Assembly: GCA_023229365.1 (NCBI GenBank)
Contig: JALNZK010000002.1
Span: 62,343 to 126,342, forward strand
DNA: 64,000 nucleotides
Source of the DNA: Pseudomonadota bacterium
Lineage (GTDB): Bacteria > Myxococcota_A > Polyangia > JAAYKL01
Reading direction: 5' to 3'
Shown: positions 1 through 64,000 of the stretch, one piece after another
How the letters are laid out: every line of letters starts with the position of its first letter
How positions within the stretch are numbered: position 1 is the stretch's first letter
The notes under the pieces: model-generated
The model's database searches: none
Told to the model about the DNA's origin: nothing
Seen by the model: only the letters and a program-made list of their open reading frames with translations
Program-made: the position numbers and the translations under genes

Positions 1-73
1 TGAGCCTTGCTTGGGCACAAATAGAAGCCAGGGCGTCTCTAAATCCAATTGAATAATATATGTGTTGATCCAT

Positions 74-1480
74 CTAATCCTCCGAGGGGCTGTTATCGCC
101 ACACATTTTCACAATCTTCGGATTAAAGGTTGCAACAATTTCAACCAAATCCGATTGAGCCGCCATAACTGTATCAATATCTTTATAGACCCCAGGGCTT
201 TCGTCTGCCGTGGCGTCCAAGACAATGACACCTTGCCGATCCAAGTTACCTTGGACAGCTTTCCAAACATATTTTTCTTTGGCTTTTTTACGAGACATCA
301 ATCGCCCCGCCCCGTGAGAAGCAGAACAAAGACTCGCCGGATTACCTTTGCCCACCACAATATAAGCAGGCGTGCCCATCGAACCAGGAATTACACCCAG
401 CATACGATGGCTTGCAGGGGTTGCTCCCTTACGATGCACCACTACCTCGCCTTGATTCGGATCATGCGTTTCAAGGAAAGCGAAATTGTGATGATTCTCT
501 ACATTAAATAAAACTTTGGCTCCCAAATTCTGAGCCATAGCCTTGTGAATCAATTGATGATTGGCTTGAGCGAATCGACCCATCAATTGCATTGCGAGCC
601 AATATTCCTGCCCATCATTGGATGCCAAATCCAACCATGCCAGATTTTTCAAATCGTCATATTTCTTCGGCAACTTGGATTGAGCAACCCCGTGATACAT
701 TTGGCATACTGCTGCCCCCGGTCCCCGAGAACCTGAATGAGTCATAATTGCCACATACTCACCAGGGAGCAGCCCAGCAATATCTGCAAGCGATGGCGAA
801 TTTTGTATTTGCAGAATGCCGACATCAATAAAATGATTTCCGCTACCCGAAGTTCCTAGCTGCTTCCAGGCTTTGTCTTTTTGCTGTTTGGTGACTCTGG
901 TAATTCCCCAATCCTCATCCATAACCGGATGATTTTTGGGCTGATCGAAGACCGCATTTCCGCCGTCGCCAATACCAAAACGAGTGCTCTTGGCAATCGC
1001 TTCCCTGTACAAATTAAATTTCTTTTCCAAGGAATTGACTGGCATATCTAGGATTGACAAGCTCATACGGCAAGCAATATCGACGCCGACCGCATTCGGA
1101 CATACGGCTCCTTGCAAAGCCAAAACCCCACCAATGGGCAGTCCGTAACCAACATGACAATCTGGCATAACGGCGGCAGTAACCGCCATCGGCAATGAAC
1201 AAGCTTGCTGCATTTGTCCGTCACAACCCTCTTCCAACGACCCCCATACCTTGTAGGGGATAGCAGCAGATCGAACAAACTGTTGCTCTTGAATTAGAAG
1301 ATTGGCTAAATCTCCGAAGTGTTTATCTCCGACATATTCCTGAGGGTTGGTGAAGAAAGTCTTCATGATAGCCTTGATATTGCGATCATCGCCGCCCTCT
1401 CGGGCTACACGAATAGCATCGACCGCAAGACGGGCACAATCCTCAGGACATCCAAGTTTAACAAGCTGTTTGCCGTTCAT
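74..1480 (-). CDS. rtcB: RNA-splicing ligase RtcB (3-prime-phosphate/5-prime-OH RNA ligase)
   Basis: 468 aa with the RtcB hallmarks SGSGNHF (metal-binding His) and CSASHGAGR near the C-terminus. A GGAGG Shine-Dalgarno lies upstream and a consensus promoter sits at about 1510-1538. Confidence 0.8.
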   Translation of the reverse strand: MNGKQLVKLGCPEDCARLAVDAIRVAREGGDDRNIKAIMKTFFTNPQEYVGDKHFGDLANLLIQEQQFVRSAAIPYKVWGSLEEGCDGQMQQACSLPMAVTAAVMPDCHVGYGLPIGGVLALQGAVCPNAVGVDIACRMSLSILDMPVNSLEKKFNLYREAIAKSTRFGIGDGGNAVFDQPKNHPVMDEDWGITRVTKQQKDKAWKQLGTSGSGNHFIDVGILQIQNSPSLADIAGLLPGEYVAIMTHSGSRGPGAAVCQMYHGVAQSKLPKKYDDLKNLAWLDLASNDGQEYWLAMQLMGRFAQANHQLIHKAMAQNLGAKVLFNVENHHNFAFLETHDPNQGEVVVHRKGATPASHRMLGVIPGSMGTPAYIVVGKGNPASLCSASHGAGRLMSRKKAKEKYVWKAVQGNLDRQGVIVLDATADESPGVYKDIDTVMAAQSDLVEIVATFNPKIVKMCGDNSPSED

Positions 1481-1509
1481 GATTTTTCCTCCAATAGACT
1501 ATCTCCCTC

Positions 1510-1538
1510 ATTATACTCCAGAAATGCCAGAATGTAAC
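1510..1538 (-). promoter_or_regulatory. sigma70-like promoter (GTTACA-N17-TATAAT read on minus strand)
   Basis: Plus strand reads ATTATA-N17-TGTAAC, so the minus strand reads GTTACA-17nt-TATAAT. It lies about 30 nt upstream of the rtcB ATG and is one of seven near-identical motifs in the window. Confidence 0.6.
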
Positions 1539-1618
1539 CCCAAAAAACTGCAATTCTTGCTCTAATAAGGCATTAGATTGTTTTAAAATAAGGACAAGTC
1601 GCTGCATATCTATCAATC

Positions 1619-2275
1619 ATGCAATCATACCAAAACTGGAAAGCGAACGAACAGTTATTGACCGAAGCAGTCGAGCTTCTGGAGGCTGTTCGTGTCGATG
1701 TTGGCGAATTAGAAAAAATTCTCTCTAAGGCCCAGAGCGGCGATCCAGAAGCCAGTGAATATTGGCCAATTTTAGTAAAAGCTTTCTTGGAAGGCTATTT
1801 GAATAAATTTGGCTTCCAAGCTGGCTTAAACCATCAGGAAAAAGAAGAGGTTATGCAAAACGTCCTAATGCAACTCACTCGTAACCTTAGAGGCTCATTC
1901 GGCCAAGCAATGGAAATTGGAAGAAACACAAGAGGATGGTTGGTCACCATTTTGAAAAATGCCATTATAGATCGACAAAGAAAAACAATTAAAAACAAAA
2001 AAACCAAAAGTCTTACCTTAGACTTTGATGACGATCATCCAAAATCTTCGGAACCAAATCCACACGACGTTATGAGTCGCATGGAAACTGCGGAAAAAGT
2101 GCGAAGTGCCATCGCTTCTTTGGACCCAATCCATCAAGAGGTTTTGATAATGTTTTATCAAAATGGCATGAAGTATGATGATATAGCTCAGACGCTACAC
2201 ATTCCGCCAGGAACCGTCAAAAGTCGAATAGCTGCGGCTAAAGACAGATTGCGAAAAAAGATAGAAGAAATTTAA
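1619..2275 (+). CDS. RNA polymerase sigma factor, ECF/sigma-70 family
   Basis: The C-terminal sigma-70 region 4 helix-turn-helix is clear (EVLIMFYQNGMKYDDIAQTLHIPPGTVKSRIAAAKDRLRKK). A region-2-like segment lies in the middle. A GC hairpin sits downstream at about 2283-2310. Confidence 0.75.
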   Translation: MQSYQNWKANEQLLTEAVELLEAVRVDVGELEKILSKAQSGDPEASEYWPILVKAFLEGYLNKFGFQAGLNHQEKEEVMQNVLMQLTRNLRGSFGQAMEIGRNTRGWLVTILKNAIIDRQRKTIKNKKTKSLTLDFDDDHPKSSEPNPHDVMSRMETAEKVRSAIASLDPIHQEVLIMFYQNGMKYDDIAQTLHIPPGTVKSRIAAAKDRLRKKIEEI

Positions 2276-2521
2276 TGCAAGAGCCGCCCTTTTGGGACGG
2301 CTCTCGATCTGTCTCTACGCATGGCAGAGCAGGCTATTCGACTACAAGCAGCATTGCTTCGACAGAATCACCGAGAGGAATAAAAACAGCATCAAAACTC
2401 TCTGATGCCAGTGGTTCTGTCCATTTGTCGTCCTCAAAACCATTGCATTGAACGTCACGCATCACTTCTGCAAATTGATGAAGAGCGGCAGTAAATTCTT
2501 TGACTTTCATCTGGTAGTTTC

Positions 2522-3361
2522 CTAGTCCAAGAAAGCAACGTGTCGCATTGCTCTGGCTTTGGTTTCCTCATTCGGCAAAACTCGATACCAACCATCCAAG
2601 AGAACGGTTTTGTGGTCACTGTGGCGGATTTTGCCCCGCACATAAACCTCGGGGTCACGCACCATCGTTCTCCACAACACACCCTTGCGTTGATCCAGCG
2701 GCAGAGCAGCGTAAGCCTTTGCGGTAATTCCATTGGGGTGACTGCCATTGACATAAACGGTGGTGCCACCGATGCGATACAACTCCTCAGCCATGTGCGG
2801 CTTGCCACGTCCACGCTGCAAGGGTTCGTTTTTCAAAATGAGGCTTTTGTCTACCTTCAAGTTTTTGGCGGGCATAAAAAACCATTCACCTTGACGAATA
2901 TAAGCTTCGGTCTTGCGACGTTTCTTGTCCCTGGCCTTCATTTTCTTGGTCGATTGAGCCTGCAAAACCTGTGCGGGTTTCAGGGCCTCCATCGCTTGGG
3001 GGACACTCGACGCACCGGAGGTCTCGGGAATGGCAGCGGTGAACCAATCCCGCTCATCGTGACCACAGAGGAATTTGCTCTTCGTATCGTGGCCTTTGCC
3101 GTCGTCAATCTTCGTGAGCAGAAGCAGGTGGCGGTCCTTGGGACGAACATCCAGAACCTGCAATTCGACATCGTTCCCCACTTGGAGATCGAAGTAAGTA
3201 CCTTCTTTGTCCTTGCGAACATCGACTCTTACCGACTGATTGCGTGGCAATCCTGCGGTGAATCGCTGACCAGCCCGCAAGCGGGGGTCGTCGCCCAAAG
3301 TCGCAACCTTGACCCGTGCCCCCATCGCTTCAAATTTTTTGGATAATGCCGTAGTGTTCAT
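2522..3361 (-). CDS. hypothetical protein
   Basis: 279 aa ORF. Its ATG lies 6 nt downstream (in transcription sense) of the consensus -10 box at 3368-3373, so the transcript is probably leaderless. Confidence 0.5.
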   Translation of the reverse strand: MNTTALSKKFEAMGARVKVATLGDDPRLRAGQRFTAGLPRNQSVRVDVRKDKEGTYFDLQVGNDVELQVLDVRPKDRHLLLLTKIDDGKGHDTKSKFLCGHDERDWFTAAIPETSGASSVPQAMEALKPAQVLQAQSTKKMKARDKKRRKTEAYIRQGEWFFMPAKNLKVDKSLILKNEPLQRGRGKPHMAEELYRIGGTTVYVNGSHPNGITAKAYAALPLDQRKGVLWRTMVRDPEVYVRGKIRHSDHKTVLLDGWYRVLPNEETKARAMRHVAFLD

Positions 3362-3367
3362 GCCCTT

Positions 3368-3395
3368 ATTATACTCCAGATTCTTTGTTTGTAAA
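3368..3395 (-). promoter_or_regulatory. sigma70-like promoter (TTTACA-N16-TATAAT on minus strand)
   Basis: Plus strand reads ATTATACTCCAGATTCTTTGTTTGTAAA, immediately upstream of the 2522..3361 gene. Confidence 0.6.
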
Positions 3396-3398
3396 CCA

Positions 3399-3587
3399 TC
3401 ATTTCCAGAATTTCCAGACGGTTTTTAATTCCTCATCTGGGGATGCTTTCCACTCAGGAAGACTACATCCATGTTCTCGGCTAAAAGACAGATACAAACT
3501 CTCTTCCCTGCCGCAACGATGACACTGCTTTCTAGTAGGGCTCATCATAACCCAACTATGACCAATAAGTTTGCAAAATAATTTCAT
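3399..3587 (-). CDS. small zinc-finger protein (GHSW...CxRCG motif, DUF1660-like)
   Basis: 62 aa carrying LIGHSWV....CHRCGRE, which resembles the GHKW zinc-finger family found in prophages. Confidence 0.3.
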   Translation of the reverse strand: MKLFCKLIGHSWVMMSPTRKQCHRCGREESLYLSFSREHGCSLPEWKASPDEELKTVWKFWK

Positions 3588-3839
3588 TTAAGTAGGCGAA
3601 GCATAATCGTGAAATTTCTTCTGATCGGCTGGATTTATTCGAACCTCTTTGACCATCACTGTGTTTTTCAACAACATCGGCAAAGAACCATTTAATATCT
3701 CCAATGCCGTCAAAGCATCCAATTCTGTACCATACCAATTACCCTGCAATACCGTATCATCGTCATATGTGCTGGCATCTTGGCGGAACAATCCCCATTT
3801 AGTAGTACGATCAGCAACTGTAGGTGTTCGTTGTGTCAT
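3588..3839 (-). CDS. hypothetical protein
   Basis: 83 aa ORF co-directional with its neighbours. Confidence 0.3.
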   Translation of the reverse strand: MTQRTPTVADRTTKWGLFRQDASTYDDDTVLQGNWYGTELDALTALEILNGSLPMLLKNTVMVKEVRINPADQKKFHDYASPT

Positions 3840-4018
3840 ACATTATTTAGTTGTTGTAAAGCCAAAACTATTTTGTCAAAATCTAAAACAACAATATGCT
3901 TGGCTACTTTGCATTCCACACCTTCCTTAGTAATAGCTGTTACTACAGCCGGGTGTCCAGAAACCTCCAAAGTAGTACCAACACCAATCAACGGCGTTAC
4001 TGGCTCTTTGTCTTTCAT
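3836..4018 (-). CDS. hypothetical protein
   Basis: 60 aa ORF whose stop/start overlaps the neighbouring gene by 4 nt. Confidence 0.3.
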   Translation of the reverse strand: MKDKEPVTPLIGVGTTLEVSGHPAVVTAITKEGVECKVAKHIVVLDFDKIVLALQQLNNV

Positions 4019-4068
4019 GTTTTTAATATAGCAACTTTTATAAAAAAATGCAACTATGATAAAAAAGA

Positions 4069-5145
4069 ATGTACGATTATTTAATAGTGGGAAGTGGTTT
4101 GTTTGGAAGCACTTTTGCCAGAAAAGCCAAGGATGCAGGACAATCTGTGCTTGTAATCGAGAAAGAAAAACATGTTGGCGGGCATGTACGCACAGAAATT
4201 ATGGATGGAATCATAGTCTCACTATTCGGACCCCACATTTTTCACACCAAACACAAACATGTGTGGGATTTCGTCAACAAATTTAGTGAATTTAATCATT
4301 ATCGTCATCAAGTCAAAGCTAATTACAATGGAAAAATTATTTCTTTGCCATTTAATATGATGACATTCCACCAATTATGGGGGTGTATCACACCTGCTGA
4401 TGTTGAGGCTGAATTAGCAAAACGTCAAATTCCTATCGACAACCCACAAAATATGGAAGAATGGTGTTTAAGCCAATTGGGAGAGGAAATTTACCATACA
4501 TTAATATATCACTATACCAAAAAACAATGGAATCGTGATCCCAAGACACTTCCTGCCTCTATTATTAAAAGGCTGCCAATTCGTATGTCGTATGATGAAT
4601 CATACTTCGATGATCCCTATCAGGGCATGCCCATACATGGTTATACGCCACTAGTGGAAAAAATGTTAGATGGTATAGCCGTGCAGTTGGGAACTGATTT
4701 TAAAGAAATAAAAAATGATTGGAGGAAAATAGGAAAAAAACTTGTATACAGCGGAAAAATAGACGAATTCTTTGATTTTTGTTATGGAGAATTGGATTAT
4801 AGGACTATAGATTTCCAAACTACCGTTTTAGATGGCAATTTTCAAGGCGTAGCTCAAATGAATCACACTGGTGAATTACCAGTTTATACAAGAACCATAG
4901 AACACAAACATTTTTATTTTATAAATTCACCAAAAACAGTCATCACCTACGAGTTTTCGCAAGCCGCAACAAACACAAGTGCTCCAGATTATCCTGTGAT
5001 TGATGATAAAAATAAAAAAATATCTGGACTCTACAAGGCTATGCAAAGTCCAGATATTCTATTTGGAGGAAGATTGGGCACCCATAGTTATTTAAACATG
5101 GATGACTGCATTGATATGGCTTTAAGACTGTCCAGCTTCATATAA
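4069..5145 (+). CDS. glf: UDP-galactopyranose mutase
   Basis: The N-terminus MYDYLIVGSGLFGSTFARKAKDAGQSVLVIEKEKHVGGHVRTE is the typical Glf FAD-binding Rossmann start. The 358 aa length also fits Glf. Confidence 0.85.
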   Translation: MYDYLIVGSGLFGSTFARKAKDAGQSVLVIEKEKHVGGHVRTEIMDGIIVSLFGPHIFHTKHKHVWDFVNKFSEFNHYRHQVKANYNGKIISLPFNMMTFHQLWGCITPADVEAELAKRQIPIDNPQNMEEWCLSQLGEEIYHTLIYHYTKKQWNRDPKTLPASIIKRLPIRMSYDESYFDDPYQGMPIHGYTPLVEKMLDGIAVQLGTDFKEIKNDWRKIGKKLVYSGKIDEFFDFCYGELDYRTIDFQTTVLDGNFQGVAQMNHTGELPVYTRTIEHKHFYFINSPKTVITYEFSQAATNTSAPDYPVIDDKNKKISGLYKAMQSPDILFGGRLGTHSYLNMDDCIDMALRLSSFI

Positions 5146-5320
5146 ATAAATTATTTTTTCCAATTCCACAATATCACGACATCTCTGACAAGTGATATTA
5201 TATCGCCAACAAGCCGTTGGATTCGTGGCCAAACTATGTGAACACCCACAAGGCTGCCAAGCTAATTCCTGCCTCTTTTTCCAAGCACGCAAATATTGCA
5301 ATTCAGCTATTGATTCCATT

Positions 5321-5572
5321 TTAGCCTTGCGGTCCAGTCTGACCTGTAGCATTGCTTTCGGAAACAGAATTGGCGGGTCCAGAGCCCTCTATGACTATTG
5401 GTTTGCTCATACAACATTTGCCAAATTTCTTGCCCGAACCACACTTGCAGGGCTCAGTATACATTTTAGCATACCTTTCTTTTTGCAATTGCTCTGCCAG
5501 TTGTTTGGGCAAACAACATTTTTTGAACTTTATATTGCTTCCGCACGGACATGGACTGTTTCTAACACTCAT
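5321..5572 (-). CDS. SEC-C metal-binding motif protein
   Basis: Two copies of the SEC-C motif are present: CPCGSNIKFKKCC and CKCGSGKKFGKCC. Confidence 0.5.
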   Translation of the reverse strand: MSVRNSPCPCGSNIKFKKCCLPKQLAEQLQKERYAKMYTEPCKCGSGKKFGKCCMSKPIVIEGSGPANSVSESNATGQTGPQG

Positions 5573-5578
5573 AATTAT

Positions 5579-5893
5579 TTACCTATGAAAGTGATGTGGT
5601 TGATATGATGGACGATAATAATAGGATGGATATGGTTGATAATATCGATAATAATATGGCTGATACACTGGGCGAGACCAGAACATTGGTGGATAATTAT
5701 CAAAGGGCCTTGCATAACTTTGTCGAGCTAAGCCTGGATAATAATCATAAAGCGTCCTGGGCGTTCTCACAGCCCTATTTCTTTCCATATCTCCATATAC
5801 TTGATCGATCCTCATCTGTGGAGTTGGTGTAAAACCCATGCTCGGTGGCTGGGCGGATACAAGCACTACGCTTAATAATAAAGCTGAAATCAT
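5579..5893 (-). CDS. secreted Tyr/Pro-rich small protein
   Basis: An N-terminal hydrophobic signal-like segment (MISALLLSVVLVSAQP) is followed by a low-complexity Y/P/Q-rich tail (YQPYYYRYYQPYPSYYYRPSYQP). Confidence 0.4.
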   Translation of the reverse strand: MISALLLSVVLVSAQPPSMGFTPTPQMRIDQVYGDMERNRAVRTPRTLYDYYPGLARQSYARPFDNYPPMFWSRPVYQPYYYRYYQPYPSYYYRPSYQPHHFHR

Positions 5894-5962
5894 AATAATA
5901 CCTCATAAATGTTTATATTTTAAATATAGCGTAAAATAAATTAAATTGCAATATGAATCAAT

Positions 5963-5999
5963 AAAAAAAGGAGAGGCAATTTTGCCTCTCCTTTTTTTT
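5963..5999. terminator. bidirectional rho-independent terminator
   Basis: A perfect 9-bp stem (GGAGAGGCA / TGCCTCTCC) encloses a 4-nt loop. It is flanked by an A-run on one side and a T-run on the other. It lies just downstream of the minus-strand gene 6015..6344. Confidence 0.7.
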
Positions 6000-6014
6000 A
6001 TTCAGTTTGTTTAG

Positions 6015-6344
6015 TTATTCATCGTCATCGTCTTCCCAATCCTCTTCGTCGTCGTCATCATCGTCATCGTCTTCCCAATCCTCTTCGTCGTCATCATCGT
6101 CATCGTCGTCTTCCCACTCCTCTTCATCGTCATCGTCGTCTAAATCGTCATATTCGTCGTCGTCATCGTCATCGTCGTCATCGAAATCCTCATCCTCATC
6201 ATCGAAATCCTCATCGTCATCTGCCATAGAGCAATTTGCTTGATTGGATTGGACTCGTTCCCACGCACAAGCAGCCACCCGTCGAACTTCTCGCCGGGCT
6301 TCTTCCGACAAGCCACTGTCGAATACTTTCAATCGAATACTCAT
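6015..6344 (-). CDS. hyper-acidic Asp/Glu-repeat protein (possible DNA mimic)
   Basis: 109 aa with a normal N-terminal 40 aa followed by about 65 aa of EEDWEDDDDDDDD repeats. An AAGGAG Shine-Dalgarno lies upstream and the terminator lies downstream. The plus-strand poly-Ser ORF 6007..6243 is its antisense shadow. Confidence 0.55.
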   Translation of the reverse strand: MSIRLKVFDSGLSEEARREVRRVAACAWERVQSNQANCSMADDDEDFDDEDEDFDDDDDDDDDEYDDLDDDDDEEEWEDDDDDDDDEEDWEDDDDDDDDEEDWEDDDDE

Positions 6345-6385
6345 GGATAATCTCCTTTAAAAATAAATCCTTGGTATGTAGCAAC

Positions 6386-6688
6386 CTATGTTGGTTTTTT
6401 CTTTTGTTGTACCTTTTTTTTCAGCACTAATTCTGTAAACTCCAACAAATCAGACCGCATCAGAAGCATATCTCTGTGCATTTCCTCTAGTTTTTCTTCT
6501 GTGTTAAACTCTTGCACTTCTTCCCCAGCTTTTACAACAGATCGCTCGCCATTACACACCAACTCCAACCAATCACCCCACTCCTCATCAAAAAAAGCTA
6601 CGTGTCCCCGAATGTTTACTGCGTGTTCCTTACATAGGCGGTCAAGTTTCCGTAAGAATGACCCCACCCGTTGTTTGTCGGTTATCAT
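6386..6688 (-). CDS. hypothetical protein
   Basis: 100 aa ORF. Confidence 0.4.
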   Translation of the reverse strand: MITDKQRVGSFLRKLDRLCKEHAVNIRGHVAFFDEEWGDWLELVCNGERSVVKAGEEVQEFNTEEKLEEMHRDMLLMRSDLLEFTELVLKKKVQQKKKPT

Positions 6689-6714
6689 AACGCACCACTG
6701 TGTCCTTGGTTAAT

Positions 6715-6951
6715 TCAACAATGTTTCGGATTTCCAAGCCCAAACTCCACGGTGTACTTCCCCGGCAACAAACTGGTTTCCAAGAACCCTACCCCTTTCT
6801 GCACAAAATTTCCCTTATCATCCCCGATCCATATCTCTATGTCGGAAACCCCAGCATCAATCGTCAATTTGCAATAAGGATTACTCAAGGTTCTGAACAT
6901 CTGATTAGAAGATTCGCCCCACCCAACCGGCCCACAAATCACACCATTCAT
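6715..6951 (-). CDS. hypothetical protein
   Basis: 78 aa ORF. Confidence 0.3.
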   Translation of the reverse strand: MNGVICGPVGWGESSNQMFRTLSNPYCKLTIDAGVSDIEIWIGDDKGNFVQKGVGFLETSLLPGKYTVEFGLGNPKHC

Positions 6952-7241
6952 AGTTGATATCCACTATATTTGCCGTAAGCTGGCAACACGTCTGGTTTTT
7001 TCTTGGCACGGCGTCTTTCAGTGCGTACTTTGAGCTTCTTCAAAGCAGTTTTAACTTTTCCAGAATATCCATCAGCCTGTTCTGCCAGTCCCATGCTTTG
7101 TTACCTCTATCTTCCCGTTCTTTCGCCTCAATGTAGTGCAACGAAACTTTTTTGTCAAATCGTCGCCATTCTTTAAGGCTTCGTTGAATTCCTTCAACCC
7201 CTTGATGATCTTTTTGCCTACTTTACTCATTTGGTTTACCC

Positions 7242-7685
7242 TTACCCAGGCGAGAAACCACCAAAAAGCCCGCCGAAAAGCTGTCGCAACATGTCGTTGG
7301 GCTCTGCTGATTTATCAGAAGCAACAACCATGAAGCCTTTTCTAATCCCCACTCGGGCCTTGTTCACCGCTTCGGGATACTGCTTGTATATAGCCTGCCA
7401 AAGCATCCCATCCCAGAGATTCGCCATAGTTTTATAGTTTCCTGCTTTGTGGCACAAGCAAATTGCTTTCTCTTTATCTCTTTCGTATTTTGCCGACAAC
7501 ATCAATTCGTCAGCGTTGCGATGACAAAGGTCTCGCAAAGTATACATTTTCTTTGCCTCATCATTGGCAACTCCGATTTCTATGTCGCTAGGGTCCACTT
7601 CGGCAACGGGATCATTGAAATCTTCAGGGCCAATGCTGTCTAGCTCATGCTGCAACCACGACAAAAATGTTGTAGGATTATCCAT
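7242..7685 (-). CDS. hypothetical protein
   Basis: 147 aa ORF. Confidence 0.45.
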   Translation of the reverse strand: MDNPTTFLSWLQHELDSIGPEDFNDPVAEVDPSDIEIGVANDEAKKMYTLRDLCHRNADELMLSAKYERDKEKAICLCHKAGNYKTMANLWDGMLWQAIYKQYPEAVNKARVGIRKGFMVVASDKSAEPNDMLRQLFGGLFGGFSPG

Positions 7686-7696
7686 TTTATTGTCCT

Positions 7697-8017
7697 TTAT
7701 CGAAAATCATCAGGTCCACTTGCCACAACTTCACCAAAATCACACTTGCGTTCCTGTGTCGGCTGTGTCGGCTCTGTGCGAAAACGCAAATAGGTTGTCA
7801 TGCCCTTGGTTTCCCTCACATCAACAAACCACCCAGCTTTCTCAAACTTCCTCACCACCCTTGTAAGCAATTTAGCATCCTGCAAATTGCTTATAGCCCT
7901 GTTTTCAGAGCCCGAAATCTTGATGAGACACTTTTGCTGCCGCAATTCCTTGTTAATTGCTTTAACAGCCTCTTTGACACCAAGCTTATGCACTCTTTGG
8001 GGGGTAGTTGCTTTCAT
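7697..8017 (-). CDS. hypothetical protein
   Basis: 106 aa ORF with a GGAGAAAT Shine-Dalgarno and a consensus promoter just upstream. Confidence 0.45.
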   Translation of the reverse strand: MKATTPQRVHKLGVKEAVKAINKELRQQKCLIKISGSENRAISNLQDAKLLTRVVRKFEKAGWFVDVRETKGMTTYLRFRTEPTQPTQERKCDFGEVVASGPDDFR

Positions 8018-8028
8018 ATTTCTCCCTG

Positions 8029-8056
8029 GGCTGCTCCTATTATACTTCAGAAACAG
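8029..8056 (-). promoter_or_regulatory. sigma70-like promoter (TTTACA-N16-TATAAT on minus strand)
   Basis: Plus strand reads ATTATACTTCAGAAACAGAGGTTGTAAA. Confidence 0.6.
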
Positions 8057-8267
8057 AGGTTGTAAACTCTTTTCGTTTAAACCAATAAAAACCCCTGTGT
8101 TTTACCCAGCCGCCTACGGAAATGTAGAAGAAATACTTCCACAACATCGCAAGCCACCCAACCCCATAAATATAGGCAACCCACTCAGAATGGTTGCTGA
8201 ACATCAACAACAATGGCAGAATGATGAGAATAGTTAAAACAATCACAATCTGTAGCGTTGTTTTCAT
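8040..8267 (-). CDS. small membrane protein
   Basis: 75 aa with two hydrophobic helices. Its 3-prime end overlaps the promoter of the downstream gene. Confidence 0.35.
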   Translation of the reverse strand: MKTTLQIVIVLTILIILPLLLMFSNHSEWVAYIYGVGWLAMLWKYFFYISVGGWVKHRGFYWFKRKEFTTSVSEV

Positions 8268-8270
8268 AGG

Positions 8271-8341
8271 GTGGCCGACGAGAATCGAACTCGTATACCC
8301 GGATTCACAGTCCAGTTCCTAAGCCATTCGGACACGGCCAC
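8271..8341 (-). tRNA. tRNA-His (GTG)
   Basis: Cloverleaf readable on the minus strand: acceptor GTGGCCG/CGGCCAC, anticodon loop CTGTGAA, T-arm ACGAG-TTCGATT-CTCGT, discriminator C. The genome does not encode a G at position -1. Confidence 0.6.
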
Positions 8342-8343
8342 AG

Positions 8344-8416
8344 TGAGACCAGACGGACTTGAACCGTCACCTACTTCCTTAAGAGGGAAGAATGCTGCCG
8401 CTAACACCTTGGTCCC
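8344..8416 (-). tRNA. tRNA-Lys (CTT)
   Basis: Acceptor GGGACCA/TGGTCTC, anticodon stem CTTCC/GGAAG with loop CTCTTAA, T-arm GACGG-TTCAAGT-CCGTC. Confidence 0.6.
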
Positions 8417-8421
8417 AAAAA

Positions 8422-8703
8422 TCATTCAAAATCCACAATCTGACAACGACGATCAGAGTGATATTTTCCCAACACAACTTCCAACATTTCTTTATCAGAA
8501 AGAATTCCCTTGTCCGACAAAGTAGAAACTAAATTGCCGAGCACTTCGGCAAGTCTTTTGATCCTATCTTCGATTCCATTGTGCCTGTCGTAGAAGTCAT
8601 CCTTTCCTTCCATGACAAAATGCTCAACAAATTGTTCAACAGAAAATTCCTCAACAAATTCACCAGTGCTTGGGTGCGGAGTACCAAATCTTACTGTTTT
8701 CAC
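8422..8703 (-). CDS. hypothetical protein
   Basis: 93 aa ORF. Confidence 0.35.
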   Translation of the reverse strand: MKTVRFGTPHPSTGEFVEEFSVEQFVEHFVMEGKDDFYDRHNGIEDRIKRLAEVLGNLVSTLSDKGILSDKEMLEVVLGKYHSDRRCQIVDFE

Positions 8704-8918
8704 GATTCACCTCCTCCAAATAACGCTTCCAAATCTTCAGCGTCAATCACTCGCTGTCCATCGCTCAGTTGATAGACTTTCAGCTTCACGCCACCTAAAT
8801 CCAAAACGCCTCTGTGTGTGGCGAATGGAACTTCACCATCCAATTCTGGCGGTTCGGCAGGAAGAGACTCCCACTCCACCCCATCCAACAAAATTTGTAT
8901 TGGAGATTTGGATTCCAT
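8700..8918 (-). CDS. hypothetical protein
   Basis: 72 aa ORF with a consensus promoter 9 nt upstream. Confidence 0.4.
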   Translation of the reverse strand: MESKSPIQILLDGVEWESLPAEPPELDGEVPFATHRGVLDLGGVKLKVYQLSDGQRVIDAEDLEALFGGGES

Positions 8919-8927
8919 ATTGCCCTC

Positions 8928-8955
8928 ATTATACTTCAGAAATTGACGTTGTAAA
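8928..8955 (-). promoter_or_regulatory. sigma70-like promoter (TTTACA-N16-TATAAT on minus strand)
   Basis: Plus strand reads ATTATACTTCAGAAATTGACGTTGTAAA. Confidence 0.6.
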
Positions 8956-9207
8956 CCAATTCATTACCACGGCTTTCATTTGATCGCCAAACTCTTCAAT
9001 AGCTGCCTCAACCTCCCTGAAATCATCCCCTTCCTGCCACAAAACATCAGAACACTCCATCATCCCCTTCGGACTAAAATCAAACAAACGCTCAACAACT
9101 TCAAGTTTCTGCTCTCTTGTTAGTTGCATCTCATCCTCCACAACCACAAGGACTAAAATCCATATTTCGTTCTTTGGATAATTTATCAATACTTCCGTCT
9201 TCTGCAC
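8929..9207 (-). CDS. hypothetical protein
   Basis: 92 aa ORF. Confidence 0.3.
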   Translation of the reverse strand: MQKTEVLINYPKNEIWILVLVVVEDEMQLTREQKLEVVERLFDFSPKGMMECSDVLWQEGDDFREVEAAIEEFGDQMKAVVMNWFTTSISEV

Positions 9208-9400
9208 ATGTTTTACAAATTACCACATGTTCTTGACCATCGTGATATAATCGACAACCAACAAATATTCCGCACGACTCACAAGGAAATCCATCTCTGG
9301 CTTCGTTGGCTAAATTCCAATTACTCATTTTACATGTCCCCAATTTGCTATAGCAAGTGATTCTGTCCAGCGTCCAAACAGTGGATGCTCCCAAAACCAC
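9131..9400 (-). CDS. Cys-rich zinc-ribbon protein
   Basis: 89 aa with CESCG...CKTC...CGCGG cysteine pairs. Confidence 0.3.
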   Translation of the reverse strand: MVLGASTVWTLDRITCYSKLGTCKMSNWNLANEARDGFPCESCGIFVGCRLYHDGQEHVVICKTCAEDGSIDKLSKERNMDFSPCGCGG

Positions 9401-9525
9401 TCGTTATTCACCAATGGCGGATTTAATATCCTTTTCCATCCATTGGCCCTCAACTTTGCACGCCTTTGCCAACTATCTGTCAGCATTTCAGCAACTTCTG
9501 TCAGTGCTTTTTCACCAATAGTCAT
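9325..9525 (-). CDS. hypothetical protein
   Basis: 66 aa ORF. Confidence 0.3.
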   Translation of the reverse strand: MTIGEKALTEVAEMLTDSWQRRAKLRANGWKRILNPPLVNNEWFWEHPLFGRWTESLAIANWGHVK

Positions 9526-9539
9526 GATTATTCTCCAGG

Positions 9540-9611
9540 GTGACTAACGGGAGTCGAACCCGCTAAAACCTGATCCACAGTCAGGCCCCTAACCGTTCGG
9601 GATTAGCCACC
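9540..9611 (-). tRNA. tRNA-His (GTG)
   Basis: The extra 5-prime G(-1) is encoded and pairs with discriminator C. Acceptor GTGGCTA/TAGTCAC, anticodon stem CCTGA/TCAGG with loop CTGTGGA. Confidence 0.6.
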
Positions 9612-9866
9612 ATATTTCGTAATCCTAATCGACACCCACTCTGACTCTCCTCTTGGAAGAATACCAACCTGAAGCACGTTGTCCATTTTCCAATCAACAA
9701 CGGAATCATCGCAATATAACGAAAATTCCGATATAATGTCCTCAACATACAATCCTAAATCTTCCCAAAAAGCTGCTGATTGGAAAGCAATTCTCTGAAT
9801 TGACAAAAGCAATCGTCTTATTTGTACTCTGGTTATATTTTTTCCACATAACAATGCCAAGTCCAT
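9603..9866 (-). CDS. hypothetical protein
   Basis: 87 aa ORF. Its 3-prime end overlaps the tRNA by a few nucleotides. Confidence 0.3.
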   Translation of the reverse strand: MDLALLCGKNITRVQIRRLLLSIQRIAFQSAAFWEDLGLYVEDIISEFSLYCDDSVVDWKMDNVLQVGILPRGESEWVSIRITKYGG

Positions 9867-10018
9867 GTCACACCTCCATGATCTAAATCGATGTTATAGC
9901 CAGTTTTAGTGATTTTGATTATAACACCATCACCCGCCCGTTTGGGACACAACACCTTAACCCTATCGCCAATTTCAAGTAATTTTTTCATAAGCAGGAG
10001 TGCTAGGATTCGGACCAA
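9833..10018 (-). CDS. hypothetical protein
   Basis: 61 aa ORF. Its 3-prime end overlaps the tRNA-Trp 3-prime end, so the exact stop is uncertain. Confidence 0.25.
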   Translation of the reverse strand: MVRILALLLMKKLLEIGDRVKVLCPKRAGDGVIIKITKTGYNIDLDHGGVTWTWHCYVEKI

Positions 10019-10065
10019 GATCGACGGTTTTGGAGACCGTTATGCTACCATTGCACCACACTCCT
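9995..10065 (-). tRNA. tRNA-Trp (CCA)
   Basis: Acceptor AGGAGTG/CACTCCT is perfect. Anticodon stem ACGGT/ACCGT with loop CTCCAAA. T-arm TTCGAAT-like. Confidence 0.6.
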
Positions 10066-10071
10066 TCGCAG

Positions 10072-10146
10072 CAGCACCGCCAGGACTCGAACCCGGATCG
10101 CCTCGATTTGGAATCGAGTGCCCTAAGCCATTTGGACCACGGTGCT
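10072..10146 (-). tRNA. tRNA-Trp (CCA), second copy
   Basis: Acceptor AGCACCG/CGGTGCT, anticodon stem CTCGA/TCGAG with loop TTCCAAA, T-arm CCGGG-TTCGAGT-CCTGG. Confidence 0.55.
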
Positions 10147-10223
10147 GTATTTGAATGCTGTGGGTCGTGTGGGCGTGGCATTGCTAGGCAACGGCGTTTC
10201 CTCGGAACACCACAGCATTCAAG

Positions 10224-10302
10224 AGTCGGCAGGCGGAATCGAACCACTTAACATCTGATTTGCAATCAGACCCCCAGCCTTCGGAGATTAGTTTCTGCCG
10301 AC
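10224..10302 (-). tRNA. tRNA-Cys (GCA), atypical long D-region
   Basis: Perfect acceptor GTCGGCA/TGCCGAC. Anticodon stem TCTGA/TCAGA with loop TTGCAAA. T-loop TTCGATT. At 79 nt it carries about 6 extra nucleotides in the D-arm region. Confidence 0.45.
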
Positions 10303-10308
10303 AATTCA

Positions 10309-10386
10309 GTGGAGCTAGAGGGAGTCGCACCCTCAGTTACCAACGTACCCATTGTAGGTTTTACGTTAGACTCGCTTTGTAGCCCC
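10309..10386 (-). tRNA. tRNA-like element, anticodon undetermined
   Basis: Acceptor GGGGCTA/TAGCTCC (one G-U pair) and T-arm GAGGG-TGCGACT-CCCTC are clear. No canonical 5-bp/7-nt anticodon arm can be folded, so this may carry an insertion or intron or be a decoy. Confidence 0.35.
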
Positions 10387-10614
10387 TTATCTTTTTGGAC
10401 CTTGCCAATCATCCCTGTATTTATATGTAAATTCAGCATCAATTGGCGTGTTCAATCCTTCCTCTCGCAACATTTCCTCAAGAGCATCAGCCACTTCATC
10501 ATAAACATCACAACGCTCTTGTTCTACGGCCCAAGTCCATGTGCTGCCGGTAGGCGTATGACTTGCTTTTTCCCTTAATTGAGCAATATATGCTCTAATC
10601 TTTTCCGACTTCAT
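10387..10614 (-). CDS. hypothetical protein
   Basis: 75 aa ORF. Confidence 0.35.
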   Translation of the reverse strand: MKSEKIRAYIAQLREKASHTPTGSTWTWAVEQERCDVYDEVADALEEMLREEGLNTPIDAEFTYKYRDDWQGPKR

Positions 10615-10813
10615 CTTTCTTTCCCTTTTTCTTCTTTTCTTTTGGTGCTGATTTCAAACTTTCAATCAAAACTTTTACCTCAGCATTTTCCGCAAGTTTA
10701 GTTATCAACTCATTCAATCCATGAATCTCCAAACCTTGCCTTGTCGTTTGTTTCACAAGGTCTTGTATTACACCCTGTGGATCAGTTTGACAGCGTTCTT
10801 CAAAGGTTATCAT
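10595..10813 (-). CDS. hypothetical protein (Lys-rich C-terminus)
   Basis: 72 aa ORF. Confidence 0.35.
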   Translation of the reverse strand: MITFEERCQTDPQGVIQDLVKQTTRQGLEIHGLNELITKLAENAEVKVLIESLKSAPKEKKKKGKKDEVGKD

Positions 10814-10814
10814 T

Positions 10815-10997
10815 TTACCCTCTCACAACATCATGGATTTTTGACGGAGCTTGAACAACATCTATGATTTCAAAACCAGGAGGCATATATTTTTGTGCCT
10901 CATCCCAAGCTTCGCTCACACAAGCGGCGGCTACACTGATCTTTGGTGTCTTAACCTTTTCCTTGATGTTTTTCTTGAACTTTACAAGATATTGCAT
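10815..10997 (-). CDS. hypothetical protein
   Basis: 60 aa ORF. Confidence 0.3.
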   Translation of the reverse strand: MQYLVKFKKNIKEKVKTPKISVAAACVSEAWDEAQKYMPPGFEIIDVVQAPSKIHDVVRG

Positions 10998-11166
10998 GTT
11001 TCATCCTTTGCATCAAAATTTACACAATCACATTCCCAGCAGCAGCCTTCTTCGTCATGTGCTTCTGAAAGATGCCCACAGGAACATATCATTTTCTTAT
11101 ATCGACTGCAAGAGGGGTCGTGACCACCTCTCAAATCCCTTTCGCATTCGCTACATTCGATGCTCA
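10982..11166 (-). CDS. Cys-rich small protein
   Basis: The listed ORF's N-terminal extension runs through two tRNA genes. I shortened it to the internal Met MSIECSECERD..., which has an AAGGAG Shine-Dalgarno upstream. The protein is 61 aa with multiple CxxC pairs. Confidence 0.35.
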
Positions 11167-11182
11167 TATCATTCTCCTTTAG

Positions 11183-11253
11183 CTGCCCCGTAAGGAATCG
11201 AACCTTATCTTTCTCGTTCAGAGCGAGACGTGCGGCCACTACACCACGGGGCA
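11183..11253 (-). tRNA. tRNA-Gln (CTG)
   Basis: Acceptor TGCCCCG/CGGGGCA is perfect. Anticodon stem TCTCG/CGAGA with loop CTCTGAA. T-arm TAAGG-TTCGATT-CCTTA. Confidence 0.6.
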
Positions 11254-11259
11254 AAATAG

Positions 11260-11331
11260 CTGGGCTGGAAGGATTCGAACCTTCACGAACAGATTCAAAG
11301 TCTGTCAGGCTAACCGTTACCTCACAGCCCA
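11260..11331 (-). tRNA. tRNA-Gln (TTG)
   Basis: Acceptor TGGGCTG/CAGCCCA is perfect. Anticodon stem ACAGA/TCTGT with loop CTTTGAA. T-arm GAAGG-TTCGAAT-CCTTC. Confidence 0.6.
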
Positions 11332-11429
11332 AAAATTTGGTAAATATTTCGGTGTTCCACAGCTTAAACTGCCGAGGTTAGAGGCTGTCCATCCTCACCG
11401 AGGTTATCGGCCACCGTATCGCCAACTTG

Positions 11430-11510
11430 GGACATTTAGCAGGGGCAGAAGGAATTGAACCTCCGAGTGCTTTCGCATGCAGCTTCAAAGACTGCCGGGG
11501 TCTGCCAACA
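11430..11510 (-). tRNA. tRNA-like element, anticodon undetermined (possible degenerate or insert-containing tRNA)
   Basis: A T-arm (GGAGG-TTCAATT-CCTTC) and a G-rich acceptor are present. The putative anticodon region contains a GCATGC palindrome inside a 13-nt loop, so no canonical anticodon arm forms. Confidence 0.3.
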
Positions 11511-11529
11511 ACCCCAATACCCCCATGTT

Positions 11530-11612
11530 TGCAACCAACTGGAATCGAACCAATATTTCTCCGGTGTCGGGAACGTTTTGCCTTAGGCCGCTTTTTGCCA
11601 ACCCTTGTTCTA
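11530..11612 (-). tRNA. tRNA-like element or tRNA pseudogene
   Basis: A T-arm (ATTGG-TTCGATT-CCAGT) and a 3-prime acceptor strand TGGTTGC are present. No matching 5-prime acceptor strand or anticodon arm was found. Confidence 0.25.
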
Positions 11613-11654
11613 GAATTGAATTAGTTATTACGACCCCTTAAACTATAGTTGCAA

Positions 11655-11728
11655 GTGAGACCGTTGGGATTCGCACCCAAAACCTACGGCTTAAAAGGCC
11701 GTTGCTCTACTAATTGAGCTACGATCCC
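11655..11728 (-). tRNA. tRNA-Lys (TTT)
   Basis: Acceptor GGGATCG/CGGTCTC with G-U pairs. Anticodon stem ACGGC/GCCGT with loop CTTTTAA. T-arm TTGGG-TGCGAAT-CCCAA. Confidence 0.55.
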
Positions 11729-11818
11729 ATATAAGGAAAAGATTGCCAATCTTTATTACAGCAGCACAACCTTTGCAGGAAACCCTGGGAAAAGGATTTT
11801 ATGGCCACAAACCTTGAG

Positions 11819-11890
11819 TGGGTCCACTCGGAATCGAACCGAGGTCAAAACATTAAGAGTGTTCTATTCTAGCCGCTGAACTATGGACCC
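11819..11890 (-). tRNA. tRNA-Lys (CTT), second copy
   Basis: Acceptor GGGTCCA/TGGACCC, anticodon stem GAACA/TGTTT with loop CTCTTAA, T-arm CTCGG-TTCGATT-CCGAG. Confidence 0.55.
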
Positions 11891-11922
11891 AAAGGATAAA
11901 CCAAATTGTCAAAGATCACAAG

Positions 11923-11993
11923 TGGGTCCACGGGGAATCGAACCCCGATAAACTGGGTAAAAGCCAGTTATTCTGCCATTGAATTACGAACCC
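11923..11993 (-). tRNA. tRNA-Lys (TTT), second copy
   Basis: Acceptor GGGTTCG/TGGACCC, D-stem ATTC/GAAT, anticodon stem ACTGG/CCAGT with loop CTTTTAC, T-arm CGGGG-TTCGATT-CCCCG. Confidence 0.55.
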
Positions 11994-12643
11994 TACAACC
12001 ACTCTTCATTCACAAAACCACAATATTCTTGAATTGCTCCATAAATGTGTTGCACCATATGAGTGTCGCACACCCTTAAAGAACAAACTCCAAACTTATG
12101 CTTATTCTTTTTATACCCGCCACCTTCTCCCTCTTTGAAAACTCCCTTTCGCAAACTGCTATGGTCTAATTTCAAAATTCCAAGCCAATAATCTTCAATC
12201 TCTTTTTTTGATAGACCATTGTTTAAATAACAATTGATGCATATTGTATACTTTTGTTTTGGGAAGTAGGTATCCACAAATTTTTTAAATGCACAAATGA
12301 CATTCGCATCCGTATTCGCCAAGCTTGCCACATTTCTACTTTTTGTTCCTTCTGCCCAATACAGCGTACAACCCAACAAATGCTGCAACTCTCCCTTTTT
12401 CGCCTGCTCCCTCCCCTCTTGCTGATATTGTTTCCTAATTGCCAAATATTTTTTTCTTGTTCCTTCTTTGCCAGCAAACCCTATTCTTCCATCTAAATTC
12501 TTGCGTTTCGTTTGCGACATTTTTATGGGGCGTGTCCATACACTTGCTGTTGATTTAGACACACCCAACAAATTCACTATTTCACCAAGCGACTTACCTT
12601 CTTTCCTCAATTGTTTGGCTTTTTCTTTTAACTCTTTTTTCAT
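11993..12643 (-). CDS. HTH-domain protein, putative LAGLIDADG-like homing endonuclease
   Basis: An N-terminal helix-turn-helix (SLGEIVNLLGVSKSTASVW) is followed by an LLGCTLYWAEGTKS segment that resembles the LAGLIDADG/GEG dodecapeptide. The gene abuts the 5-prime end of tRNA-Lys inside the tRNA array. Confidence 0.4.
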   Translation of the reverse strand: MKKELKEKAKQLRKEGKSLGEIVNLLGVSKSTASVWTRPIKMSQTKRKNLDGRIGFAGKEGTRKKYLAIRKQYQQEGREQAKKGELQHLLGCTLYWAEGTKSRNVASLANTDANVICAFKKFVDTYFPKQKYTICINCYLNNGLSKKEIEDYWLGILKLDHSSLRKGVFKEGEGGGYKKNKHKFGVCSLRVCDTHMVQHIYGAIQEYCGFVNEEWL

Positions 12644-12698
12644 AATAGAACCTTGCCTTTCTACCTATATATAATAGCAAAGTTCTATTTTTTTCAAG

Positions 12699-12772
12699 TC
12701 GTGGCTTTGAGAGTCGAACTCAACACGGAATCCTTATCAGGGATTCCAGGGCAAACCGGCCCGTCAGCCACG
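12699..12772 (-). tRNA. tRNA-Ile (GAT)
   Basis: Acceptor CGTGGCT/AGCCACG is perfect. Anticodon stem (GG)AATCC/GGATT(CC) with loop CTGATAA. T-arm TTGAG-TTCGACT-CTCAA. Confidence 0.6.
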
Positions 12773-12777
12773 TATTT

Positions 12778-13488
12778 TCAATTCAAACTCGGATCGCACT
12801 TTGGAAACATATCAAAGAACGAACTTTTCCTTTCTTTCAATGGTTTTGATTCATACTTATACTTTTCATCAAGAGACCCCAGTCCCCTGGGATAACCCTC
12901 CAAAACTGTCAAACAACCTACAGCATCGCCCCAGGTCCAGTTGTTGGCAAGAGACTCTTTTGCAAACTCTGCCATGTAAGCTCTTGCTCTTGGAACCAAG
13001 CCATCATCCATCTTGTCGTTATACAAATCTTTTGCATAACTTAGAAGCCTGATAGCTTCCATAAGCACCAACAAATAACTTTTTTTTCCAAAATCCAATG
13101 GCACACCCAGAAGCATGTTACCTTCTGTTGCCACAACGCAAACAAAGGAAAAATCACCCAAAGCCACAGGAGTCACACCTGAAAGCATCAATTTTGAACT
13201 AAATTGTGACAATTCCTTCAAAGCATCGAGTGGTATAGTATTAAATTTATCAAACAAATGTTGAAGCAACTTCATTACCCTCCGTCCTTGCAAAGCAACA
13301 GGATCATCGGGTGGCAAATTATCAATCCTTGGAATTGTGTCCATCATAATGCTCCTAAAGCCAATAAAAAAAGCCCTGTCCAGTTTTTTACCTGAACGGG
13401 GCTTTTCAATACCAACCCGGCTCAGGCATTTGTCCTGAGCCACGGTGCAACTCAGAACAGATCGCCAGTAATGCAGCAATGCTGCCAC
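12778..13488 (-). CDS. hypothetical protein
   Basis: 236 aa ORF with a probable GTG start. Confidence 0.45.
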   Translation of the reverse strand: MAALLHYWRSVLSCTVAQDKCLSRVGIEKPRSGKKLDRAFFIGFRSIMMDTIPRIDNLPPDDPVALQGRRVMKLLQHLFDKFNTIPLDALKELSQFSSKLMLSGVTPVALGDFSFVCVVATEGNMLLGVPLDFGKKSYLLVLMEAIRLLSYAKDLYNDKMDDGLVPRARAYMAEFAKESLANNWTWGDAVGCLTVLEGYPRGLGSLDEKYKYESKPLKERKSSFFDMFPKCDPSLN

Positions 13489-13537
13489 TTTTGTTTCTGT
13501 TGTTTTTGTTGCTTCGACATTATTCTTTTTCCTTCAG

Positions 13538-13611
13538 TGGCGGGAGTAGGATTTGAACCTACGGCCTCAAGGTTATGAGCCTTGCGAGCTACCAGACTGC
13601 TCCACCCCGCA
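13538..13611 (-). tRNA. tRNA-Met (CAT), initiator-like (1:72 mismatch)
   Basis: A standard 73-nt cloverleaf. Acceptor TGCGGGG/TCCCGCC has an unpaired position 1:72. D-stem GAGC/GCTC. Anticodon stem CAAGG/CCTTG with loop CTCATAA. T-arm GTAGG-TTCAAAT-CCTAC. Confidence 0.55.
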
Positions 13612-13632
13612 TCATGTTTTCAAAAATTAAGT

Positions 13633-13703
13633 GGCAGGGGCGGGGGATGATCCCGCTTTCATTTGGTTATGAGCCAAATAAGATAACCGTACCTACCCCC
13701 TGC
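13633..13703 (-). tRNA. tRNA-Met or tRNA-Ile2 (CAT)
   Basis: Acceptor GCAGGGG/CCCCTGC is perfect. Anticodon stem TTTGG/CCAAA with loop CTCATAA. The T-loop is atypical (ATCATCC). Confidence 0.45.
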
Positions 13704-13996
13704 GTCATGTTCATATATATGAGTATAGCTTGAAATTTTTTTCTGTCAATCCCTATTTTTCGGATTTTTTTCGGCGTAAACCAAAAATGGCTCCGAGTCG
13801 CCTTGCCACTATTCCCGCTCCAATGGAGACATTAGCTTATCGGGGTTTGCTGTCGCCGTTTCTCGGAGGTTGCCAGCTTGCTCTTCCATTAAATTTGTCA
13901 ATCAACAACCCTTCTGATTCCGAAGAATCCGCACATGGTTAAGAGGCGTGCCGTGCGTAGCAAAACCCTCATATTGTTGATTGACAAATTGACAAA

Positions 13997-14629
13997 TTAT
14001 CCCAATGGTCCATCAATGTGCTTGACATCCTCAGCACGAATTCGTTTGCCAAAACAAGATTCCCGCCCAAAGCCATCCATCAACTCATGTGCCCGCTTTT
14101 CTCCATAGCACCACACCATTTCCTGTTCTCTGGAAATGTCCTCCACCTTCATCATACGCATCAACCAAATGAAGTGTTGCAGATAGCTGATCCACGGGTC
14201 GATTTGTTCTTGCAGTTGCTCTCTTGAATATCTTACCAACGTTGAGGGCAACATCGACTTTTCAAGTTTTGTCAACTCCCGATCTTTCGTAATACGCAAA
14301 ATCTCCAACTCTTGTTTTACTTTTGCGAAACCCTCAGCAAGATGATGCCAAATAAAATGAGCATCGTCCTTGTCCAGCTTCAACATCACAATCGTTTCTG
14401 CCAATGCGGCCTCGGCGGCTTCTTTTGTGCTAAACACACTCAGTCGCCAATCCTCCCTTTCCTCGTTCTCAAACCTCAAAGTTCCTTTTCTACATATGCC
14501 GTCAGGGCTGGGAAACAGCATTTCAACGGTTGCTTTTGCTGGCTGCTTATCTATGGCAGCACAGTCTCCACGTAAAACCCAAACGGTATCTCCACGACCA
14601 AATTCAACACCGTCAATTGTGGTTGGCAT
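13997..14629 (-). CDS. hypothetical protein
   Basis: 210 aa ORF. Confidence 0.45.
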   Translation of the reverse strand: MPTTIDGVEFGRGDTVWVLRGDCAAIDKQPAKATVEMLFPSPDGICRKGTLRFENEEREDWRLSVFSTKEAAEAALAETIVMLKLDKDDAHFIWHHLAEGFAKVKQELEILRITKDRELTKLEKSMLPSTLVRYSREQLQEQIDPWISYLQHFIWLMRMMKVEDISREQEMVWCYGEKRAHELMDGFGRESCFGKRIRAEDVKHIDGPLG

Positions 14630-15366
14630 TATTTCCCCAGGGCTTTTGTCAAAATGTCATTTGATTCAATGCTCTCAACCGGCGTCTTAGGTTGCCCACC
14701 CCTTTTATCAGCGATACTCGCTAATAATTCTTCCAATTCTTTGTCGGAAATCTCCGATGTATTGGTTTCCAACTGCTCTATCCCACGGTCTATTTCATCA
14801 AGCTTCGTGGAAATAATTTTTTTTGCTTTGTCAAGATTGTCCCGATCCTTTGTCATAGCGACCAAATCTTGAGCAAGCTGTCTGGTTTCGGTGTCTTTTA
14901 TATCTGCGGAGGATTTAATGCCCAAACTTTTTAGTTTTTGTGTTTTAGTTGCAATTTGGGTACTCATCGTCAACAACACCGTATCCAATTTCTCCAGTTT
15001 CCCCGCACACACTTTTCTTTTGATTTTTAATTGTTTTAATTCATCTATTGGCACCGGCTTTGTGCTGTTATCGTCCTTGATATAAACCCCCGAAAGATCA
15101 TTGTGGCCGATATTTGTTTTGGCTGTTAAAACAAATTTAGTGGAACTCGGCACTTCCACATAATAGACGACTTCTACTCCATCCACAGTAGCTTTCAAAG
15201 TCTGTTCTGGATGCGTGGTATAATGAATGCAATCCTTTCCATCAACCTGCAAAGTGGCATCGCTGGCAACTTCGATGGTATGCTTGTCGCTGACATAGAC
15301 CCCCTTGTGCAAGTCTGGGGCACAACCACAAAAGCACAGCAATGTCAAAATAATTGTCTTATTCAT
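14629..15366 (-). CDS. putative lipoprotein with coiled-coil C-terminal region
   Basis: The N-terminal signal peptide carries a lipobox-like LLCFCGC. The C-terminal half is charged and heptad-rich. A promoter lies about 100 nt upstream. Confidence 0.45.
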   Translation of the reverse strand: MNKTIILTLLCFCGCAPDLHKGVYVSDKHTIEVASDATLQVDGKDCIHYTTHPEQTLKATVDGVEVVYYVEVPSSTKFVLTAKTNIGHNDLSGVYIKDDNSTKPVPIDELKQLKIKRKVCAGKLEKLDTVLLTMSTQIATKTQKLKSLGIKSSADIKDTETRQLAQDLVAMTKDRDNLDKAKKIISTKLDEIDRGIEQLETNTSEISDKELEELLASIADKRGGQPKTPVESIESNDILTKALGK

Positions 15367-15463
15367 GGTCTACTCCTTTTAAGAGTGCAAAAGAACCACT
15401 GACCGTGCCCTCTTCTGCCTAGATGATGTTATTAAACCGCATCCGGTCAGTGGCTCCTGTTAC

Positions 15464-15491
15464 ATTATACTCCAGAAACTTGCCTTGTAAA
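15464..15491 (-). promoter_or_regulatory. sigma70-like promoter (TTTACA-N16-TATAAT on minus strand)
   Basis: Plus strand reads ATTATACTCCAGAAACTTGCCTTGTAAA. It sits directly downstream (in transcription sense) of the terminator hairpin at 15493-15528. Confidence 0.6.
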
Positions 15492-15492
15492 C

Positions 15493-15528
15493 CAAAAAAA
15501 AATGCCGGATTTTATGGATAATCCGGCA
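15493..15528 (-). terminator. rho-independent terminator
   Basis: Stem GCCGGATT/AATCCGGC with the following A9 run on the plus strand, which is a U-run on the minus transcript. It ends the long 3-prime UTR of gene 15843..16397. Confidence 0.6.
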
Positions 15529-15530
15529 AA

Positions 15531-15740
15531 AACCTCTGGTGGTTAGGACGACCAGATGCGTCCCAGTGTGTTGAGGAACAACTGACAAATCCCAGATGTT
15601 GTGGAGACACCTGACAAAACCTCTGGCTAGGTAGGCGAAACCAGTAATGCCCAGGTGTTGTGGTGACACCTGCTGAAACCTCTGATTTATAGGCAATCAG
15701 ATAAAAGCCTCGGGTTTATGTGGAGAAAACCAGATGAAAA
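15531..15740 (-). repeat. tandem array of about 7 degenerate 29-33 nt hairpin repeats in the 3-prime UTR
   Basis: Two interleaved unit types. Type A is AAACCTCTGG-hairpin-CCAG(A)TG. Type B is CCCAGNTGTTGNGGNNACANCTGNCAAA. Each unit forms a short stem-loop. The array is non-coding, and the listed ORF 15460..15696 across it is implausible. Confidence 0.55.
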
Positions 15741-15842
15741 CCCCCACTTTATAGTCGAGGGAAGACCGCCTTTTAAGTTAAAAAGACTAACCCCGCTTTA
15801 AGGGATAGCAGTAACCCCCTTTTAAGGAGAAAGGGAAACCTC

Positions 15843-16397
15843 CTATGCGGCTCCCACAGGAAGGAGCCGGTTCACACATGATTTGTTTCTGCAAATTAGG
15901 AAAATTGCACCAATGCCAAGCAGAACGATAGTAGATGGTTCGGGACAATCCGTGGCAACATCAATTCCAGTGACACCAGCCCACGAAAACGAGTTGGGGA
16001 ATTGAATAATCTCTGCACCCGACTGGGGTGTGATAATCCACTCCCAGACATAAGTATTAGCAAAATGAACAGAATCACTACCCGTAACAGTAAATCCTTG
16101 AGGCACCCACACAATAGGATCGACTACATTGGAATCACTCTGCCACTCTACTTGCAACCACAAATGCTTTACTCTGTCCAACTGTTCGTTATTCGGAATA
16201 AAAAGCCACTTATCTTGGTTGGAAGGAATTGTAAACCACTCGGGCATTCCATAACCAGGATCAGTAATTTTTGTCCACGTCCACATCGATCCATTCAATT
16301 CGCCATGATATTGATAATCAACGACAGCAGGAATGATATCAGCAGACGCACAATTGCAGATCGACATTGCCAGCAAAATCAATAATGTTCGTTTCAT
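15843..16397 (-). CDS. secreted protein with PEP-CTERM-like sorting tail
   Basis: Start reassigned to MKRTLLILLAMSICNCASA (signal peptide), because the residues upstream of it are translated from the promoter. The C-terminus DCPEPSTIVLLGIGAIFLICRNK is PEP motif, then transmembrane helix, then basic residues. Confidence 0.5.
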   Translation of the reverse strand: MKRTLLILLAMSICNCASADIIPAVVDYQYHGELNGSMWTWTKITDPGYGMPEWFTIPSNQDKWLFIPNNEQLDRVKHLWLQVEWQSDSNVVDPIVWVPQGFTVTGSDSVHFANTYVWEWIITPQSGAEIIQFPNSFSWAGVTGIDVATDCPEPSTIVLLGIGAIFLICRNKSCVNRLLPVGAA

Positions 16398-16403
16398 GTT
16401 CCC

Positions 16404-16432
16404 ATTATACTTCAGAATCAATCAAGTGTAAA
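16404..16432 (-). promoter_or_regulatory. sigma70-like promoter (TTTACA-N17-TATAAT), leaderless arrangement
   Basis: Plus strand reads ATTATACTTCAGAATCAATCAAGTGTAAA. The -10 box ends 6 nt from the ATG at 16397. Confidence 0.55.
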
Positions 16433-17102
16433 CCACCGTTTTCAGAATTTTAATCAGCTTTTCCATATCCACATCTGCGGGCAACGAACGATATTCCACC
16501 CGCCCATCGTGCTTGATCTCGTAGAAACCCGGTCGTCGCTTAGCTTCTTTGATTTCTTCGGCAAATGCAGCATCCAACTTCAAGAAAATTTGTGGCCAAT
16601 CAAAATTGACGTTGTAGATACGTTCTTTGCAATGTCCGCATGACTCACAAGCATCTTCTGTAAAACTGGTCTCTTGGGTGAAGCTGACATGTACGCCCGC
16701 TGTGCCTTCCAGCATTGCATTTTTGTGTGTTTCGTATCCATAAAAGTTTTGATACTTCACCAACGGCTTAGTGAAATATCTTGCGGATTGCAACCTTACG
16801 GTCTTAGGAACCTTCATGATTGGCACATCTGACAATCTGAATGGTAATCCAGCAAAGAAGGTTTCGGCGTTAATTTCTGCCAGCGTCTGCTCAATCTTGT
16901 AAATTTCTGCCTTTAAGCTAAACACGGCATCAACAGGGTTGCTAAAAGGTTCGCCCCTTGCTTCAACCAACCAGCCGCAATCATCGTGTGGTAAACGAAG
17001 TAAGGAATGCCCGCCAGTCCCGGTCGGATTTACAGCAGCCAGAGAAACAGGCTCGCCGTCTTTTGTTAAAAGAAAAAATTCTTTTTCTAAACCAATTCTC
17101 AT
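16422..17102 (-). CDS. hypothetical protein, possible carboxylate-amine ligase (GCS2-like)
   Basis: The N-terminus MRIGLEKEFFLL resembles the G(I/V)E.EF start of glutamate-cysteine-ligase family 2 and amidoligase enzymes. This is a weak call. Confidence 0.3.
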   Translation of the reverse strand: MRIGLEKEFFLLTKDGEPVSLAAVNPTGTGGHSLLRLPHDDCGWLVEARGEPFSNPVDAVFSLKAEIYKIEQTLAEINAETFFAGLPFRLSDVPIMKVPKTVRLQSARYFTKPLVKYQNFYGYETHKNAMLEGTAGVHVSFTQETSFTEDACESCGHCKERIYNVNFDWPQIFLKLDAAFAEEIKEAKRRPGFYEIKHDGRVEYRSLPADVDMEKLIKILKTVVYT

Positions 17103-17134
17103 ATTTGTTCCTCCATGACAAAACTATAACTAAA

Positions 17135-17839
17135 TCAGCCCTGCAATGCAATACCAAACTTCTCTCGCATCAACAGCTTTGCTTTTTGAAGCAATTGATG
17201 GATATACGGACTTGATACCCCCAATTGCTTGGCAATCTCTTTCAGTGTTTTTCTTTCAATATAATGTTCGTGAAGAATTTGTTTTGCTCTTGTTGTAAAA
17301 AATGTATCGCCAGAATGCATGGTGAACAATTCATCTACCAAGTCTGCGTTTGAAGACCGTGGATCAACAATTTGCATTTCAGTGAAGTCTACCAACTCTT
17401 CATGATATTTTATTTTTCTTTGTTTATATCCATCAAGAATGGCATTTCGCATACAGCGAATAGCATAACTAGACCATGTGCATTCATGTTGCTGGGCTAA
17501 GTCTGGTGTCCAGCTTTCCACGGCTCTCCACAAGCCCATCAAAGCATCGGAATATTCTTCGCTATTTTCTACATCTTCATTAGACTTGAGAAAAGTTAAA
17601 GCCGAAGAGCGAGCCAGCTTCAAATTGGCCTCGACGGTTGGCTTGACGAACCTTAGCTCTTGTGTGCTTTGGTCGTCTTGCAGTCCCGATGTAGAAATAG
17701 GGGACGGAAGAGTGAACGATTTTTTCTTCAAAGCAATTGTCATAAAGCCCTCGCAGACCAAAGTGTTTTTGCACTTCGGACCAACTTGCTTACACGACAA
17801 GCACTTCGGACCAACCTGCGTTGATGATTTAATAGACAT
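17135..17839 (-). CDS. sigma-70 family sigma factor (second copy)
   Basis: C-terminal region 4.2 helix-turn-helix (TLKEIAKQLGVSSPYIHQLLQKAKLLMREKF) and a region-2-like segment (ALMGLWRAVESW...YAIRCMRNAILDGYKQRK). Confidence 0.55.
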   Translation of the reverse strand: MSIKSSTQVGPKCLSCKQVGPKCKNTLVCEGFMTIALKKKSFTLPSPISTSGLQDDQSTQELRFVKPTVEANLKLARSSALTFLKSNEDVENSEEYSDALMGLWRAVESWTPDLAQQHECTWSSYAIRCMRNAILDGYKQRKIKYHEELVDFTEMQIVDPRSSNADLVDELFTMHSGDTFFTTRAKQILHEHYIERKTLKEIAKQLGVSSPYIHQLLQKAKLLMREKFGIALQG

Positions 17840-20037
17840 TACAACAAATTCTTCAAGGTGTCAACATCAATGATGGGAATTCCTAACGCCGTTGCCTCAG
17901 CCGACTTATCACCACTACCATCTCCAGCCACCAGATATTTTACTTTTTTGGATACACTTCCAGCACACTTGCCACCCAATTCTTCGATCTTTGCTTTCCA
18001 GAATGTTTTACCTTGCGGCAAACTACCACTGAGGCAGAAGGTCACGCCTGTTAGTTTTCCGATTTTGGGAAGTTGCAAGTCAAAATGTTGCAGCAGCCGG
18101 TTGATTTCTTGCGAATGCAATTGCAGGTAAGAATAAATGATTTCGGCTGTCTTTTTACCAACCCCATCCGTGCCCTCAAGTTCATTAACGCTAGCTGCCT
18201 GTATCTTGTCAATACCCCGAAAGTGAGAAATTAAAGATTTTCCCGAATCCTCCCCTGCTGTGGGAATACCCAGGGCAGCAAAGAACTTCCAGGCATCCAC
18301 CTTCTTGGGGGTTTTAATTGCTGCTGTTATTTGTGTCGCAAGCTCTTTATCATCAATATGTTCGGGATCGTGAATCATATGAATGGCAGCCACGGTCAAC
18401 AGTGATTCTCGCTCCGAAAGCCCTGCCGCCATGCAATCTGCGGCGGAAAGAGAATAAAAATCGGCTCTGGTGGTAATTTTACCACTGGACATGAGCATTT
18501 CAACAGTTGCCTCTCCCAATCCCAGGCAACCCAAGACCTTAAACCAATGACAATAATTGCTCAATTGCTTCGCTGGACAGTCGGAATTCTCACATCGAAG
18601 TTCCCACATTTCCTCCCTATTACCTTTGGCGGGGGTGTGAATACTGGCCGTAGGCTTGCCACACGATGGGCAAGTTTTGGGATAGGTTGGGTCACACGAA
18701 TTAGATTTGACACCCACCACCTTGGGGATAATGTTCCCGGCTTTTTGGACAAGTATTTCTGTGCCCAGGCCAATTTTCTTACGAATCATAAATCCGAGAT
18801 TATGGAGCGTGGCACGGGCTACATTCGTGTCGGCCAAGCGAATGGGAGCAAAAATAGCAACGGGTTTAATGACCCCAGTGCGACCCACATTCCACTCAAT
18901 GGCTTTAATGATTGCAGGCTCACGTTCCTCAGCGAATTTCCAAGCAATCTTGCCCCGTGGATTACCATCGGGTTTATCACCGTGGGTGCCCAAGTGACTC
19001 TGTTCATCCAAGCTTTCTACACCAATCACAATCCCGTCAACCCGATAATCCAGAGAGGGGACTTCTGCCTCCATCTTTGCCAAATCAAAGAAATTAAAGC
19101 TTCTGCTTTGCACAAATCGAATGCATGGCTCATTCGGATGTGCTGAATCGTAGCCCAGATTTTTATTGACCCAAATAGCCTTTTCGGTTTCGGTACTGTA
19201 AGGAATAGGGGAACTATCATTCCACGTAATCCCATGAGCAATGCAAGTTACCAAATGATATTTGGTTTTCTCGGGATCATTGAATTGTCGGATACCACCG
19301 ACTGCCGCTGATCGTTGGTTAGAAAATTCTTTTTCCCCCTGTTGTCGCTTCCAATCTTGAACCTTGGGGAAATCGGAAGTCAAAACAATCAATTCACCCC
19401 GAATGGCACATGTGATCGGAACTTTGAGCTTTGTGGGAATGCCCTTCACATATTTGGCTTGCTCTGTGACATCTTCCCCATATTCTCCATCCCGTGGACG
19501 CAAACCAGCCGAAACCAATTCCCCCTTCTCATAATAGAATTGAATAGAAACTCCATCCAATTTCCATTGCTGATAAAAATAGCCACGGGGATAAGTTACG
19601 TTGCTGCCCTTGTATTTCTCTCCATCCAGAACATAAAACTTGCCTTCCCGAACCGACTTGGGGGCTTTCTCTGTGCAATCTGAAATCCACTTCCAAAGTT
19701 GTGCTTTTTGGATTTCCAAATCCTCATGGCTTGCTTTGTCGATGGAGGTCAGCAATGGGACGTGTTTTACCTTCTTTGTGGAAATTACCCGCTTTGAAGC
19801 CGTAACAGTTTTGAAGATTTTGGAGTCAGAACGATTAGCCTGGAGGGTGCCCTTGAGCATATCGTATTTTGGGTCGGATACGGGGGTTGCAGCATCCAAC
19901 CCCAAGAGTTTCAACATATCATCCGATGTATCGGCGGGGATTAGGCAATCTTCGCCGTCATCAAATCGAGTATCCAACTCAGCAATAATGGCTTCCAACT
20001 CATCGCACTGACTGGCATTCAATTTCGGGTAATTCAT
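17839..20037 (-). CDS. ligA: NAD-dependent DNA ligase LigA
   Basis: 732 aa with the ATLHN OB-fold motif, a Cys4 zinc finger (CPSCG...CENSDCPAK), helix-hairpin-helix repeats and a C-terminal BRCT domain (FCLSGSLPQGKTFWKAKIEELGGK). Confidence 0.85.
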   Translation of the reverse strand: MNYPKLNASQCDELEAIIAELDTRFDDGEDCLIPADTSDDMLKLLGLDAATPVSDPKYDMLKGTLQANRSDSKIFKTVTASKRVISTKKVKHVPLLTSIDKASHEDLEIQKAQLWKWISDCTEKAPKSVREGKFYVLDGEKYKGSNVTYPRGYFYQQWKLDGVSIQFYYEKGELVSAGLRPRDGEYGEDVTEQAKYVKGIPTKLKVPITCAIRGELIVLTSDFPKVQDWKRQQGEKEFSNQRSAAVGGIRQFNDPEKTKYHLVTCIAHGITWNDSSPIPYSTETEKAIWVNKNLGYDSAHPNEPCIRFVQSRSFNFFDLAKMEAEVPSLDYRVDGIVIGVESLDEQSHLGTHGDKPDGNPRGKIAWKFAEEREPAIIKAIEWNVGRTGVIKPVAIFAPIRLADTNVARATLHNLGFMIRKKIGLGTEILVQKAGNIIPKVVGVKSNSCDPTYPKTCPSCGKPTASIHTPAKGNREEMWELRCENSDCPAKQLSNYCHWFKVLGCLGLGEATVEMLMSSGKITTRADFYSLSAADCMAAGLSERESLLTVAAIHMIHDPEHIDDKELATQITAAIKTPKKVDAWKFFAALGIPTAGEDSGKSLISHFRGIDKIQAASVNELEGTDGVGKKTAEIIYSYLQLHSQEINRLLQHFDLQLPKIGKLTGVTFCLSGSLPQGKTFWKAKIEELGGKCAGSVSKKVKYLVAGDGSGDKSAEATALGIPIIDVDTLKNLL

Positions 20038-20073
20038 GATTTTGTCCTTTCATCTTCCCAATGTACAGGAAAA

Positions 20074-20367
20074 CTATGTTCCCGGCTTTTTCTGGGCTTC
20101 TTCGATTTTCTCAAGAGCATTGTTCATCCTGTCTATTCTAATTTCGATGGCAGGCTTGATATTGAGACAAATCATGGAAAAATGTTGAGCAAGGGTATCG
20201 TTTCCGTAGCCATGTTGGGGGTCATTTTTTATTGCCCTAAGAAACTCACGGGCTTCGTGAATCTCTATAATTTCTCCGCAGAGAAACAAATCGGCTGACT
20301 GCATATAAAGCCAGTCAATAATTGCCCTCAACTGTTCGCACTGTGTTTTTTCTGTATCGTTCATCAT
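20074..20367 (-). CDS. hypothetical protein
   Basis: 97 aa ORF. Confidence 0.35.
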   Translation of the reverse strand: MMNDTEKTQCEQLRAIIDWLYMQSADLFLCGEIIEIHEAREFLRAIKNDPQHGYGNDTLAQHFSMICLNIKPAIEIRIDRMNNALEKIEEAQKKPGT

Positions 20368-20662
20368 GACCTTTGGAGTTTGATAACAGAAAGTTGCCCC
20401 AACAAATAAGCCTTATACAGAGCCTGAGTTGATCGGTCGCATCATCCTTGATTGGCTCAGGAAAAAAAAGACCAATATTTTTGGACAAGGATGTGTCTTT
20501 AAATTCATCCCATACCAACGCAAGTTGTGCCTCCAATGCAGCTTCTTCGCTGCCGCCCAGCACCAAACATTCGGTACGTTTTTTGGCAAACTCGACTGCC
20601 CTTGCCATAACCTCAGCGGCATTCTCTGGCTCTTTGGGCTCTTTTCTGGTTTCAATATTCAT
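20315..20662 (-). CDS. hypothetical protein
   Basis: 115 aa ORF. Confidence 0.35.
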   Translation of the reverse strand: MNIETRKEPKEPENAAEVMARAVEFAKKRTECLVLGGSEEAALEAQLALVWDEFKDTSLSKNIGLFFPEPIKDDATDQLRLCIRLICWGNFLLSNSKGHDERYRKNTVRTVEGNY

Positions 20663-21027
20663 TTTTCCACCTTTGTTATCTTCCCAAAAATGTTATCGGC
20701 ACCAATGGTGCCATTGGTGTGTTTTTTGTTATTGCCGATTTGATAAAGCACACAACCCATTTTTTGTTTAACAGCTTCTACCAAGTGAATATAATAATGC
20801 CCCTTCACCTTGCAGAATACTATATCACCTTTTTCAACAATTGCAATACGGTGGTCTTTTTCTTTGATTGGCTCGATAGTCACCAAATCACCGCTGCTGA
20901 TCTTTGGCTCCATTGAATTACCTTTGGGTCGAATCTGGACTCTTTTTCCAGCCTTCAGGTCATCAACGTGTTTTAACCAATCCATTATTCTACATCTTTC
21001 AGAAAAACTTTTCACTTTGATTCCCAC
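20659..21027 (-). CDS. S24 family peptidase (LexA/UmuD-like protease domain)
   Basis: RPKGNSMEPKISSGDLVTIE matches the GDSMxP/GD motif of S24 peptidases. No N-terminal helix-turn-helix is evident. Confidence 0.5.
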   Translation of the reverse strand: MGIKVKSFSERCRIMDWLKHVDDLKAGKRVQIRPKGNSMEPKISSGDLVTIEPIKEKDHRIAIVEKGDIVFCKVKGHYYIHLVEAVKQKMGCVLYQIGNNKKHTNGTIGADNIFGKITKVEK

Positions 21028-21395
21028 CCGTGGTGCCCAAACCCAGTCACATCCTCTCGGTGGTCGGGATCGGGCACCATTTTTGCCGTAAGATGTTCTC
21101 CCTCATGCACAATTCGCACTTCGCCTTCAAATGTATCGGCAACTACATCCATCATTTCAATGTATCCCAAACCTCGCATGTATGTGTGAAATTCATTGAG
21201 CAAATCGTCTTCGGAAATAAATTTACTTTCAAAAAATGCAGCAACATCCAGACGCCATTCCTGCACGGTCTGGCTGGGATGTATCCAATACTCCGTTTCC
21301 AATCCATAGCTGCTTTGTATCCGCACAGAAAAAATGCGAACACCTTGATCCGACAACAATTTGTGAATTTCTTTTGCGTTCATGCTGTTTGCCAT
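21012..21395 (-). CDS. hypothetical protein
   Basis: 127 aa ORF. Confidence 0.35.
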   Translation of the reverse strand: MANSMNAKEIHKLLSDQGVRIFSVRIQSSYGLETEYWIHPSQTVQEWRLDVAAFFESKFISEDDLLNEFHTYMRGLGYIEMMDVVADTFEGEVRIVHEGEHLTAKMVPDPDHREDVTGFGHHGWESK

Positions 21396-21568
21396 GTATC
21401 ATCGAGAATCACGCTCTCATCCACAACCAAACACTGTCCTTTTTCTGGCCCTTCGGAAAACACCAACACCCACCCTTGCGTTGGATCGTTTATCCATTCA
21501 ACAATCCCAATAATGGGATGTTGCAGTTTGCACGGCTCTTGGGTGGTGATAATTTCAAAAATCTTCAT
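21380..21568 (-). CDS. hypothetical protein
   Basis: 62 aa ORF. Confidence 0.25.
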   Translation of the reverse strand: MKIFEIITTQEPCKLQHPIIGIVEWINDPTQGWVLVFSEGPEKGQCLVVDESVILDDTWQTA

Positions 21569-21569
21569 T

Positions 21570-22010
21570 TTAGCCCACCTTTGTCAAGTATTCCCGCACT
21601 TTTTGTTTTCTATTCAACAACTCAACCTTGTCGTTCAAACGACGCATGACCACAAGCCAATTCTCTAATTTCTTTTTTCTTGCTGCTGCCACTTCCTGCA
21701 AATGCTTTAATTCCTCCGCTTGCCTTTTCACTTGGGCCTTCAGCTTTTCGTTTTCGGCCAACAGTGCTTTTTCGTCTTTTGATTTCTTTTCACCATAATA
21801 ATATCCCCAAAACCAATCTACGAATTTTGCCACATCCGAGAGACAGTTGACCAATGGCACAAATCTATCCAAGGCACGACAATTACGCTGGGATACATCC
21901 TGGGGTGATTGGCTGGCATTGGATTTTGCAATCAATTCTGCATCCACACGTAGGTGCTTGCGTTGCCCAGAAAGTATGTTGTCTAGCTCTTGTTTTAAGC
22001 TTTGCATCAC
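21570..22010 (-). CDS. hypothetical coiled-coil protein
   Basis: 146 aa with a charged heptad-rich C-terminus. Confidence 0.35.
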   Translation of the reverse strand: MMQSLKQELDNILSGQRKHLRVDAELIAKSNASQSPQDVSQRNCRALDRFVPLVNCLSDVAKFVDWFWGYYYGEKKSKDEKALLAENEKLKAQVKRQAEELKHLQEVAAARKKKLENWLVVMRRLNDKVELLNRKQKVREYLTKVG

Positions 22011-22018
22011 TACCTCCT

Positions 22019-22516
22019 CTATTGTTCGACAATTTCAACTATGTCTCTATACCAATCAAACCCAGGATATTTACTTTCAAACTTTTTTGCCTTTTGGCAA
22101 CAATCTTTGACTCTCTTGTTAAAATCCTTGAATAATTTTAATTGCCATATTGCATCCTCGACCGTACCGTTGTGCCCAACCATATCATCAAATGCTTGCT
22201 GCTGTTCCTGAAAAAACGTTTTTTCCAAAAATGTTGGATCAATGATGTTCACGCCCTCAATTTCAAAACTGGCGTAGTCGTCTTCTTCCCAATAAATGTG
22301 CAGATGCAATCTTAGTTTTAACGCAGGAAAATCAACCTTCTGTTGTATTCCTTTGCTTAAAAACTTGTACTCTTTTCTCATTGCCGACAATTCGACCACG
22401 GAAGGCATCAACGCACAACCTTTTAAAGCATTTGATACTTCCGGTGGTTCAGCAACACCTGCTGCTTTGCAACGTTTTCTAATGTCCAAAAATTCTTTAA
22501 TTTTAACGCTATTCAT
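22019..22516 (-). CDS. hypothetical protein
   Basis: 165 aa ORF. Confidence 0.35.
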   Translation of the reverse strand: MNSVKIKEFLDIRKRCKAAGVAEPPEVSNALKGCALMPSVVELSAMRKEYKFLSKGIQQKVDFPALKLRLHLHIYWEEDDYASFEIEGVNIIDPTFLEKTFFQEQQQAFDDMVGHNGTVEDAIWQLKLFKDFNKRVKDCCQKAKKFESKYPGFDWYRDIVEIVEQ

Positions 22517-22739
22517 TTGTCTGTTTCTTTTTGCGAAGTGCCAATAAAACCATCACACCAATGATGGAATAAAGAACTAAAATCGATGCTACAAACGCTG
22601 CTCCGAAAGCACAAAGCAAACACAAAAACGCATTATGTGGCTCAAATAACTTGACCAGACCTATATAAAGCAACAGTCCAATCGGCGTAGCCGGAATAAG
22701 CACTATTAAATACACCGTTATTTTAGCAATGCCACTCAT
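22509..22739 (-). CDS. small membrane protein
   Basis: 76 aa with two hydrophobic helices. Confidence 0.3.
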   Translation of the reverse strand: MSGIAKITVYLIVLIPATPIGLLLYIGLVKLFEPHNAFLCLLCAFGAAFVASILVLYSIIGVMVLLALRKKKQTNE

Positions 22740-23536
22740 TCGTCTGTCCCCGGCTCAATTGCTAAAGTAAGTCCCACAATCTCTTTTACGGACTCTTTCC
22801 ATTTAACAACCTTGCGATCCTGCAAGGCTTCATAAATTTCCCATATTTTATCATCGGTCTGTCCAGCCTCAATACGGGCGACCTGCCGCTCGTCTTCCTC
22901 TGTTTCAATGATTACTCTCTGTCTGACTTTGTTCATCTTCCCGATCCAAATGCTATCGGTGACAAACAACTCCAACGTGTTGAATAATTCAACCATATTG
23001 GGAGCATCCAACATGGGCTCACAACTTACGCTTGTTTTGAACCCAGCTACAAATGCGTATTTCAGGGCAGCCATACGCTCAAAGAAATTCGGGGCTCCTG
23101 GTTCCCAATATTTTAGGATTGCATCGTCAAATGCCCCAATAGTAAATCGGAAAAGAATGTGATCCTTATACTCTTCAAACTCATGGCAAAGTCGTTTAAT
23201 GCACTCCAAATGAGGCTTGGACACAATGAGAATATCGTTGCCAGCTTCCAGAAGTTTTCGCAACACAATGACGCAAGGCTCAATCATTTCTGGAACAATG
23301 TCATGCGTGGTGGGGAACATCACTGTTCCATCTTCTTTTTTTCGATTCTTTTTGACATCATGCTCTCGGACTTCCGGCTTAGTCCAATCCTCGGGAGTGT
23401 TGATTTGCTTGAACCGCATAGCTCGGGAGCGTGCGTAGCAATAGCGGCAATTGTGGCTACAGCCTTTGATGCAATTCACATTTGCCACTGCCCACTCCAA
23501 GGTGCCACTAATTTTTTTTGGCTTGCTTGACATCAT
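22736..23536 (-). CDS. radical SAM protein (SplB/DNA-photolyase-like Cx3CxYC type)
   Basis: CSHNCRYCYA matches the C-x3-C-x-Y-C cluster motif of spore-photoproduct-lyase-like radical SAM enzymes. Confidence 0.5.
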   Translation of the reverse strand: MMSSKPKKISGTLEWAVANVNCIKGCSHNCRYCYARSRAMRFKQINTPEDWTKPEVREHDVKKNRKKEDGTVMFPTTHDIVPEMIEPCVIVLRKLLEAGNDILIVSKPHLECIKRLCHEFEEYKDHILFRFTIGAFDDAILKYWEPGAPNFFERMAALKYAFVAGFKTSVSCEPMLDAPNMVELFNTLELFVTDSIWIGKMNKVRQRVIIETEEDERQVARIEAGQTDDKIWEIYEALQDRKVVKWKESVKEIVGLTLAIEPGTDE

Positions 23537-23729
23537 TTGCTTCCTTCATTGCTCTGCCATTTGGACAAATACAAAAAAACTCACCGCCCGCAGGAAAACC
23601 CGCTGGTGAGGTTACTTTTCCCACAGTATCGATACGACCTGTGTTGCCACACAATCCGCATAAATTATTTTGCCCTATAAATTCATCAAACCACAAATCC
23701 GTCAGAAACTTCTTCTGCTTGGGTGTCAT
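23508..23729 (-). CDS. zinc-ribbon protein
   Basis: 73 aa with CGLCGNTG...CICPNG. Confidence 0.3.
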   Translation of the reverse strand: MTPKQKKFLTDLWFDEFIGQNNLCGLCGNTGRIDTVGKVTSPAGFPAGGEFFCICPNGRAMKEANDVKQAKKN

Positions 23730-24081
23730 TTTGTTCCTCGTCTTCGGCCAACTTCTCCAACGCTATATCTTCTGCTGTGTGAATCTTATCAATAATTTTG
23801 ATAAATTCAAACTCACCATTGGCATGCTCTTCCCAAATATTCCAAACTATTTGGAATTTATTTTCATCTTCCAGATCATCCACAGCATCATTGAATGCTT
23901 TGATAAATTCTGGCATATAGGACCAATCCAAATCATCTTGATACCACTCTGCCATATAGGCTAGAGCTTGCTTTCGAGCCGTCGCCTTATCCTTGCACAA
24001 GATCAAATCAACATTGCTTTGCAGAGCAATAATACATGGACACTGACCTACTGGTGCAGTTTGCTCACCCACGTTCATCAT
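23686..24081 (-). CDS. hypothetical acidic protein
   Basis: 131 aa ORF. Confidence 0.35.
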   Translation of the reverse strand: MMNVGEQTAPVGQCPCIIALQSNVDLILCKDKATARKQALAYMAEWYQDDLDWSYMPEFIKAFNDAVDDLEDENKFQIVWNIWEEHANGEFEFIKIIDKIHTAEDIALEKLAEDEEQNDTQAEEVSDGFVV

Positions 24082-24760
24082 CTTCTCCTTTTCTCAACAA
24101 TCCAAACCCAGATCGGGTGGACATTATGGATTCAATTTCATCAAGGGAAAAAGGTCGATATTCACCCAGAAGTTTGAATGCATTGTCTATGCCCACATCC
24201 ATTGAAAATCGACCGGGCATAATGGAATCAAGCCAAGCCTCAGCACGGGCATGAGAATGTCCGTATAGGTTTCTTGCTCCGTGGTGGCGACGATCCCAAA
24301 TCGCATAAGCATAATGGGACGCTACATAATTTTTGTCCCCAATTCTCAAAGACAACATATCGGCATGCGTTCGAAAATACCCGGACGCATCAATTGCCTC
24401 TCTGCCCGCAGAAAATTGCTTAGGATCATGGTTTCCCCAAACCAAAACAACATTGCGACATTTAATCTGCTTTCTGTAATAGATGAAAGCACCAGCTATT
24501 CGGTGGGGGTCGCCACGCACCCAACAGAAGTCTCCCACATGAATAAGTCGATCCTTTTCCCCCACCACAGAGTTAATGTGGTCAAGCATTCCCCGATCCA
24601 TTCGGCTAATGCTTTCTTGGCTTATCCTCAACTGGGATATAGCTTTATGATCGCCGCTTGCCATAACAGCCCGTTCGGAATCTGTCATGAATTGCAGCCG
24701 GTGGCAATATTTCAGAATATTGCCGTGTCCAAAATGAGTATCTGCTGTGAAATAGTCCAT
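24065..24760 (-). CDS. calcineurin-like metallophosphoesterase
   Basis: Carries the DTHFGH, VGDFCW and WGNHD motifs (D-x-H, GD, GNHD). A consensus promoter lies 6 nt upstream of the ATG. Confidence 0.8.
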   Translation of the reverse strand: MDYFTADTHFGHGNILKYCHRLQFMTDSERAVMASGDHKAISQLRISQESISRMDRGMLDHINSVVGEKDRLIHVGDFCWVRGDPHRIAGAFIYYRKQIKCRNVVLVWGNHDPKQFSAGREAIDASGYFRTHADMLSLRIGDKNYVASHYAYAIWDRRHHGARNLYGHSHARAEAWLDSIMPGRFSMDVGIDNAFKLLGEYRPFSLDEIESIMSTRSGFGLLRKGEDDERG

Positions 24761-24765
24761 GCCCC

Positions 24766-24793
24766 TATTATACTTCAGAAGGGATTTTTGTAA
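24766..24793 (-). promoter_or_regulatory. sigma70-like promoter (TTTACA-N16-TATAAT), leaderless arrangement
   Basis: Plus strand reads ATTATACTTCAGAAGGGATTTTTGTAAA. Coordinates are within about 2 nt. Confidence 0.55.
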
Positions 24794-24890
24794 ACCTAAG
24801 AAAGGTAGTATTCTACCGTCTTTTGTAGCCCCTCTTCAAGATTAAATTGAGGCTTCCATCCGAGCGACATAATTTTGCTGATAGTATTGT

Positions 24891-25478
24891 TTATCTCCAA
24901 AGGCTGCCTTGGCCTACTACAGAAGGTTCGCTGACCTTCTTTGAAACCAACGCCCTTCTGACTTCTTCTGTTGATTTATTCACAAAAGTAGCCCACCATC
25001 CTGTGCTCCAATCGGGGCCAGCACTTGGAAATTCTGTAAAACCGAAAAGAAACCGCATAACAGCCGGTTTGCTGTCTTTAAGGTATTTGTTGGAATACAA
25101 GGCTTCCTCATAATTATCAGTTTTTGGATCATAGGCAGTTCCAGCCCGCAGCAACAAAGTAAGCAAAGACCGTCGAATAAAATTATCTTTCCAGAATAAA
25201 GATGGAGCAATCCAAGTAATATAATCTCGATTAGTGGGGGCAAACTCAGAATATGAAACACCCAATATTACTTCCGTTTTATACATAAAAGCAGAAACTT
25301 TTACAGCATCGCCAGCCAAATGAGACACGTAAAAACCTTCTGTATCTTCTGTGAAATAACACGTATTAAAACGATCTCTGCATGCTATCCAAACCAATGC
25401 GTGGTTGGCTTGTGGTTCAATGGCAAATTGACCAGGATTTGGGCGTTTTAAAGATTCTTTAATTATACGAGTTAGCAT
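24891..25478 (-). CDS. hypothetical protein
   Basis: 195 aa ORF. Confidence 0.4.
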   Translation of the reverse strand: MLTRIIKESLKRPNPGQFAIEPQANHALVWIACRDRFNTCYFTEDTEGFYVSHLAGDAVKVSAFMYKTEVILGVSYSEFAPTNRDYITWIAPSLFWKDNFIRRSLLTLLLRAGTAYDPKTDNYEEALYSNKYLKDSKPAVMRFLFGFTEFPSAGPDWSTGWWATFVNKSTEEVRRALVSKKVSEPSVVGQGSLWR

Positions 25479-26439
25479 GGGCAGAGCAACGAGCGTTCCT
25501 TTCGTGTGAATTGCAAACTATTATTCGATTATCTACAGTTTTAATAATTTTGTTTTCGCCAACATATTCTACAGTTTCACAATCTTCAAATTCACCACCT
25601 ATTTCTTCTAGTATAACATTTTTACAATATGGAACAACTGTATTTTGAACAGATGGAATAGATAGTCCTTTGTTTTTTGTGTCTTTTCTTCGCAATTTGA
25701 GATTTAAATTAATTTGCCCTTCATTTTCTACTCCTTCGCAATAAATCCTTCCAGCATTATAGGCACCAGCGGGCCAATTAGCACCAGCAAGAAAATTTCT
25801 ATACCAAGAATGCATTGCACATCCTGTTACCTTAGGCATCACTCGCACCGGCTCTTGATCGCTGCCAATGTTGACCGTATAGATTCCCTCTGCCTCTTTA
25901 GTGCCATTGCATTTCATGCACTCTTCATTTATTTCCATTGAGGCACAAGCAACTTTATGATAAAAACACTGCGAGCTTGAGAGTCCAGTTGCACAATAAT
26001 GACAAGTTCCCTTATTGCCCGATAAAACTATTTCTAAAATTTGTTTTGGACGTAATGTGAGGGTGATATTGTCTGGGTCGATAATTGTAAGTATATCATT
26101 GACCTTGGGTGTAGATTGTTCTAAAACAACCACCATGTTAGATTGTCCGTGCTGTCGCACAACACATATTTCGCCCAACACGACCGAAGAATATTTCGCC
26201 CAATCATCCATGATATCTGGATATAATTGACGAAAACGCATATCAACTGGTCCATCGGGACGATCTTTGTTTAAATTTTCCTCACACTCCAAATATTCAC
26301 TATTCCAAGTAAAATCCAGAATCTGCTCTGCTGGATTATTGCCAAATATGGAGGAAAAATGGAGGAAAAATTCCTGATGCGGCTTTATTTTAATGTAGGA
26401 AAAGCTCGACTTAGGATTGCGAATTTTTAGTATTTCCAT
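25459..26439 (-). CDS. hypothetical Cys-rich protein
   Basis: 326 aa with several CxxC pairs. Confidence 0.4.
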   Translation of the reverse strand: MEILKIRNPKSSFSYIKIKPHQEFFLHFSSIFGNNPAEQILDFTWNSEYLECEENLNKDRPDGPVDMRFRQLYPDIMDDWAKYSSVVLGEICVVRQHGQSNMVVVLEQSTPKVNDILTIIDPDNITLTLRPKQILEIVLSGNKGTCHYCATGLSSSQCFYHKVACASMEINEECMKCNGTKEAEGIYTVNIGSDQEPVRVMPKVTGCAMHSWYRNFLAGANWPAGAYNAGRIYCEGVENEGQINLNLKLRRKDTKNKGLSIPSVQNTVVPYCKNVILEEIGGEFEDCETVEYVGENKIIKTVDNRIIVCNSHERNARCSAHANSYN

Positions 26440-26986
26440 GTACTAACTCCGCTAACCAATTGGCATATTCCTTTGAATATCTTCTCATATCCATGTTTAA
26501 CGCCTCTACAAACAACGGCAACTTATTTTGAAAATATATCAAAATTTTATCTAAAGATTCTAGTCGGGATTCAACAGACAAACTCGGGTCTATAGTGGAA
26601 AGAAAGTCCTGTTTTGACACATAACTTGCCAACAAACCATCATAACAATAGAGGCAAATTTCCCATGTAATTAATCGTAATTCTTTTTGCCAAGGCAGTC
26701 TTACAACATTTTTTCTCCATTCGAGAAAAAAATCTTCATATTCATCCAAAAACAATTTATTTTCAGTTAATTGTTCAAACAAAACACCATCTCTGTATCC
26801 GTTATGTATTGGCTCGTAAGTTTTTATATAATATACCCCCGGACGCCATGTTGGCTCTTGCCAATTAATGGTCAATAAATACCAATTGTTGTCGGCGGGC
26901 TTGAAAAAAGCACATCCTGATCGGATGTGTTTAACATAAGGTATATCGATACCGTGCCGTTTAAGATATTCTTCGCAGAGATACAT
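26411..26986 (-). CDS. hypothetical protein
   Basis: 191 aa ORF. Confidence 0.4.
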   Translation of the reverse strand: MYLCEEYLKRHGIDIPYVKHIRSGCAFFKPADNNWYLLTINWQEPTWRPGVYYIKTYEPIHNGYRDGVLFEQLTENKLFLDEYEDFFLEWRKNVVRLPWQKELRLITWEICLYCYDGLLASYVSKQDFLSTIDPSLSVESRLESLDKILIYFQNKLPLFVEALNMDMRRYSKEYANWLAELVHGNTKNSQS

Positions 26987-27219
26987 TACTTTTCTACAAT
27001 TTTTTTCAATTCATTTAATCGAATAGGATCAGCCACAGCCCAGCAACGAGTTTGTTCGTCCCAAGCCACAGGGTATTTTTTAGGAAAACTTTCTAAAATT
27101 TCAAAAAGCTCTCCTGTGTCTTTGGCATGCTCCACTGATCTCAAAAAAATCAAAGGATGCAAATCAACATATCTTTCTCTTAGCTTATCAATCACTTCCT
27201 GATTCATTTGCCATTCCAA
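26986..27219 (-). CDS. hypothetical protein
   Basis: 77 aa ORF. Confidence 0.3.
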   Translation of the reverse strand: MEWQMNQEVIDKLRERYVDLHPLIFLRSVEHAKDTGELFEILESFPKKYPVAWDEQTRCWAVADPIRLNELKKIVEK

Positions 27220-27482
27220 AAACTAACACCAGCTTGTTGCGTGTTCCACCATCGCCATATCCACAGGGCAACAATGCCGCCAACGATGCCAAGAATGATG
27301 CCAGAAGTTTGTCCAAATTCACCTCTACCAATCAGGAAATTAATAAGCCCTCCAACATAAGAGCCAACAACACCAACCACAATTGTTGATAATAGCCCTA
27401 CAGGGGCAGCCGCAGGCATGATAGCTTTCGCAATCAATCCCACAATTATAGCATAAAATAAAAATCCAATCAACCAAAGCAT
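27204..27482 (-). CDS. GlsB/YeaQ/YmgE family membrane protein (transglycosylase-associated)
   Basis: 92 aa with the characteristic Gly-rich double transmembrane segment (LIGFLFYAIIVGLIAKAIMP...VVGVVGSYVGGLINFLIG...ILGIVGGIVALWIWRWW). Confidence 0.6.
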   Translation of the reverse strand: MLWLIGFLFYAIIVGLIAKAIMPAAAPVGLLSTIVVGVVGSYVGGLINFLIGRGEFGQTSGIILGIVGGIVALWIWRWWNTQQAGVSFWNGK

Positions 27483-27536
27483 AACTCACCTCCCTTTTTA
27501 ATTATATATGATTCACAAGTGGCAAACCTCTTGTGT

Positions 27537-28583
27537 TCATAGCTCCATAAATTTCAACTTCTTTTGTGCTTCTTTTTTGTGCTTCAAATTACCCCATTGA
27601 ACCATACGATTCAATATCCACTTTTTTAATTCAAATAACTCATCCGACAATAAATAAACACCTTTATCTTTTTCTAGTCCCAAATACCTCAAAAATTCCT
27701 CCAAAGTAGGTACTTGGGAAAAATCAGTCGGCATAATTTTGTTTTTTGAAAAATCCACAAACCACAAATATAAATATGTCCAATTAATAATTTCCGAACT
27801 GGTTAATGTGCCCTCTGGCATCCGTAATTCTACTGTTTTACGACTCGTATCATATCCCCCATGCCCTGCTTCACCCCTTATGGCAGCCGCATAGTTCACC
27901 AAATTTATTGCCAATTTTTTTTGAGGATTCTCATGTACATTGAGATTTGAAGGCTTAATATAACGCCAATAATCTTCTGGAGTTTCAAATACTCCTTCAT
28001 ACTTAAAATGTTTTCCCAATAATTTGCAATATTTATTTGTGCGGCGATGTGGTGGAAGCATTTGGCATATCCACGGCTCTATTTTAATCCATCGAGCAAC
28101 AAGAACGGCAACTTGCTCTGGGGCAAAATCTTTAACTTCTGCGTGAATATGAAGCCCACAATTATTGTTGACTTCTACACCAGCTTTTCGCAAAGCATCT
28201 GCCACATTACCTATGTGCAAAAGATCACGCTGGCCCTGGGCGATAAACGAAGCAACTTCCCATCCACCATTGTCTTTTTTCTTGCCGAGCGGACCACAGG
28301 TGCTGTCATACTTGACATGCCAATAATCATTTTGGCTGGTTTGTGCCCATCCTGGGCAATCGTCACCAAAAATACCATCTGTTACCACAATGTGCCGAGA
28401 AGATTTTTTGGCAATAATATCTCTAATGTATTGTTTGCTAATACATGGATGACGATAGCCAAACTGATCGGTCCACACTGATTCTTTGGAAGAACCACGG
28501 ATAACTTGATTTTTTACGCTGCTGACTTCTAATTCAATACCAAAACGACGCTTGCTATTAAATTTTTTGTATTCTATGAGCAT
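27537..28583 (-). CDS. hypothetical protein, possible amidoligase-family enzyme
   Basis: The N-terminus RRFGIELEV resembles the G.E.E start of the putative amidoligase family. This is a weak call. Confidence 0.3.
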   Translation of the reverse strand: MLIEYKKFNSKRRFGIELEVSSVKNQVIRGSSKESVWTDQFGYRHPCISKQYIRDIIAKKSSRHIVVTDGIFGDDCPGWAQTSQNDYWHVKYDSTCGPLGKKKDNGGWEVASFIAQGQRDLLHIGNVADALRKAGVEVNNNCGLHIHAEVKDFAPEQVAVLVARWIKIEPWICQMLPPHRRTNKYCKLLGKHFKYEGVFETPEDYWRYIKPSNLNVHENPQKKLAINLVNYAAAIRGEAGHGGYDTSRKTVELRMPEGTLTSSEIINWTYLYLWFVDFSKNKIMPTDFSQVPTLEEFLRYLGLEKDKGVYLLSDELFELKKWILNRMVQWGNLKHKKEAQKKLKFMEL

Positions 28584-28615
28584 GATTATAGGATAGCATA
28601 AAACTCAGACAAAAG

Positions 28616-28831
28616 TCAAGATTGATCCCTGTTTTCATCGCCCACGCCACCAACCCAATTCATCAATCGACTAACGTTCGATCTTTGGGCTTGCACAACT
28701 TCCCACAATTCGCCCAATTCGTTAGAGAGCTTGACCAACAAAAAGCATGCCGCAACTAAAAGAGCCAATGTTATCAACACCAAAACAAGAATAACAACCA
28801 ATAAAATAACCATATGTGCCTCCGAATACAT
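28616..28831 (-). CDS. small membrane protein
   Basis: 71 aa with one long hydrophobic helix. Confidence 0.3.
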   Translation of the reverse strand: MYSEAHMVILLVVILVLVLITLALLVAACFLLVKLSNELGELWEVVQAQRSNVSRLMNWVGGVGDENRDQS

Positions 28832-28839
28832 TATAGCAT

Positions 28840-31800
28840 TTAAGCCGTAAAAATAGAAACTGGAATTGACGGAATCGATAGATTGACTATTTGGCTACCA
28901 ATATAAATCCTAAGGGCGGTATTACCCTCCCAAGCAGAAGCATCAAACAAGCCTATATTATCTACTAGTTGTGCGTCTACTGCTGCTTCTCCGGTAATAG
29001 GATTGATGGCTGTTCCACCACCATAATAGAAGAATTCAAACTTTATTCCAAATTGTAATGTTTTGTTGCAATACGGATTGATCGCAAAATTTACTCTCAA
29101 TTTCGCTGATGTGTTCTTGGTTGTACCAAGCAAATTCTGCAACCTGTGTGCTGTTAGCACATATTGCCAAGTCCAATCAGCTATGCTGACATCTCCTATG
29201 ACACTTGTGCAATTCCACTCATATTGCAATGTCCATTTTTCAGTGGTGTGTTCTTCCAATCCTACGCCAGCAAAATGACTTGTTCCCCGCCAATAGGGAT
29301 CAAAATTCCCACCATACAATAAATTGACAACATTAGGAAACACTAAATTATTTTTAAGCAAGAAAAACTTTAATTTAGACAATCTATTAAAATCGTGCTG
29401 CATATACAAAATCTGTGGAATTGGCTGGCACTCACAAGAAGTGGATACATTCTCTTGCGGCAACCAAATAATTGGCTGTGAATTGTACAAATCTGAATCA
29501 GGGTACTTTGGAGCTTCTACAATTGCAACGTCTGCACCGCCGAAAGTATCAAACTCACCCTTGTAGCTACAATCTGTTTCGGACAAACCTTCAACATCTA
29601 TCTCCCCCAAAGCATGCCATGTATATGCTGAACTTATCACAAGGGATGTTCCACCTATTGTTATGCCACCTTCTGCCCTAATATCCAATAATGAATTTCC
29701 GCCAATCACTAAACTTCCAGCAGACACATGAGTAAATGTACCAAAATATCCCCCCTCTAATGTTATTGTTCCACTTGCAGTAGCTGCCCAAGCAGAAGAA
29801 ACTACTATAGCACTCCCGCCCAAGGAGAAAGGTGTTGGAACAACCACATACGGCACAGGATAAGCAAGAGAAGTGCCTTTTATTTCCAACTCGCCAGAAG
29901 ATGTGTATAAATAATCCATTGTGACAATGTTGGAATTTGCAGAGCCAATTAAAGCGACCACTCCTTCAGCAAGATGAATATATGTTGCTTTTTCAGAAGA
30001 TACGCCACTTAGCCCTAAACCACCTGAGGCTTCCCACTCCCACACGGGTGACACTACACTCGACATTCCTGTAATCAAAACCGTTCCATTGGCCACTGCT
30101 TCCCATGCACTACACGCCAACAGAGATAAGCCATCTATGCTTAAAGACCCAGAAGCCACACAATCATAGTGGCTGCTAATCACAGGTGAAGTCCCAGTAA
30201 TTAAAATACCACCAATTAGCTCACATACGCCACTGCTGTCAAATTCTAAACTGAATGCATTTGAAAAAGCCCCAGGAGGCAAACACCACTGTGCAGGTGA
30301 AGTGCCGCCTATTTCAATTTTGACAACACTCTCAACAATATCGACAGTTAAGAAAAATGTTTTTATACCACCGCTAACATTAGGAGCAACAGCTATTGAA
30401 GTAGTAGTAATTGATGCTGGGGGTATTGTGTAACCAACAGGTCGATGAAAAATAGGTGCAACAGCAGTATCGACACTTGTAGTGGTGGTTACTGTTCCTG
30501 CCCCTAATCCGGTAGAAAGTGTGAACTCTAAACATTCGGGCACTGTTTGCCATCCGACTTGATCTTCGCAAACTATCCAGGGTCCAGTTTGCCCCAATAT
30601 TACATCATTTTTTGAATCCAGCGGCTTTAAATATTTTTTAATAGATTTAACACGCCAATACAACAATGGACGATCTGCCTGTATTTTCTTTAATTTGGTG
30701 CATACATCCTGAATGTTTGCGGCGGTCAAATACCTAATATAATACATGCCACAAGTGCCAGTACAAACTGGTCCCCACACTGTCCCTGGAAAACCACCAC
30801 CACCACCACCACCTGAACTTGACGTTGAGCTACTTGAACTTGATTTTGAGCTACTTGAACTTGATTGTAAAAAGTTCAAGCTCAAGTAGTTCGAACTTGA
30901 ACTTGAATTTTTTGAACTTGAACTACTTGAACTGCTACTTGAACTTAACTTTGAACTACTTGAACTTGGAATTGGTGGATAATCCGCCACTATCGTAGGA
31001 AGTGGATTTCCTATAGTCCCTGGCATAGGGTCATAATAATTCCCAAAGGGTATCCACGGAAAATAGGGTGGTTGTGTGGAATCACAAATTCCAATGCCAT
31101 AACCTGGGTCACGCCACTCTGGATTTGCATGTATACCAACTTGTGTGCTAAGATTCCATTTACAAATTTCGGGATCATACCAAAATACAAACGCCCCATC
31201 ATCTCGTGTGTATGTCAGTCCCTTGCCATACTTACCAGAACAATAATAATCACCCATGCAATTTGGCTGAGGGCTTACATGTCCACTGGCTCCCAATACT
31301 CTAATATGCTCGTAAGGATTTAAACCACTACACTCTTGTCCATCTGGTCCGTAAAGGAATGATCTAAGAGCCTCTGGTGGTATCAATCCTAAATTCACAA
31401 CCTCACCATCAGTTGTTTCTTTAGAAATATTTGAATCTACGAAAGATACATCCACATCAAGAGGCAACTCTTCGGCAAATAATAAATGTGGGCTTTCTAC
31501 CCCTCCTAAAATAACAATAAAACCATTAAATCTATAGTCAGGAGGAGCAAGAGGAATCTTAATCCTTATGGTGTCAGAATCAATATGCTCAACACTTTGA
31601 ACATCCACTAATGTTGCTGGCGAAGTAGTTTCATCCCAAATCTCGACAACAACCCCATTAGAGTGAAGATTGTGAACAAATGTAATTTCATACATGCCCC
31701 CACTCGAAACCCAATCAGATATGGAAAATGCATGTCTATAATAATATAGATTTACATAAGACTGTGATGAACTTGAAGAGCTACTACTGCTACGGCTTGA

Positions 31801-32313
31801 AGAAGAGCCCGAAGTAGAGCTAGAATGTCCTCCAGAGCTTGTGGATGGCACTGTGCCGTCACAACATGTGACAGATGGGCCACAATTATCTATATAAACA
31901 GTTTCTAAATTCTCAACTACTTCGCTTTCTACTCGCCACCAAAAAAGCACTGGATCATTGTTGTGAACATTCTTTCCATAACCATCCCAATAAAAGTCTA
32001 TGGATCGAGATGCAATACCGGGCACATCCCAATAAACCTGCAAAGTTGGAAAATACACAGCCTCTAATCCTGTTGGATCAAAGGGGTTTGTTTTAATGTA
32101 TATTGCACCTGTTGCCACATAGGAATAATCTGATGTTTCGGAGCTTGAGCTTGAGCTTGAGCTTGAGCTTGAGCTTGAGCTTGAGCTTGAGCTTGAGCTT
32201 GTAAACATCATTTTGCTTAAAACTGAATCGAACATTAACTCTCCAATTTGGCCAACATCGCTGATACTAATGGATGCCTCACAATAGAGTCCTCTTTGAA
32301 TCGCACGACACAA
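28840..32313 (-). CDS. giant Ser/Gly-rich repeat protein, probable tail fibre/adhesin
   Basis: About 1130-1157 aa. The listed N-terminus overlaps phoH by 79 nt, so the true start is probably an internal Met near 32235. It has poly-Ser linkers and repeated I(G/T)GTS-x-VISS beta-strand motifs. Confidence 0.55.
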   Translation of the reverse strand: MCRAIQRGLYCEASISISDVGQIGELMFDSVLSKMMFTSSSSSSSSSSSSSSSSSSSSETSDYSYVATGAIYIKTNPFDPTGLEAVYFPTLQVYWDVPGIASRSIDFYWDGYGKNVHNNDPVLFWWRVESEVVENLETVYIDNCGPSVTCCDGTVPSTSSGGHSSSTSGSSSSRSSSSSSSSSQSYVNLYYYRHAFSISDWVSSGGMYEITFVHNLHSNGVVVEIWDETTSPATLVDVQSVEHIDSDTIRIKIPLAPPDYRFNGFIVILGGVESPHLLFAEELPLDVDVSFVDSNISKETTDGEVVNLGLIPPEALRSFLYGPDGQECSGLNPYEHIRVLGASGHVSPQPNCMGDYYCSGKYGKGLTYTRDDGAFVFWYDPEICKWNLSTQVGIHANPEWRDPGYGIGICDSTQPPYFPWIPFGNYYDPMPGTIGNPLPTIVADYPPIPSSSSSKLSSSSSSSSSSSKNSSSSSNYLSLNFLQSSSSSSKSSSSSSTSSSGGGGGGGFPGTVWGPVCTGTCGMYYIRYLTAANIQDVCTKLKKIQADRPLLYWRVKSIKKYLKPLDSKNDVILGQTGPWIVCEDQVGWQTVPECLEFTLSTGLGAGTVTTTTSVDTAVAPIFHRPVGYTIPPASITTTSIAVAPNVSGGIKTFFLTVDIVESVVKIEIGGTSPAQWCLPPGAFSNAFSLEFDSSGVCELIGGILITGTSPVISSHYDCVASGSLSIDGLSLLACSAWEAVANGTVLITGMSSVVSPVWEWEASGGLGLSGVSSEKATYIHLAEGVVALIGSANSNIVTMDYLYTSSGELEIKGTSLAYPVPYVVVPTPFSLGGSAIVVSSAWAATASGTITLEGGYFGTFTHVSAGSLVIGGNSLLDIRAEGGITIGGTSLVISSAYTWHALGEIDVEGLSETDCSYKGEFDTFGGADVAIVEAPKYPDSDLYNSQPIIWLPQENVSTSCECQPIPQILYMQHDFNRLSKLKFFLLKNNLVFPNVVNLLYGGNFDPYWRGTSHFAGVGLEEHTTEKWTLQYEWNCTSVIGDVSIADWTWQYVLTAHRLQNLLGTTKNTSAKLRVNFAINPYCNKTLQFGIKFEFFYYGGGTAINPITGEAAVDAQLVDNIGLFDASAWEGNTALRIYIGSQIVNLSIPSIPVSIFTA
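32141..32210. repeat. (GAGCTT)x11 perfect hexanucleotide tandem repeat
   Basis: It lies inside the giant gene and encodes a poly-Ser run. Confidence 0.8.
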
Positions 32314-32879
32314 ATACCAGGAACTACATCTAAACGACTTACAACATCCATCAATCCCGAGCTTTCTCCGATATCGCTTTGACTGGGGTCACCTGTAATG
32401 ATAATTTTGCTATTTTCTCCCAGACGAGTTAAAAACAATTTTAATTGCATACGACTGGCATTTTGGGCTTCATCAAAAATAGCAATAGCGTTATCAAATG
32501 TGCGACCTCTGAGATATGCTAGGGGAGCAACCTCAATAGCAGCAGCTACTGTATCGTGTTGGAGAGGATTTGGAGCAAGCTTCTTCATGGAGTCAACCAA
32601 AGGAAGCATATAAGGCCCAGTTTTTTCATGCAAATCTCCAGGCAAATAGCCCAAAGATTCACCAGCTTCTACAATAGGTCTGGTGAGAATTATTTTTTTA
32701 TGACTGCCTTGTAGCAGTTCATGAATGGCAAAAGCCATCGCAAGATATGTTTTGCCAGTACCTGCTGGACCTATCATAAACATTACATCATGTTGTTGAA
32801 ATCCAGCCCATGCCAGTTTTTGTGCGGCATTGAGAAATTCAATATGGAATTTCCCCACATTTTTCTTAATTTTACTCAT
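32235..32879 (-). CDS. phoH: PhoH-like ATPase
   Basis: Walker A motif MIGPAGTGKTYLAMAFAI, the FDEAQN motif and the IITGDPSQSD motif. Confidence 0.85.
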   Translation of the reverse strand: MSKIKKNVGKFHIEFLNAAQKLAWAGFQQHDVMFMIGPAGTGKTYLAMAFAIHELLQGSHKKIILTRPIVEAGESLGYLPGDLHEKTGPYMLPLVDSMKKLAPNPLQHDTVAAAIEVAPLAYLRGRTFDNAIAIFDEAQNASRMQLKLFLTRLGENSKIIITGDPSQSDIGESSGLMDVVSRLDVVPGICVVRFKEDSIVRHPLVSAMLAKLES

Positions 32880-33168
32880 AATGATATTTATACTCCGTCT
32901 GCAAATAAAGAAAGCCCTGTCAAAGAAGAAATCCTCAACAGGGCCAAAATGCAGGACACACTCTCGAAATTATGGCTTGTTTGCAGTTCGCTACCCCCAC
33001 GCATCGGGAAGAACTGGGAACCTATGCTTACACAAGTGATTTTTACCCCAGATAATTCCAAAGTTTAGTGTGAATTATGAACACAAGCTTGAATTTTAGC
33101 AAAAATATACAATTGTGAAACCAGTATTACACCATGCATGGATTTAGTGCCCACACCGGATAGGGAAC

Positions 33169-33690
33169 TTGTGCCACAGGTCTAGAATTGTAACATTTAC
33201 GCATATATTCAATGTCTTGCATACAAATATTATAGATAGAAAACATAGATATTACAACATGGAATTCAGGCAATTTGTAGAAAATTACGAAAAAGACATC
33301 AAAGAAACATTAGGCAAATTGCCTAAAAAATATCAAAAATTGATACATGGCTATAAATTCAAGTTCCAATCTGGAAATACTCTTAGCGGCGATAACGATC
33401 ACATCGGTGTTATGGATGAAAAGAAGAAAACAATTACTATAGCAGCACCCTGGAATTATGGAAGAGAATTCACTTTCCTGCATGAATTGGGGCATCGATT
33501 ATGGGAAACATTGCCTTCAGAGTTGAAAAACGAGTGGGCGAAAATGGTAAAACAAACCAAGATGACACACAAAGATCGTCAGAACCCCGAGGAATTATTT
33601 TGCCACGGATTTGCCAACCAATATGCTAAACACAAGCATGTAATGTTTACTCATCCCGAATGGGAAAAATTTATCAAGAAGCTTTCTTAG
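33169..33690 (+). CDS. hypothetical protein with HExxH zinc-metallopeptidase motif
   Basis: FLHELGHRLWE. The start may be the internal Met at about 33250 (MEFRQFVE...). Confidence 0.35.
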   Translation: MCHRSRIVTFTHIFNVLHTNIIDRKHRYYNMEFRQFVENYEKDIKETLGKLPKKYQKLIHGYKFKFQSGNTLSGDNDHIGVMDEKKKTITIAAPWNYGREFTFLHELGHRLWETLPSELKNEWAKMVKQTKMTHKDRQNPEELFCHGFANQYAKHKHVMFTHPEWEKFIKKLS

Positions 33691-34540
33691 CCAAATTCTC
33701 GTGAATCAATTCAACAAGGTTCAAAAACTCATTTTCAAACATATCTATTTTCATAAAATTCACTTGATTATATACCCATTGCAAATTGGAAACATCTTCA
33801 GAACCGCCCCGAGATTTTGGAACAATATGATCCAATGAAGCATCCACTCCTAATGTTAGTTTTTTGCCAGTATACGGACATATGCCATTTTGTTTCAAAA
33901 ACAGATTATACAAATCATTTGCTTTGCTGATGTTTTTAAAATGCGATTGAGATGTTATTTGTAAATAATGTTTTAAACAAGTTTGACCATTTATTCTTTT
34001 GTTTTCACAATAAGCACATCGCCCCTCCGACAGTCTTTTTTGTTTTTTTGCATTAACATTTACAAGATACGCCTGATGGCACTCGTCGCATTTTTGTGTT
34101 GTAGTTGCCTTGTTGCTTCCGCATGTCACACACAATCCTTGTTGTTTTCTTCTTGTATATGTGTCTTTTTTTTCTTGTTTGCATTTTTTGCAATATATTC
34201 CTTTTTCCTCCTGCATAGAGCCGAAACAAGTTTTGCACTTTCTCTCTTGCTTCATTTTTTTATATCGTTCATTCGATCTTTCCCTTGCCTTGGCTAAACA
34301 TTTCAAACAACTCTTATTGCCAAAAGCGGCACCATTAGAACATGTATTACACCTCATAAATTTTCTCCTTGAAGAACTATTTCTATTATTATATATAATA
34401 GTTCTTCCAAAAATAACAAAAAAAAATGGATACGCCCATTTTTGCTTAACAGGCGTATCCTTTACCCCATAGTTTACTAATACTGATTCGCACCAAAGGC
34501 TTATTTGATTTCCGCCAAGAAATACAACTTCACCCCTCAC
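33674..34540 (-). CDS. HNH endonuclease with N-terminal zinc ribbons
   Basis: C-terminal DHIVPKSRGGSEDVSNLQWVYNQVNFMK is the HNH motif. The N-terminus has multiple CxxC pairs. Confidence 0.7.
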   Translation of the reverse strand: MRGEVVFLGGNQISLWCESVLVNYGVKDTPVKQKWAYPFFFVIFGRTIIYNNRNSSSRRKFMRCNTCSNGAAFGNKSCLKCLAKARERSNERYKKMKQERKCKTCFGSMQEEKGIYCKKCKQEKKDTYTRRKQQGLCVTCGSNKATTTQKCDECHQAYLVNVNAKKQKRLSEGRCAYCENKRINGQTCLKHYLQITSQSHFKNISKANDLYNLFLKQNGICPYTGKKLTLGVDASLDHIVPKSRGGSEDVSNLQWVYNQVNFMKIDMFENEFLNLVELIHENLAKKAS

Positions 34541-34638
34541 GAACTCCTTTTTTCGCTATAAGGCTGATGTGTACACATCATCCCTTATATATCCAACCCG
34601 GAACTTGAAATGCTTTGTGGAAGTCAAAAAATAACCCA

Positions 34639-34830
34639 TCAATATCTTTTCCCGCTTAGAATATCATCAACTAAATCACGCAACTGAATCAACAAATCCT
34701 GAGAATCTGCAACTTCTTTTGGTTCTAAACCAGTCAATAAGTTATACATCTGGGCAATACTGGTGCGGGGATCACTCGGACCAACAAAAACAGACATATT
34801 TTCCCGCATGAAATCTTTAAATGTTCTCAT
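34639..34830 (-). CDS. hypothetical protein
   Basis: 63 aa ORF. Confidence 0.3.
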   Translation of the reverse strand: MRTFKDFMRENMSVFVGPSDPRTSIAQMYNLLTGLEPKEVADSQDLLIQLRDLVDDILSGKRY

Positions 34831-34849
34831 GCCTTATTTATACAAGACA

Positions 34850-35095
34850 TTAGTGATTTTTGGCACTACTTGAGCTATATTGTTTTTTGATAAAATTCTG
34901 ATGTTCTGCAATATCGACATGAGACATTCCACTACCACCAGAACCAATCGAGCCAGATGAGCCACCAACAACTGGGCATTCTGCGACTAAGCCGCAACGA
35001 TTGCAAAATATGCCATAGTGTCCATCGCTCCCATTCCAATTTACAGGAATCGGGTTGGAACACTGGCATTTTTCTAATGAACTAGAGCTTTTCAT
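34850..35095 (-). CDS. hypothetical Cys-rich small protein
   Basis: 81 aa ORF. Confidence 0.3.
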   Translation of the reverse strand: MKSSSSLEKCQCSNPIPVNWNGSDGHYGIFCNRCGLVAECPVVGGSSGSIGSGGSGMSHVDIAEHQNFIKKQYSSSSAKNH

Positions 35096-35829
35096 TTTCC
35101 TAAACTTTCGCTTTGAAGACCACGAAGTATTTTGGGAATATTACCACTAGCCCCTTCCAACATTTTTTCCCACACGCTCACGTCCTCCAAAGAGAAGATA
35201 TGATAATGGTGAACAATTGGATTTTTCATTATTTGAGGTGAATACCCCAATCGGTTGGCATTAAAACTATAAATAAAAGAATGCCCAATCATAGGCAACT
35301 CATCGGGAAAACCACCACATGCTTTCCAGCAATCTCGGGTGGTAAGCATGCACCATTCAGGCACAAAATCCATTTTCTGCCCCTGTAGGTAATAAGATGC
35401 TTGGTCAATACCAACCAATCCTGAATTACGAGCCTGTGAAACACTCACCAATAAATCTATCCAACCAGGATTGAGAACAACAGTATCACAATGCAAGAAA
35501 ATTAAATATTTAGATGCTTTACTGGCCGCCTCGGCACCTCTATTCGCCGCCGATGACCAGTATAAATTTTTGTCATTTTTGACCAAGGTGACCTCATCCT
35601 TGATTTCTTCCAAAAAGTCCTGACTCTCCTTGCCAGAAGCATTGTCTACAACTACAATTTCATAATTATTGTTATTGCTGCAAATAGAAATAGACTGCAA
35701 ACAAATGTTTAAATGGGCTGGGCGGTCCTTATGAACAATTATGATGGATATTTGCTCGTCTGTGCCATCGTGCAGGTCCAGGGTGAGATCAGCGGGTGGT
35801 CCTTCTAAAGGATTGTGTGGAGAATTCAT
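35092..35829 (-). CDS. glycosyltransferase family 2
   Basis: ISIIIVHKDRPAHLNICLQSI...YEIVVVDNASG is the typical GT2 N-terminal fold. Confidence 0.55.
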   Translation of the reverse strand: MNSPHNPLEGPPADLTLDLHDGTDEQISIIIVHKDRPAHLNICLQSISICSNNNNYEIVVVDNASGKESQDFLEEIKDEVTLVKNDKNLYWSSAANRGAEAASKASKYLIFLHCDTVVLNPGWIDLLVSVSQARNSGLVGIDQASYYLQGQKMDFVPEWCMLTTRDCWKACGGFPDELPMIGHSFIYSFNANRLGYSPQIMKNPIVHHYHIFSLEDVSVWEKMLEGASGNIPKILRGLQSESLGK

Positions 35830-35879
35830 ATTTTTTCCTCTGTTAACTACTATAAGATAGTATTTAGAAGGAAAAAAAT

Positions 35880-36110
35880 ATGATAGTTTATGCAGTCATC
35901 ACAGTAGCCCGACAAATTGAGGGAGAAGTGACCTTTATCAAAACAGAAAAAGCTTTTAAACAAGCCAGCAAAGCTGATGAACTTGTAAAAAAGCTAAATT
36001 CTGATTTTAGAATAGGCGATAAATATAAACCAATGAAATTCAGCAGTGAATTTGGTGATGTAGAATGCTTCTGCACAGCGGGTGGGTTTGAAATCGAGGT
36101 GGAAGAATGA
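35880..36110 (+). CDS. hypothetical protein
   Basis: 76 aa ORF on the plus strand. Confidence 0.3.
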   Translation: MIVYAVITVARQIEGEVTFIKTEKAFKQASKADELVKKLNSDFRIGDKYKPMKFSSEFGDVECFCTAGGFEIEVEE

Positions 36111-36298
36111 AGACATATCAAGAGTGGCAAGACAAAGATTGTTGCCCTGTATGCAGCGAAAGGGCCAATGAACGTTGTCGTTGCATTGGCCCTCATACTG
36201 TAGAAGATTTAGAACGAGGCCACGGATTAAAATGCCCAAATGGACACCGTTGGTCTTATAGCACAGAAGATAAAAAACTCATTATATTAGCCGACTAG
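36107..36298 (+). CDS. zinc-finger small protein
   Basis: 63 aa with CCPVCSE...CRC...H and CPNGH. Confidence 0.3.
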   Translation: MKTYQEWQDKDCCPVCSERANERCRCIGPHTVEDLERGHGLKCPNGHRWSYSTEDKKLIILAD

Positions 36299-36972
36299 GC
36301 TCCGGTGCTACCAAAGCCACCACTTCCTCGTGCGGTTTCTTCCAAAGCGTCAACTACCAGCCAGTCAAAGAGATAAACAGGCTCTATTTCCATTTGAGCA
36401 ATTCGATCACCATGTTTCAAGGTAATTGGGTTGACATTACCTACATTTGTTACAATAACTTGTATACGACCCCTATAATCAGCATCTATACACCCCGGCG
36501 AATTAGTAACAATCAAGCCCTGCGTTGCCAAACCGCTTCTTGCTCTCACATTGGCCTTCCACCCTGGTTTTAGCTCCATAGAGAAGCCACAATCAATTTT
36601 AATGGTGTTTCGATGATTAAGTCTAATTTCACCCGCTGGGATATTGGCAACCAAATCAACGCAAGCTGCACCCTCTGTTTTGTATTGTGGAATGAACATA
36701 GGATCATCTACCACAATTTTAGTCACCACCTTATGCAATGGTGGCTCATAGAAATCTTTAGCTGGGCAGGGGACCGGCAAGGGGCTCGCCATCACCCGTT
36801 TCTTTTCCTTCGGGATATGGCAAGGGTTGGTATTGAACTCCTTCGCTTCCTGCATTACCAATTTCTGGCACTGGTCCTTCATCGATACATTCGACTCCTG
36901 GCAACTCGGCTGCAACTGATCCTTCGTTGGATTCTTGCATTGGCACTGACATTGACATTCTTTCTCGTTCAT
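36295..36972 (-). CDS. dut: dUTP diphosphatase (dUTPase) with N-terminal Cys/Gln-rich extension
   Basis: The C-terminal 150 aa carries the dUTPase motifs AACVDL, RSGLA, GLIVTNSPGCIDADYRG and QMEIEPV. The listed N-terminal 60-80 aa (CQCQCQC...) overlaps the upstream gene, so the true start may be MASPL at about 36792. Confidence 0.8.
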   Translation of the reverse strand: MNEKECQCQCQCKNPTKDQLQPSCQESNVSMKDQCQKLVMQEAKEFNTNPCHIPKEKKRVMASPLPVPCPAKDFYEPPLHKVVTKIVVDDPMFIPQYKTEGAACVDLVANIPAGEIRLNHRNTIKIDCGFSMELKPGWKANVRARSGLATQGLIVTNSPGCIDADYRGRIQVIVTNVGNVNPITLKHGDRIAQMEIEPVYLFDWLVVDALEETARGSGGFGSTGA

Positions 36973-37270
36973 CTTTTTCCTTTCTTAGTTTTTCTCTTTC
37001 CTCTCGAACTTTAATAACTTGCTGATTGATATTGTCAGCAAAATACTTCATAGCATTGTAAGGATATGCCGACGCCTTTTTTATCAATTCTCTCTTTGTG
37101 TATTCGTCGTAATTTTGCTCATTTATCCAATCAGTCAACATCTTGAAAGTAATTCTTTTTTCAAAACGTGGTCTAACTCGGCCCTTATTGTCTTTTCCAC
37201 TCCCTATGGCACCCACCTGAGCATTAAAAGCTTCTGGCATAATTATAGTTCCTTTTCTAAAACAAATCAA
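36758..37270 (-). CDS. hypothetical charged protein
   Basis: 170 aa ORF. It overlaps the annotated dut extension in another frame. Confidence 0.35.
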   Translation of the reverse strand: MICFRKGTIIMPEAFNAQVGAIGSGKDNKGRVRPRFEKRITFKMLTDWINEQNYDEYTKRELIKKASAYPYNAMKYFADNINQQVIKVREEREKLRKEKDERERMSMSVPMQESNEGSVAAELPGVECIDEGPVPEIGNAGSEGVQYQPLPYPEGKETGDGEPLAGPLPS

Positions 37271-37282
37271 TATATAATAGTG

Positions 37283-37756
37283 ATGAAAATATCATTTAGA
37301 CAATTTGTAGAACAGAACGTGCCGGGAACACATAACGACGGTCCTGGTGGGGCATTTAATCTAGGCACAGGTGGGGCATTTATTACAAGCGACCAATCAG
37401 GGAGCGAAACACAAAGCAATTTAACTCCCGTCCTGCCAGCCTATGAGTTAACCACTCAAGTAGTTCCCCACACTAAATTCACTGGTAAAATAGCACAAAT
37501 AAAAGAATACCAAGACCCATATAAAACCCAAGTTCAAATACGAGTGGAACAAAAAATTCAAAGAAAAACTGCTGATGGCAAACTGGTGAATGTTGTCAAA
37601 TCAGAAACTATTTTAATCAACACAGACCAATACCGCACAATGCAAATAATGAATGGTGGCAAAAAACCCAAAGAAGGTGATGTTGCTATAATCACATTAC
37701 TAAGATTGCCCAACGATCAAAAAAGCCAAGCTACTGTGATGGGAATGCGATATTGA
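37283..37756 (+). CDS. hypothetical protein
   Basis: Start reassigned to MKISFRQFVEQN, which is preceded by a TATATAAT box. It shares an N-terminal FRQFVE motif with ORF 33169..33690. Confidence 0.35.
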   Translation: MKISFRQFVEQNVPGTHNDGPGGAFNLGTGGAFITSDQSGSETQSNLTPVLPAYELTTQVVPHTKFTGKIAQIKEYQDPYKTQVQIRVEQKIQRKTADGKLVNVVKSETILINTDQYRTMQIMNGGKKPKEGDVAIITLLRLPNDQKSQATVMGMRY

Positions 37757-38732
37757 TATGTGCTTTTTCCCAACTAGCTAATTTTTGCACTATTTCATCA
37801 TATTCTTTGTCAGTTTGATCTGGGAATTTTGGTTCTAAAACTGCGTACATATCACCATGTTGTCTGGCTATTCCCATTCCACGTAGACGAAGCTTCTTGT
37901 TTGCCACAGTCCTGGGAGGGATCGTCATCTTGACTTCACCAGTAAGTGTAGGGACCACTATATCAGCACCCAAAACCAATTGAGTATATGTTACAGGCAC
38001 ATGGCAAAAAATATGGGGTCCGTGCCGAGTATAAAACGGATGTGATTGCACCGTGACTTTAATGTGCAAATCACCTTTTCTGCCATTTGAATCAACTTCT
38101 CCTGCATGTGGTACTTGCAACACACTTCTGTCTTCAATCCCCGAAGGAATATCAACAGATACGATATTCTCCTCTGTGCCTTTGTATCCGCTTCCTGAGC
38201 AAGCGTCACATTTTGTTTGGGCAACTTTGCCTTGCCCGCCACAAGCGGTGCATGTTGTATGTATAACAAATGGCCCTTGATGTGATGTTTGTCCACCAGA
38301 ACCATGACAAACATCACAGGTTTTCCACTCTTTGACGCCATCAGTACATTCTTTGCACTTAGCACGAACTTTTACAGGAATATCTTTTCTACAACCTAAT
38401 ATAGATTCCTGAAAAGTAAGAACTACCTCGACAACTATAGGATGTTGTCGGGAGCGACCCATTGGCCCTCGAAACATGTTGCCGAAAATGTCGCCACCAA
38501 AGTTGAAACCAAAGGGCGTCCCAATACCCGATCTTTGACGATCATATTGAGCCCTTTTTTGAGGATCGCCCAAGGTTTCAAAAGCTTTGGCAACTTCTTT
38601 AAATTGCTCAACCAATTCTGGCTTATTTGGGTTGATATCTGGGTGTGAAGCTACTGCTTTCTCTCGAAAGGCTTTGTTAATCTCTTCTTCGCTAGCATCT
38701 TTATTGACACCAAGAACATCATAATAATCCAT
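37731..38732 (-). CDS. dnaJ: chaperone DnaJ
   Basis: J-domain with HPD (MDYYDVLGV...ASHPDINP), four CxxCxGxG zinc-finger repeats and a C-terminal domain. Confidence 0.85.
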   Translation of the reverse strand: MDYYDVLGVNKDASEEEINKAFREKAVASHPDINPNKPELVEQFKEVAKAFETLGDPQKRAQYDRQRSGIGTPFGFNFGGDIFGNMFRGPMGRSRQHPIVVEVVLTFQESILGCRKDIPVKVRAKCKECTDGVKEWKTCDVCHGSGGQTSHQGPFVIHTTCTACGGQGKVAQTKCDACSGSGYKGTEENIVSVDIPSGIEDRSVLQVPHAGEVDSNGRKGDLHIKVTVQSHPFYTRHGPHIFCHVPVTYTQLVLGADIVVPTLTGEVKMTIPPRTVANKKLRLRGMGIARQHGDMYAVLEPKFPDQTDKEYDEIVQKLASWEKAHINIAFPSQ

Positions 38733-38740
38733 ACAATCGA

Positions 38741-39061
38741 TTATTCCTCTTCGGGAGCTTGTAACAATACAGCCCTGACGTTATGGGGTTCAATAATACC
38801 CATTTCTCGCACTTGGTCATCACTAACCTTTGGAACAGGATTATAGCTTCCCACCACCATTACACGATCACCCTTGTCATAACCCCATGTTTTGGGATCA
38901 AATGACGGCCCATAATCTAATACTATGGATTGTTGCACTTCATGCCCAGATGTTTTGCCACCGGGCAAAATCATGGTGGTGCCCAACATTTCATTGTCGG
39001 TAAGATGCTCTACAAGAACTTGCGAACCCACAGGTCTACAACCAATAATTTTCGGAACCAT
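38741..39061 (-). CDS. GroES/Gp31-like co-chaperonin
   Basis: 106 aa with a GroES-like pattern (RPVGSQVLVE...MILPGG...GDRVMV). It is adjacent to dnaJ. Confidence 0.5.
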   Translation of the reverse strand: MVPKIIGCRPVGSQVLVEHLTDNEMLGTTMILPGGKTSGHEVQQSIVLDYGPSFDPKTWGYDKGDRVMVVGSYNPVPKVSDDQVREMGIIEPHNVRAVLLQAPEEE

Positions 39062-39074
39062 TTGTTTTTCCTTT

Positions 39075-39437
39075 TTAGTTTGAGTCTTCTGGTGGTGGTG
39101 GTATATTTATGTCATTTGCCGTCCACATATCGAATGTAGACCAATTACTTGTACCAACCCACCCTTGTCCATTAACAAATAAAGAAGGCGATGTATAAGC
39201 CAATGGTTCTTTTTTTTCTTTGTATTTTGACAACAATTCTTGCACCACGGCTTCTTTCAAGTCACAATAACCCATCCATCCCCTGTCAAAAGCTGTTTCT
39301 AAAAGCTCTTTCAATTCTTCTGTTGTGATCTGGACCATAACTTTACCTATAATAGTATAAATTTCAAAATATCGAAATAAAATAACATTTTCCATCTCTT
39401 TCGCCCAATAAAACTGGGCAAATAGATTTGTCAGCAA
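39075..39437 (-). CDS. hypothetical protein
   Basis: 120 aa ORF. Confidence 0.35.
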   Translation of the reverse strand: MLTNLFAQFYWAKEMENVILFRYFEIYTIIGKVMVQITTEELKELLETAFDRGWMGYCDLKEAVVQELLSKYKEKKEPLAYTSPSLFVNGQGWVGTSNWSTFDMWTANDINIPPPPEDSN

Positions 39438-40302
39438 TGGATTCCGATAATTTTCCCGGCGTATCTATCTTAGGAGAGACGACAATATAATAATCAAAAA
39501 TAGGATTACCGGCTGCCTCTGGGAAGTTTTCTGTTATGCCAATAGCATTTTTGATTCTATCTGGTAAGTCTAAAAGATGGGCGGGATAAGCAGCAGGCAC
39601 ATAATTTGAAGATATAGAACACCCGTGCATTTTCCCCAAAATTAAAGCAATAAGCGTCATGGTAATTCTGCGAAATCCATAGTGTGTGTCACCAAAGGAT
39701 TCCTGAAAAACATCCAATGATTTTTTAATCTCTGCACACATGGACTCACAGCCCAAACGCTTGAAATGCTCGGCCTGTTTCTCAAATTTTTCTATTTCTG
39801 CCTTGTAAGCCATGTTGTGCCTCACATATAGGTCAAAATTAAGAGGGATATTATCGCTCCATTTCCTATAGGCATTAGTCAAATCAATGGCTTGCGTGCT
39901 TTTCACCAGTCGTGCAGCTTCTTTTTCTCCTCTTTGCAAAAGCCGGGCACACATCTTCATCAGTCTTATTTTGTCCTCTATATCCTTGATTTCCGGCTTG
40001 AGAACCCTAAAAAGCTCTTGATGCAAAAGAACATAGCCCCTTTTCCTAGCAAAGGTGGCTGCCTCTATTGCTTGTGTAATTTTGGCGACATGACAATAGC
40101 CAAGCACATCTTGAAGATCAGGATGTAACAGATTCAAGACGGGGCACAAGCCGTGTAAAAAAGAGCCAAGGTCACGCCCCAAAACTGCTTTTACATCTTC
40201 TACGTCTGTATCGCCAATAAATCTAAAGAATTCAGAATAAATTTTGCGAACTTCGCCCGTCTGAGCGAGAGCAGCATCTATTTCTTCTCGAATATCATTC
40301 AT
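39364..40302 (-). CDS. hypothetical protein
   Basis: 312 aa ORF. Confidence 0.4.
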   Translation of the reverse strand: MNDIREEIDAALAQTGEVRKIYSEFFRFIGDTDVEDVKAVLGRDLGSFLHGLCPVLNLLHPDLQDVLGYCHVAKITQAIEAATFARKRGYVLLHQELFRVLKPEIKDIEDKIRLMKMCARLLQRGEKEAARLVKSTQAIDLTNAYRKWSDNIPLNFDLYVRHNMAYKAEIEKFEKQAEHFKRLGCESMCAEIKKSLDVFQESFGDTHYGFRRITMTLIALILGKMHGCSISSNYVPAAYPAHLLDLPDRIKNAIGITENFPEAAGNPIFDYYIVVSPKIDTPGKLSESIADKSICPVLLGERDGKCYFISIF

Positions 40303-40303
40303 T

Positions 40304-40825
40304 TTATTTCTTCATGGGTTCAATAATACAACTCACCCCTTTTCCCTCTAATCGGGGAGTGCTCAGGGGTTTCCCACAAGAAACCAAAGAATCAATCATT
40401 TTCTGCATAAGGCTAAAACCCAGGTCTTTGTGAGCATTTTCTGCACCTTTGAATCTTACCATAAGTTGAACCCTATTTCCAGCCTCAAGGAATCTTTGTG
40501 CAGAATTTATCTTCACATCAAGATCATGAGTGGCTATAGAAGGCCGCAAACGTATTTCTTTAAGTTGCTGAGCCTTTGTTTGCGACTTACTCTTCTTTTC
40601 TTTAATGCTTTGCTCATAGCGAAATTTGCCATAATCCATTATTTTGCAAACTGGTGGTCGAGCATTTGGAGCCACTTCTACAAGGTCCAAACCTTCTCTC
40701 ACCGCAATTTCTAATGCCTGAGAAGTAGGCATTGTGCCCAATTTTTCTTCGCCTAAGATAACCATTACTGGCGAGAATCTGATTTGTCGATTAACACGAC
40801 AGAACTTTTGCTGATCTTTTTGCAT
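40304..40825 (-). CDS. infC: translation initiation factor IF-3
   Basis: Readily alignable with bacterial IF3: VMVILGEEKLG / LDLVEVAPNARPPVCKIMDYGKFRYE / KEIRLRPSIATHDLDVK / MVRFKGAENAH. Confidence 0.85.
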   Translation of the reverse strand: MQKDQQKFCRVNRQIRFSPVMVILGEEKLGTMPTSQALEIAVREGLDLVEVAPNARPPVCKIMDYGKFRYEQSIKEKKSKSQTKAQQLKEIRLRPSIATHDLDVKINSAQRFLEAGNRVQLMVRFKGAENAHKDLGFSLMQKMIDSLVSCGKPLSTPRLEGKGVSCIIEPMKK

Positions 40826-40828
40826 AAA

Positions 40829-42433
40829 CTATTTGCTTGTCTTTATACCCTTTCTCATTCTTTGTAAAACAGGCGACACATCATCACTATCAATTTTTAC
40901 ATTGATAACACACACAGACTCATTCACAAGGGCTGCACTCATAACAGAGTGTAGCGTTTGTTCATCTTCTACTAAAGCTCCCATACCTCCAGAAATTACA
41001 TCCACCATTTTTTCATAGTCCCATTCATGAATATCATAAAAAGGACCAGTAATTGAATTGCTTGCATAACCACCATTGTTTAACACACATACTATGGGGT
41101 TCAAACGACGAGCAACAATTGTGCTTAGTTCACTACAAGACATTTGAAAAGCCGCATCTCCCAAAATAACTATTGGACGCATCTTGGGAACGGCGGTTTG
41201 TAATCCTAGAGCGGCTGGTAGAGCGAAACCCATGCTTGGATAATATGCTGTTGCAAAGAATCCATGTTGATGGGTAATTAAATCACTTGCACCGAATAAT
41301 GAATCCCCCACATCGGATACAATAATAGAATTGGCATTCAAAATACTATTTATTTTTTCAAAAAACCTCGCCACAGTAATTTTAACACCACTGCGTGGTC
41401 GGAACTCTTTGTTGATTGGGGCTGCAATGACTGTGGCTAAGCCCTCCCGGCGAATTGAGGCTTTAAATAAAGCCCGGATAAAATCTTCAAAACCAACCTT
41501 ATCTGCATAGAAATGATTTTTAATACACAGTTCTGAAGAACACGTAACTGTGTGTTTATTAGCGGGCAAATTCTGGCAAGAAGATACGCCTAAAACCAAC
41601 AAACAATCAGATGTATCAATTGTTTCCTGAACTTTTGGATTGCTTCCTGCTCCTGCATAAACCCCAATCGCCAAGGGATGACTTTCATCAATTAGAGATT
41701 TGCTTAAAAGCGTGGTAACTACCGGAATGTTATATTTCTCGGCAAACTTCAAAAGAAGGGCACCCAAGCCATGACGATCTAATTGAATTCCGCCCAAAAT
41801 AACGGGCTTTTTAGCTTCATTCAACCAGTCTACCACTTCTGCCAACGCTTCTTCTAAAATCTCTTTATTACTTTCGGGAGCAGAGGGTGTGCCCTGTTTG
41901 TAAACATCATATACCAAAGTCTTATCAGCAATATCTTCTGCCAATTCAATGAATACTGGTTGTTTGTGATATTTTAATTTTTCCAACACAGAATCTATTT
42001 GATAGCCAGCAGTGCTAACATTATTCAATGTGGTGGAGGCACAGGTCAAATATTGAAACACTTTATTGTGATAGCTCTCCTGGCATTGGCCCTGTGATTT
42101 AGCCCCAGAAATAACAATAACAGGAGAATGCTCTGCTTTTGCACAAGCTATGGCATTTGCTATTTTCAAAGCTGACATTTGTGATACACAAACACATCCA
42201 ACACCACGAATACGAGCATAAGCATCGGCGGCAAACGCCGCATTTATTTCTTGTGTAGTATGAACTACTTCAACGTCTGATTTGGACAATTTTTTGAAAA
42301 AATTAGTAATATGGTCTCCAGGCAAGCCAAACACATGTTTTACGCCCGCATTTTCCATTCTTTCTACTAAAAAGTCTGACACACTCGACATGAAATATTC
42401 CTTACAACAAGATTTCTGAAGTTGGACTATCAA
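40829..42433 (-). CDS. thiamine-pyrophosphate-dependent enzyme (acetolactate synthase / pyruvate decarboxylase family)
   Basis: N-terminal TPP-pyrimidine-binding domain (GVKHVFGLPGDHITNFF) and the C-terminal GDAAFQM TPP-binding motif. Confidence 0.65.
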   Translation of the reverse strand: MIVQLQKSCCKEYFMSSVSDFLVERMENAGVKHVFGLPGDHITNFFKKLSKSDVEVVHTTQEINAAFAADAYARIRGVGCVCVSQMSALKIANAIACAKAEHSPVIVISGAKSQGQCQESYHNKVFQYLTCASTTLNNVSTAGYQIDSVLEKLKYHKQPVFIELAEDIADKTLVYDVYKQGTPSAPESNKEILEEALAEVVDWLNEAKKPVILGGIQLDRHGLGALLLKFAEKYNIPVVTTLLSKSLIDESHPLAIGVYAGAGSNPKVQETIDTSDCLLVLGVSSCQNLPANKHTVTCSSELCIKNHFYADKVGFEDFIRALFKASIRREGLATVIAAPINKEFRPRSGVKITVARFFEKINSILNANSIIVSDVGDSLFGASDLITHQHGFFATAYYPSMGFALPAALGLQTAVPKMRPIVILGDAAFQMSCSELSTIVARRLNPIVCVLNNGGYASNSITGPFYDIHEWDYEKMVDVISGGMGALVEDEQTLHSVMSAALVNESVCVINVKIDSDDVSPVLQRMRKGIKTSK

Positions 42434-43190
42434 TAATGCCTATCACAAAGCCTTCCGAAGATGTTGGAAATCGTCTTTCCCACTCTATCCCCTCGCCAGC
42501 AACACAACCAAAATCTGTTGGTGTATAGGTGCTTGGAGTAAAACTGGGTATTATCTCTGGTGCAAAAGTCAACTGAACTGAAGGTTCCGGCTCGGCCATT
42601 TTCAATAATCTGAATTCTAACAAAAAACACCCAGGAACACAAGTGTCGAGTGCGGAGAAATTATAAACCAAGTAAGAATCTATAAGTTGATCTGTGCTTG
42701 TGCTACCATCTACATTAAGAATGTCATCGTAAACTAATTCTATTTCACCGGGTGAATTCAAAATACGAAACGCTTTTAAAGTTTGTCCTTTTTTATACGA
42801 TGCTGGCAAAGTACCATGATAACCTCTCTGCACACGTATTAATTTGTTGGCTTCATCAAATCCCGTTACCAGCATTTGTTCGGGCAATCTTGTGCGATCT
42901 ACCACTATGATATCATTCTGCATAATTTGTTGAAAACCAACATCGTCAGCCAGCCTAAAATACTCATCTGTTTCGCTAATGCTGGTCTTTAATTTAACAT
43001 TACTCCACATGCTGGCTTCTACCACCAGTAACTCACTGGTAAGGTCCATAGGACCATCACAGTCAGAAACCGAGACTTTGAAGGCAGGTCGAGTATCATG
43101 ACGCTTGATGCAGAAATCAGAACTGCAAGTAGTGCCGCAATTGTTTTGGCTGTAGCCAGGAACGCCGAGTTGTGTGTTGCAAACTGTCAT
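42402..43190 (-). CDS. hypothetical protein
   Basis: 262 aa ORF. Confidence 0.4.
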   Translation of the reverse strand: MTVCNTQLGVPGYSQNNCGTTCSSDFCIKRHDTRPAFKVSVSDCDGPMDLTSELLVVEASMWSNVKLKTSISETDEYFRLADDVGFQQIMQNDIIVVDRTRLPEQMLVTGFDEANKLIRVQRGYHGTLPASYKKGQTLKAFRILNSPGEIELVYDDILNVDGSTSTDQLIDSYLVYNFSALDTCVPGCFLLEFRLLKMAEPEPSVQLTFAPEIIPSFTPSTYTPTDFGCVAGEGIEWERRFPTSSEGFVIGIIDSPTSEILL

Positions 43191-43215
43191 ATCCTATATA
43201 TGTTCACAAAAAACA

Positions 43216-43734
43216 TTAAAAAATTCCTATTCTATCCATGTCTGCAACCGCATCTTTCACACAGTTTAAGTTTCCAGAAAATTCTGTAAGCTGAATCCCG
43301 GCTTTCTTGGCAATTTCCTCTATTTTAGCTAATGCTTCAGCATTAACAGAAGAACCAGCATCTGCCCTGAAATTGAAATATATTATTTTGTCAATTCCAG
43401 CCGCTATAATTTCCAGCATACATCTGGGACAGGGAGGGGCCGTAATATAAATAGTTGCTTCTTTTAATGAACCAAAAGAGTGGTTAATAGCATTGATTTC
43501 CGAATGCACAATCATGTCGTATTTTTCTGGGCGGCTCCAATCCACTTCGTCATCTGCAATGCTTTGTGGTGGACCATTGTATCCCCAGCCCTTAGGACGA
43601 TTTTCATCACCCACAATTACTGATGCTACTTGTGTGTGTGGGTCTTTAGAAAACAATTGAGCAATACAAAATGCCAGCCCCATATAACGCTCGTCTCGGG
43701 TAGGTACTTCTCGTGGTGGTGTTCTTTTTTTCAT
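43216..43734 (-). CDS. dCMP deaminase (cytidine/deoxycytidylate deaminase zinc-binding)
   Basis: HSEINAIN (H-x-E) and PCPRC (PCxxC) zinc ligands. Confidence 0.75.
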   Translation of the reverse strand: MKKRTPPREVPTRDERYMGLAFCIAQLFSKDPHTQVASVIVGDENRPKGWGYNGPPQSIADDEVDWSRPEKYDMIVHSEINAINHSFGSLKEATIYITAPPCPRCMLEIIAAGIDKIIYFNFRADAGSSVNAEALAKIEEIAKKAGIQLTEFSGNLNCVKDAVADMDRIGIF

Positions 43735-44207
43735 TCTATTAATTGCACATATTGAAAAATGTGATCTTTGTAAACAGCTTTAAAAGCTTTTAATTTGTTG
43801 CTGGCATCTGGGCTTAAATTGCGTATCAACAATGCTTCCGGCAAAGGAACATACATTTGCCAAAAGTTATTATCTTTCATTCTCAACAAACAAGCGAGCG
43901 GCACATAAGACAGTGATAGAAAATCAACACATCTGACATAATAGCAATCATTTACATTATCGTAAACATACCCGCCCAAAGGGGAGCCACATTCGCATCT
44001 TATTTTTTGCAAAGCATTTCTTCCCAATTCCTTATGCAAAGCCAACACGATTACAAAAGTACGATCTTTAGTACGAGTAAGTTGCAGATTTGTCTTGATG
44101 GCTCTTGTGTCTTTTTCCGACAATAAAGCAGGAACATTTGTCATATTGTCTAGTGATTGTTCATGTGCAATATCTGATAAATCACTGTAGTTCATAATTT
44201 TCTCCAC
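43731..44207 (-). CDS. hypothetical protein
   Basis: 158 aa ORF. Confidence 0.35.
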   Translation of the reverse strand: MEKIMNYSDLSDIAHEQSLDNMTNVPALLSEKDTRAIKTNLQLTRTKDRTFVIVLALHKELGRNALQKIRCECGSPLGGYVYDNVNDCYYVRCVDFLSLSYVPLACLLRMKDNNFWQMYVPLPEALLIRNLSPDASNKLKAFKAVYKDHIFQYVQLIE

Positions 44208-44500
44208 TTATATTTGCCATTTTCTATATCAGCTAATGCATCTAAATCAAAATTTTTCTTGGCCACAGCGTGAGCGGCTTCAATTTTTTCCATTTTAACA
44301 CGCATTGCAAACATCCACCGCACACTGCACTTATGCCCTGTGTGCTCAGTAAAACGAAAATAATCGCCATAGAGAAGATAATATGATAAAAAACACTGCT
44401 GAACGGAGGTTCTGAAATACTTGAGCAAATAAAGTTTTTCTTTTGGAATAGCCACTTCTTTGTTGGCAATAAATTTTAGCTCAGCATCTGAATCTAACAT
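44192..44500 (-). CDS. hypothetical protein
   Basis: 102 aa ORF. Confidence 0.3.
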   Translation of the reverse strand: MLDSDAELKFIANKEVAIPKEKLYLLKYFRTSVQQCFLSYYLLYGDYFRFTEHTGHKCSVRWMFAMRVKMEKIEAAHAVAKKNFDLDALADIENGKYKWRKL

Positions 44501-44925
44501 ATTTGTATTCTATCAGAAGAGATATCATCTCTGCAAATAAATGTTTTTTGTTTTCCATTTGGATAAAATTTTGGGTGCAAATAAACAGTATTCCAATCAT
44601 ATTCTGGCTCTATATCCAACCCCGAACAATTTACCTTCAACAAAATACAATGCGAATGCACATGTATATCCATTGTGTCAACTATGTATTGCGGATCATC
44701 AGTTAAAAAAATGGGCTGCATTCCATAACGCTCTATATAATACCTTACATTTCCTAGTCCTTTGTGTCCTGTATTTATTCGTAATCCCTGCACAAGAATT
44801 GATGTCAGGTGTATTTTTTCAGCAAAGTGATATAAAATCATTATATCACTACCCCATAACACAGTTCCAGGTTTACCAATAAAATACCAGCCCTGAAACA
44901 TTTGGGAATGCCTAACTGACTGCAT
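44494..44925 (-). CDS. hypothetical protein
   Basis: 143 aa ORF. Confidence 0.35.
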   Translation of the reverse strand: MQSVRHSQMFQGWYFIGKPGTVLWGSDIMILYHFAEKIHLTSILVQGLRINTGHKGLGNVRYYIERYGMQPIFLTDDPQYIVDTMDIHVHSHCILLKVNCSGLDIEPEYDWNTVYLHPKFYPNGKQKTFICRDDISSDRIQIC

Positions 44926-45218
44926 CTATTCAACACACCCAACACCAGTTGAACACCTCCTTTTATGCCTTCCCTTTCAATCAATTCATAGGCTAAAGGC
45001 ACGCCTTCTTCAATAGAGGTGTTTAATGCTCGATCAATACAGGCAGCGGATTTGAAAATATTGGGACTAATTCTGCCGCCACAATGAAGTTGCTTATTGG
45101 CAAAAAAATCTTGCAAGTATCCTACTGCCAATTCCTCCACATTTTCCAAAAAATAATCATCAACGAACTCGACCCCTTGCTCTTCTGTTTCTTCGTAAAA
45201 AAGAGTAGACACAGACAT
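44841..45218 (-). CDS. hypothetical protein
   Basis: 125 aa ORF. Confidence 0.35.
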   Translation of the reverse strand: MSVSTLFYEETEEQGVEFVDDYFLENVEELAVGYLQDFFANKQLHCGGRISPNIFKSAACIDRALNTSIEEGVPLAYELIEREGIKGGVQLVLGVLNRCSQLGIPKCFRAGILLVNLELCYGVVI

Positions 45219-45283
45219 TTTATGCTCCTGTAAAGGGTACTGGTCTATTATTTAAATAATTATGACATCATAAAAAAAATGTG

Positions 45284-45601
45284 TCAAGGGGATTTGTCGT
45301 ACCCTTGCTCTATATTCTTGAATATCGGATAGCCAGGGCAATTATCCCCCAAAGCTACTCCCTGAACATGGGGGTCAATACCTGTTATTTTGCAGTTTTC
45401 TAAAAATTCGTTTACCGTCTCATCCATGCGTTTTTTTGCGACTTTTTTGTGTTTTATGCAATACCACTGCCATGCCAATGGGTCTTCTTGTAAATATCGG
45501 CATTGTCGATGATCTCCCACAAACATTAAACAAATATCTTGCAACTGTTTTTGACTCAACATAATGTTTTCCTTACATCCAAATGTGTTGTTCTTCTCCA
45601 A
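45284..45601 (-). CDS. hypothetical protein
   Basis: 105 aa ORF. Confidence 0.35.
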   Translation of the reverse strand: MEKNNTFGCKENIMLSQKQLQDICLMFVGDHRQCRYLQEDPLAWQWYCIKHKKVAKKRMDETVNEFLENCKITGIDPHVQGVALGDNCPGYPIFKNIEQGYDKSP

Positions 45602-46106
45602 TGTCAGATATCAGCACTCCCTCACCGTGTGAAATTTCATGCTGATGGGCGACACACAAAATACCATCCTCTTCAGCAGACAATACCATATCTACCGCAT
45701 CTATTCTGATTTTTCCGTCCACATACAGTTGTTGGCCTTCCACTCGGATTTTTTTAAACCGATCTACCTTAAACCAACGAGACGATCCATCAGGATTTGT
45801 GAGAGATAAGCACCCCTCAAAAGATGATACCTTTTCATCTTCTATGGGCGTATATTTGCAGTTTAAATAGTAGCCAAATGGCATCTCTGCCGATTTTCTG
45901 ACAACGTACATATTCCAAGGCAACCCCACCTGTACCGCATGAAGACCAATTCCTTTGCGTAATTTGCACAAAATTTCTAATGCAGCAAATATCTTATACA
46001 ATTCCACGGGGGATTTATCAGCAGAGCCAGCTTTGGGAATTTGGTCAACTGGAATTATTTTTGGGATAGTTTGGTCGTTATCGCATCGCTCTTTTGATAC
46101 AGCCAT
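45573..46106 (-). CDS. def: peptide deformylase
   Basis: GIGLHAVQVG (motif 1), EGCLS (motif 2) and QHEISHGEG (HExxH, motif 3). Confidence 0.8.
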   Translation of the reverse strand: MAVSKERCDNDQTIPKIIPVDQIPKAGSADKSPVELYKIFAALEILCKLRKGIGLHAVQVGLPWNMYVVRKSAEMPFGYYLNCKYTPIEDEKVSSFEGCLSLTNPDGSSRWFKVDRFKKIRVEGQQLYVDGKIRIDAVDMVLSAEEDGILCVAHQHEISHGEGVLISDIGEEQHIWM

Positions 46107-46315
46107 TTACGTAATACCTCGGGTTGTCCCCTAAGTTCGTTAGGAATTTTCAGGATTACAGGAATTTCTTCTCCATCCACTACCACAAGGTCCAATCCCT
46201 TGGTAATCAGTTTTCTGAGCAATTCAGATTTGTTCCATCCCATTTTTTTCGCAGATACATCTAGTAATTCTTGCATCTCTAATGGAAGCGATATACTCAT
46301 TACATTCTGTGCCAT
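46055..46315 (-). CDS. hypothetical protein
   Basis: 86 aa ORF. Confidence 0.3.
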   Translation of the reverse strand: MAQNVMSISLPLEMQELLDVSAKKMGWNKSELLRKLITKGLDLVVVDGEEIPVILKIPNELRGQPEVLRKWLYQKSDAITTKLSQK

Positions 46316-46325
46316 ATTTTACACC

Positions 46326-46550
46326 TTATACTGTTTTTGGTCTATTTGCTTTTATGCGTTTCATTTGGGCCGCTTTTTCTTTTCGCCTACGGCGTTCTCC
46401 CTTGCTTTCAAAATACTGTTTTGATTTCCACAAGGTCATCACACCAGAATCCGTTGTTTTTTTTCTAAACTTACCCAACAAATTCCTAAAGTTTTCTTCG
46501 GGCGACTTTCCATGTTCCACCCGCAAAATCGCTCTACAATTCACTGCCAT
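46326..46550 (-). CDS. rpsU: 30S ribosomal protein S21
   Basis: 74 aa basic protein with the S21-like pattern (FRNLLGKFRKK...YFESKGERRRRKEKAAQMKR). A GAGGAG Shine-Dalgarno lies upstream. Confidence 0.65.
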   Translation of the reverse strand: MAVNCRAILRVEHGKSPEENFRNLLGKFRKKTTDSGVMTLWKSKQYFESKGERRRRKEKAAQMKRIKANRPKTV

Positions 46551-47704
46551 GTTGTACTCCTCAAGTCTCTATTTACTTTTAAAAATTTTGCACCCATTTT
46601 ATTGGTTCGCATTTGTCGTACATTATCATAGAGTACGATCTCTTCTCTTTCTACTGGCGATGGCCACTTTTCTCGATCTAATTCCTTCAAAAATGACCCC
46701 ACAGTAGATAGTATAACATCAAAAAAGTTATTTTTCCATACATCTACGCTATTTTCTGGTACAATATTAGGAAAAGAAAATATATATCGCCTTGGAAGTG
46801 TTTTATCCGCCAATAAATCATCTATCTCATACTCTTTTTGCCCATTATACCTTAAACGCTCATCTAATGCCACAAACGGGGCTCTTGCTGCCATAGACCA
46901 ACGAGAAATACCAGAAAACACATCTAACACACATCCTACTGTTCTCATGACACCCATTAATTTTACCACATCCTTCTCAGTTGTATACATGCAACTGGGT
47001 AGTTCTGTGGAAAGATCATGAGTTGTAAAATTTTGATAAATAATGGGAGTAATACCACTGTCAACCAAGCTTTCTGCTAATTTTACCCAAAAACTCTTCG
47101 GACTCTTTATGTAAGTCAAAGACCCCTGCCGCCAGGACCGTATCTGTTCTACAGGATATAATAAAACTTTTGCACCACTTGCAATCAATTGCCTATTAAA
47201 TTCGGCCCCTAAAATACCAGATGAAGGAACGCTCATCAAATATCTGCGAACATGTTTGAACTTATCCCAAAATTCCTTCTTGATTCCATTGTCATAAACT
47301 GACAAAAATACTTCTGGCCCGGCGACATCTTCCAACCAATAATTCAATTCCCTTCTAAAATGCACACTTAACTCAGATTCGTTGTCAAAACCATTGGCAG
47401 ACAAAGCAAACTTTTTCAAAACACTTTCTTCACGTATCGTCCACACTTCATTCACATAAGGAAAAAGATGCTCATAACCGGGCCAAGTGCAGACAATGAA
47501 ATATTTAGAAGTTTTTACTTGTTCACGATAACGCTTTAACAACATAGAAGAAAGTATAAAACTGGATCGTATGTCCCCAAAAAATAAAACAGTACAAATA
47601 TTGGACAAATTGCCAGGGATGTCCTTCTCCACCCATCGGGTGCGAGTAAAACCACATTTATCTGCGGCTCGGGTTAGTATGGATGGGACATCAACATCTA
47701 TCAT
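46541..47704 (-). CDS. hypothetical protein
   Basis: 387 aa ORF. Confidence 0.4.
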   Translation of the reverse strand: MIDVDVPSILTRAADKCGFTRTRWVEKDIPGNLSNICTVLFFGDIRSSFILSSMLLKRYREQVKTSKYFIVCTWPGYEHLFPYVNEVWTIREESVLKKFALSANGFDNESELSVHFRRELNYWLEDVAGPEVFLSVYDNGIKKEFWDKFKHVRRYLMSVPSSGILGAEFNRQLIASGAKVLLYPVEQIRSWRQGSLTYIKSPKSFWVKLAESLVDSGITPIIYQNFTTHDLSTELPSCMYTTEKDVVKLMGVMRTVGCVLDVFSGISRWSMAARAPFVALDERLRYNGQKEYEIDDLLADKTLPRRYIFSFPNIVPENSVDVWKNNFFDVILSTVGSFLKELDREKWPSPVEREEIVLYDNVRQMRTNKMGAKFLKVNRDLRSTTWQ

Positions 47705-48846
47705 GTGTAAGCTCCAATTCTTTTATCATTCTCTTTTTTCCATTGTTGTGCCACATGTTCCGTCTCTAGTAATCCAAAAATATCTTCATAGTTTCCAATA
47801 TTCATTTCTAAAATAGCCCTCTTAGTCAAATCGATAAATGCCTCATTGTCATTATACGCATTCCAGAAATGAGAAACTATAAGTTTTCTTGGTCCGAAAT
47901 CACATAAATTTCTTCTATAACCTTCTTGTCCTATTCCCCAAATTTGATCTGGACTTTCTGCTAAAATATAAGGCACTCCCATCATTCCAGCCAAACGTGT
48001 AGAAGCTGTCCAAAACTGCACTGTGAATTCGCATTGTTTCACAATCGCAAATGTTAGTTCTAAATCTCTGGCTTCTATCTTGCGAGACATGTCTATGATT
48101 CCATCAACAGGACAGGCTTGTGTACTCTGTTTTTCGCCCAACCAAATTGGATTATAACCCATGTCACGCAATAATTTAACCAATTTAACGTAAAATTCAG
48201 GCTGTAAATTCCTGCCATAGGTGGCTCTGCCTCTAGCGAAAACAGCCACACTTTTTGGCTTTAAATATTTTTTTGCTTCCTCCATCTTATCAGGCGAAGG
48301 AGGTGGCAAAGGAATTGCCAATCGTTTCCAAAAATGTATATCATTAAATAAAGATTTGACAAAAGTTGCGTTTTTACAATTAGGACATTCTTCGGTGTCT
48401 TCACGCCAATAATGATTGCATTTTTTACAAGAATTGACTATCGCACAAGCCGCCAAATGCTCAGGTGGGCAAAAATTACCCAATTTTGCCACTTCTTTAT
48501 GCAAAAGGGCAATGTTTTTTGAGGAATTGCTAAATGCATTAGAGTAATCTCTAAGCCACTGATGTTCCTCTTTTAGTTCCCAAAACTCATCTGCCAAGTG
48601 TCGATACAAATAAGAACGACCGTACCATCCTAAGACAATTACATACAAACCGCCATAATTCTGTAATACTTTTGGGATGCTATAAAGCACAGATAATGTT
48701 TCACACCCAAACTCAAAAAGCGTAGAAATAATTAGAATTTTGCGAATATCTTTGGGCTTAGGCCGAGCATTAAATTTATGGACATTAAAACTAATATCCT
48801 CCATTGTTTCTTCTTTGGCTTTGGGGGGCGACTTGATTAACCTCAT
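47701..48846 (-). CDS. hypothetical protein
   Basis: 381 aa ORF. Confidence 0.4.
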   Translation of the reverse strand: MRLIKSPPKAKEETMEDISFNVHKFNARPKPKDIRKILIISTLFEFGCETLSVLYSIPKVLQNYGGLYVIVLGWYGRSYLYRHLADEFWELKEEHQWLRDYSNAFSNSSKNIALLHKEVAKLGNFCPPEHLAACAIVNSCKKCNHYWREDTEECPNCKNATFVKSLFNDIHFWKRLAIPLPPPSPDKMEEAKKYLKPKSVAVFARGRATYGRNLQPEFYVKLVKLLRDMGYNPIWLGEKQSTQACPVDGIIDMSRKIEARDLELTFAIVKQCEFTVQFWTASTRLAGMMGVPYILAESPDQIWGIGQEGYRRNLCDFGPRKLIVSHFWNAYNDNEAFIDLTKRAILEMNIGNYEDIFGLLETEHVAQQWKKENDKRIGAYT

Positions 48847-49028
48847 GTATTTCCCCGAATTCTAATAAGCTTGACTTGCGTGTTGCATTTAGGGCATTTG
48901 AAAACTCTTGGACCGCCACAATTAGCACACTTTTTTACTTCGGCAAGATGAGCCAAATCAGCAGATATGCCAGTAGATAGCTCTGTCCACTTGCAATGAC
49001 GACAGTGCATTTTGAAGCATTTTTCCAT
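48843..49028 (-). CDS. zinc-ribbon small protein
   Basis: 61 aa with CRHCKW...CANCGG...CPKC. Confidence 0.3.
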   Translation of the reverse strand: MEKCFKMHCRHCKWTELSTGISADLAHLAEVKKCANCGGPRVFKCPKCNTQVKLIRIRGNT

Positions 49029-49082
49029 GCTTTAGCAGAGTAAGCTGTAAAAAAATTGCATTCCTAAAACGAAAACAAATCT

Positions 49083-50396
49083 CTAACCCCCGCCACCAGC
49101 TACCGCACCATAGTTGGGGAAAGAATAACTGGCGACTGCGGTTTGATCTAATCTATTTGCACCAATTTGAATAGTATTAGCCACCTCCAGCACATCCATT
49201 GATGTAGAAACATTACAAACACTCAATTCTGAATTTCTGATTATTGCTCTGGCAAATAGAGCAGATATGCTGGTGCCTGCGGTGTTAATGAACGGTCGAT
49301 AAAACCCAGTTAATACAACATTACTTACATTTACATTGCCCGATGTTGAATTATCATCAATGATAATGGGTCGATTGTTTGGTGTTGCGTCAAAATCAGT
49401 AGATGCTGATAATTTGCCAACTCTAATATTTCTATCTAAATTATATACTCGACCAGTATTATAATACCTGCCTGTGTAGGCTTCCGCAATTTGAATGTCA
49501 GTATTTGCACTATTTGAACTATTAGCGACCAATGAGACAATTGTAGCTGGTCCCAATCCTGCGTCGGCAAAACTATCGTAAATATTTTGTGAATATGTCC
49601 CGTTCTTATGAATTAACAACTCCTGCCCATTGGCCCATGTTGTTGTCACATCTCCCACTACTGTAAATGTCAATCCTAATGATGGTTGCCACCCATTGAT
49701 ACAAGTGCCCACTCCAGTAGAATTGCCGCCAGGGTTGAACGTAGAATTCAATATGGCACTGGCTGAAAGCCATCGATATGGCAAAATACCTCCTACTTCA
49801 GCCGACAATCTCCAACGACTCACATCTGCATCGTACCAAATAAAATATTGAGCCCCGCCAACAAGGCCATCTCTTTGATAAACTGTATGATCGTTCCATC
49901 CAGATGGATAATCAGAGGTTGGGTAGTAATATCCAGTCACATCGGGGCTTAATGTGCCAGTCACGGTACAAAAATCCGCTATACTTGTGCATAAAATATT
50001 GCTATACAATAACGGATCGCCATATAAGGTCAATTTTCCACCATCGGCAATTGTTATACCGTTCGCTCCATCCGTAGTTGTATCCCACAATATTTCGGCT
50101 GTATATGCTTTATCTAACACAGAACCTACCGTACCAATTCGCAATTCCCCAGTGGCACCAATCGCAATAGTATAATTACCCATTGTAAGCTTGGTTGATG
50201 CAGTCGTAGAAAAACTTAAAATCCCATTAACTACAATGCCTTTACTTGGTGTTGTGCTGTTGAGATCACAAGTCACAGTATCAGTAGACGCTATAACAAC
50301 ATCATCTGTGCCTATGGTTGGTGCAACACCACCCGACCATGTTGCACCAACCGACCATGTTCCACCACCAGTGCCATTGGATGTTTTTGTTGCCAT
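49083..50396 (-). CDS. Gly/Thr/Ser-rich repeat protein, probable fibre/structural protein
   Basis: 437 aa of low-complexity beta-rich sequence (GTGGGTWSVGATWSGGVAPTIGTDDVVIASTD...). Confidence 0.4.
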   Translation of the reverse strand: MATKTSNGTGGGTWSVGATWSGGVAPTIGTDDVVIASTDTVTCDLNSTTPSKGIVVNGILSFSTTASTKLTMGNYTIAIGATGELRIGTVGSVLDKAYTAEILWDTTTDGANGITIADGGKLTLYGDPLLYSNILCTSIADFCTVTGTLSPDVTGYYYPTSDYPSGWNDHTVYQRDGLVGGAQYFIWYDADVSRWRLSAEVGGILPYRWLSASAILNSTFNPGGNSTGVGTCINGWQPSLGLTFTVVGDVTTTWANGQELLIHKNGTYSQNIYDSFADAGLGPATIVSLVANSSNSANTDIQIAEAYTGRYYNTGRVYNLDRNIRVGKLSASTDFDATPNNRPIIIDDNSTSGNVNVSNVVLTGFYRPFINTAGTSISALFARAIIRNSELSVCNVSTSMDVLEVANTIQIGANRLDQTAVASYSFPNYGAVAGGGG

Positions 50397-50398
50397 AA

Positions 50399-51025
50399 TT
50401 AATCTCCCTGTGGGCTAATAGAATAGGGGAAACTTTGCGTCATAGCTGTGCTTAAAGCATCTATTTTACCTTTAAGAACTTGAATTTGTTTCTCAAATTT
50501 AGAAGCATTTTCCCCTCGACTCTCAAAAGCATTTAATTTGCACTCCATTTCGTGCAATTGAATTTTTAATGCATCCAAATTCTTGATATCTTCTTCGGAG
50601 AAAGTCAGCCCCAAAGAACCGGGCTCCAAAGACTGATCCATACCCACAGTATTTTGTCTTATGGGATTTGGTGTTTGAGCAATACTTTTCGCCACATTAG
50701 CAACATCTTCGGTGCTTTCTACAATGTCCTTTGTAGAAAGCCCAACCATACGACGCCATTCTTTGACTAATTTGGGGTCTATTGCCTCATTCAAAACAGA
50801 AGGATTTTCTGCCTTTTTGGTTACTTGATTCCAATATTTAACATCCTGCTCGGCTGGCTTATCGGTGGGGTGCGTATTTTGCAGCCCAAAGAAGCTTTCC
50901 TCGGAGGTTTTGGGAGAAGGAGTTACATTTGCTGCATTCTTAAACTTACCATCTGCTGTTGCTTTTTCTATAATTTGAGCCCATTTTTCTAGCTCTTCTC
51001 TATCTTGATAATACATATTTGCCAT
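50399..51025 (-). CDS. hypothetical protein
   Basis: 208 aa ORF. Confidence 0.4.
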   Translation of the reverse strand: MANMYYQDREELEKWAQIIEKATADGKFKNAANVTPSPKTSEESFFGLQNTHPTDKPAEQDVKYWNQVTKKAENPSVLNEAIDPKLVKEWRRMVGLSTKDIVESTEDVANVAKSIAQTPNPIRQNTVGMDQSLEPGSLGLTFSEEDIKNLDALKIQLHEMECKLNAFESRGENASKFEKQIQVLKGKIDALSTAMTQSFPYSISPQGD

Positions 51026-51066
51026 ATTTTTGACCTCTCGAATAATTAGTCACAGATATATATGTT

Positions 51067-51471
51067 CTAATTATTTATTTTCGGCCTTATTAATTCTATT
51101 ACCTCCCATTGTGGATCATCAGGCGGCACACATTCCCTATCTGTGTAGTAATAGAACTCGGCAACAAACTCATAAGGCTTCTGAGCCACTTCGTCTTCTG
51201 ACATGCCATCTAATAGGTCTTGGGCTATCTCAGCAGGGGTATGCCAAGAACTCTCCTTATTAGCATAAAATAGTTTAGACATTATGTTGGCAGCGGATTG
51301 AGCCGAATTGGGACGCTGCAATGTCTGAATGAGGAATTTCTTTTCTTCGCCATTTATTAGCTCACAAACGGCGTGAAAACAAGCCATTACCTGCCCTGGT
51401 TTGGGCTGGTGCTCCCGAATGTTGAAAAAATATTCGTTGAAATTAGATTGATCGATATCTTGATAGGTCAT
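51067..51471 (-). CDS. hypothetical protein
   Basis: 134 aa ORF. Confidence 0.35.
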   Translation of the reverse strand: MTYQDIDQSNFNEYFFNIREHQPKPGQVMACFHAVCELINGEEKKFLIQTLQRPNSAQSAANIMSKLFYANKESSWHTPAEIAQDLLDGMSEDEVAQKPYEFVAEFYYYTDRECVPPDDPQWEVIELIRPKINN

Positions 51472-51520
51472 GAAAAACCCTTTCTTGTTCTATATAAGAA
51501 AGTTAGCAAATTAAAAAATT

Positions 51521-52624
51521 ATGATATTTGCTCCATTATCTCCGCAATATATTCGCAATTATGAACATTTGACACATTACCAAACAGTGGCTCTCCGTTA
51601 CCTAAAAAAAAAGGCCGGAACATCAACAAACAATGTTGTTTTACATACCTCTGGCACAACCACTGGTTGTGCAAAAATGTACAAATATTCTGTGCCTGAA
51701 TTTGTAAATATTGAAAAATATCATTTTAATAAAATTTGTTACCTAAACAACCTAAATCCCAGGCTACGCATTGCATGGATGGTGTCAACAGCCAATTCAC
51801 AGTCTTTAAGCATTGATGGTCCATCCACTATTGCATCTCTAAACAACAATGTTTATACAATTTCAATCCCTTACAATGCCAATAAACAACAGTGGGAAGA
51901 AGCGTATGACATAACTGCCCAAATATGTCCAGATTTGGTCTATACGACACCATCTACTTTTATGGCGTCTTATTTTGCCACAGAAAACAAAACACCACTT
52001 AACTGTGTGGTTATGTTTAGCTGTGAGACCTTGTTTGACGACACTCGTGATAAATCACTCAAAATATACACATCTGTTATAGATAAAATGAGAGCGTGGG
52101 ATACGGGGCTAAGCTTTATAGAATGCAGGTACGGAACAAAACATATTGATGACGAATTATGTCTTGTTGAACAAAATAACTACAACGAAATTACAAGCAC
52201 AGATTTTTTCAATTACAGCCAACCATACGCCTCTTGTAAAACCGATGATCTGGGCGTAATACAAACAAAGAGTTGCCAATGCGGCATTTATGGCAGGGTC
52301 TTTACAGAATTTACAGGAAAGTCTATACAATGTCTTTGGGATAATAACAAAACGCCTTGTGACCCACATACAATTACATCATTTATATCTTCATTTCTTA
52401 AATCAAAAAATCAAACACCTGTGCCGTATATGATTCGACAAAACAAAAAAGGAATAATCACCTTATTTATAGATCAGCAAAATGAGACATCTGTATTGAT
52501 AACAAAAGATGTGTTAAAAGGATTATTGCATCAACCAGTGCAAATAGAACAATATGAGAATGCTCCAAGAAACAGCGACAATAAATTACTCTTTATCTCC
52601 TCCGAGTTCTCCTCTGTGCAATAA
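51521..52624 (+). CDS. adenylate-forming enzyme (PaaK / F390-synthetase-like)
   Basis: VVLHTSGTTTGCAKM matches the AMP-binding SGTTGxPK motif. The 367 aa size fits the PaaK/CapK family. It is convergent with the radical-SAM maturase. Confidence 0.4.
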   Translation: MIFAPLSPQYIRNYEHLTHYQTVALRYLKKKAGTSTNNVVLHTSGTTTGCAKMYKYSVPEFVNIEKYHFNKICYLNNLNPRLRIAWMVSTANSQSLSIDGPSTIASLNNNVYTISIPYNANKQQWEEAYDITAQICPDLVYTTPSTFMASYFATENKTPLNCVVMFSCETLFDDTRDKSLKIYTSVIDKMRAWDTGLSFIECRYGTKHIDDELCLVEQNNYNEITSTDFFNYSQPYASCKTDDLGVIQTKSCQCGIYGRVFTEFTGKSIQCLWDNNKTPCDPHTITSFISSFLKSKNQTPVPYMIRQNKKGIITLFIDQQNETSVLITKDVLKGLLHQPVQIEQYENAPRNSDNKLLFISSEFSSVQ

Positions 52625-53917
52625 GAAATAATACAATCCTACAATTGCATTATTGATAGTCCATCGAATTGTTTGACAACCACCATAATGGCATTTTTCA
52701 CAATTGTATTTCTTGTGTCGTTCTACACAACCTCCACCACAACTAGGTAATATGGGGCAATGAACACACTCCGTATCTTCACAGGGACTAATTGCTATAG
52801 CACTGTCTTCCTCTGCCAGTTTCATGTCATATATGGTTCCAATGGCGTCTTCGTCGCTTATTCCACCAATACATTTGGTCACATTACCGTTTGGAGCTAT
52901 TGTGTAATAAAATCTCATATTCTTCATGCACCCCGGTAAGGTAGGAGCAAGAAACCTATATACTTCTGTCTTTCCTTTCAATGCTTGAATAGTATCATTG
53001 GTCACAATGGCAAAATCTTCTTGCTTCATGCCCAATTGATTTGGAAATCGAGTCATCGCTGGCGATGGATTAACAATACCACCGGCAGAATTTCTCTGAT
53101 TGAGACCTTTGTTTAATATATCATCTAAAAATTGCTTGTATTGTTCAGAGTTTGAGTAATCAAGATTACTTCGCACATCTATTTCCAATCCCTTAGAATA
53201 TCCAGCAATTAAGTTCTCCATAATAATGTCATAAGAAGATGGGTTGGCACCAATTAAAGGTCTTCTTGCGTCATGTATTTCACGCATCCCATCAATAGTA
53301 ATTTGAACACTACGACAATTGATTGACAGCAATCGATCTATCATTTCGTTGTCTAATAATGTGCCGTTAGTAATAATATTGTTTGAGAATTTCACCCCTC
53401 TATTTTTGCAAACATCTTTAATTTTTTTGGCAAGATCACATACTATATTTGGGCACAACAACGGCTCGCCGCCATACCAAGTTATAGAAAAATTTATTGT
53501 AGGGGTGGAAGAAATACAATGGTCAATAAATCGCACAAGCTGATCTTGTACATCGGATGACATGTCGGTAGCCATGCAATATTCTTTGCACTCTTTTTCA
53601 TAACAATAAAAACAAGCTGCATTGCAGCGACTAGTCACAACAATGACAAATTTCTTCTCTTGATTGTTGTTAAGATGATCTACATCAGTTTGTCGAAAAG
53701 TTGCAAACTCATCCTCATCAACAGGCACTAAAAATTTGTGTTTGCGAAGCTTTCTTTTGAACTTACTTAAACATAATGTGCTGTCGGCTATTTTTTGAAA
53801 ATCCTTTAATCGATCATTCAATTTTATCAATGTGCCAGACACTTGGTTGTACAATAACCAAACATCTTCATGCTGCACCAATATGTTGTATTTAGAAAGT
53901 TTATACCTTTTAAACAT
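52586..53917 (-). CDS. radical SAM/SPASM peptide-maturase-like enzyme
   Basis: CNAACFYC (Cx3Cx2C) follows a roughly 95 aa N-terminal extension that looks like an RRE. The C-terminal SPASM region carries extra cluster cysteines (CEDTECVHCPILPSCGGGC...CEKCHYGGC). Confidence 0.75.
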   Translation of the reverse strand: MFKRYKLSKYNILVQHEDVWLLYNQVSGTLIKLNDRLKDFQKIADSTLCLSKFKRKLRKHKFLVPVDEDEFATFRQTDVDHLNNNQEKKFVIVVTSRCNAACFYCYEKECKEYCMATDMSSDVQDQLVRFIDHCISSTPTINFSITWYGGEPLLCPNIVCDLAKKIKDVCKNRGVKFSNNIITNGTLLDNEMIDRLLSINCRSVQITIDGMREIHDARRPLIGANPSSYDIIMENLIAGYSKGLEIDVRSNLDYSNSEQYKQFLDDILNKGLNQRNSAGGIVNPSPAMTRFPNQLGMKQEDFAIVTNDTIQALKGKTEVYRFLAPTLPGCMKNMRFYYTIAPNGNVTKCIGGISDEDAIGTIYDMKLAEEDSAIAISPCEDTECVHCPILPSCGGGCVERHKKYNCEKCHYGGCQTIRWTINNAIVGLYYFLLHRGELGGDKE

Positions 53918-53929
53918 CTTATCCCTTTA

Positions 53930-54133
53930 TCAAGCTACCATATTGCTACAACAACCACTACAACCACAAACGCTACTAAAATCTGCTAATACAGTCTGAC
54001 AAGCGTGGGGAGCATCTGTTCGAACAAATACTTCACACTCATCAAAGGAAAACAATCCATTAAACAAAATACGAAACAACTTGGGATACCATTTTCGTTG
54101 TTGAGTGCAGGATTTTTCACTTGTTGCTAACAT
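53930..54133 (-). CDS. Cys-rich small peptide, candidate RiPP precursor
   Basis: 67 aa with a strong AAGGAGG Shine-Dalgarno. Its stop lies 13 nt upstream of the radical SAM gene. The C-terminus is cysteine-dense (SSVCGCSGCCSNMVA). Confidence 0.45.
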   Translation of the reverse strand: MLATSEKSCTQQRKWYPKLFRILFNGLFSFDECEVFVRTDAPHACQTVLADFSSVCGCSGCCSNMVA

Positions 54134-54162
54134 TGTACCTCCTTTAGGACAAGCATATATAG

Positions 54163-56781
54163 CTAGTCTATAATAGTAAAATCTTCCTTGATTTTATCTA
54201 TTACATCTTGTTTGACTATGGCACTTTCCGGCCAACGCAAAACATTCAAACGACCATCTTGGCTTTTTTCCTTAGGCACCATTTCTTTCCTAAGCTCTCT
54301 GGGGAAACTTTCAAATGTGTAATCTTTCCAATCCCCCATAGGCTTTTTAAGCCTCATTTGTAATAAATTGCCCCACTCGCATGTCGGCTCCCACCAAGCA
54401 ATTTCTTCCTCAAATCTTTCAAAATCATCTTTCCAAATAGTAACAGTTTCTGCTCTTCCATTGCCGTCCACAACTTTGACCTTGTATCCTTTCTTAGACT
54501 TCATAATTCGAGGCTTCTCTATTATCTGCACCTCCACCGGCTTAATGGCATGATCGCCCTGTGCAATTGCTATATCGAACTCCTCAAAGGTTCTTCCTTT
54601 ATAATCAGGAGATTGCGTCAACACATAATCCCAAGGAAAACCATAATATTTGTTTTCGGCAATAGACAAGTGATGTGATAATAAAACCTGCATTTCGTGA
54701 TCTATTTTTCCCGATGGATTCCAATTATCCATTGTGATAACGGTATCGAGTGCTACCTTTTTCTCATTGTTGGCTTTAGATTTGTTATATTGATTGATGG
54801 CTGTAAAAACATCTTCGGCCATGCCGTCCAAACACATAGCACTATGCTTTTCAATAAATTCCTTTTTCTTCAGGTCTTTAAACTGAGCACACCAATCGCC
54901 ATCTATTATTTTCTCATATTCTGATTGTACTAAGGATATAATTTCATCTAGACGATCTTGTTGAGAAGTAATATATCTCTTATCTCGATCTTTGCGTGAT
55001 TTGCTTTTGCAACGATAGAATTCAGCAAATTCATACAAAACCATCGGTTCATCAGAAAAAACCCGTAAAGCAATCAGTGGCTTCAAAACATCAGCATAAG
55101 TGCCAAATCGTTCCATAAAATCTACAAAAGAACTATAGGGCTGTCCTGCCACGATTTTTTCAGCAACCTCATCACCAACACCCTTAATGTCCGCAAACCC
55201 TAAATATATTTCATTGTCTATAATTTCAAAATGAACCTTCGACTTATTGATATCAATACGATTGATCGGCACCCCAAATCTTTGGGCTTCTAATCTGTAT
55301 TCTTTAATCTTGTCAGCATTTTTTTCACAACTCAAAATAGCTGCAAAGAACTCTAAAGGATAATGAGCTTTCAAATACAACAGCATTGCAGAAACAAACG
55401 AATATGAAGTAGCATGACTTAAATTGAAAGCATATCCCGAAAACTTTGCTATACTCTCAAAAAATTCATTAGCTTCTTGCTCAGAATAATCCAATCTTTG
55501 TTGGCATTGTTCCAAAAATTGAACTTTGGCTTTTTGGAAAACCTCGCCTTTTTTCTTGGAAATAGCCTTCACAATTTTATAACATTGAGGCAATGGAAAA
55601 CCCCCAATAACATTGAAGATTTTCATGATCTGTTCTTGGTAACACATCACCCCATATGTTTTTTCCAAAATAGGCTTTAACAATGGATGCAACTCGTATG
55701 GCTCGCCCTTTTTTCGCTTACAATAGGTGGTGTGGAGTTGAGAGCCCATAGGACCAGGACGATATAAACTAGTGAATGCCACTAGATCATCAAATGAAGT
55801 CACACCACCCTTTTTTGCCAAATCCCTAATGCCGGGAGAATCAAATTGGAAAATGCACTTTAATTTTGCTTCGTTTGCCAAAGCAATAGCATCAGGATCA
55901 TTTTGGTACTTCTCTGTGTCCGACCAATCATCCTGTGCCTCTAAATTACACATCCTGTCGATACCGTATCGCTCACGAATCAATTTCAAGCACTTAGCTA
56001 TTTGCACTAAGTTTGTAATAACCAATACATCGACTTTCACCAATCCTACAGGGGCCAAGTCTTGAGCATGCAGTCCTTCAGTCCATGCTGAAAGCGGATT
56101 GCCTTGCTTGTCCACAACCAATGGAACAAAATCAGCCAAGGGCATGCTAGAAATAATCAAACCACCAGCATGTTTGCCCATTCCCCTTACCCTGCCATAC
56201 AATCGCTTGGCAGCATCATATACCTCTGGATATTGCTCGCAATAAGCAGCCAATTCCTTGTTTAGCTCCAAAGCTTTTTCCCACGTAATGGGTTTATTTT
56301 CATCATCTTTATCTTCAATCTGGGTGGTAACCGTGTTGACTTCATCATGACTCAAGCCATAAACTCTGGCCATATCCTGTAAAGCAGATTTGATGCCATA
56401 AGTGGCATAATTACCAATATTACAAACATATTCCGCCCCAAAGGTTTGGGGAGCCCAGACATTTTTTAACCACTGTTGAATTTCAGGCAAGAAATCTGAA
56501 TCTATGTCGGGGAACTCGGCAATAAACGTAAACTTTGGCGGTTGGCTGATATCAAATTCATCGGCTAGTCCTAAAAGATGGACCACCAACATATTGTTTT
56601 CATTTTTGGCAAACTTACATTTTCTTTCGTACAAATCCACTAAATAATAGTGCTCATCTTGCCAGTCGATATGTCTAAACTCCAATTTCAGACGATCTGC
56701 ATATTGAGCGTTTGAACATAGTCCTAAGCTCTCTATTTTTTGCTGGCACAACAACTGTAGCTCTTTTTTATAATCTCTCAT
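54163..56781 (-). CDS. dnaE: DNA polymerase III alpha subunit, lacking N-terminal PHP domain
   Basis: Pol III alpha palm and fingers signatures (GMGKHAGGLIISSMPLADFVPL, GLVKVDVLVI, FDSPGIRDL, LYRPGPM). At 872 aa it has no PHP-type N-terminal region. Confidence 0.8.
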   Translation of the reverse strand: MRDYKKELQLLCQQKIESLGLCSNAQYADRLKLEFRHIDWQDEHYYLVDLYERKCKFAKNENNMLVVHLLGLADEFDISQPPKFTFIAEFPDIDSDFLPEIQQWLKNVWAPQTFGAEYVCNIGNYATYGIKSALQDMARVYGLSHDEVNTVTTQIEDKDDENKPITWEKALELNKELAAYCEQYPEVYDAAKRLYGRVRGMGKHAGGLIISSMPLADFVPLVVDKQGNPLSAWTEGLHAQDLAPVGLVKVDVLVITNLVQIAKCLKLIRERYGIDRMCNLEAQDDWSDTEKYQNDPDAIALANEAKLKCIFQFDSPGIRDLAKKGGVTSFDDLVAFTSLYRPGPMGSQLHTTYCKRKKGEPYELHPLLKPILEKTYGVMCYQEQIMKIFNVIGGFPLPQCYKIVKAISKKKGEVFQKAKVQFLEQCQQRLDYSEQEANEFFESIAKFSGYAFNLSHATSYSFVSAMLLYLKAHYPLEFFAAILSCEKNADKIKEYRLEAQRFGVPINRIDINKSKVHFEIIDNEIYLGFADIKGVGDEVAEKIVAGQPYSSFVDFMERFGTYADVLKPLIALRVFSDEPMVLYEFAEFYRCKSKSRKDRDKRYITSQQDRLDEIISLVQSEYEKIIDGDWCAQFKDLKKKEFIEKHSAMCLDGMAEDVFTAINQYNKSKANNEKKVALDTVITMDNWNPSGKIDHEMQVLLSHHLSIAENKYYGFPWDYVLTQSPDYKGRTFEEFDIAIAQGDHAIKPVEVQIIEKPRIMKSKKGYKVKVVDGNGRAETVTIWKDDFERFEEEIAWWEPTCEWGNLLQMRLKKPMGDWKDYTFESFPRELRKEMVPKEKSQDGRLNVLRWPESAIVKQDVIDKIKEDFTIID

Positions 56782-56844
56782 AATTCTACTATCACTATAT
56801 CAGTTTGCTTGCATCAAATCAACAGATAATCACTAATTTAAATT

Positions 56845-57987
56845 ATGAAAAACCTATCTTTTTATGTCTGCCAAACTGTCAATGAGAGTGGGGAAAAAGT
56901 CTATTTTAACACCCTCACAAGGCAACAACTGCCCATTTCTGCGACCTTTGACGAGTTGGAGTCCAATTTGTTTTTATCGGGACAAGAAAGAGAGTCCTTG
57001 TTGAAATTGTTGATAATTCATGACCCCCCAAAGTTTCTAAACTTTAACATAGCACCAACATTGGAATGTAACTTACGATGCACACACTGCAACTTCTCGC
57101 ATCTTTTAGAAGCAAAGCAACAAAAACCATTAAATGTTGATAAAATTTGTGATTTTATAATACGATCTAATGTCAAAGATATCTGCATATTTTTTTATGG
57201 TGGAGAAAACCTACTGGAAGAAGAAAAATGCCATGAAGTTATAGACAAGATCAAATCTCATGCAAACATTTTACACATAGGCATGGTCTCTAATCTAACG
57301 ATTGATCTAAATGAAAGAAGATTATCTTTAATTGAAAAATTAAGCCAACTAAGCATTAGTTTAGATGGTGGTAATGATTTGTTGAACGATGCACAAAGAA
57401 TACCACTCACAGGTAATTGGAGTCCATTTGAAAAAACAACCAATAATTTGAAAATATTAATAACCAAAGGACTGAGGCACAAAATCAATTTGAAAGCTTC
57501 TTTTGGCGATGCATCCAATACACCAGAACTACGAAAAGAATATTATCTCTTTGCTCTTCAGTTTGGATTTAAACCTGAACAAATAAACATAGGGCTTATC
57601 GGACCACATTCCGAGTGCAGGAAAACCACCAAATCTTTTGCTGATATATTGTTAAAACCTATATTCACGCCTACATGGTGTTGTAAATACAGACATGAAG
57701 TATTATTAACCGACTATACAGAAAATATATTTAGCGATTATTATACATATACAAAGATAGGAAATTTATCAGATAGTTTGAGTACAATCATAGAGAGAAG
57801 AAATGACCTAATTTTAAAAACCATGCCCTTGCTAAATGACACAAAATGCATGAAGTGTCAAGCAGCAGGGTATTGCTGGGGAAGCTGTGCGATGTTGGAT
57901 TTTGTTGGGGGAAAAAGCAATTTTTGCGATCCAGTAGCTCTTCAACACCAAATACAAAAAATGGCCAATGACAACAAACTATGCTAA
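56845..57987 (+). CDS. radical SAM/SPASM peptide-maturase-like enzyme (second copy)
   Basis: CNLRCTHC (Cx3Cx2C) follows a roughly 70 aa N-terminal extension. The C-terminal SPASM motif is CMKCQAAGYCWGSC. Confidence 0.7.
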   Translation: MKNLSFYVCQTVNESGEKVYFNTLTRQQLPISATFDELESNLFLSGQERESLLKLLIIHDPPKFLNFNIAPTLECNLRCTHCNFSHLLEAKQQKPLNVDKICDFIIRSNVKDICIFFYGGENLLEEEKCHEVIDKIKSHANILHIGMVSNLTIDLNERRLSLIEKLSQLSISLDGGNDLLNDAQRIPLTGNWSPFEKTTNNLKILITKGLRHKINLKASFGDASNTPELRKEYYLFALQFGFKPEQINIGLIGPHSECRKTTKSFADILLKPIFTPTWCCKYRHEVLLTDYTENIFSDYYTYTKIGNLSDSLSTIIERRNDLILKTMPLLNDTKCMKCQAAGYCWGSCAMLDFVGGKSNFCDPVALQHQIQKMANDNKLC

Positions 57988-57996
57988 GGAAAAAAA

Positions 57997-58170
57997 ATGA
58001 TGACAACACTAACAGATGCAGAAAAAATCACTTTTGAGTGTCCAGATGCAGAAAAACTACAACAATTGCTGGACGAGTGCTTGTGTATGGAAATTAATGC
58101 GGGCACCAATTCAAATTCTACTGCTGGCTATGTTTGTGCTTGCCCCGTATATACAATTTCAATAACCTAA
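57997..58170 (+). CDS. Cys-rich small peptide (57 aa), candidate RiPP precursor; absent from the supplied ORF track
   Basis: An AAGGA Shine-Dalgarno precedes ATGATG, 9 nt after the radical SAM stop. The peptide is MMTTLTDAEKITFECPDAEKLQQLLDECLCMEINAGTNSNSTAGYVCACPVYTISIT. Its stop overlaps the ATG of the next gene (TAATG). Confidence 0.4.
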   Translation: MMTTLTDAEKITFECPDAEKLQQLLDECLCMEINAGTNSNSTAGYVCACPVYTISIT

Positions 58171-59258
58171 TGAATCTTTTGCAATGTTATAATCAATATT
58201 ACAAAAACCCAACCCTTGAAAGTGCCAAACTTTTATGGCAAGAAATTCAGTCCTATAACTTTTGCGATTATGTCGATTTTGCTTCAGATGTAAAAGCTGC
58301 CCGTGAGGATTGTAAAAATTTTAGTTCAATTTCTCTAAGGACAAATGGCTCCACAAATATACCTCGGGAATATAAATTTGGTCCGTTTTTCGATTTTTGG
58401 ATCAATAGCATGGAGTCTGCAATCAAGCCAAGCATAGGGAAAACAATATACATTCAATCAATGTTTCCTTGCGGAGATAAAAAAAATGCTATTATGCGTG
58501 TTAAAGATAATTCTCTTATGGATTATGCTGGCATTTTTTATTGGGACCAAAACAATGCCCTATCTTTTTTGATAAATTTCCTTCATAGCGTAAAAGAGCC
58601 AATCACTATCAGCACCGTCTCTAATACACTACTTTTTCTATTAGAACAAAAAAGTTTCTTAGAGTTCTTAAAACAAGACAAAATACTTGCTATCCGTACT
58701 TTAGATTGGGAGCCTTTTTTCAAATCCAGCAAAATACCATCCTCGATCCACCTTAATAACAACATGGTTGATTGGTCAATCACATCTAACTTTTACACCT
58801 GCCCATTTCGCACATTGCATTTTTTTCCAACTTTTTCTGGAAACACAAGCTTAATCAATCTTGCAAATAATCAAATTGAATCTGATGATTTATTTGAAAT
58901 CAATCCGCAAGTCAGAGTGTGTAATTGTGGAAAGTCATATTTAAACTTCAAATTTATACCGCATGTCAACAATGCAATAAAAATAAACAATAAAATAATA
59001 TACGAACCAAGTTTTATAGAAAAATTAGATTCTTGCTATTTAAACCTTCAGTTTGTTCAAACAGGGCAAGAAACTATTGATATATTATATATTGGAAATA
59101 TATCACAACATGACAAAGATGCCATCAACACATTGTTTGAAGGTAGAACTAATTTTGTAAGAAACAAATATCTCGTAATTGGAAGAAAACTAATTTGCTT
59201 TTACCGCAATTCCAATAACATTCCTTACCAATCATATTCTGGCATCACAATTTTATAA
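58170..59258 (+). CDS. hypothetical protein (possible second PaaK-like enzyme, weak)
   Basis: Start reassigned to MNLLQCYN, which is translationally coupled to the peptide ORF. The listed upstream part overlaps the peptide in another frame. Confidence 0.4.
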   Translation: MNLLQCYNQYYKNPTLESAKLLWQEIQSYNFCDYVDFASDVKAAREDCKNFSSISLRTNGSTNIPREYKFGPFFDFWINSMESAIKPSIGKTIYIQSMFPCGDKKNAIMRVKDNSLMDYAGIFYWDQNNALSFLINFLHSVKEPITISTVSNTLLFLLEQKSFLEFLKQDKILAIRTLDWEPFFKSSKIPSSIHLNNNMVDWSITSNFYTCPFRTLHFFPTFSGNTSLINLANNQIESDDLFEINPQVRVCNCGKSYLNFKFIPHVNNAIKINNKIIYEPSFIEKLDSCYLNLQFVQTGQETIDILYIGNISQHDKDAINTLFEGRTNFVRNKYLVIGRKLICFYRNSNNIPYQSYSGITIL

Positions 59259-59892
59259 TCAACTTCTTTAATGATCCTATTTCCGTCTTCGACAAAGGCT
59301 TGGATTTCCTGCCCTCCCAATTGGTTGTTCTCACACCATGCTCAATATGCTGTATCACCAACTTTTGTAATGTTTTTTTAGAATCCCAGTAATCTGCAAA
59401 CACATCATCATACCATCCAGCAGTGTCCCAATCTTCTGGATAGTATTTTAGCCTCGTAGCATGAAACAACTGAAAAAACCCAAGTATACGCATGTTGTCA
59501 CCATCAATATACATTTGTTTGCCAGAAATATTGTCAATTTCATACCTTACCGCCCCATATAAAAACTCTTTATCTAAAGTCAATCCTTCGATTATTTCCC
59601 TAAAGTTATCTGGAAGAATGATATCTGCGTCTAAAGCAAGCATCCAATCTTTTTTATCCAAATAACTTATGGCATCATTTAGTCCCTTACCTTTGTTAAA
59701 TGCTGCACCGCCTTCATAAAATCGACTTGATTCAACACATTCTATTTGATGCTTTTTACACACACTCTTGGTTGCCACATCTTCTGTCGAAGTAATGATT
59801 ACCCATCTGTCAAAATGCTTTTTGTTTGAATATAAACACACATCCAAAAAATCACTATAACCCACGCAAGATGTAAAAACTTCTAAATACAT
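59245..59892 (-). CDS. DxD-motif nucleotide-sugar transferase-like protein (paralog A)
   Basis: LALDADIILP DxD motif. It is about 60% identical in amino-acid sequence to the adjacent gene. Confidence 0.4.
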   Translation of the reverse strand: MYLEVFTSCVGYSDFLDVCLYSNKKHFDRWVIITSTEDVATKSVCKKHQIECVESSRFYEGGAAFNKGKGLNDAISYLDKKDWMLALDADIILPDNFREIIEGLTLDKEFLYGAVRYEIDNISGKQMYIDGDNMRILGFFQLFHATRLKYYPEDWDTAGWYDDVFADYWDSKKTLQKLVIQHIEHGVRTTNWEGRKSKPLSKTEIGSLKKLIIKL

Positions 59893-59894
59893 AA

Positions 59895-60563
59895 TTAGGC
59901 GAATTTAATTACCGATTTGCTGAAAGTGCTAACATCGTTTTTGGATAATATTTTTGATCTTCTGCCACACCAATTTGTTGCAACAATCCCATGTGGCATA
60001 TGTTCGACTACTACATCTTCCAACATTCTATGTCTTCCGTTCCAATAAGACACAAATTCCAAATCATAATTTCCAGCATGGGGATAAGATTCTGGATAGA
60101 CCTTGGCCCTTTGCATAACATCAGAATGTCCATTAAACAATTGAAAATAACCCCAGGGCGAAATTACAGGAGTCACATCAGTCCAACATTGGCATGTATC
60201 CAAACTTTTCCTTGGAACTCCATATAAAAAATCATTATTCAGTTTTTTAGCACCAATCATTTCCCTAAAATCAGCAGGAAGAATAATATCAGCATCTAAG
60301 GCAAGAACCCAATCTTTCTTAAACAAATGATTTATAACATCGTTTAGTGCTTTTCCTTTATTAAATTTATCTCCATTATTATAAAATCTTCGAGACTCCA
60401 CACACTCAACACCACTTTTCTTGCATATGTTTTTTGTGTTTTCATCTTCTGAGCTTGTGACAACAACCCATCTGTCAAAGTGCTTTTTATTTGCACTTAT
60501 GCAAATGTTTAAGAAATCACCATAATTCACACATACTGTAAAAACTTCCAAATAATTAATCAT
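59895..60563 (-). CDS. DxD-motif nucleotide-sugar transferase-like protein (paralog B)
   Basis: It is a tandem duplicate of 59245..59892 (YLEVFT.CV.Y.DFL..C...NKKHFDRWV). Confidence 0.4.
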   Translation of the reverse strand: MINYLEVFTVCVNYGDFLNICISANKKHFDRWVVVTSSEDENTKNICKKSGVECVESRRFYNNGDKFNKGKALNDVINHLFKKDWVLALDADIILPADFREMIGAKKLNNDFLYGVPRKSLDTCQCWTDVTPVISPWGYFQLFNGHSDVMQRAKVYPESYPHAGNYDLEFVSYWNGRHRMLEDVVVEHMPHGIVATNWCGRRSKILSKNDVSTFSKSVIKFA

Positions 60564-61623
60564 ATGCCCTTAGTGTGAAATCAATAAAACTACTGTTAAT
60601 GTTTTCTATTCTATCGCCTTTTATTTTATATCCTATTTGATTGGTTCCCTCATAATGAGTCATATCTTCATTTAATTTTAATTCGTCCCGCCAAATACCT
60701 TTGTCTGTTGGCCATCTAAGACTGAGATTTAAACCATCAATGGACCAAGTTTCTGGACCTTGTGGAGTGTTTAATGTTCCATTTGGATAAGCCACAAATC
60801 GTCTGTGTTTTCGACCATTAACATAGTGTTCCCAAACTCCATCAAAAGAAAACTTGGGCATTCGCTCTTTAACCACGCCTTTTTTAAAAAATGGCTCCAA
60901 AACATCTTGCACAACATCTTCCACAACTATCGATAAATTTGCCTGTTTAAACCAATCTCTATAAGTCACTAGTGGCTGATTTGTTTTCTGAAAATTTCCT
61001 TCGAAACCATATCCCATTTCTTGCAACTCATCTTCTGTAAAGACTAAATGCACATAAGCCTTATTGATATGTTTGTATAAGTGTCCACCATGTCTTGATA
61101 AAAACGGATGACAACGAACAAAAATATCTGTATTTTTATTTGCTACCTCTCTTACTTTGGTTAGGATGCCTACAGGATCAGTTGAATGATCTAGAACATC
61201 ATAAAGCATGATAAAATCAAATGGCGACATTGCTTTAATTTTATCAAAATTAGTGGTCAATAAATACTTACCCTCTTTTTCCCACTCAAAAGAAGAACTC
61301 TCCACAATGTCGTACCCTGCTGCTTGTGATCCCAACTGAGAAGCCACAACAGCAACATGTCCTAAGCCACAACCAAAATCTAAGAACTTTTTGCCATCAA
61401 CCTCCCAATTAGAGAAATTAATGATTGAATCGGCACGTTCAAATAAATCATCTTCAGATTCCATGCATATTAGTTCTTGGGGCACCGCAACAGGCCAACT
61501 TTCACTATGTAACAAATCTTTTAATTGTAGAATTTTAAACTGGGCATCCCAAACTTTACATTTTGTCAAAAATGTTCTGATTTCATCCAAAGATTGCAGC
61601 ACTTGCTCTACTGTTTCTATCAT
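60556..61623 (-). CDS. class I SAM-dependent methyltransferase
   Basis: LDFGCGLGHVAVVASQLG is SAM-binding motif I, and an acidic motif II (YDIVE) follows. Confidence 0.65.
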   Translation of the reverse strand: MIETVEQVLQSLDEIRTFLTKCKVWDAQFKILQLKDLLHSESWPVAVPQELICMESEDDLFERADSIINFSNWEVDGKKFLDFGCGLGHVAVVASQLGSQAAGYDIVESSSFEWEKEGKYLLTTNFDKIKAMSPFDFIMLYDVLDHSTDPVGILTKVREVANKNTDIFVRCHPFLSRHGGHLYKHINKAYVHLVFTEDELQEMGYGFEGNFQKTNQPLVTYRDWFKQANLSIVVEDVVQDVLEPFFKKGVVKERMPKFSFDGVWEHYVNGRKHRRFVAYPNGTLNTPQGPETWSIDGLNLSLRWPTDKGIWRDELKLNEDMTHYEGTNQIGYKIKGDRIENINSSFIDFTLRAYD

Positions 61624-61633
61624 AATTACACCA

Positions 61634-62428
61634 TTAAAAAAGCGGCTTATTATATCTACTAATTCTGTTACTTTTTATCAAATTGTAATAATTCCACCCT
61701 CTGTGAAATTGATTACGATTAGATTCTACAAAATGATATCCATCAAAATTATTCATGTTAAAATTTTTGTAACTACAACACACCTTACTATCTAAGTGTA
61801 TTTCATTGGGATGTAGCTCAAGAATTTTGTCTTTCGATATGGTAATTTGATCCTTATGCAAAAAAACCAATGCTAATAATCCTTGCTCGTCCGCAGAGTT
61901 TAAATTTTCAAGCTCGCCATACTTACGCCACACTCTACATATATCTTTTTGAAAATCATGACCAGGAACCAATCCAATCAAACCAGAGTTGTATTTTTTT
62001 GTCTTTGGTAGATAACAACTATATCGTCCAAAATATCGAGTTGGCTCATCCAAACACAAACACCTTTTGCCGCCAAGAAAATCGTCTATTTCTGGCAAAT
62101 GTTTGCAAATTACAACATCATTATCCATTATAATTTCATATGACTCTATCCTTATTCTAGCTGGGCAAAGTTTCCATAGCGTTCCGAGATTTTCCTGTGA
62201 GAGAGGGCAATCACAAATCTTCTGCTCATATAATGTGAGTAAATGAATTTTGGCAACTTCTCTAAGCCTATCAAGCTGTGCTTCAGTCAAATTATTGTAA
62301 CACACAAACCAATCAAAATTATCTCTGCCCAATGCGTTTATTGTTTGAATGACCGATTCCTCAAAAATATGAAACCCAACCCTTGAGGGCCTTCCAATTG
62401 TCCATCGAAATATCGGCTTTAAAATCAT
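61634..62428 (-). CDS. hypothetical protein, possible glycosyltransferase
   Basis: The N-terminus KPIFRWTIG resembles the DXD sugar-transferase family start. This is a weak call. Confidence 0.3.
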   Translation of the reverse strand: MILKPIFRWTIGRPSRVGFHIFEESVIQTINALGRDNFDWFVCYNNLTEAQLDRLREVAKIHLLTLYEQKICDCPLSQENLGTLWKLCPARIRIESYEIIMDNDVVICKHLPEIDDFLGGKRCLCLDEPTRYFGRYSCYLPKTKKYNSGLIGLVPGHDFQKDICRVWRKYGELENLNSADEQGLLALVFLHKDQITISKDKILELHPNEIHLDSKVCCSYKNFNMNNFDGYHFVESNRNQFHRGWNYYNLIKSNRISRYNKPLF

Positions 62429-62429
62429 A

Positions 62430-63242
62430 TCAGTTAAATTTCACTTCATTTTTATCTACCACATTAGATAAAAAATCATCCAATGTTTTGTGTTTTTCAG
62501 GGTGTAAATGACCGGCATATACCCTGATTTTTGGATCAATGGGCAGTTTCCACTTGCTACAATAATAATAGTAACTCCACACATTGCTTAAGTCATAAAG
62601 TCTTTGGTCGGAAAGATTGTGTTTTTGATGCAACTCCACACAATCAATAGGTAAAAATCTTCCGCCACAAACAATAGCTTTTCTCCAAAAATCATAGTCC
62701 TTATACCCCCATGCCTCAAAATCAGCACTAAATCCCCCATATTCCCAATAAGTTTTTTTTGCAAACAATACGCATCCAGCAAACGGGTTTTTATGCCCCA
62801 CAATATCTACATTTTCTACCCTATGATCCGGCACCAATAAAGACTCATGCTTATATGGATTATCTCTCACCATTCGTATAGAAGAAATATCTACATCTTC
62901 TTTAAAAGAAAACAGATATTTGGGAAAGATAAACAATCCATCTTCTATCAATGATGCATTGTTTAAAAAGTTTGTAGGAAGAATTCTATCGCTGTCCAAG
63001 TACCATATGTGATTGCCACTACTGGCCTCAATGGCTGCATTAAGGGCTTCGCCAAGCCGATAAAACTTTCCTCTTCTCTCTATCTCTAAAACTCTCCACC
63101 CCTCTGGATGTATGTCTGTTTGTCCATCCACACATAAAATTTTTTCACATGTGGCAACATAATCCATATCATTCAGACAATCAATCGTATTAATAAGCTG
63201 TCTGTGACGATCTGTAGAGTATAAAACAACAATACTGAGCAT
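62430..63242 (-). CDS. hypothetical protein, possible glycosyltransferase
   Basis: The N-terminus LSIVVLYSTDR is a GT2-like start. This is a weak call. Confidence 0.3.
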   Translation of the reverse strand: MLSIVVLYSTDRHRQLINTIDCLNDMDYVATCEKILCVDGQTDIHPEGWRVLEIERRGKFYRLGEALNAAIEASSGNHIWYLDSDRILPTNFLNNASLIEDGLFIFPKYLFSFKEDVDISSIRMVRDNPYKHESLLVPDHRVENVDIVGHKNPFAGCVLFAKKTYWEYGGFSADFEAWGYKDYDFWRKAIVCGGRFLPIDCVELHQKHNLSDQRLYDLSNVWSYYYYCSKWKLPIDPKIRVYAGHLHPEKHKTLDDFLSNVVDKNEVKFN

Positions 63243-63245
63243 ACT

Positions 63246-63938
63246 TTATTTAGCAAGAAATTCATCAGGTTTTGTTATTTTGTCGCCAGGACATGGACAA
63301 ACCTCTTCTGTTCCGAATTTTCTTGCATAATTCTTGTTTAATCCGTCACAAATTAAAGACAATCTACAATCCATGCACTTGGGGGAATATGTGTAGCTTT
63401 CTCCCGTAAAAACTTTGGCCAAATGTTCATACGCACCTGAGTCTTCCATGAAATTATACAAACCTCTTGACACCTTTGGTGCAGGTGCGGAAGAGTTTAC
63501 ATCCGACCAAGATTTATAATCCCACTCGTAGTTGTCATATGGTAATTGTCGATAATTATAACATTTGTTTTCATGCCCATATAGAAAACAAAATGGCATA
63601 TACCTTACGGCAGTATGCATGCTGTGTATATCGCAATAATTTAATGCCTCATGTAAACAATCTTTCATTTCAGAAAAACGAGCTATTAAATCAAATGTTT
63701 CATCATGATCTCTGAATAAATTACAGGAAATATAATTGATTGTGCGACACCCCTTTGTGTATACAAATTCTGCTATGTTTTTTAAAGCTTTAAAATTAGT
63801 TTTATTGATAGTGACATTTGTGCGAAATGGTATGCTCAAATGAACCAAATTATCTAACGCCTTCTCAACCCTGGAAAAACTGCCATTCACACCAACGACA
63901 TCATCATAAGCAACCCCCAAATTATGAACAGAACACAA
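63246..63938 (-). CDS. SPASM/twitch-like C-terminal domain protein (possible split radical SAM)
   Basis: It has a TTG start, CMDCRLSLIC (Cx2Cx5C) and CPCPG. An upstream minus-strand gene ends at 63948 and runs off the window edge. Confidence 0.3.
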   Translation of the reverse strand: MCSVHNLGVAYDDVVGVNGSFSRVEKALDNLVHLSIPFRTNVTINKTNFKALKNIAEFVYTKGCRTINYISCNLFRDHDETFDLIARFSEMKDCLHEALNYCDIHSMHTAVRYMPFCFLYGHENKCYNYRQLPYDNYEWDYKSWSDVNSSAPAPKVSRGLYNFMEDSGAYEHLAKVFTGESYTYSPKCMDCRLSLICDGLNKNYARKFGTEEVCPCPGDKITKPDEFLAK

Positions 63939-64000
63939 AAAATCCTCTATTCCAGCATCCTTAAATTGTTTGGCAACATCCAGATCGGCAAGAGCTTGCA

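What the first reader, a model, noticed from the sequence alone, without database searches (positions are those of the whole stretch)
51521..59258. Twin radical-SAM/SPASM maturase and Cys-rich peptide cassettes flanking dnaE: candidate phage RiPP system
Two radical SAM enzymes carry long N-terminal extensions of the kind that serve as peptide-recognition domains (RRE-like), plus C-terminal SPASM auxiliary-cluster cysteines. Each is paired with a short cysteine-dense ORF: a 67 aa peptide immediately upstream of the first, and a 57 aa peptide immediately downstream of the second. The two cassettes are in inverted orientation on either side of the replicative polymerase gene. A PaaK-like adenylating enzyme is convergent with the first cassette. 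This architecture (precursor, rSAM-SPASM, accessory enzyme) is that of sactipeptide, ranthipeptide or SCIFF-type RiPP clusters. I do not recognise it as a described feature of phage replication modules.
Basis: partly seen in the sequence, partly recalled or inferred. Interest (0 to 1): 0.85.

Follow-up and report, generated by a model that had tools for sequence, protein, structure and literature searches.

The report
Twin phage peptide-modification gene cassettes
A huge-phage-like genome carries two separate three-gene sets (a small cysteine-containing peptide, a radical-SAM enzyme of the peptide-crosslinking type, and an ATP-dependent ligase); the same trio recurs in other large viral contigs, and I found no description of this enzyme pairing.

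Summary

- **Radical SAM enzymes.** Both carry the CxxxCxxC motif and a seven-Cys SPASM-type C-terminus. rSAM1 (52586-53917, -) matches RiPP maturase models over its full length (TIGR04463, CefB, Clo7bot; E 1e-57 to 1e-49), far better than sulfatase maturase (6e-18). The rSAM2 model is closest to CteB.
- **Small ORFs.** Both are real genes. pep1 (53930-54133) has homologues next to rSAM1 relatives, with an invariant Asp and Cys. pep2 (57997-58170) belongs to a family with a conserved leader and a hypervariable core around one invariant Cys, usually in a CxC.
Cassette 2 also has a PaaK-like ligase (58170-59258). It is a distant homologue of the first (hhalign 98.8%).
- **Recurrence.** The trio recurs in about 15 further distinct loci, including viral contigs of 90-381 kb. 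Glycosyl-, methyl- or sulfotransferase genes are often close by or overlapping. Neither ligase type turned up in pattern scans of 185,579 bacterial and archaeal genomes, in 50,697 GenBank phage records, or in PHROGs.
- **Position.** The location beside dnaE looks incidental. Cassette 1 is an insertion relative to a related huge phage, and dnaE here is only the C-terminal part.

The chemistry and biological role are inferred, not shown.

The parts
53930..54133 (-). pep1: 67-aa type-1 precursor peptide. N-terminal leader, then a core ...ACQTVLADFSSVCGCSGCCSNMVA-COOH.
   Evidence: ORF. Strong SD AAGGAGG 5 nt before the ATG. Homologues lie directly upstream of rSAM1 relatives in L002/L003, L004, L019, L022 and L023. 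Alignment A5 has invariant D51 and C58 and a small C-terminal residue. Against the L002 homologue: 28 synonymous versus 28 non-synonymous codon differences. No Pfam or NCBIfam family.
52586..53917 (-). rSAM1: 443-aa radical SAM/SPASM peptide maturase with an N-terminal extension of about 88 aa (type 1).
   Evidence: PF04055 1.5e-13. Full-length matches to TIGR04463, CefB, geopeptide and Clo7bot maturase models, E 1e-57 to 1e-49, all below the curated cutoffs. C-terminus passes TIGR04085 SPASM with 37.3 bits against 27. The N-terminal 88 aa align to the N-termini of TIGR04463, FlmE/OhkG and CefB. Best PDB sequence match is CteB. Homologues of 65%, 63% and 48% identity exist.
51521..52624 (+). 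ANL1: 367-aa PaaK-family adenylate-forming ligase (type 1). It is convergent with rSAM1, and the 3' ends overlap by 39 nt.
   Evidence: TSGTT P-loop, invariant C-terminal Lys (K355), and an invariant C202/H208/C252/C254 set. AF2 model pLDDT 86. Foldseek top matches are BT_0428, PaaK1, NatL2, AjiA1 and ClxA, E 1e-12 to 1e-9. Family profile hits PDB phenylacetate-CoA ligase entries (9s3l, titled ClxA; 4r1l) at 3e-4. Weak TIGR02304 hit. Paired with rSAM1-like genes in 6 further distinct loci.
56845..57987 (+). rSAM2: 380-aa radical SAM/SPASM-type peptide maturase (type 2).
   Evidence: PF04055 8.7e-10. Best NCBIfam matches are PapB, HxsB and CcpM. TIGR04085 scores 26.4 bits against a cutoff of 27. 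Family invariants are C75/C79/C82 plus seven C-terminal Cys. AF2 pLDDT 81 with an N-terminal beta-beta-beta-alpha-alpha module. Foldseek top matches are CteB, then anSME, ChlB and SuiB.
57997..58170 (+). pep2: 57-aa type-2 precursor peptide. Leader ...TDAEKITFECPDAEKLQQLLDE, core ...NAGTNSNSTAGYVCACPVYTISIT.
   Evidence: ORF. SD AAGGA; the stop codon overlaps the ANL2 ATG. Small ORFs occupy the equivalent position in L005, L007, L008, L010 (two copies), L012, L016, L024, L025 and L027. They share a leader motif FTExER..LG.P...EI..(I/L)LD and a hypervariable Cys/Gly/Ser/Thr/Asn/Pro core with one invariant Cys, usually within an aromatic-CxC motif.
58170..59258 (+). ANL2: 362-aa PaaK-family ligase (type 2).
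   Evidence: The family has 171 representatives at E<=1e-3 among 1.84 billion proteins; of the best 150 listed, most are about 350-390 aa. Invariants include C211, H217, C251, C253 and K340, with a SNGSTGxxR P-loop. hhalign against the ANL1 family: probability 98.8%, E 5.6e-17 over 287 columns. Adjacent to rSAM2-family genes in 9 further distinct loci.
59245..61623 (-). Possible tailoring genes: two GT2-like paralogues (59245-59892, 59895-60563) and a class I methyltransferase (60556-61623). Membership in the system is inferred only.
   Evidence: Pfam Glyco_tranf_2_4, Glycos_transf_2 and Methyltransf_23. In related type-2 loci, GT or MT genes overlap the cassette genes head to tail: L007 rSAM-MT23-GT2, L008 ANL-GT, L010 GT2-rSAM. 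In the window they are on the opposite strand, so the linkage is weaker.

Best explanation
These are two paralogous, independently expressed peptide-maturation cassettes carried as accessory cargo by a huge-phage-like genome. Each encodes three things: a precursor peptide (a leader plus a Cys-containing core), a radical SAM/SPASM maturase, and a PaaK-family ATP-dependent ligase.

Proposed mechanism:
1. The precursor is translated. pep1 has the strongest ribosome-binding site in its cassette (shown).
2. The maturase docks on the leader through its N-terminal extension. It cleaves SAM reductively at the CxxxCxxC cluster and uses the 5'-deoxyadenosyl radical to abstract an H atom from a core residue. 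A core Cys sulfur is then joined to that carbon, giving a sacti/ranthipeptide-type thioether ring. In type 1 the invariant Asp and the Cys downstream of it are the likeliest partners, by analogy with the Cys-Asp links made by PapB and QhpD. This step is inferred from family resemblance.
3. The PaaK-like ligase uses ATP to activate a carboxylate, either the peptide C-terminus (conserved and small in type 1) or an acidic side chain. The activated group is captured by a nucleophile, closing a second ring or attaching a group. An alternative is that the ligase nucleotidylates a hydroxyl, as F390 synthetase does. This step is inferred; the substrate is unknown.
4. In many loci, glycosyl-, methyl- or sulfotransferases add further decoration (inferred from the overlapping gene arrangement).
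5. No protease or exporter is encoded in the cassettes. The product would therefore act inside the infected cell or be released at lysis. The biological role (antagonism, signalling or counter-defence) is unknown.
For: **Enzyme identity**
- Full-length hits of rSAM1 to RiPP maturase models.
- SPASM domain passes for rSAM1 and is borderline for rSAM2.
- Seven invariant auxiliary-cluster Cys in the rSAM2 family.
- The rSAM2 model is closest to CteB.
- A bacterial-type relative of rSAM1 (P0008, 30% identity) sits in a Clo7bot-type RiPP cluster with precursors and an ABC transporter.

**Precursors**
- Conserved small ORFs with a leader/core layout.
- Codon-level purifying selection on pep1.
- Tight spacing and overlap with the enzyme genes.

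**Ligase**
- PaaK fold at pLDDT 86.
- Conserved P-loop and C-terminal Lys.
- ANL1 and ANL2 are homologous.

**Trio as a unit**
- ANL1-type genes pair only with rSAM1-type genes (7 distinct loci), and ANL2-type only with rSAM2-type (10 distinct loci). This holds in every contig with enough flank except L015.

**Accessory cargo**
- Cassette 1 is absent from the syntenic dnaE-downstream region of LR756511.1.
- The L002 copy lies near IS605 tnpA/tnpB genes: a tnpA-tnpB pair two genes upstream (a sulfotransferase gene lies between) and a second tnpB about 5.7 kb downstream.
- A 381-kb viral contig has two type-1 cassettes.
Against: - No modification has been observed, so the type of crosslink is a guess.
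- Neither radical SAM enzyme reaches the curated cutoff of any named maturase family.
- PF05402 (RRE) and PF13186 (SPASM) do not hit.
- rSAM2 lacks the GxxxxC element of the canonical SPASM motif and has CC instead.
- There is no leader peptidase, exporter or immunity gene in either cassette.
- Type-2 cores have no conserved acidic residue or C-terminus for the ligase to act on.
- The window's GT/MT genes are on the opposite strand.
- The ligase may act on a small-molecule acid and not on the peptide.
Confidence: 0.75

Rival explanations
1. The cassettes make a peptide-derived cofactor or small molecule, in the way PQQ and mycofactocin are made. The radical SAM/SPASM enzyme modifies the C-terminal residues of the peptide, the ligase and transferases then process that piece, and the rest of the peptide is discarded.
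For: - PqqE and MftC are also RRE-bearing radical SAM/SPASM enzymes, and mycofactocin is further glycosylated by a GT2 enzyme and methylated (established knowledge).
- Type-1 precursors have a conserved C-terminal end, [LF][AV]D...C...[LVN][AT]-COOH.
- GT2 and methyltransferase genes recur in the loci.
Against: - Type-2 cores are hypervariable in length and sequence. That is typical of bioactive peptides and not of a cofactor.
- Mycofactocin and PQQ maturase models are not among the 25 best NCBIfam matches of rSAM1 or rSAM2; the mycofactocin model (TIGR03962) appears only for the separate third rSAM ORF at 63246-63938, at E 0.011.
- No peptidase or dehydrogenase partners like MftD/E or PqqB/C were seen.
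Confidence: 0.1
2. The products are modified small proteins that stay and act inside the infected cell, for example in host takeover or as inhibitors of host defence. They would not be released antimicrobial or signalling peptides.
For: - No exporter, leader peptidase or immunity gene is present in any of the cassettes examined. The bacterial relative does have an ABC transporter.
- The cassettes lie among early/replication-type genes.
Against: - Phage lysis makes an exporter unnecessary.
- Hypervariable cores fit either role.
- No matches to known anti-defence proteins were sought, so there is no direct evidence.
Confidence: 0.3
3. The radical SAM and ligase enzymes act on a non-peptide substrate, such as DNA or nucleotide hypermodification or glycan synthesis. 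This would fit the neighbouring polymerase and glycosyltransferase genes, and the small ORFs would be unrelated.
For: - Phage thymidine hypermodification pathways use radical SAM enzymes (abstract of PMC8989533, listed); the use of transferases there is my own recollection.
- The window has an amidoligase-like gene and a GT/MT cluster.
- The cassettes flank dnaE.
Against: - The small ORFs co-vary with the enzyme type across about 17 loci and have a leader/core layout.
- The best matches of both radical SAM enzymes are peptide maturases.
- Cassette 1 is missing from the same dnaE neighbourhood in a related phage.
- In other contigs the cassettes are not next to dnaE.
Confidence: 0.04
4. The radical SAM enzymes are anaerobic sulfatase-maturating enzymes or other housekeeping SPASM enzymes, and the small ORFs are chance ORFs.
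For: anSME is among the structural and sequence matches.
Against: - The anSME model scores 65 bits for rSAM1 and 32 bits for rSAM2, against a cutoff of 349.
- anSME lacks the N-terminal extension that rSAM1 shares with the RiPP maturase models.
- No gene in the annotated neighbourhood was identified as a sulfatase.
- The small ORFs are conserved under purifying selection.
Confidence: 0.02

Closest known systems
Ranthipeptide- and sactipeptide-type RiPP systems with radical SAM/SPASM maturases (CteB/thermocellin, PapB/freyrasin, and the in-silico families TIGR04463, CefB and Clo7bot)
   Same: - A short precursor with a leader and a Cys-containing core sits next to a radical SAM enzyme.
- That enzyme has an N-terminal peptide-recognition-type extension and a SPASM auxiliary-cluster domain.
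- rSAM1 aligns end to end with these models, and the rSAM2 model is closest to CteB.
   Different: - Scores are far below every curated cutoff (for example 194.7 against 525 for TIGR04463).
- The precursors match no known precursor family.
- A PaaK-family ligase is an obligatory partner. It is absent from the Clo7bot-type relative examined here, and no paper in the library describes the pairing.
- There is no protease or exporter.
- The carrier is a huge-phage-like genome.
PaaK-family AMP-ligases that make ester or amide bonds without CoA (NatL2, AjiA1, ClxA), and coenzyme F390 synthetase
   Same: - Same fold (Foldseek E 1e-10 to 1e-9).
- Conserved P-loop and C-terminal Lys.
- Weak TIGR02304 'F390 synthetase-related' hit.
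   Different: - About 60-70 residues shorter (360-370 aa against about 430).
- 11-14% identity.
- No Pfam AMP-binding hit.
- An extra invariant Cys/His quartet.
- The known enzymes act on small aromatic acids or on F420. Here the genomic partner is a ribosomal peptide and a radical SAM enzyme.
Mycofactocin and PQQ pathways
   Same: A radical SAM/SPASM enzyme acts on a small peptide. The mycofactocin pathway also uses a GT2 glycosyltransferase and a methyltransferase.
   Different: - No significant match to MftC or PqqE equivalogs.
- No MftB/D/E or PqqB/C/D partners.
- Type-2 cores are hypervariable.
Glycocins (SunA/SunS type)
   Same: A GT2-family glycosyltransferase is linked to a Cys- and Ser/Thr-rich ribosomal peptide. 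In L007, L008 and L010 the GT gene overlaps the cassette genes.
   Different: Glycocin clusters, to my knowledge, have no radical SAM enzyme and no PaaK-like ligase. No glycosylation was tested here, and the window's GT genes are on the other strand.

Membership tests
Radical SAM/SPASM RiPP maturase (general class) | CxxxCxxC radical SAM cluster motif and a Radical_SAM domain | tested here: met
   rSAM1 has CNAACFYC and PF04055 at 1.5e-13. rSAM2 has CNLRCTHC and PF04055 at 8.7e-10. C75/C79/C82 are invariant in the rSAM2 family.
Radical SAM/SPASM RiPP maturase (general class) | C-terminal SPASM domain with the seven-Cys auxiliary-cluster motif (TIGR04085 / PF13186) | tested here: met
   rSAM1 scores 37.3 bits on TIGR04085 against a cutoff of 27 and has the full C..GxxxxC..CxxCx5Cx3C..C motif. 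rSAM2 scores 26.4 bits, just below the cutoff. It has seven invariant Cys, but CC replaces C..GxxxxC. PF13186 hits neither.
Radical SAM/SPASM RiPP maturase (general class) | N-terminal RiPP recognition element (PqqD-like winged helix, PF05402) | tested here: inconclusive
   PF05402 does not hit. The first 88 aa of rSAM1 align to the N-termini of the TIGR04463, FlmE/OhkG and CefB models (E 2e-4 to 1e-2). The rSAM2 model has a beta-beta-beta-alpha-alpha module at residues 8-56 and aligns to the RRE-bearing CteB over about 440 columns.
Radical SAM/SPASM RiPP maturase (general class) | Adjacent precursor peptide with a conserved leader and a modifiable core, conserved across relatives | tested here: met
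   Type 1 has 6 precursors with invariant Asp and Cys. Type 2 has 11 precursors with a conserved leader and a core with one invariant Cys, usually in a CxC.
Radical SAM/SPASM RiPP maturase (general class) | Enzyme installs a crosslink or other modification on the peptide | not testable with these tools
   Needs co-expression and mass spectrometry.
Named equivalogs: TIGR04463, CefB (NF038107), Clo7bot (TIGR04334), PapB (NF047865), SCIFF maturase (TIGR03974) | Score at or above the curated NCBIfam cutoff | tested here: not met
   rSAM1 scores against cutoffs: 194.7/525, 180.9/600, 166.1/600, 98.1/340 and 72/425. The best score for rSAM2 is PapB at 57.6/340.
SCIFF (six Cys in forty-five) system | Precursor of the SCIFF family | tested here: not met
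   Neither peptide hits any NCBIfam or Pfam precursor model at E<=0.1.
Anaerobic sulfatase-maturating enzyme | TIGR03942 / PRK13745 at the cutoff, and a sulfatase substrate gene | tested here: not met
   rSAM1 scores 65.1 and rSAM2 31.6 against a cutoff of 349. No gene in the annotated neighbourhood was identified as a sulfatase.
PaaK / ANL adenylate-forming enzymes | ANL two-domain fold | tested here: met
   The ANL1 model has pLDDT 86. Foldseek probability is 1.00 to BT_0428, PaaK1, NatL2, AjiA1 and ClxA, with TM 0.46-0.59 normalised to the query. ANL2 is linked to the ANL1 family by hhalign at 98.8%.
PaaK / ANL adenylate-forming enzymes | P-loop (S/T)SG(S/T)TGxPK and the catalytic C-terminal Lys | tested here: met
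   ANL1 has TSGTTTGCAK and invariant K355. The ANL2 family has SNGSTGxxR and invariant K340.
PaaK / ANL adenylate-forming enzymes | Sequence-model membership (PF00501 AMP-binding; TIGR02304 or PaaK equivalogs) | tested here: not met
   No Pfam hit. ANL1 scores 34.6 bits on TIGR02304 against a cutoff of 251.9, and ANL2 has no hit. The ANL1 profile hits PDB phenylacetate-CoA ligase entries (9s3l/ClxA, 4r1l) only at 3e-4.
PaaK / ANL adenylate-forming enzymes | ATP-dependent adenylation of a carboxylate substrate | not testable with these tools
   Needs an ATP-PPi exchange or AMP-release assay, with and without the peptide.

The most novel reading that the evidence does not exclude
The obligatory pairing of a radical SAM/SPASM maturase with a PaaK-family ligase defines a new RiPP class. 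It is carried mainly or only by huge phages, often in several cassettes per genome. Its products would be thioether-bridged peptides that are additionally ligated or nucleotidylated and often glycosylated, sulfated or methylated. The phage would deploy them during infection or at lysis in conflicts with hosts, competing bacteria or other phages.
Probability: 0.4. Interest if true: 0.85.

Novelty: new variant of a known kind. Interest (0 to 1): 0.72.

Why it matters
RiPP clusters built around radical SAM/SPASM maturases are well known in bacteria. Three things stand out here.

1. **A new enzyme partnership.** A PaaK-type ATP-dependent ligase is tied one-to-one to the maturase in two diverged subfamilies. 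This implies chemistry on the peptide that I did not find described: a second ring, a C-terminal cap or a nucleotide adduct.
2. **The carriers.** They are huge-phage-like genomes and large viral contigs. Pattern scans of 185,579 bacterial and archaeal species genomes found neither ligase type. If that holds, phages would be a reservoir of their own modified-peptide chemistry and not just borrowers of host clusters.
3. **Readily testable.** The cassettes are only three genes, so they can be tested by co-expression. They offer two matched enzyme/substrate sets with many natural core variants.

Tried and rejected
- **Megablast of 51000-59500 against GenBank phages:** no match.
- **Single-protein pattern scans of IMG/VR with rSAM1 and rSAM2:** nothing found. 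Alignment-based scans then worked.
- **phmmer of ANL1 and ANL2, and the ANL2 profile, against PDB sequences:** no hits.
- **Pfam on the isolated N- and C-terminal pieces of both radical SAM enzymes:** no PqqD or SPASM hit.
- **Search for the missing PHP half of dnaE in the window by tblastn:** not present.
- **Recent duplication or a bounded mobile element:** checked and rejected. There is no DNA-level similarity between the cassettes and there are no flanking repeats. pep1 and pep2 show no BLASTP similarity, and ANL1 and ANL2 only a marginal hit at E 0.18.
- **Rfam on 46000-64000:** no riboswitch or other RNA family.
- **Promoter and terminator scans:** no more sites than in shuffled sequence.
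- **Literature searches** for PaaK or F390 synthetase together with radical SAM RiPPs, for phage-encoded radical SAM RiPPs, and for OhkG/FlmE: no relevant paper.
- **The afdb50 fold library:** not available.
- **One genome contigs call with the large ANL2 alignment:** failed for lack of a conserved stretch. It was repeated with a smaller alignment.

Full report
**What is there**

Cassette 1, on the minus strand:
- pep1 (53930-54133, 67 aa, 8 Cys).
- rSAM1 (52586-53917, 443 aa), starting 12 nt after pep1 ends.
- ANL1 (51521-52624, 367 aa), on the plus strand. It converges on rSAM1 and the two 3' ends overlap by 39 nt.

Cassette 2, on the plus strand and on the other side of dnaE (54163-56781, minus):
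- rSAM2 (56845-57987, 380 aa).
- pep2 (57997-58170, 57 aa, 5 Cys), starting 9 nt after rSAM2.
- A 362-aa ORF (58170-59258) whose ATG overlaps the pep2 stop codon (TAATG).

pep1 is preceded by AAGGAGG and pep2 by AAGGA. It turns out to be the second ligase.

**The radical SAM enzymes**

Both have the CxxxCxxC motif and a Radical_SAM Pfam domain.

rSAM1:
- It aligns over essentially its whole length (residues 6-425) with NCBIfam models of RiPP radical SAM/SPASM maturases: TIGR04463 2.3e-57, CefB 3.7e-53, geopeptide 3.6e-50, Clo7bot 1e-48, PapB 5.9e-28.
- Anaerobic sulfatase maturase scores 5.8e-18.
- All scores are far below the curated cutoffs.
- Its C-terminal 124 residues pass the SPASM domain model TIGR04085 (37.3 bits, cutoff 27).
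- Its first 88 residues align with the N-termini of three maturase models.
- Its best solved sequence relative is the thioether synthase CteB.

rSAM2 is more divergent:
- Best hits are PapB 1.2e-15 and HxsB 8e-15.
- TIGR04085 gives 26.4 bits, just under the cutoff.
- Its family of eight sequences keeps C75/C79/C82 plus seven C-terminal Cys: CC, CxxCx5Cx3C, C.
- An AlphaFold model (pLDDT 81) shows a three-strand, two-helix module before the barrel.
- The model matches CteB best, then anSME, ChlB and SuiB.

PF05402 (PqqD) and PF13186 hit neither enzyme. The recognition-domain claim therefore rests on indirect evidence.

**The small ORFs are genes and look like precursors**

rSAM1 has close relatives at 65%, 63% and 48% identity. 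On their contigs a small ORF sits directly upstream:
- L002/L003: MRTDTIRPQQENQAPHRSARKFFRDLLGFRECEVFVRKDAPQACTTVLADFSTVCGCSCCGVTVA.
- L004: an uncalled 48-aa ORF ending ...RECELVFETHSVRQCSPTFADYTGCCLCDAVNA.

More distant type-1 loci have peptides ending ...DLKGTKLADCPSQGCSGLA (L019)...KLADCTFQAPCTGLT (L022) and ...YGTKLVDSGGCPFLA (L023). In the six-sequence alignment the only invariant core positions are an Asp (D51) and a downstream Cys (C58), and the C-terminal residue is always small. Between pep1 and its L002 homologue there are 8 identical codons, 28 synonymous-difference codons and 28 non-synonymous codons, so the amino-acid sequence is under selection.

For type 2, small ORFs lie between or beside the rSAM2-family and ANL2-family genes in L005, L007, L008, L010 (two tandem copies), L012, L016, L024, L025 and L027. 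They share a leader motif, roughly FTExER..LG.P...EI..(I/L)LD. The core is hypervariable and rich in Cys, Gly, Ser, Thr, Asn and Pro. It has one invariant Cys, usually within an aromatic-C-x-C motif: YVCAC, FCAC, YCYC, YCSC, CYC, FCHC. A conserved leader with a variable core is the standard layout of a RiPP precursor.

**The ligase is the constant third partner**

ANL1:
- It has a TSGTT P-loop and a weak hit to TIGR02304, 'F390 synthetase-related'.
- Its nine-member family keeps 31 invariant positions, including K355 near the C-terminus and a C202/H208/C252/C254 set.
- Its AlphaFold model (pLDDT 86, pTM 0.86) matches PaaK-family AMP-ligases best: BT_0428, PaaK1, NatL2, AjiA1 and ClxA, E 1e-12 to 1e-9.

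ANL2:
- It has no Pfam, NCBIfam or PDB sequence hit.
- It belongs to a family of 171 representative clusters among 1.84 billion proteins; of the best 150 listed, most are about 350-390 aa.
- The family has an SNGSTGxxR P-loop, invariant K340 and an equivalent C211/H217/C251/C253 set.
- A profile-profile comparison joins the two families at 98.8% probability, E 5.6e-17, over 287 columns.

The two cassettes are therefore ancient paralogues of one three-gene design. They are not a recent duplication:
- There is no DNA similarity and there are no bounding repeats.
- rSAM1 and rSAM2 are 22% identical.
- pep1 and pep2 show no BLASTP similarity; ANL1 and ANL2 give only a marginal hit (26% over 78 residues, E 0.18).

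**Recurrence and distribution**

I scored every fetched locus with the family profiles.
- ANL1-type genes are always next to rSAM1-type genes: the window, L002/3, L004, L019/20, L021, L022 and L023.
- ANL2-type genes are always next to rSAM2-type genes: the window, L005/6, L007, L008/9, L010/11/14, L012/13, L016, L024, L025 and L027.
- The exceptions are contigs too short to tell (L026, L028, L029) and L015. In L015 a possible radical SAM ORF lies two genes away but was not detected by the profiles.

Carriers include IMG/VR viral contigs of 90, 113, 239, 245, 354 and 381 kb. The 381-kb contig has two type-1 cassettes 21 kb apart.

Searches that did not find the ligases:
- Pattern-based scans of one genome for each of 185,579 bacterial and archaeal species found no relative of either ligase type. 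This is limited by the patterns used.
- tblastn of both ligases against 50,697 GenBank phage records found nothing.
- PHROGs has no family for either ligase or either peptide.
- The viral structure library has only four distant ANL matches.

A bacterial-type relative of rSAM1 (P0008, 30% identity) sits in a Clo7bot-type cluster with recognised precursor families and an ABC transporter, but with no ligase. The nearest relative outside the close clade (P0006, 31%) is followed by an ANL1-family gene (E 2.5e-82), a methyltransferase and a sulfotransferase.

**Tailoring genes**

- Sulfotransferase genes recur in L002, L008/9, L019/20 and L023.
- Methyltransf_23 genes recur in the window (60556-61623), L007, L008 and L019.
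- GT2-type glycosyltransferase genes overlap cassette genes head to tail in L007, L008 and L010.
- In the window, two GT2-like genes, a methyltransferase and two more GT-like genes follow cassette 2, but on the opposite strand. Their involvement here is a weaker inference.

**Genomic setting**

- The window is part of a 340,072-bp contig held by NCBI as 'MAG: Proteobacteria bacterium'.
- Its DnaE is most similar (42%) to that of the 595-kb uncultured phage LR756511.1, and the genes downstream of dnaE are syntenic with that phage.
- It has a 15-tRNA array and PHROG hits to RtcB, NAD-ligase, endonuclease VII and phage families of unknown function.
- No capsid or terminase gene was identified in the window, so 'phage' rests on synteny and on the viral contigs that carry the same cassettes.
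- In LR756511.1, dnaE is followed directly by the homologue of window 50399-51025. In the window, pep1-rSAM1-ANL1 and a 134-aa ORF lie between the two. Cassette 1 is therefore an insertion, and the position next to the polymerase is most simply incidental.
- In other contigs the cassettes are not next to dnaE. In L002 the cassette lies near IS605 tnpA/tnpB genes: a tnpA-tnpB pair two genes upstream, with a sulfotransferase gene between, and a second tnpB about 5.7 kb downstream.

**How it most likely works**

Shown:
- The gene content, the enzyme classes, conservation of the trio, and the precursor layout.

Inferred from the families:
- The maturase binds the leader and forms one or more Cys-to-carbon thioether links in the core. 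In type 1 this is probably between the invariant Asp and the downstream Cys, as in PapB and QhpD chemistry.

Inferred with less support:
- The PaaK-like ligase adenylates a carboxylate of the peptide, the C-terminus or an acidic side chain, for capture by a nucleophile. Alternatively it transfers a nucleotide to a hydroxyl, as F390 synthetase does.
- Transferases then decorate the product.

No protease, exporter or immunity gene is present. The product would therefore act in the infected cell or be freed at lysis. Its biological role is open.

**Comparison with known systems, and novelty**

This works like a ranthipeptide- or sactipeptide-type RiPP system. It is not a member of any named family, because every equivalog cutoff was tested and not met and the precursors match no known precursor model.

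I found no description of a PaaK-type ligase as the fixed partner of a radical SAM RiPP maturase, and none of such cassettes in phages. The paper library is incomplete, so absence there is not proof. I rate it a new variant of a known kind.

Noticed in passing
window 54163-56781 (-); L010 823-2241 (-): The dnaE gene is only a C-terminal part. It has no PHP domain and aligns to residues 406-1173 of the 1179-aa DnaE of huge phage LR756511.1. No PHP-encoding part exists anywhere in the 64-kb window. A related contig (L010/L011) has a separate 472-aa PHP+palm N-terminal part (aligning to residues 10-436) lying close to its own type-2 cassette. This phage group therefore appears to have a split DnaE.
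   Followed up: partly
window 51067-54133 compared with L001 14325-14977: Cassette 1 plus a 134-aa ORF of unknown function is an insertion relative to LR756511.1. In that phage, dnaE is followed immediately by the homologue of window 50399-51025. Further downstream the zinc-ribbon ORF and two proteins of about 380 aa are syntenic.
   Followed up: yes
window 8269-13703 (-): An array of 15 tRNA genes: His x2, Lys x4, Trp x2, Cys, Gln x3, Ile, Met x2. This is typical of very large phage genomes.
   Followed up: no
window 63246-63938 (-), continuing towards the window end: A third radical SAM-type ORF. Only its C-terminal part is in an ORF within the window. It has weak hits to HxsC and SPASM-type enzymes and a CxxCx5C motif near the end. 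It lies at the far end of the glycosyltransferase/methyltransferase cluster at 59245-63242.
   Followed up: no
whole window: The source contig (340,072 bp) is held by NCBI as 'MAG: Proteobacteria bacterium', locus tags M0R80_. Its gene content and its synteny with LR756511.1 point to a huge phage that may have been mis-binned.
   Followed up: partly
window 52586-52624; L002 5765-5803; L004 2898-2962: The convergent 3'-end overlap of the ligase and radical SAM genes is conserved: 39 nt in the window and in L002, 65 nt in L004. This suggests possible antisense or coupling constraints on expression.
   Followed up: no
ANL1 residues C202, H208, C252, C254; ANL2 residues C211, H217, C251, C253: Both ligase families keep an invariant Cys/His quartet, including a CxCG motif. 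I do not recall this in characterised PaaK enzymes. It may be a structural zinc site or a peptide-docking element.
   Followed up: no
L002 1644-3283 and 11506-12678; L004 781-1392; L021 9452-10354; L023 8594-9181 and 11503-12348: Related cassettes sit beside mobile-element genes (IS605 tnpA/tnpB, HNH endonucleases). Extra candidate tailoring genes are also present: an HTTM-domain protein, a second small radical SAM enzyme, and a 195-aa protein with no Pfam hit whose sequence I read as 2OG-oxygenase-like (not tested).
   Followed up: partly
window 49083-50396 (-): A 437-aa Gly/Thr/Asn-rich protein with a G8 domain. It is inserted between two genes that are near neighbours in LR756511.1 (only a short HNH-type ORF lies between them there), so it is another accessory insertion in this stretch.
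   Followed up: no

What the first reader, a model, noticed from the sequence alone, without database searches (positions are those of the whole stretch)
54163..56781. PHP-less DNA polymerase III alpha
The 872-aa DnaE homologue starts directly with non-PHP sequence. Canonical DnaE carries a roughly 280-aa N-terminal PHP domain. The PHP domain may be encoded separately (a split polymerase) or may be absent. Either is notable for a phage replicase embedded between peptide-modification cassettes.
Basis: partly seen in the sequence, partly recalled or inferred. Interest (0 to 1): 0.5.

Follow-up and report, generated by a model that had tools for sequence, protein, structure and literature searches.

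The report
Split phage DnaE polymerase, C-terminal subunit
This gene is the polymerase half of a DNA-replication enzyme that a large group of huge phages encodes as two separate genes; the other half, carrying the proofreading PHP domain and a key nucleotide-binding loop, lies outside the stretch of this genome that could be examined.

Summary
Window 54163-56781 (-) is an intact 872-aa DnaE homologue with no PHP domain and no room for an upstream extension. It is also not a simple truncation. Residues 13-88 are a conserved copy of the palm start in which the Gly-Ser (GPGRGS) triphosphate-binding loop is replaced by NENN, while the catalytic aspartates (D92, D94, D251), fingers, HhH and OB fold are kept. 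At least 127 clusters share this architecture, mostly on huge-phage contigs of 200-550 kb. In relatives a second gene of about 440-480 aa (the N-piece) encodes PHP, the palm start with GPGRGS, and a K-x-K copy of the catalytic DxD strand. It lies upstream on the same strand, 1-10+ kb away, in 40 of 80 viral loci. Rare fused relatives equal N-piece plus C-piece without the redundant segments. Against one DnaE profile the pieces cover positions 25-398 and 401-863. The best reading is a two-subunit replicase whose active site is shared between two polypeptides. For this genome the partner is only inferred: none lies in about 83 kb examined, and the predicted location could not be reached. The closest precedent is the minimal split Pol III alpha of jumbo phages (Iyer 2021). 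Rated a new variant of a known kind.

The parts
54163..56781 (-). C-piece: 872-aa PHP-less, GS-loop-less DnaE-type Pol III alpha subunit (whole ORF, stop included)
   Evidence: AF2 model mean pLDDT 89.2; Foldseek top hits Taq, M. tuberculosis and E. coli Pol III alpha, E 1.6e-32 to 1e-25, about 850 aligned columns
56518..56781 (-). Head, residues 1-88: degenerate copy of the palm N-subdomain (helices 4-18, 25-41, 44-52, 65-69)
   Evidence: aligns to Targaryen 327-418 and E. coli 297-397; hhalign to the N-piece palm start, E 8e-4 but probability only 24%; residues 41-88 are as conserved as the catalytic core; the head hits 127 clusters, nearly always at the protein N-terminus
56593..56604 (-). 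NENN (residues 60-63), occupying the place of the GPGRGSxxGS triphosphate-binding loop
   Evidence: GxGRGS found in 0 of 120 C-pieces; an NENN-like motif in 100 of 118
56494..56511 (-). PDIDSD (residues 91-96): catalytic DxD strand, equivalent to E. coli D401/D403
   Evidence: P91, D92, D94 and D96 invariant in 86 sequences
56029..56031 (-). D251: third catalytic carboxylate, equivalent to E. coli D555
   Evidence: K249 and D251 invariant
55498..56010 (-). Fingers domain (residues 258-428)
   Evidence: PF17657, E 5.1e-39
55066..55275 (-). Helix-hairpin-helix DNA-binding module (residues 503-572)
   Evidence: PF14579, E 3.2e-14
54232..54561 (-). C-terminal OB fold (residues about 741-850)
   Evidence: beta strands 746-823 in the AF2 model; Foldseek sub-threshold OB-fold hits (RPA, SSB, LysRS) and alignment to full-length Taq alpha
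56782..56844 (.). 63-nt divergent intergenic spacer upstream of the C-piece, with stops in all frames; this excludes a hidden 5' extension

Best explanation
The ORF is the C-terminal subunit (C-piece) of a two-gene DnaE-type replicative polymerase found in a large clade of huge phages. It carries the three catalytic carboxylates, thumb, fingers, HhH and OB fold. It has lost the PHP domain and the Gly-Ser loop that in Pol-beta-fold polymerases holds the incoming dNTP triphosphate. A separately encoded N-piece of about 440-480 aa supplies PHP (the proofreading exonuclease where its nine metal ligands are intact) and a palm N-subdomain that keeps GPGRGS but has Lys in place of the catalytic Asp residues. 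The two polypeptides are proposed to assemble into one enzyme whose active site is completed in trans. The arrangement looks like the product of partial duplication followed by complementary degeneration. Shown here: the anatomy of both pieces, their co-occurrence and gene order in relatives, and the fused relatives. Inferred: physical association, delivery of the GS loop in trans, and the presence of an N-piece in this genome. By synteny that gene should lie more than 16.4 kb upstream of the C-piece, beyond the PspC gene pair, on the minus strand past the window end.
For: (1) The window protein lacks PHP and GPGRGS but keeps invariant D92, D94 and D251. (2) More than 100 close clusters of 840-930 aa have the same architecture, on contigs up to 546 kb. 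The head signature hits 127 clusters at 50% identity, almost always at the N-terminus. (3) The N-piece family has 120 listed clusters, all with PF02811 plus PF07733; 112 of 120 have GxGRGS and none has DxD. Eleven longest-contig sizes recur in both lists. (4) Gene order: the pieces are 4 kb apart in L007 and 10.6 kb apart in the 546-kb relative. In 80 IMG/VR N-piece loci, 40 have the C-piece downstream on the same strand at 1.06-9.6 kb. (5) One DnaE profile is covered in complementary fashion: N-piece at 25-398 and C-piece at 401-863 of NF004226; 20-395 and 398-859 of TIGR00594. (6) Fused relatives (LR756511, 1179 aa; L071, L077, L093) have GS plus DxD and lack NENN, so they equal N-piece plus C-piece without the redundant tail and head. 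(7) GPGRGS and its flank form the most conserved block of the N-piece. The N-piece tail has pLDDT below 50 when modelled alone, as expected of a segment ordered only by a partner. (8) Precedent for a split at the same functional boundary: Iyer et al. 2021, PMC7824862.
Against: No N-piece was found in the window or in the extra flanks of this genome, about 83 kb in all. The predicted location could not be read. Both pieces carry a copy of the palm N-subdomain, and it is unclear how the two copies fit around one active site. No complex model could be built with the available tools. In about 40% of relatives the N-piece reading frame is interrupted at the first PHP metal-binding motif, so an active proofreader is not guaranteed. 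The homology of the head's first half to the palm rests on modest statistics (hhalign probability 24%).
Confidence: 0.65

Rival explanations
1. Both genes exist, but the C-piece is a self-sufficient polymerase, with NENN or finger residues replacing the GS loop. The N-piece would be only an accessory proofreading subunit that docks through its palm-like module, much as epsilon docks on E. coli alpha. Its GPGRGS block would then be conserved for structural or docking reasons.
For: The C-piece retains a complete, confidently modelled palm, thumb and fingers core. Its head is conserved and would occupy the canonical palm-N position. The N-piece has no catalytic carboxylates.
Against: The GS motif is close to universal in Pol-beta-fold nucleotidyltransferases (established knowledge; Iyer 2021 calls this part the NTP-binding subdomain). 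It is the best-conserved block of the N-piece. Fused relatives use the N-piece-type GS segment with the C-piece-type DxD strand.
Confidence: 0.2
2. PHP is truly absent from this genome. The 872-aa protein works alone without intrinsic proofreading, or with an unrelated exonuclease.
For: No N-piece in about 83 kb. The gap to any N-piece exceeds the 1-10 kb seen in most relatives.
Against: The protein has the family-typical GS-less head. In 14 of the 80 loci the C-piece is also absent from the available 8.7-10.6 kb of downstream sequence. The 546-kb relative has a 10.6-kb gap with the same PspC anchor next to the N-piece. About 257 kb of the contig was not seen. No DnaQ-type exonuclease or other polymerase was found among the scanned window ORFs.
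Confidence: 0.1
3. The two halves are joined after translation by a split intein, as in cyanobacterial DnaE or the 'fractured genes' of marine phages.
For: Split-intein DnaE genes exist (PMC3919608; PMC2677866). Some family members carry ordinary inteins (PF14890) elsewhere in the protein.
Against: The N-piece tail after RGG is only about 25-35 residues and aligns to the DxD strand. The C-piece head aligns to the palm and has no C-intein ...HN/[CST] junction. No intein domain was reported for the window protein. The intervening DNA holds 1-10 kb of unrelated genes rather than a single homing endonuclease.
Confidence: 0.02
4. Artefact: a truncated gene call, frameshift, pseudogene or chimeric assembly.
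For: The source is a metagenome assembly, labelled 'Proteobacteria bacterium' in NCBI.
Against: The identical protein is found on 3 contigs from different sources, and the window is 100% identical to an independent ENA contig over 11.5 kb. The same start and architecture recur in 127 clusters. The catalytic residues are invariant. There are stops upstream in all frames, with a divergent gene next door.
Confidence: 0.02

Closest known systems
Canonical bacterial DnaE (E. coli, T. aquaticus, M. tuberculosis Pol III alpha; PDB 2HNH, 2HPI/3E0D, 5LEW/7PU7)
   Same: Pol-beta-like palm with three carboxylates, thumb, fingers, HhH and OB fold. Sequence E 1e-63 to 1e-74 and Foldseek E about 1e-32.
   Different: No PHP domain and no Gly-Ser loop in this polypeptide. 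An extra degenerate palm-N head is present. The protein ends after the OB fold.
Fused DnaE of related huge phages (LR756511.1, 595 kb, 1179 aa; IMG/VR loci L071, L077, L093)
   Same: The closest full-length relative in GenBank phages: 42% identity over residues 65-860. It has the same C-terminal architecture, and its N-terminal third is about 60% identical to the N-piece family.
   Different: A single polypeptide with PHP, GPGRGS and DxD. It has neither the NENN head nor the K-x-K tail.
Minimal split Pol III alpha of group 2.2 jumbo phages (Iyer, Anantharaman, Krishnan, Burroughs, Aravind 2021, Viruses 13:63; PMC7824862)
   Same: The catalytic module is divided between two separately encoded proteins, an N-terminal NTP-binding part and a C-terminal part that binds Mg2+ and template DNA. 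That is the same functional boundary.
   Different: That version is minimal: no PHP or other Pol III domains, and it accompanies a family B polymerase. Here both pieces are full-size (PHP on one; thumb, fingers, HhH and OB on the other), each retains a degenerate copy of the other's active-site element, and no PolB was seen in the window. Sequence relatedness to that family was not tested.
Cyanobacterial split-intein DnaE and 'fractured' DnaE genes (Caspi 2003, cited in PMC3919608; Dassa 2009, PMC2677866)
   Same: DnaE encoded by two genes.
   Different: Those are joined by protein trans-splicing at other positions. Here there are no intein motifs at the junction, and about 100 residues are duplicated.
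Intein-less fractured phage genes (Aeh1 nrdA; Aeromonas phage 25 gp43 PolB), as reviewed in PMC2677866
   Same: A phage replication enzyme works as two polypeptides after insertion of foreign DNA into the gene.
   Different: Those are clean breaks made by a homing-endonuclease gene. Here the gap is variable, holds several genes, and the ends overlap.

Membership tests
C-family (DnaE-type) DNA polymerase III alpha | Pol-beta-like palm with three catalytic carboxylates (E. coli D401, D403, D555) | tested here: met
   D92, D94 and D251 are aligned and invariant in 86 family members
C-family (DnaE-type) DNA polymerase III alpha | Gly-Ser (GPGRGS) triphosphate-binding loop preceding the DxD strand | tested here: not met
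   Replaced by NENN. GxGRGS occurs in 0 of 120 C-pieces. It is present on the separate N-piece in relatives (112 of 120)
C-family (DnaE-type) DNA polymerase III alpha | N-terminal PHP domain | tested here: not met
   No PF02811 hit. Residues 1-88 align to the palm, not to PHP. No PHP in the window
C-family (DnaE-type) DNA polymerase III alpha | Fingers domain and HhH module | tested here: met
   PF17657 at 5.1e-39 and PF14579 at 3.2e-14
C-family (DnaE-type) DNA polymerase III alpha | OB fold after the beta-binding region | tested here: met
   AF2 strands 746-823 and Foldseek alignment over about 850 columns to Taq alpha, plus OB-fold sub-hits. This rests on a predicted structure only
C-family (DnaE-type) DNA polymerase III alpha | Internal beta-clamp-binding motif and tau-binding C-terminal domain | not tested
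   No motif search was done. The protein ends soon after the OB fold, so a tau-binding domain is unlikely
Two-gene split DnaE of huge phages (the family defined here) | C-piece of about 840-930 aa starting with the GS-less palm-N head followed by PDxDxD | tested here: met
Two-gene split DnaE of huge phages (the family defined here) | Partner N-piece (PHP + GPGRGS + K-x-K tail) encoded in the same genome | tested here: inconclusive
   Met in relatives. Not found in about 83 kb of this genome. The rest of the contig was unreachable
Split-intein DnaE | N-intein at the end of the N-half and C-intein (…HN + C/S/T) at the start of the C-half | tested here: not met
   The head and tail align to palm elements, and there is no intein Pfam hit on the window protein
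Minimal split Pol III alpha (Iyer 2021) | Split between the NTP-binding and Mg2+/template-binding subdomains | tested here: met
   At family level, the break lies between the GS helix and the DxD strand
Minimal split Pol III alpha (Iyer 2021) | Only the catalytic core, with no PHP or other Pol III domains, and co-occurrence with a family B polymerase | tested here: not met
   The C-piece has fingers, HhH and OB, and the N-piece has PHP. No PolB was seen among the scanned window ORFs, but the whole genome was not seen

The most novel reading that the evidence does not exclude
A widespread clade of huge phages replicates with an obligate heterodimeric C-family polymerase. Its catalytic centre is assembled in trans: the Gly-Ser dNTP-binding loop comes from one polypeptide and the metal-binding aspartates from another. 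Each subunit retains a reciprocally inactivated copy of the other's element, a natural case of gene fission by duplication and complementary degeneration within an active site. In addition, expression of the PHP-bearing subunit in many members may depend on programmed translational bypassing of short stop-containing inserts or hairpin inserts inside the first PHP metal-binding motif.
Probability: 0.4. Interest if true: 0.8.

Novelty: new variant of a known kind. Interest (0 to 1): 0.6.

Why it matters
All bacterial replicases studied so far, and the viral C-family polymerases surveyed to date, carry PHP and the complete palm on one chain (PMC3919608, PMC3201878). A natural enzyme that divides the active site between two chains would be a ready-made system for three questions. 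One is what the Gly-Ser loop and the PHP domain each contribute to catalysis, fidelity and folding. Another is how gene fission can pass through viable intermediates. The third is how huge phages build replisomes independent of the host. It also matters for annotation. These genes are currently labelled 'DNA polymerase III alpha', 'PHP domain-containing protein' or 'hypothetical' in bins assigned to Proteobacteria or Crenarchaeota. The pair could serve as a marker for this phage clade.

Tried and rejected
(1) A divergent PHP in the first 150 aa is rejected: residues 13-88 align to the palm start and residues 89 onward to the DxD strand.

(2) A hidden upstream exon or extension is rejected, because there are stops in all frames and a divergent gene 63 nt away.

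(3) A stand-alone PHP ORF in the window was not found. I tried tblastn with the E. coli, Targaryen and LR756511 PHP domains and six N-pieces, and an N-piece HMM with --max. The same HMM on the flanks L004, L011, L012 and L013 gave zero hits, while positive controls scored E 1e-251 and 1e-264.

(4) Reaching the rest of this genome failed by every route:
- The contig is not in IMG/VR, GTDB genomes or JGI metagenomes.
- A protein-database search with the 180-aa edge gene returned nothing, probably because it is low-complexity, and used the last allowed search.

(5) The synteny anchor is weak at the sequence level. The 396-aa and 339-aa genes next to PspC align only at E 0.054.

(6) The split-intein explanation is rejected on sequence grounds.

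(7) The polarity of fission versus fusion is unresolved. Quick NJ trees without bootstrap place the fused forms as a monophyletic group beside one split lineage in both halves.

(8) Six literature searches found no description of a full-size split DnaE in huge phages. The PaBG paper was irrelevant. Absence from this library does not prove the family is undescribed.
Full report
**1. The observation.** Window 54163-56781 (minus strand) is an intact 872-aa ORF starting with ATG.
- An in-frame TGA lies 21 nt upstream, the 63-nt spacer has stops in every frame, and the next gene (56845-57987) runs the other way. No 5' extension is possible.
- Pfam reports DNA_pol3_alpha (E 1.6e-27, but only profile positions 100-259 of 260), DNA_pol3_finger (5.1e-39) and HHH_6 (3.2e-14). 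There is no PHP.
- Against solved structures, residues 89-562 align to Taq Pol III alpha 460-928 (E 2.5e-74) and residues 89-549 to E. coli DnaE 398-855.
- An AlphaFold2 model built on 86 family sequences is confident (mean pLDDT 89.2, pTM 0.79). It matches Taq, M. tuberculosis and E. coli alpha over about 850 columns (E down to 1.6e-32) and includes a C-terminal OB fold.

**2. What the first 88 residues are.** They are not a diverged PHP domain.
- BLAST and MAFFT align residues 13-88 to the start of the palm (Targaryen 327-418, E. coli about 297-397). There is an 11-residue gap exactly where fused DnaE proteins have VGPGRGSGAGS. The window protein has NENN there (56593-56604).
- This loop is the hG[GS] motif of Pol-beta-fold nucleotidyltransferases, which binds the incoming nucleotide's triphosphate (established knowledge). 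Iyer et al. 2021 call this part the NTP-binding subdomain.
- The catalytic strand PDIDSD (residues 91-96) and D251 are invariant in the family.
- Head residues 41-88 are as conserved as the catalytic core: 0.68 identity to consensus, against 0.67-0.79 across the core. A profile-profile comparison aligns head residues 1-48 to the palm start of the N-piece at the expected position (E 8e-4, probability only 24%).
- The protein therefore lacks two things, PHP and the GS loop, while keeping a remodelled copy of the helices around that loop.

**3. It is a family, and the family is viral.**
- The identical protein sits on a 340,072-bp contig deposited as 'MAG: Proteobacteria bacterium'. The window is 100% identical to an independent 100-kb ENA contig over the 11.5 kb compared.
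- More than 100 clusters at 44-69% identity have the same length (about 840-930 aa) and no PHP. They sit on contigs of up to 546 kb.
- The first 100 residues alone retrieve 127 clusters (at 50% identity) out of 1.84 billion proteins, almost always starting within the first roughly 10-20 residues of the hit.
- The closest GenBank phage record is LR756511.1, an uncultured 595-kb phage.
- The window's gene content fits a huge phage: NAD-dependent ligase, two sigma factors, PhoH, dUTPase, dCMP deaminase, endonuclease VII/HNH, RtcB, IF3, ribosomal protein S21 and peptide deformylase.

**4. The missing part is on a second gene in relatives.**
- In the relative P0109 (292-kb contig), a 448-aa gene with PF02811 (PHP) and PF07733 lies 4 kb upstream on the same strand, with three opposite-strand genes in between.
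- That N-piece defines its own large family: 120 listed clusters of 420-480 aa, all PHP plus the palm start. Eleven longest-contig sizes recur in the C-piece and N-piece lists: 546492, 213526, 200059, 177432, 86215, 83366, 71775, 65111, 32895, 32515 and 19250.
- In the 546-kb relative the two genes are 10.6 kb apart, in the order N-piece, 168-aa gene, (339-aa gene and PspC on the opposite strand), M14 peptidase, gyrB, gyrA, AAA, cpYpsA, C-piece.
- Across 80 IMG/VR loci found with the N-piece profile, 44 also hold a C-piece. Of these, 40 have it downstream on the same strand at 1.06-9.6 kb, 3 are fused single genes, and 1 has it on the opposite strand. Another 14 loci have at least 8.7 kb of downstream sequence without a C-piece, so the gap there is larger. 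The rest run off their contig.

**5. The two pieces are reciprocally degenerate.**
- The N-piece runs through PHP, the palm start and a highly conserved G.GRGS..G.L..YCL.ITDV.PI.HDLLFSRFLSP.RGG block. It then continues with K-x-x-K-[LF]-[KR]-F, aligned exactly on the PDVDVDF strand of the fused LR756511 protein. Lysines replace the catalytic aspartates.
- GxGRGS occurs in 112 of 120 N-pieces and in none of 120 C-pieces. A DxD strand was found in no N-piece.
- Against single full-length DnaE profiles the two pieces are complementary. For NF004226, the N-piece P0216 covers positions 25-398 and the window protein 401-863. For TIGR00594 the ranges are 20-395 and 398-859.
- The fused relatives (LR756511, 1179 aa, with PHP at E 1.1e-36; L071, L077 and L093, open frames of 1185-1328 aa) carry GPGRGS and PD[AV]DVDF and no NENN. 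They equal N-piece plus C-piece minus the redundant tail and head.
- The N-piece model is confident for PHP and the palm start but below pLDDT 50 for the tail, residues 407-440. Its fold matches the N-terminal 430-470 residues of solved DnaE structures.

**6. Proposed mechanism.** I propose a two-subunit replicase.
- The C-piece provides metal-ion catalysis, DNA binding and the OB fold. The N-piece provides the triphosphate-binding loop in trans and, where its ligands are intact, PHP proofreading.
- The overlap of about 100 homologous residues, with opposite losses, is what gene fission by duplication and complementary degeneration would leave behind.
- Shown: the anatomy, the co-occurrence, the gene order and the existence of fused equivalents.
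- Inferred: that the two proteins bind each other and that the GS loop acts at the C-piece active site.
- Unexplained: how two copies of the palm N-subdomain pack around one active site (domain swap, pseudo-dimer, or displacement of the head). I could not model the complex.
- The main rival is that the C-piece is catalytically self-sufficient and the N-piece is only a tethered proofreader. The strong conservation of GPGRGS in a protein without carboxylates, and the make-up of the fused forms, argue against that rival but do not exclude it.

**7. This genome specifically.**
- No N-piece or PHP is encoded in the window, in the 9.2 kb beyond its high end, or in the roughly 10 kb beyond its low end. 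Positive controls for that search scored E 1e-251 and 1e-264.
- Any N-piece is therefore more than 16.4 kb upstream of the C-piece, or elsewhere on the contig.
- At the far edge of the readable DNA lies the same pair that sits next to the N-piece in the 546-kb relative: PspC plus a large Lys/Pro-rich opposite-strand gene. Sequence similarity between those two large genes is weak (E 0.054).
- Compared with relatives, about 7 kb of radical-SAM, methyltransferase and glycosyltransferase genes is inserted between cpYpsA and the C-piece in this genome. This partly explains the larger gap.
Presence of the partner gene here is an inference, which I put at about 0.85.

**8. Comparison with what is known.**
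- Surveys state that viral C-family polymerases conserve the PHP domain (PMC3201878). The only split DnaE noted in the bacterial survey is the cyanobacterial split-intein form (PMC3919608). Marine 'fractured' DnaE genes also use split inteins (PMC2677866).
- The closest precedent is the minimal Pol III alpha of group 2.2 jumbo phages, split into NTP-binding and Mg2+/template-binding proteins (PMC7824862). That is the same functional boundary. But that enzyme is described as the bare catalytic core without PHP, alongside a family B polymerase.
- Six literature searches found no description of a full-size split with PHP on one piece and reciprocal relics on both. I therefore rate this a new variant of a known kind.
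- Quick NJ trees put the four fused forms together, next to one split lineage that shares the split-specific characters. Whether the fused state is ancestral or a secondary re-fusion is unresolved.

**9. Verdict.** The finding is real and more interesting than 'PHP-less'. It is the catalytic half of a split replicase whose active site appears to be divided between two genes, in a large and essentially unstudied clade of huge phages. The main weaknesses are that the partner gene was not seen in this genome and that the assembly mechanism is inferred. Interest 0.6.

Noticed in passing
Related loci, not the window: L007:4559-4660, L010:9890-10010, and the N-piece 5' ends in L015-L092: In about 40% of N-piece genes the codons of the first PHP metal-binding motif (GFEHLHLH|(T/S)DFS.LDG) are interrupted. 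Of 59 scorable loci, 15 carry 5-8-nt inserts that begin with a stop codon (e.g. CAC|TAGTTTTC|AGC, CTT|TAG CTA|CAC, CTC|TAA CTT|GAT). Another 7 carry 40-47-nt inserts that form strong hairpins (dG -22 to -30 kcal/mol, z -3.8 to -7.8). The upstream mini-ORF keeps its amino acids through synonymous changes, and an internal Met after LDGY is not enriched in interrupted genes (2/24 vs 10/35). This is a candidate for programmed translational bypassing or hopping (compare T4 gene 60; own knowledge), versus N-terminal truncation that would inactivate PHP.
   Followed up: partly
window 52586-54133 (-) and 56845-58170 (+); a third radical-SAM gene at 63246-64000+ (-): Radical SAM/SPASM peptide-maturase-like genes flank the polymerase gene (443 aa: TIGR04463 at 2.3e-57 and CefB-like at 3.7e-53, both below the curated cut-offs; 380 aa: PapB-like at 1.2e-15). 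Each has an adjacent small ORF with a Cys-rich C-terminus (67 aa ...SSVCGCSGCCSNMVA; 57 aa ...AGYVCACPVYTISIT). These look like RiPP precursor and maturase pairs in a phage.
   Followed up: partly
window about 56845-64000 compared with L005:9300-10000: The block of radical-SAM, methyltransferase (60556-61623) and glycosyltransferase (59895-60563, 62430-63242) genes is absent from the 546-kb relative, where cpYpsA lies directly upstream of the C-piece. It appears to be a lineage-specific insertion of about 7 kb into the replication module.
   Followed up: partly
window 40304-40825 (-), 46326-46550 (-), 45573-46106 (-): Translation-related genes in a phage: a full IF3 (both domains, E 5e-28 and 3.5e-25), ribosomal protein S21 and peptide deformylase. 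S21 and the deformylase are syntenic with relatives.
   Followed up: no
window 40829-42433 (-): A 534-aa thiamine-pyrophosphate enzyme with all three TPP domains (acetolactate-synthase-like architecture). This is an unusual metabolic gene for a phage.
   Followed up: no
window 28840-32313 (-): The largest ORF in the window (1157 aa, TTG start) has no Pfam or PHROG match at all.
   Followed up: no
Whole window / parent contig: The parent 340-kb contig is deposited as 'MAG: Proteobacteria bacterium', and the 546-kb relative as 'Crenarchaeota archaeon'. Gene content and IMG/VR relatives indicate that both are mis-binned huge-phage genomes.
   Followed up: partly
Proteins P0012, P0015, P0031 (C-pieces) and P0174, P0197, P0238 (N-pieces): Some family members of about 1,030-1,340 aa (C-pieces) or 600-700 aa (N-pieces) carry ordinary inteins (PF14890, PF05204) inside either piece. 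These lie at sites other than the split junction.
   Followed up: no
L071, L077, L093 and LR756511 (L001:6786-10325): The fused full-length forms cluster together beside one split lineage (the 177-kb genome) in NJ trees of both halves. This raises the possibility that they arose by secondary re-fusion through recombination between the duplicated palm segments.
   Followed up: partly
window 17839-20037 (-), 17135-17839 (-), 1619-2275 (+): An NAD-dependent DNA ligase (phrog_3869, E 1.4e-117) and two sigma-70-family factors are encoded in the same region as the polymerase subunit.
   Followed up: no

What the first reader, a model, noticed from the sequence alone, without database searches (positions are those of the whole stretch)
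57997..58170. Unlisted 57-aa Cys-rich ORF, translationally coupled on both sides
It falls below the 60-aa ORF-track cut-off. It has an AAGGA Shine-Dalgarno 9 nt after the rSAM stop, a double ATG, five cysteines in CxC and CxxC arrangements, and a TAATG overlap with the next gene. The listed 58134..59258 ORF start is therefore probably wrong.
Basis: seen in the sequence. Interest (0 to 1): 0.6.

Follow-up and report, generated by a model that had tools for sequence, protein, structure and literature searches.

The report
Phage radical-SAM precursor peptide gene
The 57-codon reading frame is a real, conserved gene: it most likely encodes the cysteine-containing substrate peptide of a three-gene peptide-modification cassette (radical-SAM enzyme, peptide, ATP-dependent ligase) that recurs in uncultured huge phages and has not been described.

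Summary
The ORF at 57997..58170 exists as described and is a real gene. Its codon usage matches the window's long genes. It fills the whole 182-nt gap between a radical-SAM/SPASM gene and a 362-aa gene. Every relative of that radical-SAM gene whose neighbourhood could be read has a small ORF in the same slot. A profile built only from those foreign small ORFs picks this ORF as the top hit among 1156 six-frame segments of the window (E 0.001). The foreign ORFs evolve under strong purifying selection (dN/dS 0.09-0.2).

The family has a conserved N-terminal part (φ-[TS]-[DE]-x-E … P-x-[DE]-[DE]-E-[IL]) and a variable Cys/Gly/Ser-rich C-terminal part. Only the C47-x-C49 pair is invariant.

The radical-SAM enzyme's closest solved relative is CteB, a thioether-forming peptide maturase. 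The 362-aa neighbour starts at 58170, not 58134. It models with high confidence as a divergent PaaK-type adenylate-forming ligase, and its family has no Pfam, NCBIfam or PHROG model.

Best reading: a RiPP-like precursor peptide in a phage-borne cassette of radical-SAM enzyme, peptide and ligase. The chemistry is inferred, not shown.

The parts
56845..57987 (+). Radical-SAM/SPASM peptide-maturase-like enzyme (380 aa), first gene of the cassette
   Evidence: Pfam Radical_SAM 8.7e-10. Best NCBIfam hits are RiPP maturases (PapB 1.2e-15, HxsB, CcpM), all far below their family cut-offs. Cysteines invariant in the clade: C75/C79/C82, C279/C280, C335/C338/C344/C348 (CX2CX5CX3C) and C361. AF2 model pLDDT 81. 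Best solved relative is CteB, by Foldseek (1e-13) and by profile (1.1e-17).
57986..57990 (+). AAGGA Shine-Dalgarno-like site, overlapping the rSAM stop codon
   Evidence: Read from the sequence. SD-like 4-mers are enriched upstream of the window's long ORFs: 24 of 51, against 6.8% of random positions.
57997..58170 (+). The 57-aa small gene (alternative start 58000 gives 56 aa): putative precursor or substrate peptide. Leader-like residues ~1-33, core with T37-N38-S39 and C47-x-C49.
   Evidence: codon usage; profile from foreign homologues, E 0.0011 and 0.0096; alignment; dN/dS of family members 0.085-0.2; called by IMG and by Logan/ENA.
58168..58172 (+). TAATG stop/start overlap between the small gene and the ligase gene
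   Evidence: Read from the sequence. There is no SD-like motif in the 20 nt before 58170. Overlapping or near-abutting junctions recur in homologous loci.
58170..59258 (+). 362-aa divergent PaaK-type (ANL superfamily) adenylate-forming ligase. The true start is 58170, not the listed TTG at 58134.
51521..52624 (+). Paralogous ligase-like protein (367 aa) of a second cassette in the window
   Evidence: hhalign against the ligase family: probability 97%, E 1e-10. NCBIfam F390 synthetase-related, 1e-8.
52586..53917 (-). Second radical-SAM/SPASM RiPP-maturase-like enzyme (443 aa)
   Evidence: NCBIfam TIGR04463 2.3e-57 and CefB 3.7e-53, both below cut-off. BLASTP against the first rSAM: E 4e-6, 22% identity.
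53930..54133 (-).
   Evidence: AAGGAGG lies 5 nt before its ATG, and its C-terminus reads CGCSGCCSNMVA. No detectable sequence similarity to the 57-aa peptide or its family.

Best explanation
57997..58170 is a real protein-coding gene. It is the middle gene of a three-gene operon, in the order radical-SAM/SPASM enzyme, small peptide, PaaK-type adenylate-forming ligase. The operon sits on a huge-phage-like genome.

The small protein is most likely the ribosomally made substrate (precursor peptide) of the two enzymes:
- Its conserved N-terminal part, φ-[TS]-[DE]-x-E … P-x-[DE]-[DE]-E-[IL]-x3-L-[DE], would act as the recognition (leader) region.
- Its variable C-terminal part, with the invariant C-x-C pair, would be the part that gets modified.

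The rSAM enzyme most likely uses these cysteines to make intramolecular thioether cross-links of the sacti-/ranthipeptide type. The ligase then uses ATP to activate a carboxylate, either on the peptide or on a small acid that is joined to it.

What is shown: the gene, the family, the three-gene linkage and the enzyme folds. What is inferred: the substrate role, the thioether chemistry and the ligase's reaction. My confidence by layer is about 0.93 for a real gene, about 0.7 for a RiPP-like substrate, and about 0.4 for thioether chemistry.
For: **The gene is real.**
- Codon score is 13.9, equal to the median of true genes and above the 99th percentile of off-frame windows.
- Only 0.86% of shuffles give such an ORF.
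- An SD is present and the ORF fills the whole gap.

**The position is conserved.**
- All seven rSAM homologues (30-46% identity) have a small ORF of 66-137 aa directly beside them.
- The gene next to that is a 359-375-aa ligase homologue wherever the contig continues. In L009 the order is peptide, ligase, rSAM.

**The small ORFs are homologous and under selection.**
- An HMM built from 8 foreign peptides ranks this ORF first of 1156 window segments (E 0.0011; next best 0.5).
- An 18-peptide HMM gives E 0.0096.
- dN/dS of family members is 0.085-0.2.

**The architecture looks like a precursor peptide.**
- The N-terminal part is conserved, while the Cys/Gly/Ser-rich C-terminal part varies in length and sequence. 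C47 and C49 are invariant.
- Two loci carry tandem duplicated peptide genes (L006, L014).

**The three genes are linked.**
- 10 of 11 ligase-anchored loci with at least 3 kb of flank carry a same-clade rSAM. Gene order varies, which argues for functional linkage.

**The enzymes fit.**
- The rSAM's nearest solved relatives are peptide maturases, with CteB (thioether-forming) best. Its NCBIfam hits are all RiPP maturases.
- The ligase has a PaaK-like fold.

**No rival signal in the DNA.**
- No promoter or terminator excess, no Rfam family and no RNA structure in the interval.
Against: - No experiment shows translation or modification.
- Homology of the window peptide to the family is only modestly significant (E about 1e-3 to 1e-2). 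It is the shortest and most diverged member and lacks the C-terminal G-C-x-x-C tail of its closest relatives, so it could be a decaying copy.
- The rSAM scores far below the cut-offs of every curated maturase family (for example PapB 57.6 bits against 340).
- A leader-binding RRE domain was not tested directly.
- No protease or exporter lies nearby.
- The ligase's substrate is unknown, and it may not act on the peptide at all.
- Sequence-based protein searches found nothing closer than the window's own genome for the peptide and the ligase.
Confidence: 0.7

Rival explanations
1. The small protein is real but is not a substrate. It would be a Cys-containing accessory subunit: a metal- or Fe-S-binding helper or electron donor for the rSAM, or a small activating partner of the adenylating enzyme, as MbtH-like proteins are for NRPS adenylation domains.
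For: It is always encoded next to both enzymes. It has two invariant cysteines. Small partner proteins of ANL-type enzymes are an established precedent (my own knowledge, not tested here).
Against: - Length varies from 57 to 137 aa, and the C-terminal half is low-complexity and hypervariable, which is atypical of a folded subunit.
- Only two Cys are invariant, too few for a cluster or a Zn site on its own.
- Tandem gene duplicates occur.
- There is no Pfam or NCBIfam match, including MbtH.
- The rSAM's relatives are all peptide-modifying enzymes.
Confidence: 0.15
2. The small protein is an independent Cys-rich effector, for example a disulfide-stabilised toxin, anti-defence protein or virion-associated mini-protein. 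It would merely share an operon with the two enzymes, which would act on something else such as a sugar or nucleotide in the adjacent glycosyltransferase/methyltransferase island.
For: The cassette sits beside glycosyltransferase and methyltransferase genes in the window and in many relatives. SPASM rSAMs and PaaK-like ligases also act on non-peptide substrates, for example BlsE and DesII among the weaker fold hits and HCL and ClxA.
Against: The three genes stay together while the surrounding genes and even the gene order change. The best rSAM relatives are peptide maturases rather than sugar-modifying enzymes.
Confidence: 0.1
3. The ORF is a chance open frame in an intergenic spacer, or the spacer works as RNA, and no peptide is made.
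For: The ORF is short. About 18% of all 57-codon windows in the six frames of this window lack a stop codon, real genes included. Direct homology of the window peptide is only E about 1e-3.
Against: - Codon usage is typical of the window's genes.
- Only 0.86% of shuffles give such an ORF.
- A homologous ORF under purifying selection occupies the same slot in all relatives.
- No Rfam hit, and the RNA folds less stably than shuffled controls, z +1.35.
- Two independent public gene callers call it.
Confidence: 0.04

Closest known systems
Ranthipeptide and sactipeptide systems, e.g. the SCIFF peptide CteA with CteB, and PapA with PapB (freyrasin)
   Same: A small Cys-containing precursor is encoded next to a radical-SAM/SPASM maturase. 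CteB is the best solved relative of the window's rSAM by fold and by profile, and PapB is the best NCBIfam hit. The peptides have a conserved N-terminal part and a Cys-bearing C-terminal part.
   Different: The rSAM is far below the cut-offs of those families. The peptide matches no SCIFF or other curated precursor model. It has 5 Cys, of which only a CxC pair is conserved, and it lacks the regular Cys-X3-Asp spacing of PapA (as I recall it). A PaaK-type ligase is an obligatory partner. The setting is huge-phage genomes, not Firmicutes chromosomes. No thioether has been shown.
TIGR04463 ('rSAM_vs_C_rich') and CefB 'Cys-every-fifth' radical-SAM/SPASM maturases with Cys-rich peptides
   Same: These are the best matches of the window's second rSAM (52586..53917; 2.3e-57 and 3.7e-53). 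That rSAM also has a Cys-rich small ORF upstream and a paralogous ligase beside it.
   Different: The scores are below the family cut-offs (194.7 against 525; 180.9 against 600). The rSAM next to the 57-aa ORF matches them only weakly (4.8e-11 and 3.9e-7). I do not know of a ligase partner in those systems, and I did not test it.
PaaK-family adenylate-forming ligases (phenylacetate-CoA ligase, 2-hydroxyisobutyryl-CoA ligase HCL, amide ligase ClxA, coenzyme F390 synthetase-related proteins)
   Different: Sequence identity is 8-13%. There is no Pfam AMP-binding or NCBIfam hit. The protein is about 70-110 residues shorter than PaaK and HCL. It is linked to a peptide and an rSAM. Its substrate is unknown.
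Phage-borne RiPPs such as sublancin on the Bacillus prophage SPβ (from my own knowledge; not tested here)
   Same: A ribosomal Cys-containing peptide with its modifying enzyme is carried by a phage genome. Glycosyltransferase genes lie nearby in the window and its relatives.
   Different: Sublancin is S-glycosylated by a GT2 enzyme and needs no rSAM or adenylating ligase. Here, glycosylation of the peptide is only a possibility.

Membership tests
RiPP precursor peptide (generic) | Small ORF encoded next to its modifying enzyme(s), with the linkage conserved across genomes | tested here: met
   A small ORF lies directly beside the rSAM in all seven homologues' loci. 10 of 11 ligase-anchored loci with long flanks carry the rSAM. 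Small Cys-rich ORFs were found in nearly all loci.
RiPP precursor peptide (generic) | Conserved leader region and variable core region | tested here: met
   Alignments. The N-terminal φ-[TS]-[DE]-x-E and P-x-[DE]-[DE]-E-[IL] blocks are conserved. The C-terminal part varies in length (total 57-137 aa) and in sequence.
RiPP precursor peptide (generic) | The peptide is post-translationally modified by the neighbouring enzyme(s) | not testable with these tools
   Needs co-expression and mass spectrometry.
RiPP precursor peptide (generic) | Leader-recognition (RRE) domain in a maturase | tested here: inconclusive
   The rSAM model has an N-terminal unit of three strands and two helices before the rSAM core (residues 8-56), and it aligns along most of its length with the RRE-bearing CteB. 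No RRE-specific model was run.
Sactipeptide / ranthipeptide | Radical-SAM maturase with CX3CX2C plus a SPASM-type auxiliary-cluster cysteine motif | tested here: met
   C75-X3-C79-X2-C82, plus C279/C280, C335-X2-C338-X5-C344-X3-C348 and C361, all invariant in 8 homologues. The usual C-X9-15-G-X4-C element is replaced by a CC pair.
Sactipeptide / ranthipeptide | Cysteine sulfur-to-carbon thioether cross-links in the mature peptide | not testable with these tools
   Only the donor candidates (invariant C47 and C49) can be seen.
Curated maturase families (PapB NF047865, SCIFF maturase TIGR03974, CcpM TIGR04068, HxsB TIGR03978) | Score at or above the family's curated cut-off | tested here: not met
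   PapB 57.6 bits against 340, HxsB 54.5 against 370, CcpM 46.3 against 500. The SCIFF maturase is not among the 25 best hits shown.
SCIFF (six cysteines in forty-five residues) precursor | Match to the curated precursor model; six Cys in a C-terminal stretch of about 45 residues | tested here: not met
   No NCBIfam family matches the peptide at E up to 1. It has five Cys, of which two are conserved.
ANL superfamily, PaaK-type ligase (the 362-aa neighbour) | Two-domain adenylate-forming fold | tested here: met
ANL superfamily, PaaK-type ligase (the 362-aa neighbour) | Phosphate-binding S/T-G-S/T-T-G motif and catalytic C-terminal lysine | tested here: inconclusive
   The family consensus is SNGSTG (the window has TNGSTN) and K340 is invariant. 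Their equivalence to ANL motifs A3 and A10 is inferred from position, not from a structural superposition.
ANL superfamily, PaaK-type ligase (the 362-aa neighbour) | Sequence-level membership (Pfam AMP-binding, or NCBIfam PaaK / F390-synthetase models) | tested here: not met
   None of the 73 family members hit such models. Only the paralogue at 51521..52624 hits F390-synthetase-related at 1e-8, below cut-off. The two are linked by hhalign, 97%.
MbtH-like partner protein of adenylation enzymes | Match to the MbtH family model | tested here: not met
   No Pfam or NCBIfam hit for the peptide or for nine related peptides (NCBIfam only).

The most novel reading that the evidence does not exclude
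The cassette defines a new class of ribosomal peptide natural product that appears restricted to phages. In this reading, a SPASM radical-SAM enzyme and a previously unrecognised branch of PaaK-type ligases act together on a Cys-bearing peptide. The ligase would perform chemistry not yet seen in RiPP pathways, for example ATP-dependent acylation or cyclisation of the peptide, or thioester transfer onto its cysteines in place of CoA. Neighbouring glycosyltransferases and methyltransferases might add further decoration. Huge phages would deploy the product during infection.
Probability: 0.35. Interest if true: 0.8.

Novelty: new variant of a known kind. Interest (0 to 1): 0.62.

Why it matters
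Radical-SAM peptide maturation is well known in bacteria. Here it appears as a conserved module in huge-phage genomes, tied to an adenylating ligase family that no curated database covers. The ligase family has at least 171 sequence clusters.

If the peptide is indeed modified by both enzymes, this would add a new enzyme partnership to RiPP biosynthesis and a new kind of phage-encoded product. The construct to test it is short and well defined: 56845..59258, about 2.4 kb.

For annotation, the case shows that the 60-aa cut-off hides the key gene of the cassette, and that the longest-ORF rule gives the wrong start for the ligase gene.

Tried and rejected
**Searches that found nothing**
- DNA search of 51500..59300 against 50,697 phage records, and a tblastn of the ligase against the same set.
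- Single-protein scans of IMG/VR with the peptide, the rSAM and the ligase. Relatives appeared only with word-independent HMMER and with alignments.
- Word-seeded protein searches with the peptide and the ligase returned only the window's own genome.
- Pfam, NCBIfam and PHROGs for the peptide and the ligase family.
- PDB sequence searches for the ligase, both single sequence and profile.
- A pattern scan of GTDB representative genomes with the ligase alignment found no relative. This is a pattern-limited negative.
- The scan with the rSAM alignment gave only two full-length relatives, both on Acidobacteria MAG contigs, with no ligase or peptide beside them.
- Literature searches for a phage rSAM-peptide-ligase system, or for a RiPP pathway with a phenylacetate-CoA-ligase-type enzyme, found nothing relevant. 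The thymidine-hypermodification rSAM is unrelated.

**Ideas rejected**
- A shared FDEC/FEC/DEC motif with the first peptide. There is no alignment, a sub-family HMM does not find the first peptide, and C15, C28 and C30 are not conserved.
- An N-glycosylation sequon in the conserved TNS block. Read by eye from the alignment, the relatives lack N-x-S/T there.
- The alternative frames 58016..58165 (+) and 57984..58109 (-). Their codon scores are -19.8 and +3.1, against 13.9 for the ORF.
- A structured RNA or internal promoter or terminator in the gap.

**Not possible with the tools**
- Structure prediction of the peptide-enzyme complexes was not attempted.
- The model coordinates are not exposed, so the possible Zn site in the ligase (C211, H217, C251, C253) could not be checked.

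Full report
**1. The observation.**
The sequence shows the rSAM gene ending with TAA at 57985..57987, then AAGGA at 57986..57990, ATGATG at 57997..58002, and an open frame to TAA at 58168..58170. That stop overlaps the ATG at 58170 in a TAATG. The product is MMTTLTDAEKITFECPDAEKLQQLLDECLCMEINAGTNSNSTAGYVCACPVYTISIT. It has five cysteines, arranged as one single Cys and two CxC pairs. There is no CxxC. The Shine-Dalgarno-like site overlaps the rSAM stop codon rather than lying 9 nt after it; it is the ATG that lies 9 nt after the stop.

The frame is unlikely to be a chance ORF.
- Only 172 of 20000 dinucleotide shuffles of the interval contain an ATG-ORF of at least 56 aa.
- Scored with the codon usage of 37 long genes of the window, the frame gets 13.9. 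The median for true in-frame 57-codon windows is 14.1, the 99th percentile for off-frame windows is 5.95, and the other five frames score -20 to +3.
- SD-like 4-mers precede 24 of 51 long ORFs, against 6.8% of random positions. The next gene has none, which fits re-initiation at the TAATG.
- The interval has no Rfam match and no excess of promoter- or terminator-like sites. As RNA it folds less stably than shuffled controls, z +1.35.
- IMG annotates the 57-aa form, and Logan/ENA gene calls give the 56-aa form, on contigs of 340 kb and 100 kb. No NCBI entry for it was found, although NCBI holds both neighbouring proteins.

**2. The neighbours.**
*Upstream, 56845..57987.* This is a radical-SAM enzyme. 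Its best NCBIfam matches are all peptide maturases (PapB, HxsB, CcpM, lachnocin and others), though every score is far below the family cut-off. Eight homologues share invariant C75/C79/C82, a CC pair, a CX2CX5CX3C block and a last Cys, which is a SPASM-like set. A model with pLDDT 81 matches CteB best (Foldseek 1e-13), followed by anSME, ChlB, SuiB, EpeE, TigE and SkfB. The profile search also puts CteB first, at 1.1e-17.

**3. Conservation of the small ORF.**
The rSAM has seven homologues at 30-46% identity. In every locus that could be read, a small ORF lies directly beside the rSAM. Wherever the contig continues, a 359-375-aa ligase homologue completes the set.

| Locus | Small ORF(s) beside the rSAM |
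|---|---|
| L002 | 137 aa |
| P0005's contig | 83 aa |
| L004, L005 | 92 aa |
| L006 | two in tandem, 90 and 91 aa |
| L010-L012 | 66 aa |
| L013 | 72 aa |
| L009 | 69 aa, with gene order peptide, ligase, rSAM |

Scanning IMG/VR and metagenomes with the ligase alignment gave 23 more loci. Of the 11 with at least 3 kb on both sides, 10 carry a same-clade rSAM. Nearly all have a small Cys-rich ORF, and three different gene orders occur.

The small proteins align. They share an N-terminal φ-[TS]-[DE]-x-E block (the window has L5-T-D-A-E9) and a P-x-[DE]-[DE]-E-[IL]-x3-L-[DE] block (the window has P16-D-A-E-K-L-Q-Q-L-L-D26). The closest clade also has a T-N-S block, followed by a C-x-C pair that is invariant. 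The remaining C-terminal part varies in length and sequence.

A profile built from eight foreign peptides, without the window sequence, ranks the window ORF first among all 1156 six-frame segments of the window, at E 0.0011 against 0.5 for the next. A profile of 18 peptides gives E 0.0096. Family members evolve under strong purifying selection: dN/dS is 0.085 for the tandem pair in L006, 0.09-0.10 for L004 against L006, 0.087 for L027 against L030, and 0.20 for L010 against L015. Junctions between the three genes overlap or are at most 12 nt apart in the relatives too.

**4. What it most likely is.**
A conserved leader-like half, a variable Cys-bearing half, tandem gene copies, and obligatory linkage to a SPASM radical-SAM enzyme whose nearest relatives are peptide maturases: together this is the anatomy of a RiPP precursor.

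The most likely reaction of the rSAM is thioether cross-linking from the invariant cysteines, as CteB and PapB do. This is inference from similarity. The enzyme fails the cut-offs of all curated maturase families, so I do not file it as a member of any of them.

The ligase should activate a carboxylate with ATP. Whether that carboxylate belongs to the peptide (its C-terminus or an Asp/Glu side chain) or to a small acid that is then joined to the peptide cannot be told from sequence. The C-termini of the peptides are not conserved, so recognition of a specific C-terminal residue is unlikely. Its closest compact structural relative, ClxA, is reported to form amide and ester bonds rather than CoA thioesters (PMC12519233, PMC9400959).

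Three rivals are kept at lower weight: that the small protein is an accessory subunit; that it is an unrelated Cys-rich effector and the enzymes act on a non-peptide substrate of the neighbouring glycosyltransferase/methyltransferase island; and that it is a chance ORF.

**5. Setting.**
The window looks like part of a huge phage.
- It comes from a 340-kb contig.
- It carries 15 tRNA genes in one array.
- Several ORFs match phage protein families, and it encodes RtcB and an NAD-dependent DNA ligase.
- A DNA polymerase III alpha subunit gene lies next to the cassette.

Related loci include IMG/VR contigs of 112-354 kb and carry gp32, RecA/UvsX-like, DnaB and dCMP deaminase genes. The ligase family was not found in 50,697 deposited phage genomes, in PHROGs, or in a pattern scan of 185,579 representative prokaryotic genomes. 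That last negative is limited by the single pattern used.

The window holds a second, paralogous cassette:
- a ligase-like gene at 51521..52624 (hhalign 97% against the ligase family);
- an rSAM/SPASM gene at 52586..53917 (TIGR04463 2.3e-57);
- a 67-aa Cys-rich ORF at 53930..54133 with a strong SD.

Its peptide shows no detectable similarity to the 57-aa peptide, so the proposed FDEC/FEC/DEC link is not supported.

**6. Novelty and verdict.**
Neither the peptide family nor the ligase family has a curated model. The literature held here describes no rSAM-peptide-PaaK-ligase cassette, in phages or elsewhere. A literature search of this kind cannot prove absence.

I rate it a new variant of a known kind: a RiPP-like radical-SAM system with a new partner enzyme and a new host type.

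The gene itself is close to certain. The substrate role is likely. The chemistry is open. One caveat applies to this particular copy: it is the shortest and most diverged member and lacks the C-terminal G-C-x-x-C tail of its nearest relatives.

Noticed in passing
window 51521..54133: A second, paralogous cassette: a ligase-like gene (51521..52624, +), an rSAM/SPASM gene (52586..53917, -; TIGR04463 2.3e-57, CefB 3.7e-53) and a 67-aa Cys-rich ORF (53930..54133, -) with AAGGAGG 5 nt before its ATG and the C-terminus CGCSGCCSNMVA. The ligase and rSAM genes converge and overlap by 39 nt.
   Followed up: partly
window 8269..13703 (-): An array of 15 tRNA genes (His x2, Lys x4, Trp x2, Cys, Gln x3, Ile, Met x2), typical of huge phages. 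It includes a tRNA-Cys.
   Followed up: no
window 59245..64000 (-): An island of two paralogous GT2-like proteins (215 and 222 aa), a class I methyltransferase (355 aa), two further proteins of 264 and 270 aa without family hits, and a third radical-SAM gene that starts beyond 63246. Glycosyltransferase and methyltransferase genes also flank the cassette in L004, L006, L009, L010, L027 and L030.
   Followed up: partly
L006 5738..6294 and L014 3426..3988: Tandem duplicated peptide genes (90 and 91 aa, 81% identical, dN/dS 0.085). The central region around the CxC pair is identical between copies, and the two ends differ.
   Followed up: yes
L002 1606..3364 (-): The same contig carries another radical-SAM gene (303 aa) overlapping an R2K-type ATP-grasp gene (296 aa). 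This may be a further peptide-modification pair.
   Followed up: no
window 58170..59258 (residues C211, H217, C251, C253): Three Cys and one His are invariant in 73 members of the ligase family, suggesting a structural Zn site. It could not be checked because model coordinates are not exposed.
   Followed up: no
L037 3342..4655 and L038 85..1041: Two Acidobacteria MAG contigs (GC about 60%) carry a full-length relative of the rSAM at 31-32% identity, with no ligase or family peptide beside it. In L037 it lies next to a 1065-aa ORF that looked to me like an efflux-pump membrane protein (no family search was run).
   Followed up: partly
window 57997..58170 in public annotation: IMG annotates the 57-aa form and Logan/ENA the 56-aa form. 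No NCBI entry for the small protein was found, although NCBI holds both neighbouring proteins (e.g. MCK9458349.1).
   Followed up: yes
window 74..1480 (-), 17839..20037 (-), 27537..28583 (-): An RtcB-type RNA ligase, an NAD-dependent DNA ligase and an amidoligase-like protein, all by PHROG hits.
   Followed up: no
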